Source: Anaerovoracaceae bacterium (GTDB lineage Bacteria; Bacillota; Clostridia; Peptostreptococcales; Anaerovoracaceae). Taken from it: 24,000 bases of DNA. The notes under the pieces were generated by a model. That model saw nothing but the letters and a program-made list of their open reading frames with translations. It ran no database searches and was not told the origin of the DNA. Both the position numbers and the translations under genes were made by a program. The stretch is taken from contig JAZLHF010000002.1 of the NCBI GenBank assembly GCA_045616685.1, positions 1 to 24,000 on the forward strand, read 5' to 3'. This document shows positions 1 to 24,000 of the stretch, piece after piece. Positions within the stretch are counted from its first letter, which is position 1. Each line of letters begins with the position of its first letter.

Positions 1-293
1 TTCTTTTCAAGCTGAGATTCAAGATAGTTTAGTGCCAGAAAATAGTTTCTAACCTCTTGCTCTGGTTTTAAGAAATGTTTTCTCTCATCACGTTCAATTA
101 CTTCGTTAACCTGTTTTTCTGATAAAGGATTCCCTTCAATCTTATTTGAAGCATAAGAGCTTTTCTTTTTCGAGTTCTTGCGAAGCCTATTTACTACAGG
201 GCCAGATAGCTTAAGATCAGAAACTTGATATCGGTTCTTATCAATTTCTGTAATGTATTTCAATATTTCATTTGAAAGAGTAACTGTTATCAT
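1..293 (-). CDS. Fic/DOC-family protein, N-terminal part (gene continues off the left edge)
   Basis: Minus-strand ATG at 291-293 is preceded by GGAGA (rc of 301-305). Translation MITVTLSNEILKYITEIDKNRYQVSDLKLSGPVVNRLRKNSKKKSSYASNKIEGNPLSEKQVNEVIERDE... carries the S-x-x-S-N-x-IEGN motif typical of the N-terminal region of Fic-domain proteins. The frame stays open to position 1. It is absent from the ORF track because no stop lies inside the window. Confidence 0.5.
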   Translation of the reverse strand, partial: MITVTLSNEILKYITEIDKNRYQVSDLKLSGPVVNRLRKNSKKKSSYASNKIEGNPLSEKQVNEVIERDERKHFLKPEQEVRNYFLALNYLESQLEK

Positions 294-520
294 AAAATAA
301 TCTCCTTGAATATATTTTAACTCAAGGAGATTACAATTTCCATTATTTTTACACTAAATTTACACTATTTTTCACTATGTAGCATAATTTTGTCCCACAC
401 GAAACTATGGAATACTTCTCGTTATTACAATTTGCTTTAAAAGCATATTTACTACAGTTGAAAGATTTGTACCTAAATCTTCAAGTATTTCTAGTGACAT
501 TGTCAATACGAACAAAGAGC

Positions 521-964
521 CTAAAAAGGCTCTTCAATTTCGTAGACTTCAATCAACCATTCATAGCAGGATTCATGAGATATTTCTGAGGTTTTAATAG
601 ATTTCAGCCTAAAGAAGCTTTTTTGAGGGGTAAAAGCTAATTTAAGCTTAATTAGATAGTTACTCTCGCCCTCATATGCTGACAAATTTACGATTCTAAC
701 TGTGCCATTATCCTTGCTAAAACAAGGCATATTTGAGACGGCGTAGTTGATCATCGTTTGAACACAACTTCTACATATATCAGCGTCAAATACTATTTTT
801 TCAGTTTCTTCATCATAGCAATTAAGCGCTGCATATGCTGTGCATTCTTCCGTTAAAGCCTGAAGATTTTGCTCAAGAAGATAATAATTTGTAAAATCAG
901 ACTGATAGGTTAATCCTAAAACAGATAAAATAATTATCCCAAACGATACTATTAAAGGCTTCAT
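521..964 (-). CDS. Tad-locus accessory protein (TadE/TadG-like pseudopilin candidate), N-terminal hydrophobic anchor
   Basis: 147-aa ORF with N-terminal hydrophobic segment MKPLIVSFGIIILSVLGLTY. Its ATG overlaps the stop of the upstream gene (ATGA at 961-964), indicating operon coupling. The family assignment comes from context only. Confidence 0.4.
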   Translation of the reverse strand: MKPLIVSFGIIILSVLGLTYQSDFTNYYLLEQNLQALTEECTAYAALNCYDEETEKIVFDADICRSCVQTMINYAVSNMPCFSKDNGTVRIVNLSAYEGESNYLIKLKLAFTPQKSFFRLKSIKTSEISHESCYEWLIEVYEIEEPF

Positions 965-1332
965 AAGAATTCACTCGCAACCGAGCTGTTAATCACATAT
1001 GAGTATTCATTATTTTCCTTCAAGCCAAGCATTGCCCTTTTTACTATAATTGTCACTGAGTAATGAATAATGCTTCCCCTTGAAAAATCACCAAAATGTT
1101 TAGCATCACTAGTACAAGTAATATTATTGTTAGCAATGTGTAGTTTATTATTTATTTCTCTCTTAAGACCATCACAATCAAAATAGCCCTCCTGTTTTGC
1201 CTTCTCTGCATACGAATAAACAATATCGTTTACGCCCATAAGTCTAAAGCTATTAATTTGGTCTAAACTAACTTGCATGGCCATAATTAATAGCAAAGGC
1301 AATACTGCACACATTACAATAAACTGTTCCAA
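961..1332 (-). CDS. TadE/DUF4320-like pilus accessory protein; native 5' end (ATG and coupling to upstream gene) displaced by island insertion
   Basis: 123-aa ORF with N-terminus (L)EQFIVMCAVLPLLLIMAMQ, a TadE-like hydrophobic N-terminus. In the integrated state only a TTG at 1332 with no Shine-Dalgarno is available. The matching original start (ATG AAG CAG TTT ATA GTA) lies 13.5 kb away at 14867, overlapping the stop of the small gene 14864-15016. Confidence 0.5.
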   Translation of the reverse strand: MEQFIVMCAVLPLLLIMAMQVSLDQINSFRLMGVNDIVYSYAEKAKQEGYFDCDGLKREINNKLHIANNNITCTSDAKHFGDFSRGSIIHYSVTIIVKRAMLGLKENNEYSYVINSSVASEFL

Positions 1333-1339
1333 ATGATAA
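1313..1339. repeat. Island junction (attL-type hybrid site): shared core ATTACAATAAACTG plus island-side arm
   Basis: 1313-1326 ATTACAATAAACTG matches 14848-14861 ATTACTATAAACTG (13/14, direct). 1318-1339 AATAAACTGTTCCAAATGATAA is the reverse complement of 14829-14850 TTATCATTTGAAACAGTCTATT (20/22). Confidence 0.65.
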
Positions 1340-1397
1340 CTTTACATTACTATGTAAATCGAAACTCTATTAAAGTACTTTTACAAAGTCCCAACGT

Positions 1398-4238
1398 TTA
1401 TAATTTGTACTTTCCAACTATTGAAGTAAGAAAAGTTTCAATTTCATATTTAGCATTATTTGGTATTTTCTTTTCTAATAGTTGCTTTGGAATAATTACT
1501 CCAGATTTTCCGTGTACATTCTTTCTAAATACAATTTTATGTTCCTCACGTCTCAACCTTTGAATAATATATCCTTGGCTTAACCATGCATCTGATATAC
1601 AGCACTCATCATAGTTGTATTTAATAGCTCTTTTGGGAATATCAGCATCCCATTTTTCTTTCCATTCCCCAGGAGCTGTATCGTACCAAAATGCATCAGT
1701 AAAATAAGCTGTCCAATCAAGATTATCACCAATTATTTCTTCTATTTTTTTAAAGGTTAAAGTTACAGGCGATTTATTACATGTTCTAAAGAATTCCCTT
1801 AGCAAGTAGTATGGATCATCTTTTGTATTTTCCTCACTTATATATGTTTCTAATAATCCTAAGGTATTAATTCCTTCACCGCCATACCATGCACTGCTAT
1901 CAACAGCAATATTTGAGCATCTTTTGTGTACATATGCTAAGTTTTCAGCATTTATACCCTTATCTGGCCTTATTTTTACAATAGCAAGTTCCTGATCAGG
2001 AAGCATCCTCTTTTCACATGCAAAGCAAATACCCATTTGTCTTCGCCAGATTGCTTTATACTTATCTCCGGACACTCTGTTTATTTCTCTCTTATACTCA
2101 AGCTCATCATAATAAGCTTTGTCTAAATAAGGATTTGCTTCTGAACTTGTTGGAATCTGTCTTATTGGAGCCATTTCAGTTAACGATATTACTTGATAAT
2201 CCCTATGGTCTGGATCTGAAAACGCATAACCATTACTTGTTTTTATCCAAAACTTCTTTCTGATTTTTTCTTGTTCTCGCCTTGGATACATTTTCTTTGT
2301 TTTTGTTAAAAGAAGAGCATTTACAGCAACGTCTATATGCCTAAATGCTTCATATGCATCACTAATTCTTTGATAGTAACCCCATCCATAAAGCTTTCTA
2401 TTAAGTCCTTGTATAAACGATTTAATTGAGCCATTGTTATTCAAAATATACTTTTCAAGATTGCTTTCGAATGTTTTAATGGCATCATCTGATGGTCTAC
2501 TTTTAATCTGTCCATTATTCTTTTCGAAATGGTACGAAAGAAAATCAAAACCATCTTTTAGGTTTACTATTTTGCTTTTTTCTTCAGAAAGCTTTAGGCC
2601 ACGAATTTCTAAGAAGTCTTTTAATATTTTAAGTATATTTTCCGCCCTTTCTTTTGAATCTGCAGAAATAACAATATCATCTGCGAATCTAACAACCTTA
2701 CCATCTGAATGAGCTTTCAATAATTTTTCATCAATATATTGTTCAAGCCCATCCAAAGTCATGTTTCCAATTACAGGCGAAATACTTGAACCTTGAGATA
2801 TTCCGGCATCAGTTTCTCTCATAACGCCATTTTCTAAAACTCCAGCAGTTAAAAATTCTTTAAGAACGTGCTTATCCATTAAAATATTCTTCATTATCCA
2901 GTCATGGTTTATTTCATCATAATAATGTCTCACGTCTCCGTAAATAGCCCAGTCTGGTTTATCATATCCATTGAACATTTCCTTAACACATTCATGTGCA
3001 TCAAATATTGATCGTCCTTCTCTAAATCCAAAGGAATGTTTATCAGCAGTGCTTTCAGCCAAAGGCTTTAATGCAAATGAATAAAGAGTTTCCATTGCTT
3101 TATCATATTGTGTTGCAACTTTTATTATTCTTACTTTTCCACCTTGCTCCCTTAATTTAAAATTATAAAATGGTCTATGATGATAATCTTCTGCAGTTAA
3201 AGATAATACCGCCTTCATCTTTTCCGCATCCGTATTCCATTTAACATTGTCTATTCCAGATCCAGAATTATTATTAATTACCTTTCTTACTGCTAGTAGT
3301 TTTGCTGGCATAGAATTTACAATAATTAATTGCCATTCCAGGCATTTATCCCAATGTTTTAAACTTGCTTCAGTAGCAAGTCTATGTTGCATATTACTAA
3401 GCTTTCTTTCCATGATTGCCCAGTTTGTACTTGTCCACATCTCTGCAGCATTCTCATCATTAAGTAAATTTTTTTCTTTTGGTTTCCAAAATTGAATTTC
3501 CATTTTTATCGGACAGTGATCACTGCCATATATTTTGTTAAGGTGTTCTACGTCCTTAACTTCTCCAATTAATTCTCTTGAAATTAAAAAATAATCAAGG
3601 CGCCAGCCTCGATTCTCCCACCTTTTATTTAGTCTATTTGACCACCATGTATATGTTCTTGCCTGAGTCGGATAGTACGCTCTATACACATCAATTAAAT
3701 TACATGTTTGAATAAGATCTTTCATCCCAGTTCTTGTATCTTGATCAAATTTTGCTTCATTAATTTGGTTACGCTGGTTTTCTGGGTATATATCTATGCT
3801 CTCAAGTGCAACATTAAAATCCCCACATATAATTACTGGTTTATCCAAAGCTAAAATGAAATTTTTTAAGCATTTATCCCATCTAATTCTTACATCTAGT
3901 CGTTCCAGACCACTTTCAGCATTTGGCACATACACATTTATGACGTAATACTCCTGAAATTCAAGGCATATCATTCTGCCTTCAGCATTTAAATCAGAAT
4001 CTCCTATATCTGTTGTCACGGCTAAAGCTTTTTCTTTAGATAATATTAATGTTCCTGAGTACCCTTTTTTACTTGTGCATAGATTCCAATATTCCTCATA
4101 TTCATCTAATCTTAGCTGTATCTTCGACCTAACTTCTTGGCAACAAAAAAAATCTGCATTTTGTTTTCTTACCACTTGCTCAAATCCTTTTAATTTGCAT
4201 GCTTTAATTCCATTAACATTCCAGGATACTATTTTCAT
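1398..4238 (-). CDS. Fusion protein: N-terminal exonuclease III/APE-type (EEP) nuclease + group-II-intron-like reverse transcriptase + maturase/thumb-like region + CxxC..HxxC knuckle + C-terminal unknown module
   Basis: 946-aa ORF with SD-like GGAAGTGAGG upstream of the ATG at 4238. EEP motifs occur in order: SWNVNG, FFCCQEV, NVYVPN, ICGDFNV, GWRLDYFLIS, GSDHCPI (aa 1-247). RT blocks: GSGIDNV, RPFYNFKLREQGGKVRIIKV, HSFGFREGRS, YGDVRHYYDEINHD, GISQGSSISPVIGN, VRFADDIVIS, RGLKLSEEKSKI, GFDFLSYHF. Thumb-like region: RKLYGWGYYQ. Knuckle: CFACEKR...YVHKRC. Confidence 0.85.
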   Translation of the reverse strand: MKIVSWNVNGIKACKLKGFEQVVRKQNADFFCCQEVRSKIQLRLDEYEEYWNLCTSKKGYSGTLILSKEKALAVTTDIGDSDLNAEGRMICLEFQEYYVINVYVPNAESGLERLDVRIRWDKCLKNFILALDKPVIICGDFNVALESIDIYPENQRNQINEAKFDQDTRTGMKDLIQTCNLIDVYRAYYPTQARTYTWWSNRLNKRWENRGWRLDYFLISRELIGEVKDVEHLNKIYGSDHCPIKMEIQFWKPKEKNLLNDENAAEMWTSTNWAIMERKLSNMQHRLATEASLKHWDKCLEWQLIIVNSMPAKLLAVRKVINNNSGSGIDNVKWNTDAEKMKAVLSLTAEDYHHRPFYNFKLREQGGKVRIIKVATQYDKAMETLYSFALKPLAESTADKHSFGFREGRSIFDAHECVKEMFNGYDKPDWAIYGDVRHYYDEINHDWIMKNILMDKHVLKEFLTAGVLENGVMRETDAGISQGSSISPVIGNMTLDGLEQYIDEKLLKAHSDGKVVRFADDIVISADSKERAENILKILKDFLEIRGLKLSEEKSKIVNLKDGFDFLSYHFEKNNGQIKSRPSDDAIKTFESNLEKYILNNNGSIKSFIQGLNRKLYGWGYYQRISDAYEAFRHIDVAVNALLLTKTKKMYPRREQEKIRKKFWIKTSNGYAFSDPDHRDYQVISLTEMAPIRQIPTSSEANPYLDKAYYDELEYKREINRVSGDKYKAIWRRQMGICFACEKRMLPDQELAIVKIRPDKGINAENLAYVHKRCSNIAVDSSAWYGGEGINTLGLLETYISEENTKDDPYYLLREFFRTCNKSPVTLTFKKIEEIIGDNLDWTAYFTDAFWYDTAPGEWKEKWDADIPKRAIKYNYDECCISDAWLSQGYIIQRLRREEHKIVFRKNVHGKSGVIIPKQLLEKKIPNNAKYEIETFLTSIVGKYKL

Positions 4239-4255
4239 GATGCCTCACTTCCATT

Positions 4256-4305
4256 AAAAAACGGCTTTAAAGAGCTGCAACTTTATCTGTAGCTCTACAA
4301 AGCCG
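4256..4305 (-). terminator. Strong hairpin + T6 tract (intrinsic-terminator-like) between recombinase gene and RT start
   Basis: Minus strand reads CGGCTTTGTAGAGCTACAGATAAAGTTGCAGCTCTTTAAAGCCG followed by TTTTTT. The outer 7-bp stem is CGGCTTT/AAAGCCG and the inner 6-bp stem is AGAGCT/AGCTCT. The tract ends 17 nt before the RT ATG. Confidence 0.55.
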
Positions 4306-4308
4306 ATC

Positions 4309-4338
4309 ATTTTATTAATAAATAAGGATGAATATCAA
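4309..4338 (-). promoter_or_regulatory. Candidate sigma-A-type promoter for the RT gene
   Basis: Minus strand has TTGATA (rc of 4333-4338), an 18-nt spacer, then TAAAAT (rc of 4309-4314). The predicted start falls inside the 5' arm of the hairpin at 4262-4305. Confidence 0.35.
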
Positions 4339-4480
4339 CTTTTACAGCTGATAGTAAATTCTTATCTTATTCTTAGTTGCCTCTGCAAATAATTGATTTA
4401 TTAATATTTCTTTCATAATAAAGCCAGATTCCTTCAAACTATAATACAAACATTAATGATAAATCTTATACTATTTGCTA

Positions 4481-6298
4481 CTATTGCTTTTGTGCCTTTG
4501 CAATTTTCTTATCAGCCTTAACCAAACCTTTAAGTTTTGTAATATATGTTGTAAACGTGTTTTCTATATCAGCATTGTAACCCGTTATACTTGAGAAACC
4601 ATCAGGATTAATCTTTTCAAATAGTAGCGCTTCTAATTTTGCGAAGATATTAAGCTTAAAATCAACAAGCTTCTTATCATCAAATACAACATATTCCAGC
4701 ATATTTAATATTTCTTCTGGGCTATAGGAATCCCTTGGCAACAAATCTTCAACAGCTTTATTGTACTCATCAAGTAAATCTTGCACATAATCATACAGAT
4801 TACTGTTATTTTTTAGTATTGCATCCTTTTGCTTTGTAAGAACTTCTTTTTCTTGGCCAAGTGCTTCTACTTTATCAACCATATCTCTGGAATTTGTTAA
4901 TAACAAAGTTTCAGCAGCATTATCCAGCATTATGTTTACTTGAGTTAATCTTTCATTTATTGGTCTTACTGCTTCCAGGGCATCTTCTTCAATGTTCATT
5001 TCAATTGCAGCAACAATGAATACAATCAAGCGTTCATATATTTCTTGCTTTGCATGCTCAATATCAGCATTAATAACCTTGCCATCCTCAAACATTTTCA
5101 GTTCATCATCAATATATTTTTCAGTAATGTTTTTAGAATGACACTTTTTTATTCCGTAAGTGTGCTTGGTAGAACAAAGATAATAACGTTCCCCTTGCTT
5201 GTTTTTTTGCGAATGGAAAAATGCCCCACATTTTGCACATCTAATTTTTTCTGCATATTTTGTAACGCCACAGTAAGCAATACCTTTTTTATTATTAACA
5301 TACTTTGTGTGGGCTTCCCTAACTTGTTGACACTTATCAAAAATTACAGGATCAACTATTGCAGGGATTCTATCACTTGGTTCACAAATATAATGCTCAC
5401 GTGTGCGCATGTAATTTGGTTTATTTTCAAATACATATCCCCTTGTATGCTTCTGCGGATTATTAAATCCCTTATACTTTTCATTGGTAATCTTCTTTGT
5501 TATATCTGAAGATACCCACTCTGTGCGTTTGGTACTATTTGGCAAATTGCTTGGACGTTTTCTATAGCCTTCTTCATTTAAAGTATTGGCAATTCTTCTA
5601 CATCCAAAGCCTTGCGAATATAATTCAAACATCCTTCTAATTGCAGCAGCTTCTTCTTCAACAATTTCTAAACTGTTTGTTTCTTTTACATATCTATACC
5701 CATAAAGCTGACCCGAAGCATATATTTTGCCCTTTTTTGCACCTTCTTCTCTACCAAATCTAACCTTTTGGCTACGGTCACGGCTTTCATTTTCATCAAA
5801 TGTTAAGAATATCTGGATAAATGGCAAGTCATCTGACAGTCTTGTAGATTTATTAATATTTAAAAAATATACAAATACATCTTTTTCCCTAAGCCTATTA
5901 ATAATGCTCATTACTTCCATGTTCCTTGCAAATCTGGAAGTATTCTTAACAATGATATAATCAAATTTAGGCTTACGTTTGGAAACAGTATAAGCTTCAC
6001 CTGTTTTTCTACCAGAATCTTTATCTTTAATTTCAATTACATCAAGCCCGGCATCTTTAATCATTTTTGTAAATTCCGGCCTATTCAACTTGGTTCCAGT
6101 AATACCACGCTCAGGATAGATCTTTATTACATCAGATGGATCTTCTTTAAGTTCACGCTCAAAATAAGATCTCTGATTTTCCAATGAATTAAGCTGCGAT
6201 TCTTCTGTTGTAGAAACTCTACAATAAGCAACTGCTTTTGGCCGCCTGCCAAACTGTTCTTCAAATCTTCTAAATTCTTCTTGTACGCCTGAATGCAT
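4481..6298 (-). CDS. Large serine recombinase (integrase of the island)
   Basis: 605 aa. N-terminal resolvase catalytic domain (AVAYCRVSTTEESQLNSLENQ, with the catalytic Ser in RVST). Recombinase domain (YGYRYVKETNSLEIVEEEAAAIRRMFELY). Zn-ribbon (CAKCGAFFHSQ...YYLCSTKHTYGIKKC). Long C-terminal coiled-coil-like tail. Confidence 0.9.
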   Translation of the reverse strand: MHSGVQEEFRRFEEQFGRRPKAVAYCRVSTTEESQLNSLENQRSYFERELKEDPSDVIKIYPERGITGTKLNRPEFTKMIKDAGLDVIEIKDKDSGRKTGEAYTVSKRKPKFDYIIVKNTSRFARNMEVMSIINRLREKDVFVYFLNINKSTRLSDDLPFIQIFLTFDENESRDRSQKVRFGREEGAKKGKIYASGQLYGYRYVKETNSLEIVEEEAAAIRRMFELYSQGFGCRRIANTLNEEGYRKRPSNLPNSTKRTEWVSSDITKKITNEKYKGFNNPQKHTRGYVFENKPNYMRTREHYICEPSDRIPAIVDPVIFDKCQQVREAHTKYVNNKKGIAYCGVTKYAEKIRCAKCGAFFHSQKNKQGERYYLCSTKHTYGIKKCHSKNITEKYIDDELKMFEDGKVINADIEHAKQEIYERLIVFIVAAIEMNIEEDALEAVRPINERLTQVNIMLDNAAETLLLTNSRDMVDKVEALGQEKEVLTKQKDAILKNNSNLYDYVQDLLDEYNKAVEDLLPRDSYSPEEILNMLEYVVFDDKKLVDFKLNIFAKLEALLFEKINPDGFSSITGYNADIENTFTTYITKLKGLVKADKKIAKAQKQ

Positions 6299-6376
6299 AT
6301 CAATTACTCCACTAACATAAGAAGTTGTTTAATTTACGTTTTTATTATACCAGAAAAATTAATTTGTGTAACCCGC

Positions 6377-6404
6377 TTACGAACTGTATATATCACGGCA
6401 TAAT
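6377..6404 (+). promoter_or_regulatory. Candidate promoter for the Zn-ribbon/resolvase operon
   Basis: TTACGA (6377-6382), 16-nt spacer, CATAAT (6399-6404). It shares AACTG after the -35 and CACGGCATAAT with the candidate promoter at 12147-12175 on the other strand. Confidence 0.35.
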
Positions 6405-6511
6405 GAAAAAGGTCTCAAAACCTACAAGTTATGGGCAAATTTTAATGCCAACGTAAAACCAAGTATTTTGGCAGTTCCAAAACATAGTTTCAAAAATAGA
6501 GGTTAAAAACA

Positions 6512-6694
6512 ATGAAATGTTGTATCTGTGGATGTGAGATTACACATCCGTTAATTAAAAATTATCTTGGTAATAACCCTTGCCCTGTTACCACAGATCC
6601 TAATAAACGCTGCTGCGACAAGTGCAATGCTGAAGTAGTTATTCCGGCAAGAATTTTGCTATATGAAAAGCAAAGAACTGGAGGCAAAAAATGA
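6512..6694 (+). CDS. Small Cys-rich (Zn-ribbon-like) protein, translationally coupled to resolvase
   Basis: 60 aa with CxxC (CICGC) and CCDKC pairs. AGAGG lies upstream of the ATG. Its stop overlaps the resolvase ATG (ATGA at 6691-6694). Confidence 0.5.
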
Positions 6695-7278
6695 TCTATG
6701 GATATGCCAGAGTCTCAACCAAAGGTCAAGCCAAAGATGGGAACTCTTTAATAGCCCAAGAGAATGCGCTTAAGAGAAATGGTGCAACAACTGTAATGTA
6801 TGAGAGTTTTACCGGAACCAAGTTGCACCGACCGGTTCTTGATGAACTTCTTAATAAGCTGCAGTCTGGGGACACTCTTATAGTTACTAAATTGGACCGT
6901 ATCGCACGAAATGCCAGAGATGGAATTGATATTATTAATGAAGTACTAAACAAGGGTTGTAGTATCCGAATTCTTAATATGGGGCTATTTGATAATTCCC
7001 CGTCTGGTAAGCTTATGAGAACTGTCATGCTTGCTTTTGCTGAATTTGAACGTGACATGATTGTGCAGCGCACTCAGGAAGGTAAAGAAATTGCAAGGCA
7101 AAATCCAAGCTTTAGAGAAGGCAGGCCCCGGAAGTTTAGAAATGAGCAGCTTGTTCACGCCGTAGAACTTTTTAATTCCGGGAAAACATACAAAGAAGTT
7201 GAAGCACTTACCGGAGTTTCCCGTAGCACCTTGTACAGATCTCTCTTAAATCAAGAAATCAAGGACGCTAAATTGTAG
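6691..7278 (+). CDS. Small serine recombinase (resolvase/invertase family)
   Basis: 195 aa. [13 protein letters not shown] catalytic motif, [20 protein letters not shown] and a C-terminal HTH ([10 protein letters not shown]). Confidence 0.9.
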
Positions 7279-7369
7279 TGGAAGAGGCAAATTATAGGCG
7301 ATTCTTGCAAGCAACCAATACTCTCATAGCCTTTTCCTTTGTATTACAGGGGCTTGTAATTAATCATAA

Positions 7370-7405
7370 GACGTCTGTCCAAAGCTGGGTAGACGTCATT
7401 TTTTT
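7370..7405 (+). terminator. Rho-independent terminator after resolvase
   Basis: GACGTCT (7370-7376), 14-nt loop, AGACGTC (7391-7397), followed by ATTTTTTT. Confidence 0.5.
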
Positions 7406-7418
7406 AGGAGAAACCACA

Positions 7419-7559
7419 ATGAAGGAAATTATACCATTCAGTCAGGAAGAACAAGAAGCCATTAAAGCAATTATGCTTGAATATCTTACCAACTGCCAAT
7501 TAGTAATCCTGTGCAGTACTGAACCCCACGGGTTTTATACACTCAAAAGAAAACATTGA
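7419..7559 (+). CDS. Small hypothetical protein (46 aa)
   Basis: ATG at 7419 is preceded by AGGAG (7406-7410). This is the internal start of the 7278-7559 track ORF, whose upstream part crosses the terminator hairpin. Confidence 0.3.
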   Translation: MKEIIPFSQEEQEAIKAIMLEYLTNCQLVILCSTEPHGFYTLKRKH

Positions 7560-7787
7560 ATGGATTTTATCCCAAGATTTGAAGAATTGCTTAAAATCTA
7601 CAACATTACAGAAGATAGAATCATTGAGTTCGTTGAAGCTGATTGCTGCACTCCATTTATCTGAAATCTTATTAATAATAATAGAATTCCATATTACAAT
7701 TCTTTAGATGAAGTAGATATTAATCTTTTATATTAAGCAATGACCTTGGCCAATGTGGTAAAATAATATAAATAATTAGGTGTTAAT

Positions 7788-9185
7788 ATGACTTCTGGAT
7801 ATAAAGAAAAAACGTTATTCAAATACTTGCTGTACTTATATATGGTGCTTTGCCAAAGGGGATTTAAGCCACCTTTTATTAATGTTGGGTTGGGCGATAC
7901 TAACTTGGAAAAGCAACTGTCAGTAAGTAGAAAAACACTAATTCAAGTTCTAACTCAATTAGGGATAATAGTTCGCAGTACAAAATCCTATGCCTATCAT
8001 AAGATTAATATTTCATATAAATATTTTATTAACATAGATATGTATTTAGAATGTTTTAATGAAATTGTTGCAACAAAAGATATTATTGGATTTTTAAAAG
8101 ATTTTCCTGCTGATGTTCCAAATACTAATATTCAATCATTAGTATTACTAAGCAAGAAGATATGCAAAACAAACTGGACAATACTAAATAAAGATCAGAA
8201 GATATTGCTGACAACAAAGGTAAACAACTTATTAAATAATACTATTATTTGCTTTTTCCTTGGAGATTCAAAATATGCAAATATATCAGACGTAACAATG
8301 CTTACTGCAGCTTTTGATGACAATCAGCCACAGTTTAAAATTAAAAAAACAACACTGGATTGTATTAAAAATAATACCAATAACAGTCTTAAGCCTTTTG
8401 TTGTTCATACAAAATATAACTGGACAGAAGATCAAGAAGCTTATTATATAAACTACTACAAAAAAATGTTGTCAGAAACTACAATAATGCAGAATCTGAC
8501 GCAGTCAGTCCAAGAAGTAAGAAGCCACGGAATTGCTGTAAATTGCAATATTCATGTCAGCCTTTCTAAGCTTAAAGCCGGGTATAAATTTAAAGTATCA
8601 TGTCGCCAGTATAACCCATACTGTTCTCTGGAAAAAGAAATTCGGACACGAAGCTTTACACAAGAAGGAATTACTGGAAATTATGATTTACACAGCGCAA
8701 TTTTTGCTGTAACAAGATTAATGAATACTGGGGCATTTGAACCTGATTGGGATATTAAATCTGAAGTGTTAAAGCTAAATCCTGAAACTATTGATGGTAT
8801 ATGTTTAACTAAAGATGACTTAAAGCCCTTACTTATGAGGATGTTTTTTAAAAAAACTGATGCTGATGCTTATAACCATTATAGATATGCCTTATTACAG
8901 GATAGTGAGTCAGGTTTACCTAATATAAGCAAAGAAACTTTTTATAATATACTTGATAAATGTGAGAAACTGACTGGTGGGGTAAAAGAATATTATCATA
9001 ATATTTTTGAATTAGAGTCAATTATAGAACTTAGAAGTGTAAAACGTATTGCTAAGCAAAATAACACAGTAAGAAATATCTATGACTGTTTCTACTTTAA
9101 ACCAGAAGAAATAACTCAAGAAGAAGTTAAAAAAATAGTAAAGGAAGAAGCAGCAAAACTATATGCTATAATGAAAATGGCATAA
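7788..9185 (+). CDS. Hypothetical protein, possible wHTH DNA-binding/replication-initiator-like protein
   Basis: 465-aa ORF. The N-terminal segment (LEKQLSVSRKTLIQVLTQLGIIV) looks like an HTH. It is followed by an AT-rich palindromic region. I recognised no catalytic motif, so the Rep-like role is inferred from context only. Confidence 0.6.
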   Translation: MTSGYKEKTLFKYLLYLYMVLCQRGFKPPFINVGLGDTNLEKQLSVSRKTLIQVLTQLGIIVRSTKSYAYHKINISYKYFINIDMYLECFNEIVATKDIIGFLKDFPADVPNTNIQSLVLLSKKICKTNWTILNKDQKILLTTKVNNLLNNTIICFFLGDSKYANISDVTMLTAAFDDNQPQFKIKKTTLDCIKNNTNNSLKPFVVHTKYNWTEDQEAYYINYYKKMLSETTIMQNLTQSVQEVRSHGIAVNCNIHVSLSKLKAGYKFKVSCRQYNPYCSLEKEIRTRSFTQEGITGNYDLHSAIFAVTRLMNTGAFEPDWDIKSEVLKLNPETIDGICLTKDDLKPLLMRMFFKKTDADAYNHYRYALLQDSESGLPNISKETFYNILDKCEKLTGGVKEYYHNIFELESIIELRSVKRIAKQNNTVRNIYDCFYFKPEEITQEEVKKIVKEEAAKLYAIMKMA

Positions 9186-9272
9186 ATTGGTAGAAAAATT
9201 CAGAAATGCCCACATTTGTGGCAAATATATATATATTTATTATATTTAAAAAAAAATATATAAATAATAATC

Positions 9273-9318
9273 AAAAAAATTTTGCAAAATTTTTTTACCC
9301 CCTTTTTTGCAAAATTTT
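9273..9318. repeat. Two copies of the palindrome TTTTGCAAAA (first embedded in a perfect 24-nt palindrome), 25 bp centre to centre
   Basis: 9273-9296 AAAAAAATTTTGCAAAATTTTTTT is a perfect palindrome. A second TTTTGCAAAATTTT lies at 9305-9318. An (AT)6 run lies at 9225-9236 just upstream. Confidence 0.6.
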
Positions 9319-9321
9319 ATT

Positions 9322-9362
9322 AAAAAAACACAGAGAATTTTTATAAAACTCTGTGCTTTTTA
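9322..9362. terminator. Bidirectional terminator between convergent genes
   Basis: A7 tract, CACAGAG (9329-9335), loop, CTCTGTG (9349-9355), then CTTTTT. It sits between the + gene ending at 9185 and the - gene ending at 9372. Confidence 0.55.
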
Positions 9363-9371
9363 TTTATATAA

Positions 9372-10469
9372 TTATTCTTCTTCACTATTAATATTCCAAA
9401 GATCAATTTGCCTTAATCCATCATCCACAATTTCTTTTTTTATCTTTGGCTTTTTAATTTTAAACCCATTCTTTTCATATTGCAGATATGAATAAACTTC
9501 ATCCATTTCTTCTTTACTAACGCAGCCCCTTTTCCACTCATCTAATCTGTATTGAACTTCTTTATCATTGATATAATCATTGTACTTTTCAATTTCACAT
9601 ATTTTTTCACATAATTTCACTGGCACAAAAAAGTATTCTTCCCTGCCAATTTTTACTGCATTCAATTTATACCATACAGATCTGGCATACCTATATACCC
9701 CTTTATTCTTCCCCATAATTACCACAATGTCATTATCACCAGTTCCTAATTGATACTTTTTTCTAACCTTATAAAAAGGTCCTTCCAGTCCTGCATTATC
9801 AAAAATAACCGGGGTATAAACTATGTCAACATAATCTGGAACACAATTTGATCTTTCATACCTGTATTTAGGCATCTCTATAAGATTTATATTATCCCTA
9901 TTTACATCTGTTATTGAGTAGCTATCATTTGTATCTATAAACTCTTTCTGTCCCTCTGATAAAAAAGCCCAACCATAATTAAAAGATTGAATTTGATTAT
10001 TAATCTGTTTAATTATTTTTTCTACAATGCTTTCAACAATTTCATCATCAGCTTCAAGTCCAGTAATCTCTTTATATTTCTCTACTGTAAGATCAGTTAA
10101 CTTGCAAACTCTCATTTTAGCAGGAATTGGAATAGATAACATAACCGTCACATATTCCTGATAGCTATATTTTGTGCTAAATGCATTGTCAAATCTCATT
10201 CCCCCTGATTCCATTTCTCCACCAATATATCTGTAAACTCCATTATAAATTCCTGCACAAGTGACAACAATAAAATTGTATTTAACAGAGCTCTGATATT
10301 TCAAATCTACAACGGCATGCAGGGCTACTTCCCCATTTTTAATTTTAATAACTGGTGTATATACAAAACTCCAATTAGTTGGTAAGTTTCTTACTCTTTT
10401 TGGCTGATATCCAGATACAAGTAATTTTACAGATTCAAAACCAGTATTTTTATATATTTTTGAAAGCAT
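9372..10469 (-). CDS. Hypothetical protein with internal tandem duplication (third gene of AAA-protease operon)
   Basis: ATG at 10469 with AAGGAG 7 nt upstream (the track starts at the TTG at 10475). Two ~45-aa blocks are repeated: VYTPVI...KYQ...IVV...GVYRY at aa 38-83 and 219-263. No family was recognised. Confidence 0.7.
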   Translation of the reverse strand: MLSKIYKNTGFESVKLLVSGYQPKRVRNLPTNWSFVYTPVIKIKNGEVALHAVVDLKYQSSVKYNFIVVTCAGIYNGVYRYIGGEMESGGMRFDNAFSTKYSYQEYVTVMLSIPIPAKMRVCKLTDLTVEKYKEITGLEADDEIVESIVEKIIKQINNQIQSFNYGWAFLSEGQKEFIDTNDSYSITDVNRDNINLIEMPKYRYERSNCVPDYVDIVYTPVIFDNAGLEGPFYKVRKKYQLGTGDNDIVVIMGKNKGVYRYARSVWYKLNAVKIGREEYFFVPVKLCEKICEIEKYNDYINDKEVQYRLDEWKRGCVSKEEMDEVYSYLQYEKNGFKIKKPKIKKEIVDDGLRQIDLWNINSEEE

Positions 10470-10524
10470 AAGCAAACTCCTTTTTTAATAATATAATTAT
10501 ATAAAAAAAGCTGCCAAGCTTCAA

Positions 10525-11835
10525 TTAATTTGGTCCCCTTAAAATGCAAGCTAAATCGGGCTGCAAAACAACCTTCTTTTTAAACAGCTCATCAGCAAGC
10601 CGATCCAATTTATCTCTGTTAGAAATTAACATTAACTTTGCTTGTTGGTAGAAACGTTCCATCTCACTTGCAACCATTGTTTCTTTTCTGTTAAGAAGTG
10701 CCTCTGATGATGCAGAACAAATTCCTTCCCAGTAGTTAAATCCCATGGCTGCATAATCATCAACAAATCTGGTTACAATAGCATAAGCCCTATGCAGATC
10801 ATTATTACAGCCTACATCTGGAACACCAAATACAATTTCAATTGCAGCTTTTCCGGCAAGTAATGTCACAACCCTGTTTTCCATTGATTTTTTATTATAA
10901 AAATAATATGGCTCTTGAGTATGGTTTGTCATGCCAGCTGGGACTTCAGGGTGTGGATTACAAACAGTAACTATATTAATTAACCCCGGTGTTAACAACT
11001 CACTAACAAGTGCATGTGCTGCCTCATGATAGCAAACATGTATTAAGTACGGATTATCATTTTCATTAAAAACTTCTGGATCACTATAAAGATACCTTAA
11101 ACAAGCTTTAATCATATCATCCATATCAATTGCTTCTTTGTCTTCAAAACCAGCAAATATACCGGCTTGATTAACCACTTCCTGAAGCTGAGCACATGAA
11201 CTGCCTTGCAAGATTCTTGCAATAAGCGGTGCATCAACATTTGAAACATATGGCAGCTTTGATAAATAATGTCCAACTATTGCTTCAACATCATTGCTTC
11301 TTGGTTTAGATATATAAAGCTGCTGTCCAAATCTACCAGCCCTAAGCAATGAGTCCGGCAAACATTCTAAAGAATTTGCTGTAGCAAGCACAAAGATATC
11401 TCTATCACCAATTTCATCTATGCATGTTTGAACAGTAATATATTCTTCAGCATTTGGATGCCTTCTGTCTGTATTAGCATATCTATCAAGATCATCAAGC
11501 AGAATTATACACTTGCCATTTTCTTTATAATAAGCCTTAGCTTCTTCAAATACTTGCTTTATATAATTTACAAACTCACCATCAGGCTTATCTTTTCTGC
11601 AAACAAAAACTTTCCTACCAAGTTCTTTTGCAATACTCTGTGCAATAACTGTTTTACCAACCCCTGGATCACCATGAAGCAAAAATGCCTTTGGTGCCTT
11701 AACCCCTAAAGCCTGATACTTTTCAGGATTATTCAACATATCACAGATATAATCAATTTCATTCTTTTCTTCTTCATACCCAATAATTTCATCAAAGTAT
11801 TTCAGCATAAAAGCCCCCATCATTCTTAAATCCAA
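10525..11835 (-). CDS. Soluble FtsH-like protein: AAA+ ATPase fused to M41-type zinc metalloprotease, no N-terminal transmembrane segments
   Basis: Walker A HGDPGVGKTV, Walker B IILLDDLD, second region of homology ATANSLECLPDSLLRAGRFGQQLYISKP, and HEXXH zinc site HEAAHAL. The FtsH-like lead-in YFDEIIGYEEEKNEI is present. The start is uncertain: TTG at 11835, or ATG at 11823, 11820 or 11808. Confidence 0.8.
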   Translation of the reverse strand: MDLRMMGAFMLKYFDEIIGYEEEKNEIDYICDMLNNPEKYQALGVKAPKAFLLHGDPGVGKTVIAQSIAKELGRKVFVCRKDKPDGEFVNYIKQVFEEAKAYYKENGKCIILLDDLDRYANTDRRHPNAEEYITVQTCIDEIGDRDIFVLATANSLECLPDSLLRAGRFGQQLYISKPRSNDVEAIVGHYLSKLPYVSNVDAPLIARILQGSSCAQLQEVVNQAGIFAGFEDKEAIDMDDMIKACLRYLYSDPEVFNENDNPYLIHVCYHEAAHALVSELLTPGLINIVTVCNPHPEVPAGMTNHTQEPYYFYNKKSMENRVVTLLAGKAAIEIVFGVPDVGCNNDLHRAYAIVTRFVDDYAAMGFNYWEGICSASSEALLNRKETMVASEMERFYQQAKLMLISNRDKLDRLADELFKKKVVLQPDLACILRGPN

Positions 11836-11837
11836 AA

Positions 11838-12116
11838 CTACTTGCCACTTTTGATATAGTCACGTTCTTTTATAAAAGCCTTCCCATTTTTGAACTCGTA
11901 GTAAGTTCTTAAAGCATTTTTTAAATCATTGTCTGCTCTGACATTTCCGGTATCAATCTGCTGCAGTGCACTAAACATCTGACTATCATCAGCAACAATT
12001 TCATCAGGATCTTTAACAAGCAATTTTTCAACTTTTACTAATCGGCACAATCTGCTGTTGGATGAGTTACTTGTGTATTTCTCATTCAAGTAATTCAAAA
12101 ATTCTGTTTTATCCAT
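11838..12116 (-). CDS. Small hypothetical protein (92 aa), first gene of AAA-protease operon
   Basis: ATG at 12116 with AAGGAG 6 nt upstream. Its stop lies 2 nt from the longest start of the AAA-protease ORF. No family was recognised. Confidence 0.55.
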   Translation of the reverse strand: MDKTEFLNYLNEKYTSNSSNSRLCRLVKVEKLLVKDPDEIVADDSQMFSALQQIDTGNVRADNDLKNALRTYYEFKNGKAFIKERDYIKSGK

Positions 12117-12146
12117 TTGGGGCTCCTTTCTTCTTAGCGTGCACAT

Positions 12147-12175
12147 ATTATGCCGTGTTTCAGGCAGTTTGCGAA
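12147..12175 (-). promoter_or_regulatory. Candidate promoter of the 92aa/AAA-protease/365aa operon
   Basis: Minus strand has TTCGCA (rc of 12170-12175), a 17-nt spacer, then CATAAT (rc of 12147-12152). It lies just downstream of the terminator hairpin at 12197-12222. Confidence 0.4.
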
Positions 12176-12196
12176 TGCCCTTTTTTCAAGCACGCA

Positions 12197-12222
12197 AAAA
12201 GGACTCATCTGGGAGTCCTTTT
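12197..12222 (-). terminator. Hairpin terminator downstream of the methyltransferase gene
   Basis: AAAAGGACTC / 6-nt loop / GAGTCCTTTT forms a perfect 10-bp inverted repeat. T-runs flank it on both strands. Confidence 0.5.
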
Positions 12223-12415
12223 ACTGTCCGTTAAGATATTTCTATTAAAATATCAGTTTTGTGCGACCACGGAGACAAAACAAGCCTTAATTCTTGTTAT
12301 AAACTAATTATTATAAATAGATGCTTAAAATTACAAATTCTTAAACTCATCAACACAAGCTTTGCAAAGATTTTCTCTAGAAAAACCTATTTCTTAGTTC
12401 TTTTTACAACAAAAT

Positions 12416-13402
12416 CTATTTATTTAAATTAATTGCTTTTATTATTTCTTGTGCAATTCTATTAATTACAGATACACACACACTGTTACCGGCTTGCTTA
12501 TAGAGTTTTGCATCACTTAAATCGTCCGGTAGTTTATATTTCTTTGGAAAACCCTGTGTATTAAAACATTCTTTTGGTGTCATTTTTCTAATACCATAAT
12601 CAGTTTTTATCAGGCAAACATTATGCCCACCTTCCCCCTGATTTGCTGTTAAAGTTGGCACCACACCGGATTTGTTTTTTCTAACATATTGGCGCCTCCA
12701 TTGGTAAACAGCACGATCATCATCCATAGCTTCTACCAATTTGTCATAAATATCACCCTTATATTTTCCTTGTGTATAATAATACTTGTCATCAATTTTA
12801 CTATGAAAATCTATAATATCCTCTAAAGATTTTGTGAGTTTTACAGGCTTAGGGAAATTAAAGCTCTTATTTGTCTCTTCATCAAGAAATCCAACTATAT
12901 AAATACGTTCTCTGTTTTGCGGAATATTACCATATTCCATAGCATTTAAAACCATATACTTTGGATTGTGATAGCCACGTTTTTCAAGTTCATCAATGAT
13001 TACTCTGAATGTATTCCCATTATCATGTCCCACCAGATTTTTCACATTTTCTAAAAATACTATCTGTGGCTTTTTATTCCCCTTTTCATCAATAATGCGC
13101 ATTAACTCAAAGAATAAAGTCCCCCGACCTTTTTCATCATCAAATCCTTTTCTATATCCTGCAACACTAAAAGCCTGACATGGAAACCCAGCAAGCATCA
13201 CATCAAAATCTGGAATCTCACTTGCTTTGACTTTATGTATATCTCTCACATCAACTTTTATATTAAAATTTTGTTCATATGTTTTTGCCGGAAATGCATC
13301 AAATTCATTAGCATAGACTGTTTGGAAAGCTTTGGTCATTTCAAACCCAAGATCAATTCCTCCAACTCCTGCAAAGAAAGATGCACATTTTAAATTATCC
13401 AT
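12416..13402 (-). CDS. DNA (cytosine-5)-methyltransferase
   Basis: Motif I FFAGVGGIDLGF, motif IV GFPCQAFSVAG, motif VI ENVKNL, motif VIII QNRERIY, TRD-proximal TLTANQGEGGHN and motif X YKQAGNSV. ATG at 13402 with GGAGG (rc of 13406-13410). The longer track start at 13477 runs through the promoter. Confidence 0.92.
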   Translation of the reverse strand: MDNLKCASFFAGVGGIDLGFEMTKAFQTVYANEFDAFPAKTYEQNFNIKVDVRDIHKVKASEIPDFDVMLAGFPCQAFSVAGYRKGFDDEKGRGTLFFELMRIIDEKGNKKPQIVFLENVKNLVGHDNGNTFRVIIDELEKRGYHNPKYMVLNAMEYGNIPQNRERIYIVGFLDEETNKSFNFPKPVKLTKSLEDIIDFHSKIDDKYYYTQGKYKGDIYDKLVEAMDDDRAVYQWRRQYVRKNKSGVVPTLTANQGEGGHNVCLIKTDYGIRKMTPKECFNTQGFPKKYKLPDDLSDAKLYKQAGNSVCVSVINRIAQEIIKAINLNK

Positions 13403-13435
13403 GATACCTCCTATATGTATATCACCATTTAGTAT

Positions 13436-13465
13436 ATTATATCGTAAAATCGCGGCGCGCTGCAA
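13436..13465 (-). promoter_or_regulatory. Candidate methyltransferase promoter with GC-rich spacer
   Basis: Minus strand has TTGCAG (rc of 13460-13465), the 18-nt spacer CGCGCCGCGATTTTACGA, then TATAAT (rc of 13436-13441). Confidence 0.45.
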
Positions 13466-13475
13466 TTCATTTCCC

Positions 13476-13506
13476 AAAATTAAACACGCGCTTTTTTATG
13501 CGCGTG
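13476..13506 (-). terminator. Hairpin terminator after the nuclease gene
   Basis: Minus strand has CACGCGC, loop ATAAAAAA, GCGCGTG, followed by TTTAATTTT. It starts 8 nt after the stop at 13514. Confidence 0.5.
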
Positions 13507-13513
13507 CTTAGTT

Positions 13514-14524
13514 CTACTGTTCTTCCAGAGCTTCACCTACTTCAGAAATAATGTTCCAGTTTTCTTTATATTCTGACAACTCAGTTAGTGGAACACTTTC
13601 TCTTCCGGCATCAACCCATTCATCAATCTTAGTTGTGGGTATAAGATAACAGATACCAAAACGCTTATCCACGGCTGCATAAATATCACAATCTTTAGAG
13701 GAAATAAACTTTCCACGATTTCTTGCTGCCGTTGGATCAATTCCAGCACCCCCACGGTCTCTATCTTTTAGTGCAATTGATGGCTGTGTCGTACTTGAAA
13801 TATCAGATAATATGCCTTTAATCTGAACTCTTAATAACCGGCCATTATAATCAATAAATGCATCATATCTACAAGACCTTACATCTACATTTGCACACAT
13901 AAATCCGGCAAGTATTGCTCTTGCAAGAAAAATGAACTGCGCAGCATCTCCCTCATTGGCAACCATGACACCAGTATTAATACTTGTCATATTCCTGACA
14001 AAGCCATTTGTTAAACCCAAAAACAATGAATCATCCAATAAGTGTCCAAGGCTTTTCTTAATATACGTTAATTCAGTATCATTTATGTCATCATCAGAAT
14101 ATTCATGGAAAGATAAGACATCATTAAAAACTAAATCTTTAAATCCAGTATTTGTAAAATATGTTTTCTTAACAGAATTAAGAATCATATCTTCATAATA
14201 ATTTCTAACATCCTTCCAGGCAAAAACTTTACTATTTGCATAGCTTTTAATTTCTCTTTCAATAGCAGCTTTTGAATTTCCTTCAATATCCCGCATATCA
14301 GCAGATAATTCATTAGGATTATTCTGTGCATACTCTTTAAATTTTTTGCTCAGATACGGTGTAATGTCTGTCTGCGTATATTGCGGATCGGCTTCCCTAA
14401 ATTCATTAGGGAATGCATTTATTAAATTTTTCGCTGTAAATCTTGTTGGATGATCATTAAATTCAACAATATTATCTGCAACAAATTGTTCTAAATCATC
14501 TTTATGTGTAATTACTATAGCCAT
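13514..14524 (-). CDS. PD-(D/E)XK nuclease-domain protein, probable type II restriction endonuclease partner of the C5-methyltransferase
   Basis: The C-terminal half carries a PD-(D/E)XK-like core, AAQFIFLARAILAGF...YDAFIDYNGRLLRVQIKG, then DIYAAVDKRFGICYLIP. It lies immediately upstream of the MTase on the same strand. ATG at 14524 (the track uses the TTG at 14542). Confidence 0.55.
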   Translation of the reverse strand: MAIVITHKDDLEQFVADNIVEFNDHPTRFTAKNLINAFPNEFREADPQYTQTDITPYLSKKFKEYAQNNPNELSADMRDIEGNSKAAIEREIKSYANSKVFAWKDVRNYYEDMILNSVKKTYFTNTGFKDLVFNDVLSFHEYSDDDINDTELTYIKKSLGHLLDDSLFLGLTNGFVRNMTSINTGVMVANEGDAAQFIFLARAILAGFMCANVDVRSCRYDAFIDYNGRLLRVQIKGILSDISSTTQPSIALKDRDRGGAGIDPTAARNRGKFISSKDCDIYAAVDKRFGICYLIPTTKIDEWVDAGRESVPLTELSEYKENWNIISEVGEALEEQ

Positions 14525-14582
14525 CTTTTCCACCACTGACAAACAAAAAATTGATTTGCCAATAGTATAACAGACGTGTAAC

Positions 14583-14783
14583 TTAATTTCCAGATGCTCT
14601 ATCTTTCATATTATTTACTTTAATAATTAACTGCCCATGTTTATATTGCACATCAATTGGAGTCCCTGGTATAAATCCAATGTTTTCAAGCCATCTTCCC
14701 TTCAATCTAATCATTGCAACAGGCTTGCAATGATAATCACTTGAAGTATATACCCGCATCTTATGTATACTATTATTTTCCAT
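14583..14783 (-). CDS. symE: SymE-family (AbrB-fold) type I toxin-like protein
   Basis: KPVAMIRLKGRWLENIGFIPGTPIDVQYKHGQLII matches the SymE signature (E. coli SymE: [33 protein letters not shown]). ATG at 14783 with AGAGG upstream. The track start at 14813 is the alternative. Confidence 0.75.
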   Translation of the reverse strand: MENNSIHKMRVYTSSDYHCKPVAMIRLKGRWLENIGFIPGTPIDVQYKHGQLIIKVNNMKDRASGN

Positions 14784-14828
14784 GTTCAACCTCTGTAATA
14801 ATTGAAATTTCAACTATTACTACTATTT

Positions 14829-14861
14829 TTATCATTTGAAACAGTCTATTACTATAAACTG
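14829..14861. repeat. Island junction (attR-type hybrid site): island-side arm plus shared core ATTACTATAAACTG
   Basis: See the 1313-1339 feature. The site is locally palindromic: CAGTCTAT-TACT-ATAAACTG. Confidence 0.65.
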
Positions 14862-14863
14862 CT

Positions 14864-15016
14864 TCATAGCTTGTTATACCTCATATCCCTCAATTCTACT
14901 TCTTTTTGCCATAAGTCCTGCATTGAATGTAGTACGCTGTCATCTTTAAAGATCAGGGTGTTAACAATACAAATTCCAAGTACTACGGATGCAACCAGAA
15001 CTATCAGCTGTTTCAT
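14864..15016 (-). CDS. Small hydrophobic protein (50 aa), paralog of 15020-15190; possible non-canonical Flp-like pilin
   Basis: Not in the ORF track (under 60 aa). ATG at 15016 with GGGGA upstream. Translation: MKQLIVLVASVVLGICIVNTLIFKDDSVLHSMQDLWQKEVELRDMRYNKL. Its TGA overlaps an ATG at 14865-14867 (ATGA) that opens the truncated MKQFIVIDCFK peptide. Confidence 0.45.
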   Translation of the reverse strand: MKQLIVLVASVVLGICIVNTLIFKDDSVLHSMQDLWQKEVELRDMRYNKL

Positions 15017-15019
15017 TTT

Positions 15020-15190
15020 TTAATCCCCAAAACCTTCAGCAATAGCTGCATCAAACGCTGTATCAACAGCAGTAACAGCCTCACCAACATTGTCGGCTAA
15101 AGTTGTTGCATTATCTCCTAAACCAATAACTACGCCACTAATTGAAATTCCAAGTATTACTGTAGCTACTAAAACCATCAATTGTTTCAT
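15020..15190 (-). CDS. Small hydrophobic protein (56 aa), possible non-canonical Flp-like pilin
   Basis: ATG at 15190 with AAAGGGGA upstream. Translation: MKQLMVLVATVILGISISGVVIGLGDNATTLADNVGEAVTAVDTAFDAAIAEGFGD. The longer track ORF (to 15265) overlaps the upstream gene. Confidence 0.5.
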   Translation of the reverse strand: MKQLMVLVATVILGISISGVVIGLGDNATTLADNVGEAVTAVDTAFDAAIAEGFGD

Positions 15191-15203
15191 TGAATTTCCC
15201 CTT

Positions 15204-15716
15204 TCAAAACATTTGCTCAAATAACTTCTGTTGCTCAATAAAATACGCAACATATACAAAATCAAACATGACTAGCATTGCGTTCATTACGACTGGGAAG
15301 TAAATAATGTCCGAGATAATTTCGTTGTTTTGTTGTTTTCGTTCTAAATTATCTTCTCGCAAACTGTCAACGTATATATCAATGGTTCCAAGCAAGTCCT
15401 CAGAAGCTATATCTTCCCACCCTGCGAGGACTCTTCCTAGATCCTTTGAGAACCCATTACCAAAATAACCATAAAGAACATCTGCTGCCTTTTCTTTATC
15501 ATTGATATGTAAATATTGTCCCATACTTTGGAATGCTGGCTTAAGCTTATCTGAAATCTCAGCAAGTTCTTGCATCAATATTTCAGAGCTCACACCAGAA
15601 ACCTTGCCTAATATTACATTATTTCTGATAAATGCCAAAGCCTGCAGCAATTCCTGTTCTAAAGCAGCCTTTTGTCTTTCATTTTTTATACTTTTAAAAA
15701 ACTCTTTTATACGCAT
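15204..15716 (-). CDS. TadC-like (single T2SS-F-type domain) pilus assembly protein
   Basis: 170-aa ORF, helical, with a C-terminal TM segment (IIYFPVVMNAMLVMFDFVYVAYFI). It sits directly after the TadB-like gene. The assignment is largely positional. Confidence 0.4.
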   Translation of the reverse strand: MRIKEFFKSIKNERQKAALEQELLQALAFIRNNVILGKVSGVSSEILMQELAEISDKLKPAFQSMGQYLHINDKEKAADVLYGYFGNGFSKDLGRVLAGWEDIASEDLLGTIDIYVDSLREDNLERKQQNNEIISDIIYFPVVMNAMLVMFDFVYVAYFIEQQKLFEQMF

Positions 15717-15718
15717 TT

Positions 15719-16657
15719 TTAAATATCAAGCTTTCCACTACCTACTACCGCTAAAAGTAATAAATTAATGAGAAAAAGGAAAATGTTTACGAGGAATAGC
15801 ATAAATCCTGTTGGATTAAAGAATTGATTCATAAAAAGGGTTTCGGGATCTAAATCCAGATAAAAAATAGCAACAAGAATGCAAACAATGTACATGAAAG
15901 GAACAAGCAACAAGGTCATTCGAATTGCTTCCCCATTCAGCATTCTCCTTTTTTCTTCCAATGTATTAGCGTCCTTTAATTGTTTAGCGATATCGGCCAA
16001 AGCAGCAGACACATCTGTACCACTCTCAACAGCAATCCTTATGCATTGTCCCAACATCTTTGCCCAATTAGTACCATATGTAAAAACAAAATCGTTTATT
16101 GCAAGAATATTTTCCTTATGTCCCGAACTTGATCTTAAACGAATTAAAAGCATATATAAACTTTTTACAGAGAGCCTATAATCGCCTCCGGCATCAATGG
16201 TTTTATTAATAGCTTCGTTCATATTCAAGTTATTAATCCTATATTGCCTATAAAGCTCAGTAACAAGACTTATTCCTTCGTGGCTAGCCCTAGATCGATT
16301 AGTTTCAAGTCTTGCAGCCAATAAAAGAATAGGTAATGCAATAAATAAAAAAGATATAAACATTGCATAAATTGGGCCAAAGTTATGAAAACTTAGAATA
16401 TAAGAAATCATAAATAGTACTGTTTCCATTAAAATAAAGAACTTTCTGACAGAATCTTTCATAAAGCTAACTGTAAGAAGCTGTTCTACATATCTCAAAG
16501 GCTTCGGCAAATCTTTTTTAGGAGCTTTAAGAGCTCTAAGCCTATGTCTCAGCTTAATTCTTCTTCCTATGAGTTCAATCTGATCCCAAATGAGAAGCAT
16601 GAAGCCAAATACGAAACAAAAATATACACTTGTCTTAATTAATAACTCCAAGCTCAC
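15719..16657 (-). CDS. TadB-like type II secretion system F-family membrane protein
   Basis: 312 aa with N- and C-terminal TM clusters flanking a cytoplasmic helical domain. It overlaps the ATPase gene end (16635-16657). Confidence 0.55.
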   Translation of the reverse strand: MSLELLIKTSVYFCFVFGFMLLIWDQIELIGRRIKLRHRLRALKAPKKDLPKPLRYVEQLLTVSFMKDSVRKFFILMETVLFMISYILSFHNFGPIYAMFISFLFIALPILLLAARLETNRSRASHEGISLVTELYRQYRINNLNMNEAINKTIDAGGDYRLSVKSLYMLLIRLRSSSGHKENILAINDFVFTYGTNWAKMLGQCIRIAVESGTDVSAALADIAKQLKDANTLEEKRRMLNGEAIRMTLLLVPFMYIVCILVAIFYLDLDPETLFMNQFFNPTGFMLFLVNIFLFLINLLLLAVVGSGKLDI

Positions 16658-18008
16658 TTAGCTTTTTAAGTTCCTTTCTAAAGCTCTTGAAGGCAAGTTC
16701 ATCACTTTCAAGACCATACTTTTTCTTATCATCAGAAATAGTTTTACTCACAATTTTCCATTTATCACTACTTGGATCATACGCTAACATTTCATTAATT
16801 CTAAGTTTTCCTTTTGAGTCAATACCCATTTCATATATACCCATAAGTCTTTTTTGACTCTTATCTTTCAGCTGAACAAAATGGAAAATATAGTCAAAAC
16901 TATTTGCAAATTTATTCATTATCATTTCGACATTTCCTCCAACAGCATTTGATATTTCCATAGCAGCCTCCAAAGGTAATTGATAAGGATTTCTTGAATG
17001 TACTGTTAGTTTCATTCTTTTAGTTCCTTTATTTGCAATTCTCATTGCAGTATCAAGAGCTATGCCATCACGCGCCTCAGCCATAATAAGATAATCTGCA
17101 TCGCTTCGCATCAAATTTTTTGATATTGATGACAGGTCTTCGCCATCCGCAATAAGCTGAATGATTGGTGAATTTGGCAAGATTTTATGAAGAGGAATTT
17201 CAGGATCTGTTTCCACCATCACTCCCTCCAAACTTGGATCTTCATATGACTGCCATGTCGAAAGAAACGTTGTCTTAGCAGTTCTTACAGCACCCATAAA
17301 AATAACGTTATATCCAACAGCAATCATAGACTTTAGCATCGGAATAATTGCTTTAGGTATTGTGCCTCTTCTAGCTTGCTCCTCGAAACTTAAGGAAGGG
17401 ATAATATATCTTCTAAAGACAATTGATGCCTGGTTCTTCTTTGCCATAGGCTCAGTAAATACAGTTACACGAGTACCATCAAGCATGTACATTTCGTAAT
17501 AATCTTTATCCATTCTTTCTTCAGGAGTCGCAAGCATTATAGCTTTAATAAGTTGATTTTTTCGTTCTGATGAAATTTTTTGCGGCATAAGTTGCATCTT
17601 CCCGTTTTGCATGAAGAAAATATTTTCTCCAATAATTTTTGCGGAGCTGCTCTCTGAAAAATCATCACTAAACCATTGGGACATGCCAGCAAGCCCCCAA
17701 AGCTCCTGATAAATTGCATCTACTAAATCCTCATAATAGCTTGGACAGGTCGTATTTAGCATATTAAACTCTTTTAGAAGTTCATAAATTCTATTCTTGA
17801 AAAAATTCTTTTCTTTCTCATAACCAATTATGGCTCTCCTCTGAATCTCTAATGAAACACTAGAGTTATCTTGATTCTGCCAATCATCAAAGAAAGCTGT
17901 CTTAATCTTTTCACAAGTCTCAAAAAAACTTTTTGCCTCTATATTACTTTCTTCTTGCACTCTATACTGTTTTCTTCTTATATATTCATCAAGCTTTGAT
18001 TCTTGCAT
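16635..18008 (-). CDS. CpaF/TadA-type secretion ATPase (divergent)
   Basis: 457 aa. P-loop-like GAVRTAKTTFL, LIMAEARDGIALDTAMRIANKGTKRM and TVHSRNP resemble the Walker A, Asp/His boxes of VirB11/CpaF-family ATPases. Confidence 0.65.
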   Translation of the reverse strand: MQESKLDEYIRRKQYRVQEESNIEAKSFFETCEKIKTAFFDDWQNQDNSSVSLEIQRRAIIGYEKEKNFFKNRIYELLKEFNMLNTTCPSYYEDLVDAIYQELWGLAGMSQWFSDDFSESSSAKIIGENIFFMQNGKMQLMPQKISSERKNQLIKAIMLATPEERMDKDYYEMYMLDGTRVTVFTEPMAKKNQASIVFRRYIIPSLSFEEQARRGTIPKAIIPMLKSMIAVGYNVIFMGAVRTAKTTFLSTWQSYEDPSLEGVMVETDPEIPLHKILPNSPIIQLIADGEDLSSISKNLMRSDADYLIMAEARDGIALDTAMRIANKGTKRMKLTVHSRNPYQLPLEAAMEISNAVGGNVEMIMNKFANSFDYIFHFVQLKDKSQKRLMGIYEMGIDSKGKLRINEMLAYDPSSDKWKIVSKTISDDKKKYGLESDELAFKSFRKELKKLSELGVIN

Positions 18009-18729
18009 AATCGGTTATCACTCCGGCAATCTTGCCAATTTCATTTACAATTCGCTTAGTTGGTTTAAGATTAATTAAGCTTTGAGCCTTCATTTCAGCC
18101 ACATCACCCATACTATGTTCATGCACAAGCATCAAATCATTCTTATCAATCGAAAGGCGATCTGCTATATATGACGTCTCATACGCGCTATTTCTGTTAT
18201 ATTTATTGATAATAAACTTGTCGAAAAACAAATCAATTCTATCAAATAAGAATTCATGCCACTCATATCTCCCAAGCGAGCTTTCTCTTTGATTTAGAAC
18301 CATAAAGACTTTATCAGCAGCTAAAGTTGCCCCAAGCGATAAACCATCTTCTATGTTGCAACCTGAATCAAGAATCACAAAATCAAAGGCATCTTTTACA
18401 GCTTTGATTAACTTTTCTGACATATCTGGAGTCAAATATTCAGTCATACCTGGTTGCAACTGACTACCGATAATATACAAATTATCTTTATAATTTGATT
18501 TTTCTTTAATTTCATCTACATGAACAATAGATTGAGCCAAAAAAGGTCTAATTCTTTCAACACTTTCTCTGACTTTTAAGCAATATTCAGAACCTCTTCC
18601 TCCATCGCATTGAATCAGTAAAATGTTTTTATCTGGACAACTCCTTGCAAGAAGTTCTGCCGTACACTGTGCAAGTTGAGTCGTTCCAACTTTATGGTCA
18701 GATCCCAGAAAAGCAAAAACATTATTCAT
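17989..18729 (-). CDS. TadZ/CpaE-like (ParA/MinD-fold) pilus assembly ATPase
   Basis: 246 aa. The deviant P-loop FLGSDHKVGTTQLA and FDFVILDSG are typical of the ParA/MinD fold. It is the first large gene of the operon. Confidence 0.5.
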   Translation of the reverse strand: MNNVFAFLGSDHKVGTTQLAQCTAELLARSCPDKNILLIQCDGGRGSEYCLKVRESVERIRPFLAQSIVHVDEIKEKSNYKDNLYIIGSQLQPGMTEYLTPDMSEKLIKAVKDAFDFVILDSGCNIEDGLSLGATLAADKVFMVLNQRESSLGRYEWHEFLFDRIDLFFDKFIINKYNRNSAYETSYIADRLSIDKNDLMLVHEHSMGDVAEMKAQSLINLKPTKRIVNEIGKIAGVITDYARIKA

Positions 18730-18825
18730 TTAAAATCTCCATAATTCGTTAATATAGATTACATACGCTGCTACGGCCATAATTCCTAACCCAAGCAACC
18801 TTCTTAGCCATTTCACAATTAACAT
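18730..18825 (-). CDS. Tiny membrane peptide (31 aa) at head of tad operon
   Basis: ATG at 18825 with GGGAGA upstream. Translation: MLIVKWLRRLLGLGIMAVAAYVIYINELWRF. Its TAA directly abuts the next ATG. Below the ORF-track threshold. Confidence 0.3.
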   Translation of the reverse strand: MLIVKWLRRLLGLGIMAVAAYVIYINELWRF

Positions 18826-18851
18826 TTTCTCCCTGTAATATTTTTACATTT

Positions 18852-18879
18852 ATTTTACTACCTAATTTATGTTTGTCAA
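18852..18879 (-). promoter_or_regulatory. Candidate sigma-A promoter of the tad operon
   Basis: Minus strand has TTGACA (rc of 18874-18879), a 16-nt spacer, then TAAAAT (rc of 18852-18857), about 27 nt upstream of the first ATG. Confidence 0.5.
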
Positions 18880-18901
18880 TACATTTTTTACCATTTTTTA
18901 A

Positions 18902-18947
18902 TAAAAAAAATAACCAAAAAAAATAACCAGGCCTAAAGACCTGGTTA
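18902..18947 (-). terminator. Rho-independent terminator of glyQS
   Basis: TAACCAGG / CCTGGTTA forms an 8-bp stem (18924-18947). On the minus strand it is followed by a long T-rich tract (rc of 18902-18923). Confidence 0.7.
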
Positions 18948-18957
18948 AATATTTTGT

Positions 18958-20370
18958 TTAGAATTCTAAGCTCTTCGCAATATAATTCTTTAATTCGGAA
19001 ATTGGCATACGAATTTGTTCCATCGTATCTCTATCACGAACTGTTACGCAGCCATCGTTTTCACTATCAAAGTCATATGTGATGCAGAATGGTGTACCAA
19101 TTTCATCCTGACGTCTATAAAGCTTACCAATGCTTCCGCTCTGATCGTAATCAACCATGAAGTACTTAGAAAGCTCCTGATAAAGCTTTGTTGCTGGTTC
19201 AGCAAGTTTCTTAGAAAGCGGAAGAACCGCAGCTTTAAATGGCGCAAGTGCTGGGTGGAAGTGCATTACGACACGACTATCCTCCTTGCCATCCTTGCTT
19301 AAATCCTGAAGTTCATAAGCATCGCAAAGAAAAGCGAGTGCAACACGATCAGCCCCAAGTGATGGTTCTACTACGTAAGGAATATATCTCTGGTTTGAAA
19401 CAGGATCAATGTATTCCATGTTCTGGCCCGAAGTTTCTTGATGTCTTGTTAAATCGTAGTTCGTTCTATCAGCAATTCCCCAAAGTTCACCCCATCCAAA
19501 TGGGAAGAGATACTCGAAGTCGGTTGTCGCACGGCTATAGAATGAAAGTTCTTCTGGAGAGTGATCTCTAAGTCTAAGCTTATCCATGTGCATTCCTAAA
19601 TCCTCAAGGAACTTTCTGCAATATTCTTTCCAATATGCAAACCACTCAAGATCTGTATCTGGCTCGCAGAAGAATTCAAGTTCCATCTGTTCGAATTCTC
19701 TAATTCTAAAGATGAAGTTACCCGGAGTAATTTCATTTCTGAATGATTTACCAATTTGAGCAATTCCAAATGGAATCTTCTTTCTTGTTGTTCTTTGCAC
19801 ATTCTTGAAATTTACAAAGATGCCCTGAGCTGTTTCAGGACGTAAGTATAATTCTGATTTTGAATCTTCGGTAACACCTTGATATGTCTTGAACATAAGG
19901 TTGAACTGACGAATATTTGTGAAATTGGTCTTACCACAGTCAGGACATGGAACCTTATGTTCTGCAATCCAGTTTTCCATTTGTTCATTTGACCAACCAT
20001 CACAAGATTCACAACCCAAATCAATATTATTATCATGAGCAAAGTCTTCAATTAACTTATCAGCTCTATGTCTCGCGTGGCATTCTTTGCAATCCATTAA
20101 TGGATCAGAGAAACCACCAACATGACCAGAAGCTACCCATGTCATAGGGTTCATAATAATAGCAGCATCAAGACCGACATTGTACGGTGATTCTTGTACA
20201 AACTTCTTCCACCATGCAGCTTTTACATTGTTCTTAAAAAGGACTCCAACTGGGCCGTAGTCCCATGAATTTGCTAAGCCCCCATAGATTTCGGAACCAG
20301 GATATAAGAAACCTCTATTTTTGCATAATGCAACAATGTCATCCATGCTAAATTCTTTACTCATCGTCAT
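18958..20370 (-). CDS. glyQS: Glycine--tRNA ligase (class II, homodimeric type)
   Basis: 470 aa with [42 protein letters not shown] and an anticodon-binding C-terminus. Confidence 0.95.
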
Positions 20371-20992
20371 CCTCCAACTCGCTAAAATCTACGTCTGATA
20401 AGTCAAGATTCTCTAAATCTTCGGAATCAATGATATCTCCGTCAATTGTCTTTTTAAAAGCTCCAGCTTTTTCTTTTGCGACATCCCAAGCCTGTTTGCC
20501 TTTTTCTTTGGCAATGCTAATTGCATCTAATCCTTTATCTTTTACTTCGTCAAATACAACTCCGCCCTTTGACTTTGCCTTTTCGAATGCTTCGTTTGCT
20601 TTTGAAGATACATCTATAATCTCTCCGCTGTCCTTTACGATTTCAATTTGGCACTTTGTCCCAAATGCGGCAATTATGCTTGCGACAGCCGCCCACGGGA
20701 ATAAGACTGTACCAACAATACCGATATTAACAGGAAGATTAAGAAGAACTTCCCCATCCTTCTTAATTAAAAGTTTGTTAATATTACCCTTTTTAATAGT
20801 GTCCTTGATCACATCAACAGCAGCTGAAACTCTTGTTTCAGATGTGCTAGCACTCTGATCAATATTGTCTTCAATTAAAATAATTGCATCAACAACATTG
20901 CCTTCAGTTTTTTCAAGGGCTTCTTTTGCCTCCTTGTAGCTAACACCAGTTCTGTCTTTTACTAACTCAATTTTTTCAAGTGTAATTTCCAT
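20357..20992 (-). CDS. UBA/EF-Ts-N-like domain protein (DUF4342-like)
   Basis: 211 aa. The N-terminus [39 protein letters not shown] is UBA-like. It has an acidic C-terminus and overlaps the glyQS start by 14 nt. Confidence 0.6.
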
Positions 20993-21005
20993 AGCTGTTC
21001 CCTTT

Positions 21006-21644
21006 CTAAATCATTAATCCTTCGCTCTTTAAATTATCTAAACCCAAATACGTTGCGAAGTACTCTTTTAATAATTGCCTAATTTTATTTTCTATATCTG
21101 ACTTTAGGGCTAAATTTTCAAGCTCTAAAAGTTTATGGTCTTCTACAAATTTTAATGTTTCTATTATATCAGCGCTAACGTTACTTTTCAAACCCTCGCT
21201 AGCTGTAAGCCCTTGTAGCTTTAGCAATTTTAGTTGATAACCGATAACTAATGTATCATAGGCCTTCTTTCGGTTTTCAAGCATTTTCAAGAACTCTAAC
21301 AAAAGCATAAAAAGCTTTGGCTGAGGTTGTTCTTCCATCAAGGCTTTATCAGTTAGCTCAAGTACATAGCAAGCAGCCATATACTTATCAACATCTTCGC
21401 CAAGTGCATAATAGCTTTTCAAGGTTTCAGCCCCTTGTATATTGTAGCTGTCACGTCCTTTAAGCAGTTCGTACTTTCCATAAGTAAATGGCCTAAGTGC
21501 CAAAGCTGTCTTATTCTTTCCTCCTTCGCTAAAAGAAGATCCACAAGAAATCTTTCCATAGTTCTTAGAGAAAACCGTAATCATTCGGCGAGAATTTATA
21601 GTTTTAACTTGTCTTAATACTATTCCTTCGGTCTGAATATACAT
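21006..21644 (-). CDS. recO: DNA repair protein RecO
   Basis: 212 aa with a RecO-like OB-fold N-terminus (TEGIVLRQVKTINSRRMITVFSKNYGKIS). It occupies the conserved position after era. Confidence 0.8.
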   Translation of the reverse strand: MYIQTEGIVLRQVKTINSRRMITVFSKNYGKISCGSSFSEGGKNKTALALRPFTYGKYELLKGRDSYNIQGAETLKSYYALGEDVDKYMAACYVLELTDKALMEEQPQPKLFMLLLEFLKMLENRKKAYDTLVIGYQLKLLKLQGLTASEGLKSNVSADIIETLKFVEDHKLLELENLALKSDIENKIRQLLKEYFATYLGLDNLKSEGLMI

Positions 21645-22534
21645 TAATCTTCTTTATGATATCCAAAATTACTAATAGCAATTTCGTTATCACGCCAGTT
21701 TTCCTTAACTTTTACAAAAGTCTCAAGATAAACCTTAGTCCCAACTAAGCTTTCAATCTCTTCTCTAGCGCTCTTTCCAACGCCCTTAATCTTCTTGCCG
21801 CCCTTACCAATAATAATTGCTTTATGTGATTGCTTTTCGCAATAAATAACAGCATTGATTCTTGTAAGATTATCAAGTTCCTGATACTGCTCAATCTCTA
21901 CAGCAACGCCATGTGGAACTTCTTCGTCTAAATATAGGAGAAGCTTTTCTCTAATAATTTCTGATACTAAAAACCTCATTGGGTTATCAGTAATCATATC
22001 GTCTGGAAAGAACTGAGGACCTTCATCTAAATAAGGCTTAATCTTCTCAATGACAACATCAGTATTTTTTGCCTCAAGTGCATTAGTTCCAATTATTTCT
22101 TTAAATATTCCAAGCTCTTCATAACTCTTGTAAATCTGTTCATAGACTTCAGGCTCTATTTTATCAATCTTGTTAATGATAAGAATCTTTGGCGTATCTA
22201 TAGCTTTAAGCTTTGCAAGAATAAAACTGTCACCTCCAGCACGCTCTTGCATAGGAGAATCAATTAAGAATAAGACTACATCAGCTTCTTTTAAGCTACC
22301 AAGCGCCATATCTGTCATATAGCCACCAAGTTTATTCTTTGGTTTGTGAATTCCAGGAGTATCTACAAAAACTATCTGATATTCGCCAGGTTCTGTATAT
22401 ATTCCGCGAATTGTATTTCTTGTTGTTTGAGGCTTGTTAGTAGCAATCGCAATCTTCTCTCCAAGAATTGCATTCATAAGTGTAGATTTACCCACATTAG
22501 GCCTACCAACAATACCAATAAATCCTGTCTTCAT
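21644..22534 (-). CDS. era: GTPase Era
   Basis: GRPNVGKSTLMN (G1), DTPG (G3), NKID (G4) and a C-terminal KH domain (IIGKGGKKIKGVG). Confidence 0.95.
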   Translation of the reverse strand: MKTGFIGIVGRPNVGKSTLMNAILGEKIAIATNKPQTTRNTIRGIYTEPGEYQIVFVDTPGIHKPKNKLGGYMTDMALGSLKEADVVLFLIDSPMQERAGGDSFILAKLKAIDTPKILIINKIDKIEPEVYEQIYKSYEELGIFKEIIGTNALEAKNTDVVIEKIKPYLDEGPQFFPDDMITDNPMRFLVSEIIREKLLLYLDEEVPHGVAVEIEQYQELDNLTRINAVIYCEKQSHKAIIIGKGGKKIKGVGKSAREEIESLVGTKVYLETFVKVKENWRDNEIAISNFGYHKED

Positions 22535-22559
22535 TTAGATTTAATTCCTTCTTTTCAAC

Positions 22560-23003
22560 CTATTTTTCGAGTTTAGAAAGATTGTAAAGAGCCATCACCT
22601 TTTCTTCCTTGGCACGCATAATTTTCTTATCAGCCTCTTTTATATGATCATATCCAAGAAGATGAAATACTGAATGAGTGAAGAGGTACATTGATTCTCT
22701 CTCTTCACTGTGACCAAATTCCTTTGCCTGAGCCCTTACCTTATCCATGCAAATAACCACATCGCCAAGTTCAAGCTCGGGAACATCAGGAAACTCTCCC
22801 TCATACATAGGGAAGGAAAGTACATCAGTCACCTCATCGACATTTCTATATTTTTTATTGAGCTTTTTAATTTCTTCTTTACTTACAAATGAAACTGAAA
22901 TGGAAATCTTTTCAGGATTTAATCCTTCCTCGCAAGCACAAAGAACCGCAATTGTGTACATAGCCTTTTCAGCTGTCGTTTTTTCATTGAAGTAGATTTT
23001 CAT
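22560..23003 (-). CDS. ybeY: rRNA maturation endoribonuclease YbeY
   Basis: 147 aa with the zinc motif HSVFHLLGYDH. Confidence 0.9.
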   Translation of the reverse strand: MKIYFNEKTTAEKAMYTIAVLCACEEGLNPEKISISVSFVSKEEIKKLNKKYRNVDEVTDVLSFPMYEGEFPDVPELELGDVVICMDKVRAQAKEFGHSEERESMYLFTHSVFHLLGYDHIKEADKKIMRAKEEKVMALYNLSKLEK

Positions 23004-23962
23004 TATTTTTCTTCAAATCTTTCTGCAAATTTATCGTATGCATTAACAATTCGTCTTACTAGCGGATGTCTTACAACATCAGCATCTTTTAACCGGCAAA
23101 ACGCAATGCCTTCAACATCTTTTAAAATATGCATTGCATCTGTAAGTCCACTTGCCTTACCTATTGGCAAATCAACCTGAGTAATGTCCCCAGTAATTAT
23201 CATCTTCGATCCAAATCCCATCCTTGTGAGGAACATCTTCATCTGCTCTTTTGTAGCATTTTGTGCTTCATCAAGAATGATAAATGAATTATCAAGGGTA
23301 CGGCCTCTCATATATGCAAGGGGAACAACTTCAATCACTTCCTTTTCCTTCAGTCTTAAAGCTGCATCTCTTCCCAGCATTTCGTAAAGTGCATCATACA
23401 AAGGCCTAAGATAAGGGTCAACCTTTTCTTGAAGATCTCCAGGGAGGAAGCCTAAACGCTCACCTGCCTCAACTGCAGGTCTTGCAAGAATAAGTTTTTC
23501 AACTTCTTTATTCTTCAAAGAATTAATTGCCATTGCAACTGCAAGATAAGTTTTACCTGTGCCGGCAGGACCGATGCCAAAGCAAACATCATGGGTCTTC
23601 ATAGCATTAACATAGTCCTTTTGCCCCAAAGTCTTAGCCTTAATTGGCTTACCCCTATGGGTAAAGCAAACTACGTCCTTTGAAACATTACTCTTTGTGT
23701 AAGAAATTCCATCCTGCGATAAAGATAAAATGTAATCTATCTTTTGTTCATCCAAAGTCTGCCCTTGGTCGACTACAGCAAATAATTCATTAATTACACT
23801 TACTGCCCTATCCACCTCTTCGCCTTTAACTGTGATTTCGTCTCCGCGATAGAGAATTTCTACGTTGCAATCTTTTTCTATAGCCTTCAAATTAGCATCC
23901 AATGTTCCGAAAACCAATGCTGGTTCGGTTATGCTTTGGGGACTAAATTTTAGTTCGTTCAT
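23003..23962 (-). CDS. phoH: PhoH-family ATPase
   Basis: Walker A GPAGTGKTYLAVA, ILDEAQN and GDITQVDLP. ATG at 23962 with GGAGG (rc of 23967-23971). The track start at 23992 is the alternative. Confidence 0.9.
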   Translation of the reverse strand: MNELKFSPQSITEPALVFGTLDANLKAIEKDCNVEILYRGDEITVKGEEVDRAVSVINELFAVVDQGQTLDEQKIDYILSLSQDGISYTKSNVSKDVVCFTHRGKPIKAKTLGQKDYVNAMKTHDVCFGIGPAGTGKTYLAVAMAINSLKNKEVEKLILARPAVEAGERLGFLPGDLQEKVDPYLRPLYDALYEMLGRDAALRLKEKEVIEVVPLAYMRGRTLDNSFIILDEAQNATKEQMKMFLTRMGFGSKMIITGDITQVDLPIGKASGLTDAMHILKDVEGIAFCRLKDADVVRHPLVRRIVNAYDKFAERFEEK

Positions 23963-24000
23963 TAAGCCTCCTAAAAGTACACAACTTGACACTTTATTAT

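Follow-up and report, generated by a model that had tools for sequence, protein, structure and literature searches.

How does a small operon gene come to lie in two parts at opposite ends of a long intervening segment, and what becomes of the genes displaced by it? This question is raised by a stretch of 24,000 nucleotides from an Anaerovoracaceae bacterium (assembly GCA_045616685.1, contig JAZLHF010000002.1, positions 1 to 24,000), hereafter the window. A preliminary description had proposed a serine-recombinase island sitting in the 5' end of the operon gene, and empty sites in related bacteria, the rebuilt N-terminus of the gene and an intact 605-aa large serine recombinase (LSR) bear this out. 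We conclude that the segment is very probably an integrative island of neither phage nor conjugative type, with a cargo made up mostly of defence genes, inserted by its own LSR; the insertion is a well-supported yet ordinary kind of event. The boundaries and the split gene (g1) are defined by the following features:

1318..14852, no strand assigned: integrated island, absent from contigs L001/L002, L003, L004 and L015; homology breaks at 1331 and 14848
1294..1339, minus strand: attL-type junction (P arm, GT, B' arm), with the P arm at 1318-1339, the crossover AC(+)/GT(-) at 1316-1317 and the B' arm at 1294-1315
14829..14874, minus strand: attR-type junction (B arm, GT, P' arm), with the B arm at 14853-14874, the crossover at 14851-14852 and the P' arm at 14829-14850
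14832..14867, minus strand: orphaned 5' stub of g1 (native Shine-Dalgarno sequence and ATG, MKQFIV, five island-encoded codons, stop)
521..1332, minus strand: displaced last two operon genes, g1' (961-1332) and g2 (521-964), the latter with an ATGA overlap onto g1
513-536: operon terminator
14864..18879, minus strand: upstream part of the Tad-like operon, with a promoter-like site at 18852-18879

The four contigs from related bacteria (L001/L002, L003, L004 and L015) carry the same operon without the insert. In blastn comparisons with five related loci, homology extends as far as 14848 and restarts at 1331 exactly, and the 19-nt overlap of the two homology blocks is the duplicated core, which places the break in synteny exactly at the att core. 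The empty-site contigs L001 and L002 share 76-78% nucleotide identity with the window and keep the gene order, while the empty-site loci as a whole represent different species-level lineages (66-78% nucleotide identity over the split-gene region), none of them the same strain; a same-strain attB was not found. An alignment against empty sites had been proposed as a check on the insertion, and on these related contigs it found an intact attB and an unbroken gene order. Our search found no sister island, the nearest homologue of the LSR being just 38-39% identical.

The anatomy of the junctions was found as first described. A direct repeat is present (ATTACAATAAACTG at 1313-1326 and ATTACTATAAACTG at 14848-14861), and the arms at the island ends (1318-1339 versus 14829-14850) are reverse-complementary at 20 of 22 positions. 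Taken by itself, the 14-nt repeat is not significant, as about 181 pairs matching at 13 or more of 14 positions are expected in the AT-rich window. The complementarity of the arms, in contrast, is significant: the probability of at least 20 matches in 22 is about 6.5e-10 per pair, and none of 2,000,000 random pairs reached it. With up to three mismatches allowed, the half-site consensus TTATCATTTGRAACAGTYTAT is confined to the two ends of the island, where its copies are inverted; 0 occurrences are expected from shuffles. Joining the island ends yields a palindromic attP of 46 bp, TTATCATTTGGAACAGTTTATT-GT-AATAGACTGTTTCAAATGATAA, with 22-bp arms around a non-palindromic GT. This minus-strand dinucleotide corresponds to AC at 1316-1317 and 14851-14852 and to nucleotides 16-17 of the gene; counting one copy of it, the island measures 13,535 bp. 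To the right of the T/A mismatch the common core is GTAAT, and the single mismatch of the direct repeat lies on the side predicted by a crossover at GT. The site combines imperfect inverted arms and a non-palindromic centre with hybrid attL and attR junctions, and the attB rebuilt from them is intact in relatives. Symmetric arms around GT fit an LSR.

Excising the segment on paper also restores the gene. On the minus strand, the 50-aa gene at 14864-15016 ends in ATGA, and the overlapping ATG (14867-14865) reads MKQFIVIDCFK before a stop codon; the remainder, ORF 961-1332, begins TTG GAA CAG TTT ATT GTA ATG TGT. As had been predicted, the joined halves give MKQFIV-MCAVLPLLL, the N-terminus of intact homologues, all seven of which start MKQF(I/M)V followed by M/L-x-A-x-LPLLL. 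LSR integration requires nothing beyond the integrase and a pair of sites, each about 40-50 bp long (PMC12286644). From the anatomy of the sites, we infer that the LSR would have recombined the 46-bp attP with an attB in codons 1-7 of g1, with strand exchange at the non-palindromic GT. The target would be a pilin-like gene, the second-to-last of a Tad-like pilus/secretion operon. The label 'tad' is tentative. It draws on a 457-aa TadA/VirB11-like ATPase with weak, sub-threshold matches (T2SSE, E = 0.003; TadA-family TIGR03819, E = 7e-8; both under the cut-off), on a MinD/ParA-like protein of 246 aa and on small pilin-like proteins (81 and 50 aa); two membrane proteins (312 and 170 aa) accompany them. 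TadB/C, Flp and TadE had no Pfam or NCBIfam match in the operon. A model of a g1 homologue shows a 47-residue N-terminal helix and a three-stranded sheet (pLDDT 85) and had no significant fold match in the PDB.

Within its boundaries, the island carries the following features:

1398..4238, minus strand: 946-aa fusion protein, island cargo (ExoIII/APE1 nuclease, group-II-intron-type reverse transcriptase (RT), DUF7662-containing C-terminal domain)
4262..4305, minus strand: strong terminator-like hairpin followed by a U-tract (z = -3.9), 17 nt ahead of the RT start codon; transcription of the recombinase gene probably terminates here
4481..6298, minus strand: LSR, 605 aa (resolvase, recombinase and zinc-ribbon domains)
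6512..7559, plus strand: small serine resolvase/invertase region of raised G+C (0.40), with a 195-aa gene at 6691-7278 flanked by ORFs of 60 and 93 aa
7788..9185, plus strand: 465-aa ORF with no family, plasmid or phage match
9372..11835, minus strand: 367-aa ORF and 436-aa FtsH-like AAA+/M41 protease (soluble, HEAAH motif)
11838..12146, minus strand: 102-aa ORF
12416..14542, minus strand: putative type II restriction-modification pair (C5 methyltransferase 12416-13477, putative nuclease 13514-14542)
14583..14813, minus strand: SymE-family toxin gene, adjoining the P' arm

The 605-aa protein is a full-length LSR, as had been supposed. Its matches to PF00239, PF07508 and PF13408 all exceed the cut-offs, and both the catalytic residues (Y25, R27, S29, R122 and R125) and the zinc-ribbon cysteines (C354, C357, C375 and C386) are invariant across 16 homologues. 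The best NCBIfam match, CcrB, is weak and far under the family cut-off; the best PDB match is 3G13, the recombinase of a C. difficile conjugative transposon. Besides the small resolvase and the ExoIII-RT fusion, the cargo comprises a putative type II restriction-modification pair, an FtsH-like AAA+ protease and SymE. The cytosine methyltransferase is clear (PF00145, 5e-84; PADLOC MTase_II, 7e-117), the PD-(D/E)XK match of its 342-aa neighbour weak (E = 0.011). The ATPase part of the protease resembles the IetA/IteA anti-phage ATPases, and together with the 367-aa ORF it is a candidate defence pair. Phage structural and conjugation genes were not found in the island. In this it resembles SCCmec-type cassettes (CcrA/CcrB), Tn4451 (TnpX) and Tn5397 (TndX), non-phage elements of the 10-60 kb class that are moved by LSRs and bear accessory cargo, but its cargo consists of defence rather than resistance genes. 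Unlike SCCmec, it has a single LSR instead of a CcrAB pair, and its target is the start of a pilin-like gene instead of rlmH. The locus is an example, from an uncultured bacterium of low G+C content, of a defence island that interrupts an operon for a surface appendage, and a new, cleanly bounded LSR with a predicted attP/attB pair is a possible reagent for genome engineering.

But, what happens to the two displaced genes? The sequence shows that g1' and g2 have lost their link to the operon promoter, the native Shine-Dalgarno sequence and the ATG, an uncoupling already pointed out in the preliminary description. Their expression would be reduced or rely on read-through from the RT gene of the island. 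Both are still intact ORFs, which is unexpected after a long silence. With the P arm, which is similar to the B arm, there remains an ORF that opens with TTG-EQFIV, and g1' might start there or at an internal ATG at codon 7.

It is conceivable, though less likely than not, that the integration preserved the genes: the P arm would provide a surrogate start, co-oriented transcription of the RT gene would drive g1 and g2, and the pilus genes would remain functional. The ORF at attL is in frame, with five of the six N-terminal residues retained, the stretch from the RT stop (1398) to 1332 has no canonical terminator, and intact g1 and g2 ORFs are what this reading expects. It also agrees with a second P arm, found in L003. 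This contig contains an attL-like relic at the identical site, its P arm homologous at 21 of 24 positions, so that related elements have used the site in another lineage; the two known P arms (window and L003 relic) differ only at synonymous third positions of the TTG-EQFIV frame (GAA/GAG and ATT/ATC). Several observations point the other way. Neither the TTG nor the internal ATG is preceded by a recognisable Shine-Dalgarno sequence, the change of Lys2 to Glu removes the sole positive charge before the hydrophobic helix, and the strong terminator-like hairpin stands just upstream of the RT gene. Moreover, the attL-linked gene copy in L003 has been eroded by internal deletions, while the operon there keeps an intact copy.

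Less likely, in our view, is an immobile relic, i.e. a one-time integration whose capacity for excision was lost, leaving a fixed gene disruption. Decay in place of such insertions is seen in L003, and searches of viral, metagenome and genome collections gave no attP or circular junction and no further copy of either arm, as expected of an immobile element. The LSR gene of the island, however, is full length with every invariant residue kept, its arms are still symmetric at 20 of 22 positions, and all large island ORFs are intact.

At the other extreme, the island might be a reversible regulatory switch, an idea raised in the preliminary description, in which conditional excision by the LSR and a directionality factor rebuilds g1, re-couples g1 and g2 and toggles the pilus. 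Such an arrangement is known from the A118-like prophage phi10403S of Listeria, a serine-integrase element that splits comK and whose reversible excision acts as a switch ('active lysogeny'). Our island splits a gene in a similar manner but has no phage genes. Further precedents are SPbeta (SprA/SprB) in spsM and the skin elements (SpoIVCA; skinCd) in sigK, LSR elements within coding sequences of Bacillus and Clostridioides that restore the gene when they are excised precisely at a short core (PMC5499854, PMC5025042). These are (defective) prophages with developmentally programmed excision under a known directionality factor, whereas the island lacks phage genes, sits in the first seven codons of its target and has an arm that leaves a near-complete ORF. 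With the aid of a directionality factor, the LSR would precisely restore g1: excision at GT gives back the conserved N-terminus exactly, together with the ATGA coupling. The LSR is intact, as are the two att sites, and g1 and g2 have not decayed. We nevertheless consider a switch improbable. The excised form and the attB allele were not found in the viral, metagenome and genome collections, and no recombination directionality factor was recognisable. Furthermore, the island lacks a regulatory module of phage or developmental type, its cargo is typical of selfish defence islands, and a recent insertion or expression by read-through would account equally well for the intact g1 and g2. If excision did occur, pilus genes would join sporulation and competence genes as targets of gene-splitting switch elements.

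At the end of the island, 65 nt from the junction, stands the RT gene. Its 946-aa product contains, ahead of the DUF7662 part, an ExoIII/APE1-type nuclease (aa 1-250; an APE1/ExoIII homologue, E about 1e-59) and an RT (about aa 266-775) with RVT_N, RVT_1, GIIM and a Cys/His motif, which aligns over nearly the whole length to residues 21-543 of the group IIB intron maturase of T. elongatus (6ME0_C, E = 5e-79). The nuclease ahead of the RT gives the APE-RT domain order of LINE ORF2p. In contrast to ORF2p, the gene is single-copy cargo of integrative elements and has an extra DUF7662; group II intron-encoded proteins and domesticated G2L RTs share the RT, but our gene comes without intron RNA and adds ExoIII and DUF7662. 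Group II intron RNA had no Rfam match in the window at the gathering threshold or at E <= 1, and none was found in five homologous RT loci. We rejected a mobile group II intron, as no ribozyme RNA was found at either threshold and the flanks of the RT ORF are too short (243 nt upstream, 65 nt downstream). A LINE-like retrotransposon was also rejected: APE and RT are present, but the gene is single-copy cargo, its flanks vary between loci and there is no RT-only unit.

That the ExoIII-RT made the insertion by nick-primed reverse transcription, or as a group II intron with the recombinase as bystander, has almost no probability left, for despite the terminal position and the APE-RT architecture, the missing intron RNA, the short flanks and the carriage of such RTs by unrelated tyrosine-integrase elements stand against it, and the att anatomy, a symmetric serine-recombinase-type site rather than a target-site duplication or poly(A) tail, effectively refutes it.

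The ExoIII-RT would rather be cargo of the LSR island, outside its integration machinery. Its terminal position had been called odd, a view that does not hold, because in other integrative elements, including unrelated ones with tyrosine integrases, homologues recur as cargo close to the end with the integrase or att site. The ExoIII-RT-DUF7662 family, abundant at no fewer than 120 full-length clusters at 90% identity, occurs in elements of Bacillota and Bacteroidota; its DUF7662 C-terminal module is common to RTs without ExoIII. In the literature searched, we found no description of an ExoIII-group-II-RT family, which is apparently undescribed. A bacterial APE-RT fusion is relevant both to RT-based defence and to the question of how LINE-type enzymes arose. 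It is a long shot that the ExoIII-RT represents an undescribed, widespread class of mobile-element RTs performing nick-primed reverse transcription free of intron RNA for defence, anti-defence or element maintenance and that, separately, the island is an LSR-driven on/off switch of the pilus. Among the by-products of this analysis, the ExoIII-RT family and the attL-like relic in L003 are the most interesting.

We compared the window with contigs from other bacteria and found that the 13.5-kb segment splitting g1, the pilin-like second-to-last gene of the operon, is an insertion. The split itself reads as first proposed: the 50-aa gene upstream of g1 ends in ATGA, the overlapping ATG opens a frame reading MKQFIVIDCFK-stop, and the remainder of the gene resumes far away with TTG GAA CAG TTT ATT GTA ATG TGT. 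The features needed for the following argument are listed here.

Features at the two ends of the island (window positions)
521-964: g2, the last gene of the operon
961-1332: remainder of g1
1294-1315: host-side arm B', forming attL (1294-1339) with P
1318-1339: island-side arm P
1318-14852: island
14829-14850: island-side arm P', forming attR (14829-14874) with B
14853-14874: host-side arm B
14864-15016, minus strand: 50-aa gene upstream of g1

The preliminary description had proposed to look for an empty site in related genomes, and such sites exist: contigs L001/L002, L003, L004 and L015 hold the operon without the island. All of them represent other lineages than that of the window, with 66-78% nucleotide identity across the split-gene region. 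In L002/L001, g1 lies directly after the 50-aa gene, with the ATGA overlap as in the window, and its start is uninterrupted (GAGGTATAACGCACT ATG AAA CAG TTT ATT GTA ATG TGC GCA GTA TTG CC). In L003, L004 and L015, the GlyRS gene is followed by genes for 246, 456, 312, 170, ~58, 50, 120 and 140 aa. When each relative was aligned to the window by blastn, a first block stopped at 14848 and a second began at 1331, and the two blocks share 19 nt in the relative, which correspond to the duplicated core. The N-terminus obtained by joining the host halves holds as well: the reconstructed 123-aa protein retrieved seven intact homologues (36-86% identity), all of which start with MKQF(I/M)V followed by M/L-x-A-x-LPLLL. 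No record of the exact products of g2 and of the g1 remainder was found elsewhere, and a scan of genome contigs with the TadA-like ATPase of the operon yielded no relative.

The direct repeat reported for the island ends is present at 1313-1326 (ATTACAATAAACTG) and 14848-14861 (ATTACTATAAACTG). Taken alone, this 14-nt repeat is unremarkable, as ~181 pairs matching at 13 or more of 14 positions are expected in an AT-rich window of 24 kb. The symmetry of the island-side arms is beyond chance: P and P' are reverse complements at 20 of 22 positions (P ~6.5e-10 per pair), a value reached by 0 of 2,000,000 random pairs, and the half-site consensus occurs at the two island ends only, with 0 occurrences expected from shuffles. 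Joining the island ends thus gives the palindromic attP that had been postulated, a 46-bp site with 22-nt arms around a central GT.

Junction sequences (attL and attR sides in gene orientation)
attL side, P then B': ...TTATCATTTGGAACAGTTTATT-GT-AATGTGTGCAGTATTGCC
attR side, B then P': ...ACAAGCTATGAAGCAGTTTATA-GT-AATAGACTGTTTCAAATGATAA
Reconstructed attB junction: GCTATGAAGCAGTTTATAGTAATGTGTGCAGTATTGCC
Reconstructed attP junction: TTATCATTTGGAACAGTTTATTGTAATAGACTGTTTCAAATGATAA

The polarity of serine-recombinase crossover requires a non-palindromic central dinucleotide, and GT fits this requirement. The sole T/A mismatch of the direct repeat lies directly 5' of GT, where the B arm carries the host base and the P arm the island base; hence, the crossover is placed within GTAAT, in agreement with the symmetry centre of attP. 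The crossover GT corresponds to nt 16-17 of g1 and the island measures 13,535 bp. An assembly artefact is rejected, given that the repeat comprises just 14-19 nt, host frames are kept at both junctions and the breaks fall on the symmetric 46-bp site. Just inside the island by the P' arm, positions 14799-14821 agree at 21/23 nt with 15139-15161, where the 81-aa pilin-like gene encodes its N-terminus (blastn E = 0.01 in a small search space); this similarity may be accidental or may be left over from captured host DNA.

The large serine recombinase of the island (LSR; 605 aa, 4481-6298) is composed of resolvase, recombinase and zinc-ribbon domains, and its catalytic Tyr/Arg/Ser/Arg/Arg residues and four zinc-ribbon cysteines are invariant in 16 homologues. 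The closest of its homologues are just 38-39% identical, and the sole PDB sequence match is the recombinase of a C. difficile conjugative transposon. Phage structural, relaxase and conjugation genes were not found in the island, which carries the following cargo.

Cargo of the island
1398-4238, minus strand: 946-aa ExoIII-RT protein
6300-7600: small serine resolvase/invertase module (60-, 195- and 93-aa ORFs), divergent from the LSR gene
9372-11835, minus strand: soluble FtsH-like AAA+/M41 protease and a 367-aa partner of no known function
C5 methyltransferase with a putative PD-(D/E)XK partner
SymE toxin
Several ORFs of no known function

The FtsH-like protein combines AAA+ with an M41 peptidase (HEAAH) and has no membrane anchor; its ATPase part is similar to the IetA/IteA anti-phage ATPases, and together with the 367-aa protein it is a candidate two-gene defence system. 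The resolvase/invertase module may have been acquired separately, judging from its G+C content of 0.40 compared to ~0.32 in the remaining island; no invertible segment was identified for it. No plasmid or phage matched the whole island in megablast, and tblastn with the 465-aa ORF was negative too. Searches with the P' arm as an exact 24-mer (metagenome, viral and genome contigs) and the P arm as a degenerate 23-mer (metagenome and viral contigs) found nothing, and neither a circular form nor a second copy or a sister island came up in the collections scanned for the arms. Since nothing similar at the DNA level occurs in the plasmid and phage collections, and given its cargo, we read the segment as a genomic island of the defence type that is mobilised by an LSR. 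Gene-splitting islands of this LSR-mobilised kind are well known, and the present one is a further member. The feature is real, and the structural interpretation of the preliminary description was right.

A trace of a related element is found in L003. After an intact g1-g2, this contig contains an extra 3.66 kb (10789-14448) made up of three parts.

Extra segment of L003
Part 1: gene for a 951-aa SLH/Big_2 surface protein
Part 2: junction 13938-13975, ATATCATTTGGAGCAGTTTATCGT|TATGTGTGCAATTTTGCC, a P-arm homologue (21/24) joined to a B' arm
Part 3: second g1-g2 copy, 98-99% identical, internally deleted

As a P-arm homologue is joined to the B' arm there, a related element used the same attB in the L003 lineage, whose g1 is 61% identical to that of the window lineage. 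P' arm and LSR are absent from the 20 kb of L003, which keeps its intact g1-g2 in the operon beside the decayed second copy. The simplest scheme for this arrangement would be Campbell-type recombination of an aberrantly excised circle.

The label 'Tad-like pilus/secretion operon' appears reasonable but unproven. The ATPase gives TadA/VirB11-type matches and a companion protein has a MinD/ParA-like match, all of them weak and below threshold. The four small proteins of the operon (81, 50, 123 and 147 aa; 521-1332 and 14864-15265, minus strand) have paralogous N-termini, in which MK(Q/P)(L/F)(I/M)V leads into a hydrophobic helix, and a 52-nt repeat with 77% identity is common to the 50-aa and 81-aa genes. 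Thus, the operon contains several paralogous near-attB sequences, and the LSR target is one of them. A modelled g1 homologue shows a 47-residue N-terminal helix and a small sheet in pilin-like topology; Foldseek returned no significant PDB match for this model.

A promoter-like site at 18879-18852 and a terminator at 536-513 appear to delimit the operon. The island cuts off the last two operon genes, g1 and g2, whose frames are joined by an ATGA overlap. At attR, an 11-codon stub retains the native ATG and Shine-Dalgarno sequence (GAGGT). P and B arms are alike at 13 of 22 positions, mostly near the core, and attL keeps an in-frame TTG-EQFIV start from the P arm, without a Shine-Dalgarno sequence. 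No canonical terminator was found between the co-oriented RT gene and g1. A strong terminator-like hairpin with U-tract (4262-4305, minus strand; z = -3.9) ends just 17 nt ahead of the RT start codon. A promoter-like site (4338-4309) precedes the hairpin, which could be either the recombinase terminator or an attenuator-type RT leader. All differences between the P arms of the window and the L003 relic are synonymous and fall on third codon positions in the EQFIV frame, which hints at translation of the attL ORF, whereas the decay of the attL-linked copy in L003 hints that such a copy is not needed. These two observations point in opposite directions, and g1 and g2 may be silent, expressed at a low level or dependent on read-through.

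But could the island act as an LSR-driven regulatory switch of g1/g2, as initially suggested? By geometry, excision would rebuild g1 perfectly, and there are precedents in SPbeta (SprA-SprB) in spsM and the skin elements in sigK, whose excision restores the gene in which they reside (PMC5499854, PMC5025042). The collections scanned contained neither a circular junction nor an attB allele of the same lineage, and a directionality factor was not recognisable in the island. We consider such a switch unlikely.

The preliminary description had found it odd that the RT gene occupies the island end next to the att site. This position is ordinary for cargo, because ExoIII-RT homologues have the same setting in other elements: in every context examined they are integrative-element cargo, usually a few kb from the integrase end.

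Contexts of ExoIII-RT homologues in contigs from other bacteria
L005: adjoins two LSRs
L009-L014: RT, MmeI R-M, Xis, tyrosine integrase, tRNA
L016: adjoins an integrase and IS fragments
L017/L018: conjugative element (ICE) with T4CP, Toprim and R-M genes

The nuclease part is a bona fide ExoIII/APE1 homologue (TIGR00633, 228 bits, above cut-off; APE1/ExoIII matches in PDB at 1e-59 to 1e-54), the middle is a complete RT/maturase of the group-II-intron type (6ME0_C residues 21-543, E = 5e-79), and the C-terminus is a DUF7662 module. Invariant residues include D520/D521, the DD pair of the RT motif (here within FADD), and the CxxC...HxxC motif. The APE-RT order is common to ExoIII-RT and LINE ORF2p. 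A mobile unit consisting of the RT only was rejected, since L005/L006 and L007/L008 are the same loci and L014 and L009 share a larger module starting 257 bp upstream of the RT. Flank alignments of four loci, up- and downstream, showed no conservation, which speaks against a conserved non-coding RNA by the RT; a group II intron was rejected because the ribozyme, the intron RNA, is absent from the window and five homologous loci. This is a large family: all of the best 120 of 376 matches are full-length fusions of ~945 aa, amounting to at least 120 full-length clusters at 90% identity. Their sources are metagenomes and genomes, among them Bengtsoniella and a Rikenellaceae MAG. No full-length fusion was present in 72,556 plasmids and 50,697 phage records. 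The literature searched contained no description of a bacterial ExoIII-RT fusion or of DUF7662, and this cargo family is apparently undescribed so far. The C-terminal module is likewise carried by RTs that lack ExoIII and exists as short proteins by itself. In the matches P0249-P0396, this region (aa 777-946) resolves into two sub-modules, located at about aa 25-90 and 100-170 of the query. They form the C-termini of RVT_N+RVT_1+GIIM proteins of ~690 aa without ExoIII, are repeated in tandem in some long proteins and also make up independent proteins of 70-200 aa.

Follow-up and report, generated by a model that had tools for sequence, protein, structure and literature searches.

The window analysed here, a stretch of DNA 24,000 nucleotides long, carries on its minus strand, at positions 1398 to 4238, one unbroken open reading frame of 946 codons plus stop, beginning with ATG. 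Its product joins, from N to C terminus, an Xth/ExoA/APE1-type nuclease, a group II intron-type reverse transcriptase (RT), the remnant of an En domain and a C-terminal domain (CTD) related to DUF7662. The gene belongs to a conserved bacterial family that is apparently undescribed and that shows no sign of being an autonomous retrotransposon. What it encodes derives from a group II intron-encoded protein (IEP) that has been domesticated and has lost its intron RNA. As to the role, we tentatively favour, at somewhat less than an even chance, an accessory single-gene system serving mobile elements, with defence as the preferred function.

Domain architecture and catalytic centres

The nuclease domain (residues 1-248; 3495..4238, minus strand, as are all features below) contains the motifs on which the original prediction of an intact EEP/APE-type enzyme was built, namely SWNVNG (residues 5-10), CCQEV (32-36), NVYVPN (101-106), GDFNV (139-143), GWRLDYFL (211-218) and GSDHCPI (238-244), and profiles, catalytic residues and fold all bear that prediction out. 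Besides a Pfam Exo_endo_phos match above gathering score (1e-22), it reaches 228.2 bits with the NCBIfam equivalog model TIGR00633 (xth; cut-off 99) and 199 bits with TIGR00195 (cut-off 182.6), and it is 39-41% identical to B. subtilis ExoA, H. pylori XthA and human APE1. A residue-level alignment, with the APE1 catalytic set N68, E96, Y171, D210, N212, D283, D308 and H309 and the AP-site pocket F266, W280 and L282 as reference, identified N7, N9, E35, Y103, D140, N142, D215, D240 and H241 as catalytic residues and W198, W212 and L214 as pocket equivalents. E35, Y103, D140, N142, D215, D240, H241 and W198 do not vary among 27 sequences, nor do these residues together with N7 among 68; W212 and L214 are the family consensus, yet fall outside the listed conserved columns. 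The AF2 model predicts the four-layer alpha/beta sandwich of EEP enzymes (pLDDT about 90-96 over residues 1-248), which Foldseek aligned to ExoA, XthA and APE1 with TM 0.83-0.93 and rmsd 1.8-2.5 Å. The retrotransposon-type Pfam model Exo_endo_phos_2 reached 20.8 bits, under its cut-off of 27.4. Judged by sequence, the domain is a predicted intact AP endonuclease / 3'-5' exonuclease. Since it passes the xth equivalog cut-off and shares about 40% identity with cellular ExoA/APE1, it was recruited from a bacterial repair gene and has no relation of descent to the LINE endonucleases.

A short linker (residues 249-265; 3444..3494), marked by pLDDT below 50 at residues 251-258 and by the junctions of split homologs, leads into a complete group II intron-type RT part (residues 266-780). 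The N-terminal extension (NTE, RT0 region; RVT_N, residues 268-347, 3198..3437, Pfam 9.5e-14) aligns to the T.el4h maturase from residue 23 of the latter, and is followed by the fingers and palm (RVT_1, residues 365-571, 2526..3146, 1.7e-31) and by the thumb or maturase X domain (GIIM, residues 587-664, 2247..2480, 28.5 bits versus a cut-off of 23, 1.5e-6), which is also covered by the T.el4h alignment. All three Pfam matches exceed the gathering score, so that the NTE, RT blocks and X/maturase domain that define group II IEPs are present. The motifs YGDVRHYYD (433-441), FADD (518-521, nt 2676-2687) and RKLYGWGYYQ (614-623) lie where they had been predicted; G408-R409, D435 and both aspartates of the FADD box (D520, D521) are invariant, and S410 is nearly so. 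The T.el4h maturase, for which a structure has been solved, aligns over residues 266-775 (E = 5e-79), D and En regions included, with about 30-35% identity and a Foldseek TM of 0.85-0.92. It scores 250 bits, versus at most 97 bits for other solved RTs and at most 27 bits for R2 and LINE RTs. The NCBIfam model group_II_RT_mat (TIGR04416) gave 246.8 bits, below its equivalog cut-off of 300, and the nearest genomic relatives of the RT are bona fide introns at 31-37% identity. The RT is, on these alignments, a descendant of the T.el4h-like (IIB-type), D/En-bearing lineage of group II IEPs, in agreement with its original assignment to the group II type.

The D domain and En (HNH) remnant occupy residues 690-780 (1899..2171), as aligned with the T.el4h maturase (6me0_C). 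The zinc ligands C738, C741, H771 and C774 (nt 1917-2027) are retained and invariant in the family. Where the T.el4h enzyme reads EIHHILP...GG...DNLVLIHANCH, the fusion protein reads AIVKIRP...G...ENLAYVHKRC; the catalytic His-His pair has become V-K in the window protein and VE or VP in its homologs. According to this alignment and the homologs, the functional HNH domain expected for En+ lineages is absent and the remnant is catalytically dead, much as the earlier reading of a decayed HNH knuckle had it.

After a poorly conserved linker predicted to be disordered (residues 781-806; 1821..1898; pLDDT below 50), the chain ends in the CTD (residues 807-946; 1401..1820; AF2 pLDDT 87.6), which, like the two-gene versions described below, had not been part of the original prediction. 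Its first half corresponds to DUF7662 (Pfam 5.4e-5, slightly under gathering score), its second half comprises a beta-hairpin and a long helix, and the modelled topology is winged-helix-like. A profile of the CTD matched 1720 representatives, tandem-repeat proteins among them, and structure comparison returned no significant neighbours. The model of the 946-residue protein has a mean pLDDT of 87 and a pTM of 0.57, with the orientation of the domains to one another poorly predicted; any hand-off of substrate between the active sites is therefore conjecture.

Family, genomic context and flanking sequences

Full-length homologs of the same architecture form more than 120 independent clusters at 38-58% identity, a count that is a lower bound (at least 120), and occur in 23 species-level genomes from three phyla, out of about 185,000 species representatives. 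The catalytic residues of nuclease and RT and the zinc ligands are invariant across 68 sequences; both enzymatic centres are under purifying selection. At 8 loci the nuclease and the RT are encoded as a pair of genes, the stop codon of the first overlapping the start of the second or lying close to it, and the stop and restart fall at the position equivalent to the linker at residues 249-265. In a neighbour-joining tree fused and split forms make up one clade, with 57 intron IEPs outside it, as would follow from a single origin. Since the split-gene group branches at the base of this tree, its topology suggests that the nuclease began as a gene of its own, closely linked and upstream, with fusion coming later. 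The RT-classification literature that was searched contains no description of an EEP nuclease-RT fusion, as the original prediction had maintained. NCBI labels the fusion members 'exodeoxyribonuclease III', and many database entries of the family are only fragments.

The window copy lies on an integrative island that carries restriction-modification (R-M) cargo, as had been proposed, and a serine recombinase gene adjoins the fusion gene both here and at the locus of the closest homolog. In gut anaerobes many copies travel as cargo on ICEs and IMEs or on prophage-like islands, where R-M, BREX or other defence genes are often their neighbours: one fusion gene is placed in the accessory region of a Tn916-like ICE next to an MmeI-type R-M system, another on a conjugative element with a Type III R-M system, and at the locus L090 MmeI lies directly 3' of the gene. 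A census of 150 neighbouring ORFs around 19 loci, given as raw counts, yielded the Pfam families HTH_3 (9), Resolvase (5), ResIII (4), BrxA (2), BrxB (2) and Eco57I (2), and the PADLOC assignments type IIG R-M, DrmD/DrmMI, LmuA and RT-associated MBL (2 each). Element genes found next to fusion genes include integrases, a relaxase, a T4SS coupling protein, ParB and XRE/sigma regulators; genes for Y-family polymerases are neighbours at 3 loci, and in one sub-clade a YpsA/DprA-like SLOG gene lies upstream. Around three lone chromosomal members, an 8-kb distance takes in no gene for recombination, transfer or defence, though a DDE transposase gene lies about 4.5 kb upstream of one of them; one lone member directly follows rubredoxin, rubrerythrin and redox genes. 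Full-length members number 0 among 72,556 plasmids and 0 among 50,697 deposited phages.

Upstream of the gene in the window, a promoter-like site (TTGATA-18 nt-TAAAAT; 4309..4338) was the best of the region in a consensus scan (10/12), a consensus match only. It is followed, about 17 nt before the start codon, by a hairpin (4305-4262) and a T6 run (4261-4256), together 4256..4305, with a predicted RNA fold of -21.6 kcal/mol (z = -2.7), which could serve the recombinase gene as its terminator or the RT gene as an attenuator in its leader. A similar hairpin and T-run precede the ribosome-binding site at one other locus (L177); the arrangement is not general across the family. LexA/Cheo boxes occur upstream of family genes no more often than by chance.

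Sequences that would accompany a mobile intron or a retrotransposon were not found. The window gave no Rfam match at E<=1, and none of the other 9 fusion loci has a group II intron RNA at gathering score, making 10 loci in all, whereas 9 of 9 control intron loci matched RF02012, RF00029 or both (both in 7). No 5' or 3' non-coding flank is conserved, even among copies 74% identical; the flanks of sister copies are unrelated, and intergenic gaps at fusion loci shrink to 30-70 nt. Likewise, no dedicated adjacent ncRNA template appears among conserved flanks or Rfam matches. One copy was seen per assembly (23 genomes, counted at the loci of each assembly rather than by whole-genome scan), identical fusion proteins always share the same mobile-element context, and these per-assembly loci and flank comparisons give no sign of multi-copy dispersal, conserved UTRs or target-site duplications. 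Given the missing intron RNA, the unconserved flanks and the one copy in each assembly, the RT is to be regarded as a domesticated, intron-less (G2L-type) enzyme and not as a demonstrated retrotransposon.

Proposed role and alternatives

The protein most likely acts on foreign or damaged DNA, with anti-phage or anti-plasmid defence favoured and repair as the main rival. The IEP, whose own HNH nuclease is dead, has acquired an ExoA/APE1-type nuclease at its N terminus and a DUF7662 domain at its C terminus. We hypothesize that the nuclease acts where DNA has a nick, a gap or an abasic site, making or trimming the 3'-OH there, and that it may additionally strip RNA from hybrids. The RT, with its canonical YADD-type site presumably proficient in primer extension, would then elongate this 3' end, copying either RNA or DNA as template, while the zinc knuckle of the dead En and the CTD would grip the nucleic acid. 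Defence could be combined with a damage response, as reported for PPRT; PPRT and the retron Eco2 fusion are precedents for RTs joined to DNA enzymes in such roles, and the closeness of about a quarter of G2L RTs to defence systems points the same way. A defence role is plausible from genomic context, which is where the case for it lies, and these contexts are not uniform: of the earlier proposal of a defence-type RT, the R-M and BREX surroundings at several loci agree with the idea, but the three lone chromosomal members, without defence, recombinase or transfer genes, do not. The locus with rubredoxin, rubrerythrin and redox genes fits oxidative-damage repair better, and the Y-family polymerase neighbours also fit damage tolerance. 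The absence from plasmids and deposited phages, and the lack of a match to a family-specific defence RT model, count against defence too, as does the comparison with DRT2, DRT9 and retrons, the defence RTs with characterised products in the literature found: these either depend on a dedicated ncRNA or prime from protein, and the flanks of the fusion loci hold no conserved ncRNA.

Repair or damage tolerance in the manner of G2L4 is rather unlikely, though it comes next. The AP endonuclease / 3'-phosphodiesterase would incise or clean damaged DNA, be it at an abasic site, a blocked 3' end or an oxidative lesion, and the RT would resynthesise by gap filling, microhomology-mediated end joining or translesion synthesis, as a self-contained 'incise and resynthesise' module for host or incoming mobile-element DNA. 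The near-canonical nuclease with its intact AP-site pocket agrees with this, as do the redox locus, the three polymerase loci, the apparent lack of a dedicated ncRNA, and the roles of G2L4 in double-strand-break repair and of PPRT in the oxidative-damage response (PMC12439943). Against it stand the rare, patchy distribution (23 of about 185,000 species representatives), the location of many copies on mobile elements and not at fixed chromosomal positions, and the chance frequency of LexA/Cheo boxes; moreover, the YADD/FADD site is that of mobile intron RTs, not the YIDD tied to repair by the authors of the G2L4 work, and the hosts very probably possess a normal xth already.

A service in the life cycle of the mobile element itself, be it the priming or completion of complementary-strand synthesis, repair of DNA that was transferred or excised, following conjugation or integration, or the countering of host defences that make abasic sites or nicks, seems to us distinctly unlikely. 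It would account for the frequent position of the gene among the accessory genes of ICEs, IMEs and prophage-like islands, beside the integrase, relaxase, coupling-protein, ParB and regulator genes, and for the SLOG gene of one sub-clade, and group II-type RTs are reported to prime DNA synthesis (PMC10415136). The gene sits, however, in the variable cargo region and outside the conserved core, numerous related elements do not carry it, some copies lie off any recognisable element, and sequenced plasmids lack it.

It is improbable that the family performs a prokaryotic reverse transcription primed at nicks or abasic sites, through which a mobile element, an intron helper or a defence or repair device would write RNA-templated DNA into its target. 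A group II-derived RT in which an APE-type nuclease replaces the dead HNH would then be a bacterial repetition of the step from which the APE-class LINEs are believed to have arisen.

Still more doubtful is an active or recent retroelement, either priming on its own mRNA at an APE nick, as LINEs do, or mobilising ORF-less group II introns in trans, with the ExoIII domain standing in for the dead HNH in bottom-strand cleavage. The domain order identical to that of APE-class ORF2p and the collinear structural alignment with the human L1 protein would suit such an element, as would the full IEP domain set including maturase X and D, the unrelated flanks of sister copies, the several lone genes in unrelated chromosomal contexts, and two contigs (L088 and L173) that hardly exceed the gene in length. 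It is opposed by the intron RNA count (0 of 10 loci, versus 9 of 9 control introns), by the unconserved flanks, single copies and shared contexts described above, by two-gene versions whose close spacing or overlap is typical of cellular operons, and by a nuclease of generalist repair type with Exo_endo_phos_2 below cut-off; for the retroelement that the original prediction had offered as its second option, capable of nicking a target and priming there, intron RNA, flanks, copy number and contexts thus provide no positive evidence. Finally, a chimeric assembly, an artificial joining of two genes or a functionless pseudogene fusion, to which the in-frame stop of one homolog (L098) and the fragmentary database entries might point, appears effectively refuted by the conservation data, that is, by more than 120 independent full-length clusters with catalytic residues invariant at 38-58% identity, together with the exact window protein on a 61.5-kb NCBI contig and a member in a complete genome (L086).

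Comparison with known systems

G2L RTs are defined as RTs whose closest relatives are group II IEPs and which lack intron RNA structure, and about 25% of them lie near defence systems (PMC8632793). The fusion RT falls under this definition, an assignment by definition and not by placement in the named clades (G2L4, G2L5, the additions of Toro et al. 2019). Among the free-standing G2L RTs, the only one whose role is known is G2L4, studied in Pseudomonas aeruginosa, which works in double-strand-break repair, for which mobile intron RTs also have a basal activity (PMC12337344; bioRxiv 10.1101/2022.03.14.484287). Like the fusion RT, the G2L RTs are IEP-nearest, single-copy and without intron RNA, and possess NTE, RT and thumb; the N-terminal ExoA/APE1 nuclease, dead En and DUF7662 CTD are additions of the fusion protein, none of them mentioned for G2L in the literature found. 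The active site of G2L4 is YIDD, whereas that of the fusion family is F/YADD, and the fusion family differs further in its T.el4h-like, D/En-bearing ancestry and in its many copies on mobile elements. With the D/En-bearing group II IEPs themselves (T.el4h maturase, PDB 6me0/8fli) the protein is collinear over NTE, RT, X, D and En, but its gene lies outside any intron RNA, the HNH catalytic histidines are lost and both termini are extended.

Among RTs joined to other enzymes, PPRT (a PrimPol-RT hybrid) and RT-Cas1 likewise fuse a group II-like RT to a DNA-processing enzyme and have a long C-terminal domain; the partner here is an EEP nuclease and not PrimPol or the Cas1 integrase, the RT lineage is another one, and the fusion family is known from sequence alone, while PPRT has roles in defence and oxidative damage according to its authors (PMC12439943). 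Retron Eco2 is an RT-nuclease fusion (PMC12916289); in Eco2 and Ec67, too, both activities reside in one polypeptide, used there in phage defence, but their nuclease is C-terminal and of Toprim type and a msr-msd ncRNA is needed, whereas no ncRNA is conserved at the fusion loci. The NCBIfam models for Drt2, 3a, 4, 5 and retrons scored 20-46 bits versus cut-offs of 200-600, and the PADLOC defence RT models gave no family-specific match, only generic RT similarity far under their cut-offs.

The APE-class ORF2p of human LINE-1 (PDB 9hdr, 9k6i, 8uw3) is built in the same order, from an APE-type EEP nuclease through RT and thumb to a C terminus with cysteines, and the LINE-ORF2-like layout originally noted was recovered by Foldseek, which aligned the predicted model collinearly with L1 ORF2p along some 890 columns, at E of about 1e-25 to 1e-27. 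The two proteins nevertheless share only 15-16% identity, with TM 0.2-0.3 and no rigid-body match, and by identity, TM and bit scores neither the RT nor the nuclease is that of the LINE lineages: the RT falls within the group II clade, and the nuclease, a bacterial enzyme of ExoA type, was recruited recently and still has an intact AP pocket. Because this nuclease is a recruited cellular enzyme of ExoA/APE1 type, the resemblance to LINE-1 ORF2p is, as far as the data go, convergent.

Reading frame, domains and members of the family

The gene is an unbroken frame of 946 codons (1398-4238, minus strand), and the sequence motifs on which the original prediction was built were all found at the coordinates it gave. 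Profile-HMM searches with Pfam and NCBIfam likewise recovered the nuclease, RT and maturase domains in the proposed order, as Exo_endo_phos (aa 4-241, 1e-22), RVT_N (aa 268-347), RVT_1 (aa 365-571, 2e-31) and GIIM (aa 587-664), followed, slightly under its cut-off, by DUF7662 (aa 810-859). According to NCBIfam TIGR00633 the N-terminus is a true exodeoxyribonuclease III (228 bits, cut-off 99); the group II RT/maturase model scores 247 bits on the middle part, under its equivalog cut-off of 300, and PADLOC detects generic RT similarity only. The AlphaFold2 model, for which 68 sequences were aligned, is of high confidence (mean pLDDT 87); confidence is low only in a nuclease loop (aa 157-161), in the linker between nuclease and RT (aa 251-258) and in aa 781-806. 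Across 27 and 68 aligned members, N7, N9, E35, Y103, D140, N142, D215, D240 and H241 of the nuclease, G408-R409-S410, D435 and both aspartates of R[FY]ADD in the RT, and the zinc ligands C738, C741, H771 and C774 are invariant or nearly so. Both putative active centres, one of AP-endonuclease type and the other a YADD-type polymerase centre, are shown to be intact and to be kept together by selection.

When 5.8 billion clustered proteins were searched, 382 matched; the best 120 are all 880-980 aa long, align with 93-100% of the query at identities of 38-58% and have an identical Pfam set. Judged from these homologs, the fusion is a real, conserved family. The exact protein lies on an NCBI record of 61.5 kb, with no product name, and is missing from the homolog list, in which the top match reaches only 58%, because the 90% cluster to which it belongs has a 221-aa fragment as its representative. 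Two homologs of 921-928 aa (P0096 and P0115) bear the NCBI product name 'exodeoxyribonuclease III' and nothing on RT, presumably because the cut-off is passed with the xth equivalog model but not with that for group II RTs; a public name of this kind for proteins of about 940 aa masks the RT. An in-frame TAG in the En-remnant region of the Oscillospiraceae bacterium 38-13 homolog (L098, ~9380-9432) leaves two ORF pieces of 759 and 171 aa; the gene may be a pseudogene, or the stop may be a sequencing error or be read through.

A one-genome-per-species scan of 185,579 species gave 23 family loci, every one from a separate assembly; in the copy-number survey that the original prediction had proposed, one locus per assembly was seen. 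The hosts comprise Oscillospiraceae, Lachnospiraceae, other Clostridia, Bacilli MAGs, Bengtsoniella (a complete genome), Alistipes, Rikenellaceae, Muribaculaceae and an Eggerthellaceae bin, and most members come from gut samples. Eight further loci are present on IMG/VR contigs, and the collections of 72,556 plasmids and 50,697 deposited phage genomes contain no full-length member. Where identical proteins occur (on 21-24 contigs), the element is the same every time.

Origin of the domains and two-gene versions

The nuclease domain aligns end to end with B. subtilis ExoA, H. pylori XthA and human APE1 at 39-41% identity, and in the alignment it keeps the abasic-sugar pocket, with W198/W212/L214 in the place of F266/W280/L282 of APE1. 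The predicted structure of the N-terminus bears out the expected EEP fold (Foldseek TM 0.83-0.93 to ExoA/XthA/APE1), and the retrotransposon-type Pfam model Exo_endo_phos_2 scores under its cut-off. On these grounds we take the nuclease domain to be a cellular repair enzyme that was recruited to its present position.

Among solved proteins, aa 266-775 are closest to the T.el4h group IIB intron maturase (6me0/8fli; E = 5e-79), which reaches 250 bits against at most 97 bits for other solved RTs and stays collinear with the fusion across the N-terminal extension, RT, thumb and D and on into En. The suspicion that the Cys knuckle is a decayed HNH domain proved well founded, since EIHHILP...GG...DNLVLIHANCH of T.el4h corresponds to AIVKIRP...G...ENLAYVHKRC in the fusion. 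Throughout the family alignments the catalytic histidine is lost and the zinc knuckle retained; the ancestral HNH nuclease, as predicted from these residues, is shown to be dead. In a neighbour-joining tree of RT domains (no support values), 31 nuclease-linked RTs form one clade and 57 intron-encoded proteins (IEPs) all fall outside it.

The last 140 residues are modeled as a confident fold (pLDDT 87.6), helix-strand-helix-helix followed further on by a beta-hairpin and a long helix. Foldseek found no significant neighbour of this domain in PDB and BFVD, and the weak matches, mostly winged-helix DNA binders, hint that it may bind nucleic acid. A C-terminal profile retrieved 1720 representatives, many of them fragments of the fusion family and others tandem DUF7662 proteins; the C-terminal alignment holds no stretch conserved enough for a genome scan. 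The tandem proteins (P0121, P0122, P0129, P0134 and L179 6001-9504) measure 769-1314 aa, contain 6-11 copies of the DUF7662 half and no other recognisable domain, and the one context inspected was uninformative.

At eight loci (L005, L006, L007, L082, L092, L095, L100 and L101) the ExoA-like protein (~250 aa) and the RT (~700 aa) are encoded by separate genes, which overlap in six cases (in four by 4-11 nt only) and are spaced 5-52 nt apart in the other two. The junction falls exactly at the linker of the fused form. Five of these eight loci make up the basal branch of the clade in the neighbour-joining tree, and this position suggests that the operon preceded the fusion. The occurrence of fused and split forms, a Rosetta-stone pattern, shows that the predicted nuclease and RT activities cooperate. 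In several split nucleases the SDHCP motif is varied to SDHYP, SDHFP, SDHAP or SDHLP.

Flanking sequences and genomic context

An Rfam scan of the window at E<=1 gave no match of any kind, and intron RNA at gathering score was found at none of nine homologous fusion loci, with flanks of up to 8 kb on each side. As a control, nine loci were taken from the same genome scan with IEPs 31-37% identical to the query, and all of them displayed group-II-D1D4-7 upstream, Intron_gpII (D5/D6) downstream, or both; both parts were present in seven, and the remaining two, on short contigs, had one. With the controls positive, the fusion gene is ruled out as a group II intron ORF. The RT motif [GA]NM[TVM]L[DN]G[LM][QE] is common to the family and to one set of genuine group II introns of the Rfam D1D4-7 type (L103-L160), found in Bacteroidales, Clostridia, methanogenic archaea and others. 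For several of these introns the contig (2.1-2.5 kb) stops where the intron does, as is typical of multi-copy repeats and in contrast to the fusion family.

No conserved flanking ncRNA emerged from an all-against-all blastn of 28 loci (350 nt upstream and 300 nt downstream), the sole similarity being an upstream coding ORF common to one sub-clade. The upstream regions of the window and of L177, the locus of the closest listed homolog, are of near-equal length and show no relatedness. Intergenic gaps beside the family gene are as short as 30-70 nt, and the DNA similarity of copies 65-75% identical ends 0-17 nt from the start and stop codons, a loss that is uninformative on mobile-unit boundaries and argues against constrained UTRs. 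Near-identical copies with differing flanks, which could mark such boundaries, were absent among the retrieved loci. Given the unrelated flanks, the short gaps and the similarity ending at the ORF, a dedicated template RNA beside the gene, as in retrons, DRT2 and DRT9, or LINE-like UTRs, appear unlikely. Upstream of the RT start codon in the window (4256-4338, minus strand) there is a promoter-like site, TTGATA-18-TAAAAT, and after it a strong hairpin (-21.6 kcal/mol, z = -2.7) with a U6 run ~17 nt ahead of the codon, which could be either the terminator of the recombinase gene or an attenuator in the RT leader. L177 (~4240-4270) has a GC-rich hairpin and T-run just ahead of the RBS, with a divergent upstream gene; a leader hairpin was rejected as a family trait, being present in these two loci and not general.

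The RT gene stands at the end of an island of ~14 kb (~1333-15200), in which it is immediately preceded by a large serine recombinase (4481-6298) and accompanied by a resolvase (6691-7278), an AAA-M41 protease (10525-11835), a C5-methylase (12416-13477) with a probable partner ORF (13514-14542), and ORFs of no assigned family. The island appears to interrupt a secretion- or pilus-like gene cluster, as indicated by small ORFs with hydrophobic N-termini in one flank (521-1332) and by weak T2SSE and AAA_31 matches (16635-18729) in the other (15204-18729); housekeeping genes begin at ~18.9 kb. The original prediction of island cargo thus holds for the window, with its integrative island, recombinase, protease and methylase, although the context is not uniform family-wide, and no universal partner gene was found among the loci examined.

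The closest listed homolog (58% identity) adjoins two serine recombinases, SHOCT and an amidase. One member lies in the accessory region of a Tn916-like ICE, directly 5' of an MmeI-type R-M gene and Xis/Int, another is directly upstream of a further MmeI gene (L090), and a third belongs to a conjugative element that also encodes Type III R-M, a sigma-70 r4 regulator and a YpsA/SLOG protein. At L086 and L087 the member is directly downstream of an MBL-fold gene (6021-7015 and 2708-3702, respectively) that is 78% identical in DNA between Bengtsoniella (Bacillota) and a Rikenellaceae MAG (Bacteroidota), which points to a recent transfer of the MBL-RT pair across phyla. Among 150 neighbouring ORFs from 19 loci, Pfam counted HTH_3 (XRE-type) nine times, Resolvase five, ResIII four, Y-family polymerase and YpsA three each, and BrxA/BrxB and Eco57I two each; PADLOC added two each of type IIG R-M, DrmD/DrmMI, LmuA and RT-associated MBL, the last counted among the 150 ORFs and not tied to individual loci. 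Three members stand alone on the chromosome, with genes for recombinases, transfer or defence lacking within 8 kb; one of them is between giant surface proteins and another beside SLH proteins. In a single case (L181, 3832-10805) the gene follows, on the same strand, genes for rhodanese, a CoA-disulfide-reductase-like protein, rubredoxin and rubrerythrin, which are oxidative-stress genes of anaerobes, a context relevant to the repair hypothesis; a DDE transposase gene is located ~4.5 kb upstream of this lone member.

Possible roles and comparison with known systems

We hypothesize that the nuclease would supply or trim a 3'-OH that the RT would then extend, with the zinc knuckle and the C-terminal domain binding nucleic acid. 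A function in defence, or another nucleic-acid function as cargo of mobile elements, is tentatively preferred in view of the context on mobile elements amid defence genes. The defence RT initially envisaged is in keeping with the several loci set among R-M, BREX and other defence genes, whereas the three lone chromosomal members and the generic PADLOC result do not fit it. A DNA repair enzyme is a weaker candidate: the chemistry, the precedents of G2L4 (PMC12337344) and PPRT (PMC12439943) and the one redox-gene context speak for it, but LexA/Cheo boxes upstream of the gene are no commoner than chance and give no sign of SOS regulation. A part in the life cycle of the mobile elements themselves seems rather unlikely. 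An active retroelement or intron helper is improbable; the ORF2p-like layout, collinear with human L1 ORF2p over ~890 Foldseek columns, would agree with it, but at only 15-16% identity and TM 0.2-0.3, and every expected footprint of the nick-and-prime element once suggested is missing (no intron RNA, no UTRs, one locus per assembly). An artefact has next to no probability, and an artificial joining of two genes is contradicted by the length and Pfam set shared by the best 120 of 382 homologs.

Group II intron RTs are regarded as ancestors of the RTs of eukaryotic non-LTR retrotransposons, and the replacement of a site-specific nuclease by one of APE type is a landmark of LINE evolution usually placed in eukaryotes. 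In this conserved bacterial family, HNH catalysis was lost from an RT of group II descent, and an APE1/ExoA-type nuclease was added in the same N-terminal position; bacteria have independently recreated the APE-plus-RT combination of LINEs. The fusion thereby offers a tractable bacterial system in which to ask whether the pairing of APE and RT suffices for nick-primed cDNA synthesis, and the family is directly testable. A compact nickase and a processive RT in one polypeptide also follow the functional logic of prime-editing-type enzymes. Domesticated bacterial RTs have been a repeated source of new defence and repair mechanisms and of biotechnology tools, and the fusion adds a new architecture to them beside RT-Cas1, PrimPol-RT and G2L4.

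In agreement with the original prediction, no earlier description was found in the RT surveys and reviews covered (PMC8934634, PMC8632793 and the G2L4 and PPRT papers) or under DUF7662, and a prokaryotic ExoIII/EEP-RT fusion is absent from the mainly open literature searched, including the myRT paper (PMC8934634), an earlier mention being possible. The family resembles human L1 ORF2p in its collinear layout and differs from it in the low identity and TM; it shares with the T.el4h maturase the order from N-terminal extension to En, and departs from it in being without intron RNA and in having lost the catalytic histidine of HNH. Retrons, DRT2 and DRT9 have their own adjacent template RNA, whereas this family is without a conserved flank. 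G2L-type RTs are defined as those whose closest relatives are group II IEPs and from which intron RNA is absent (PMC8632793); by this definition the RT itself qualifies as G2L-type, and it is the predicted fusion architecture that differs and is new.

Follow-up and report, generated by a model that had tools for sequence, protein, structure and literature searches.

The closest described relatives of the protease reported here are the FtsH proteases (also HflB; MEROPS M41; TIGR01241; Yme1, AFG3L2), with which it has its two-domain core in common, an AAA module of the classical clade in front and an M41 zinc peptidase behind it. To our knowledge, nearly all described ATP-dependent M41 proteases are housekeeping enzymes anchored in the membrane. 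Full-length membrane FtsH xenologs also occur in heat-resistance islands of the tLST/LHR type, clustered with sHSP/ClpK(G)-type chaperones. Three further groups of systems invite comparison. Iet, made up of the AAA ATPase IetA and the serine protease IetS, likewise combines a classical AAA ATPase and a protease in the setting of defence. In the MoxR-vWA ternary conflict systems (Kaur, Burroughs, Iyer, Aravind 2020, PMC7159879), an FtsH-type AAA+ protein has similarly been recruited to a predicted biological conflict system; these proteins carry a pair of FtsH-type AAA domains of which the first is inactive, always come with MoxR and vWA partners, and are found in multicellular Actinobacteria, Deltaproteobacteria and Planctomycetes. 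Lastly, defence cassettes regulated by WYL proteins of the BrxR/CapW type are reported in two publications (PMC9122601, PMC11662680).

The locus described here is an operon carried as cargo by an island of 13.5 kb, which is integrated site-specifically and lies in the 24,000-nucleotide stretch of DNA that we analysed (the window). The island and its cargo outside the operon are as follows.

1332 to 14847, no strand assigned: integrated island of 13.5 kb that carries the operon; absent from a congener, with 19-bp direct repeats at its ends
1313-1331 and 14848-14866: attL/attR-like 19-bp direct repeats flanking the island
1398-4238: APE-RT (reverse transcriptase), island cargo
4481-6298: large serine recombinase, island cargo
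6691-7278: resolvase, island cargo
12416-13477: C5-methyltransferase (C5-MTase), island cargo
13514-14542: PD-(D/E)xK-like gene, island cargo
14583-14813: SymE toxin, island cargo

The repeat, ATTACnATAAACTGnTnCA, has exactly two occurrences against 0 expected. A 98%-complete genome of the same genus lacks the island, and the flanks abut in it, so that the counterpart of window 813-1331 adjoins that of 14848-18729. The C5-methyltransferase and its PD-(D/E)xK-like neighbour form the island's restriction-modification pair. With this pair, SymE and a reverse transcriptase on a horizontally acquired element, the placing of the operon on an island in the initial annotation is supported. A scan of the window for Rfam families and tRNAs was empty, so that no group II intron RNA is recognised near the reverse transcriptase and no tRNA is available as an attachment site. 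The 465-aa neighbour matched no known replication protein of plasmids or phages.

The three minus-strand open reading frames of the operon are all present where the initial annotation had located them. The operon and its signals comprise the following features.

12197 to 12222, minus strand: terminator-like hairpin 5' of the operon, AAAAGGACUC-CCAGAU-GAGUCCUUUU plus a U-run (dG -13.8 kcal/mol, z -4.0)
12147 to 12175, minus strand: promoter candidate TTCGCA-17-CATAAT with the core AACTG-N7-CACGGCATAAT, from a consensus scan and the conserved core
11838 to 12116, minus strand: 92-aa leader gene, with an AAAGGAG Shine-Dalgarno sequence 6 nt 5' of its ATG
10525 to 11835, minus strand: soluble FtsH-like AAA+/M41 zinc protease, 436 aa from a TTG or 427 aa from the ATG at 11808
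9372 to 10469, minus strand: 365-aa ORFan
9322 to 9360, minus strand: intrinsic terminator closing the operon (dG -15.4 kcal/mol, z -6.3, then U7)
6373 to 6404, plus strand: sister promoter with the exact CACGGCATAAT and AACTG at equal spacing, driving the operon of a 60-aa Cys-rich protein, the resolvase, a 93-aa and the 465-aa protein

For the protease, the ATG at 11808 (MLKYFDE, 427 aa) is the likelier start because a homolog on the related contig L086 and most family members begin there. The upstream hairpin, already proposed as a terminator in the initial annotation, is real: it was overlooked by a consensus scan and shown by its folding energy and z-score, an identical copy is found in a second related contig, L087, and it most likely ends the transcription unit of the methyltransferase. 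The promoter proposed along with it stands on different grounds from its scan score. TTCGCA-17-CATAAT has 9 of 12 consensus matches, in a scan that is chance-like on its own (23 sites against 18.7 expected), but the core AACTG-N7-CACGGCATAAT is kept in L086, in L087 and in the second island promoter, and CACGGCATAAT itself occurs twice in the window where 0.17 occurrences are expected. The closing terminator sits in a convergent gap, facing the plus-strand operon that ends at 9185. Bounded by these two significant hairpins, the three minus-strand genes are predicted to form one transcription unit in this island. The tight, single operon of the initial annotation is thereby retained as regards packing, but a consensus scan also places a promoter-like site (10/12 matches) immediately 5' of the 365-aa gene, so an internal transcription start is possible there. 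Termination inside the operon, after the protease and before the 365-aa gene, was rejected, as the hairpin at that position is non-significant (z -0.7).

The 436-aa ORF matches the Pfam families AAA (5e-19) and Peptidase_M41 (7e-16), and its best PDB matches are 2DHR and 4EIW, whole cytoplasmic FtsH fragments to which it aligns end to end (1e-37). We aligned the island protease with 19 members of its family, to which it is 45-52% identical; G55-T62, Phe88 of the pore-1 loop, D114/D115/D117, N154, R165/R168, H270/E271/H274 and D346 are invariant among the 20 sequences. The HEAAHAL zinc-protease motif that had been read as an M41 site is present (H270/E271/H274), and the HExxH site is intact together with the downstream Asp D346. 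As for the AAA+ motifs, earlier described as complete, Walker A, the sensor-1 Asn (N154) and the Arg fingers (R165/R168) are conserved; these, HExxH and the third-ligand Asp are common to the island protease and FtsH. The Walker B motif and the pore loops, by contrast, depart from FtsH. Walker B reads DDxD and not DExD, and the catalytic Glu is therefore replaced by Asp; with this substitution, the motor might barely hydrolyse ATP. In the pore-1 loop, the MFVGVGAS of the genome's own FtsH aligns to [DE]F[VI] plus a four-residue deletion, with Phe-Val kept in the island protease and the Gly absent, and the pore-2 region is three residues shorter than in that FtsH.

The island protease also differs from FtsH in having neither N-terminal transmembrane helices nor a periplasmic domain. 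Its N-terminus begins 4-13 residues ahead of the AAA module, Pfam gives no match to the FtsH_ext domain, and the maximum Kyte-Doolittle (KD) value in a 19-residue window is 1.45, compared with 2.44 in the genome's own FtsH, which has two transmembrane windows. These values bear out the absence of membrane helices noted in the initial annotation. That FtsH is a separate, canonical protein of 674 aa with 31% identity to the island protease, which scores 185.9 bits on TIGR01241 against a cut-off of 600, below the FtsH equivalog level, and 121.5 bits on NF008004 against a cut-off of 1008. The genome thus carries a housekeeping FtsH and, distinct from it, an accessory, island-borne FtsH-like protease that is soluble, as had been proposed.

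None of the other described systems accommodates the locus. The PADLOC model for IetA matches the island protease at 79.6 bits and the housekeeping FtsH at 126.9 bits, and the match is therefore generic, since the housekeeping protein outscores the island protease on the same model; NF042959 (IetA) gives the island protease 65.8 bits against a cut-off of 510. Whereas Iet has a separate S8 serine protease, the metalloprotease here is fused to its AAA module, and both adjacent genes lack a Pfam or PADLOC match, so neither was found to be a subtilisin-like IetS neighbour. Following the housekeeping FtsH control, we rejected Iet membership. Unlike the MoxR-vWA systems, the island protease has a single AAA domain with an M41 peptidase, and no MoxR or vWA domain was found in the island ORFs scanned, a set that left out the ORF at 961-1332 just outside attL. 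In comparison with the heat-resistance-island xenologs, the protease lacks a transmembrane segment, and there are no chaperone genes in the island or in the listed neighbour families. The WYL-regulated cassettes are similar in that many members of the protease family follow a WYL-WCX regulator (Pfam domains WYL and WCX) on the same strand, at a distance of 1-3 genes. In this island, however, the head position is held by the 92-aa leader, with no WYL match among the island ORFs scanned, and the protease family is not among the PADLOC 2.0 systems.

More than 1000 proteins of gut and rumen Bacillota, each about 415-460 aa long, belong to the soluble FtsH-like family, which we did not find described in PADLOC 2.0, in Pfam or NCBIfam naming, or in the literature searched. 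Its hallmarks are the missing transmembrane segment, DDxD (183 of 194 members), the shortened pore-1 loop, a CRKxKPDG[DE]F motif and an HEAGH-type site. HExxH is present in 194/194 and LxRxGR in 192/194 members, and the island protease shows all family hallmark motifs, its site being the HEAAH variant. A WYL-WCX regulator lies within 6 kb of the protease in 35 of 74 family loci, a raw count that has no matched background rate, and in 18 loci it is upstream on the same strand within three genes. Among 150 sampled family neighbours, likewise counted without a matched background, are 13 WYL, four GmrSD/HEC-06-like, two DRT2 (2e-134), two UzuA and two dGTPase proteins. In terms of raw neighbour counts, WYL regulators and defence genes thus recur near the protease, and the defence company proposed for this locus extends to the family. 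The partners vary, with singletons making up 16/51 downstream and 18/47 upstream neighbours. A phage origin of the protease was rejected: no close relatives were found in 50,697 phage records, and 2.9 M IMG/VR viral contigs hold three family members. Judged from these genomic comparisons, the family is large and horizontally mobile, appears located in defence-type islands with interchangeable neighbours, and is often placed behind a BrxR/CapW-like WYL repressor. It represents a large, mobile, soluble branch of M41 proteases with a remodelled motor.

Taken as a whole, the locus is best explained by a cargo protease that acts as a regulated-proteolysis conflict module, a reading to which we give a little less than an even chance. 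For the function of the protease itself, the genomic neighbourhood points tentatively to a regulated protease of the defence type, which we regard as plausible but short of probable. Crystallised cytoplasmic FtsH fragments form soluble hexamers, and by analogy the island protease most likely does the same. It would be driven by the island-specific promoter behind the 92-aa leader, with an intact metal site and a motor altered at Walker B and the pore-1 loop. DDxD and the truncated pore-1 loop suggest slow or switch-like ATP use and, we infer, selective cleavage rather than bulk unfolding. Invasion or DNA damage may lead to expression or activation of the protease, which could then degrade invader or host proteins. 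If the defence role is true, bacterial immunity would gain an effector class of metalloproteases, and a compact soluble protease gated by ATP would become available for study. A bolder version, possible but doubtful, would make the membrane-less DDxD proteases the common effector of a new, widespread class of inducible modules that act against phages or plasmids in gut Bacillota. The protease would then suffice as the core on its own, the fast-evolving genes next to it (in this island the 365-aa ORFan, which has a duplicated domain) would serve as exchangeable sensors or decoys, and the 92-aa leader would be a new type of small regulator that replaces the WYL repressor.

The strongest competing explanation, still rather unlikely in our judgement, is a regulatory or addiction protease that serves the element itself. 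Much as lambda CII or antitoxins are under the control of FtsH and Lon in the host, the island protease could degrade a regulator of the element or an unstable antitoxin-like protein, with the 365-aa or the 92-aa product as a potential partner, to control excision, maintenance or post-segregational killing. The promoter core common to the operon and to the island's resolvase/465-aa operon suggests common element-level regulation. The wider family adds to this: large serine recombinases are close to family members in this window and in two IMG/VR loci, one member resides on the Butyrivibrio plasmid pCY186 amid replication genes, and on L086 the pair of leader and protease genes adjoins an integrase-like gene. 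Yet many loci lack recombinase and replication genes over the surrounding 6 kb, and the family moves among very different neighbourhoods in which no putative substrate gene is constant. If a regulator and its protease formed a dedicated pair, they would be expected to co-vary, and a partner of this kind was not found in 80 family loci.

A defence-type protease also has to be weighed against its opposite, a counter-defence protease that degrades host immune or signalling proteins and thereby aids establishment of the element, which we consider unlikely. The immediate neighbours of family members also include Macro, ADP-ribosylglycohydrolase and Tpt1/KptA proteins, calcineurin-like and dual-specificity phosphatases and DEDDh exonucleases, with an MBL-fold hydrolase on the plasmid. 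Such activities are typical of counter-defence genes, and the Macro, ADP-ribosylglycohydrolase, Tpt1, phosphoesterase and DEDDh neighbours are as consistent with counter-defence or RNA repair as with defence. The long co-directional arrays in which family genes lie (455 same-strand against 187 opposite-strand ORFs) agree with this reading too. Set against it are the near absence of the family from phages and the absence of conjugation, anti-restriction and SSB/PsiB-type genes among the top neighbour families. The recurrent company is instead DRT2, GmrSD, Uzume and dGTPase along with BrxR-like repressors, and in this island the protease sits beside the element's own restriction-modification system.

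Less probable again is an accessory proteostasis or stress-tolerance paralog, that is, a quality-control protease of the cytosol that has spread by horizontal transfer, comparable to the FtsH xenologs found in proteobacterial heat-resistance islands. The intact catalytic sites are compatible with such a role, two ClpP genes occur among the family neighbours, and many full-length FtsH copies are plasmid-borne; mobile FtsH xenologs are known (bioRxiv 10.1101/2023.06.19.545564). The derived motor, with DDxD and a truncated pore loop, nevertheless speaks against a general unfoldase. In addition, sHSP, ClpB/ClpG and DnaK-type chaperones are absent among the 25 commonest neighbour families of each set, and the family is patchy even inside a genus; one of 40 relatives has a distant copy (35% identity).

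The initial reading of a fixed three-component system, with the 92-aa and 365-aa proteins as obligate partners of the protease, is very improbable, since the tight packing between one promoter and two terminators and the single recurrence of the leader-protease pair on L086 are outweighed by a 365-aa protein without a homolog in the clusters and representative proteins searched, by the lack of partner homologs beside any of 80 family members (tblastn; hmmsearch and phmmer with --max) and by a 92-aa gene that, with its promoter, heads an unrelated gene on L087. An hhalign comparison of both partners with all recurrent neighbour clusters also found nothing (best probability 2.6%). The co-occurrence check, set in advance as the refutation test, therefore turned out against the proposed composition: the 365-aa protein has no relatives, and the 92-aa gene occurs once with a homologous protease and once with another gene. 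The proposed system fails because both neighbours of the protease gene are one-off cargo; the set of three makes up one unit here but not a conserved three-component system. The conserved unit is the protease, and its partners are lineage-specific, so experiments are best begun from the protease and from family-level comparison.

As the initial annotation had noted, neither partner belongs to a recognisable family, with no match for either in Pfam, NCBIfam, PHROGs or PADLOC. The 92-aa gene has only three relatives (65-88% identity), on three tiny contigs. On L086 it is followed by the homologous protease, and on L087 DNA homology stops at window position 11824, ahead of the unrelated gene. This gene is thus a portable head of the cassette and, because it also heads a different cargo gene elsewhere, its product is probably a small regulator or adaptor, a role that we assign from gene position. 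An AlphaFold2 (AF2) model (mean pLDDT 67) predicts the order alpha-beta-alpha-alpha-beta-beta over residues 28-82, which would possibly make it a small winged-helix-like protein; a Foldseek search of the fold against the PDB gave no match below E = 1, and a PDB profile search gave none. For the 365-aa protein, a word-indexed search of 5.8 billion clusters and a full phmmer search of 1.84 billion representative proteins each returned only the protein itself, and the AF2 model is unusable (pLDDT 33). From its position in the operon, it is possibly a lineage-specific specificity or target factor. Its ORF is far longer than the maximum in shuffled sequence (171 aa) and has a gene-like GC1>GC2>GC3 order, and the protein contains an internal duplication in which residues 21-81 resemble residues 202-261 (E-value 1e-5).

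The window protease is a soluble, FtsH-like accessory enzyme carried by a mobile, defence-flavoured island; this part of the initial annotation's interpretation stands, and the three-gene system it proposed does not. In the 98%-complete congener G005, which has an empty site, sequences matching window 813-1331 and 14848-18729 are contiguous. The insertion point falls within the 5' part of a pilin-like gene in a Tad-type pilus cluster. Besides the features below, the cargo includes a large serine recombinase.

Features of the island and its operons
1313-1331 and 14848-14866: imperfect 19-bp direct repeats ATTACnATAAACTGnTnCA (16/19 identical) flanking the island
1332-14847: inserted island, 13.5 kb
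1398-4238, minus: 946-aa APE-endonuclease/reverse-transcriptase fusion (N-terminal Exo_endo_phos, APE-like; RVT_N, RVT_1, GIIM; DUF7662)
6373-6404, plus, and 12147-12175, minus: promoter pair of two island operons, common core AACTG-N7-CACGGCATAAT
7788-9185, plus: 465-aa protein gene of the resolvase operon, no family
9322-9360: terminator closing the protease operon (dG -15.4, z -6.3)
9372-10469, minus: 365-aa gene
Start at TTG 11835 (436 aa) or ATG 11808 (427 aa), minus: middle gene, the protease
11838-12116, minus: 92-aa gene with an AAAGGAG ribosome-binding site
12197-12222: hairpin upstream of the protease operon (dG -13.8, z -4.0, significant)
12416-14542, minus: C5 cytosine methyltransferase (PADLOC MTase_II, 7e-117), then a 342-aa protein that matches PD-(D/E)xK weakly
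14583-14813, minus: 76-aa SymE-family toxin gene at the island's right-hand end (PF08845: 46 bits, cut-off 29)

With a methyltransferase/PD-(D/E)xK-like pair, a SymE toxin and a reverse transcriptase among the cargo, the earlier description of a defence-rich island is fair. The methyltransferase and 342-aa protein probably make up a type II restriction-modification pair whose nuclease is unclassified. The reverse transcriptase of the 946-aa fusion is of group-II-intron type and the domain order is LINE-like, in a bacterium; its PADLOC matches are only generic RT, UG17 and Drt9-level, and Rfam detected no group II intron RNA nearby. A search of 72,556 plasmids and 50,697 phage records gave no match to the 465-aa protein, whose region has the lowest GC in the window (~28%). 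The contig start (window 1-377) has a 97% identical copy that ends another contig of the source genome (C17:59265-59641), a repeat at contig ends.

The middle protein matches Pfam AAA (5e-19) and Peptidase_M41 (7e-16) and aligns over its full length with the cytoplasmic FtsH fragments 2DHR and 4EIW (1e-37), scoring 185.9 bits on the FtsH equivalog model against a cut-off of 600. As initially annotated, it lacks N-terminal transmembrane helices: we found no transmembrane segment, whereas the normal 674-aa FtsH also encoded by the 1.23-Mb source genome shows two transmembrane windows. In an alignment with 19 relatives and this FtsH, Walker A, the sensor-1 Asn, both SRH arginines, HExxH and the third zinc-ligand Asp are invariant, and conservation of the intact HExxH and zinc-ligand Asp argues that the proteolytic site is almost certainly active. 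The motor is altered: Walker B reads DDxD instead of the DExD of FtsH, a four-residue deletion cuts the FtsH pore-1 loop MFVGVGAS down to [DE]-F-[VI], and the pore-2 region lacks three residues relative to FtsH. Of 194 family members, 183 have DDxD, 192 have LxRxGR and every one has HExxH. NSF-D2, with the same Asp-Asp Walker B, binds ATP and hydrolyses it very slowly; by analogy, the motor of the window protease may plausibly be slow or act as a switch. Three cysteines (C79, C138 and C214, in CRK, QSCID and SCAELE motifs) are invariant or nearly so across the family and missing from the genome's own FtsH; a redox or metal site made up of these residues is possible.

The soluble family comprises more than 1000 proteins of ~415-460 aa, nearly all of them from Clostridia in gut and rumen metagenomes. 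They are named only 'AAA family ATPase' or 'FtsH', and the best 120 listed are at 45-53% identity. In GTDB contigs, with one genome per species, 116 stretches encode a member. A copy occurs in only one of 40 relatives of the source genome (35% identity), and the sole plasmid member is on Butyrivibrio pCY186 (36% identity). The 2.9 million contigs of IMG/VR include three members, and matches in the phage collection did not go beyond FtsH level, all below 30% identity. No published description of the family was found in the literature searched. IetAS and the MoxR-vWA-FtsH ternary systems come closest among published cases, but in the membership tests the window protease belongs to neither. We rejected an IetA identity: the window protease matches PADLOC IetA at 79.6 bits, a generic match, since the housekeeping FtsH reaches 126.9 bits on that model.

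To survey family neighbourhoods, we called and clustered ORFs in 80 family loci. Immediate neighbours varied greatly, with 16/51 downstream and 18/47 upstream genes being singletons. Of 74 loci, 35 had a WYL-WCX regulator (Pfam WYL + WCX) within 6 kb, and 18 had it upstream on the same strand at most three genes away. Other recurrent neighbours were an unannotated 264-aa protein, a 670-aa AAA protein, metallophosphatases, DEDDh exonucleases, dual-specificity phosphatases and BspA-type LRR proteins. In a random sample of 150 neighbours, PADLOC matched WYL (13), GmrSD/HEC-06-like (4), DRT2 (2, at 2e-134), Uzume UzuA (2) and dGTPase (2), to which Pfam added DUF2779, RtcB, HipA and Cas4-like proteins. 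On these raw counts, the neighbourhoods have the look of defence or conflict islands. A sub-cassette recurs in L044, L045, L047, L059, L067 and other loci, in the order 670-aa protein (C-terminal AAA+AAA_lid_6), soluble protease, family-less 264-aa protein. For the locus itself, we rank a regulated-proteolysis defence module first, a tentative inference short of probable. A regulatory or addiction protease serving the element ranks second and is unlikely, a counter-defence protease is somewhat less likely again, and a role in proteostasis, ranked last, is improbable.

The three minus-strand ORFs were found as annotated, and the upstream hairpin was confirmed. The 365-aa gene is a real coding sequence: 300 shuffles of its region gave no ORF longer than 171 aa, and its GC by codon position follows the pattern of the other genes. 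For the protease, ATG 11808 is the likely true start, because the relative on contig L086 and most family members start at MLKYFDE or MKEFD. The closing terminator is stronger than the upstream hairpin, and a small hairpin between the protease and 365-aa genes was not significant in the same test; significant hairpins at both ends and none between these genes suggest that the three form one transcription unit, with an internal promoter possible but unproven.

Both partners were confirmed as lacking a recognisable family, with no match in Pfam (even at E = 5), PHROGs, NCBIfam or PADLOC. Neither has a homolog in the 80 family loci, so the three genes do not co-occur there. No relative of the 365-aa protein turned up in 5.8 billion clusters or by full phmmer of 1.84 billion representatives; the protein is internally duplicated (residues 21-81 versus 202-261, 39% identity, E = 1e-5), and its single-sequence structure model was unusable. 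The 92-aa protein has three relatives, all on tiny contigs. On L086, downstream of an integrase-like gene, the relative is 72% identical, and the gene that follows it starts with MLKYFDEIIGYEEEKSEIDHICDMLNSPGKY, which matches the window protease at 87% identity. On L087 it is 88% identical and a different gene follows; DNA identity spans window 12296 to 11824 (terminator, promoter and leader gene), then ends. By these two arrangements, the 92-aa leader and its promoter are a portable head, with the protease as exchangeable cargo behind it. The 92-aa model (pLDDT 67) has an alpha-beta-alpha-alpha-beta-beta order that would fit a winged helix, but it gave no significant fold match. The promoter core AACTG-N7-C(A/G)CGGCATAAT is kept in L086, L087 and the second island promoter (6373-6404); both contigs retain AACTG-N7-CACGGCATAAT even where flanks differ, and this core may be an island-specific promoter or operator.
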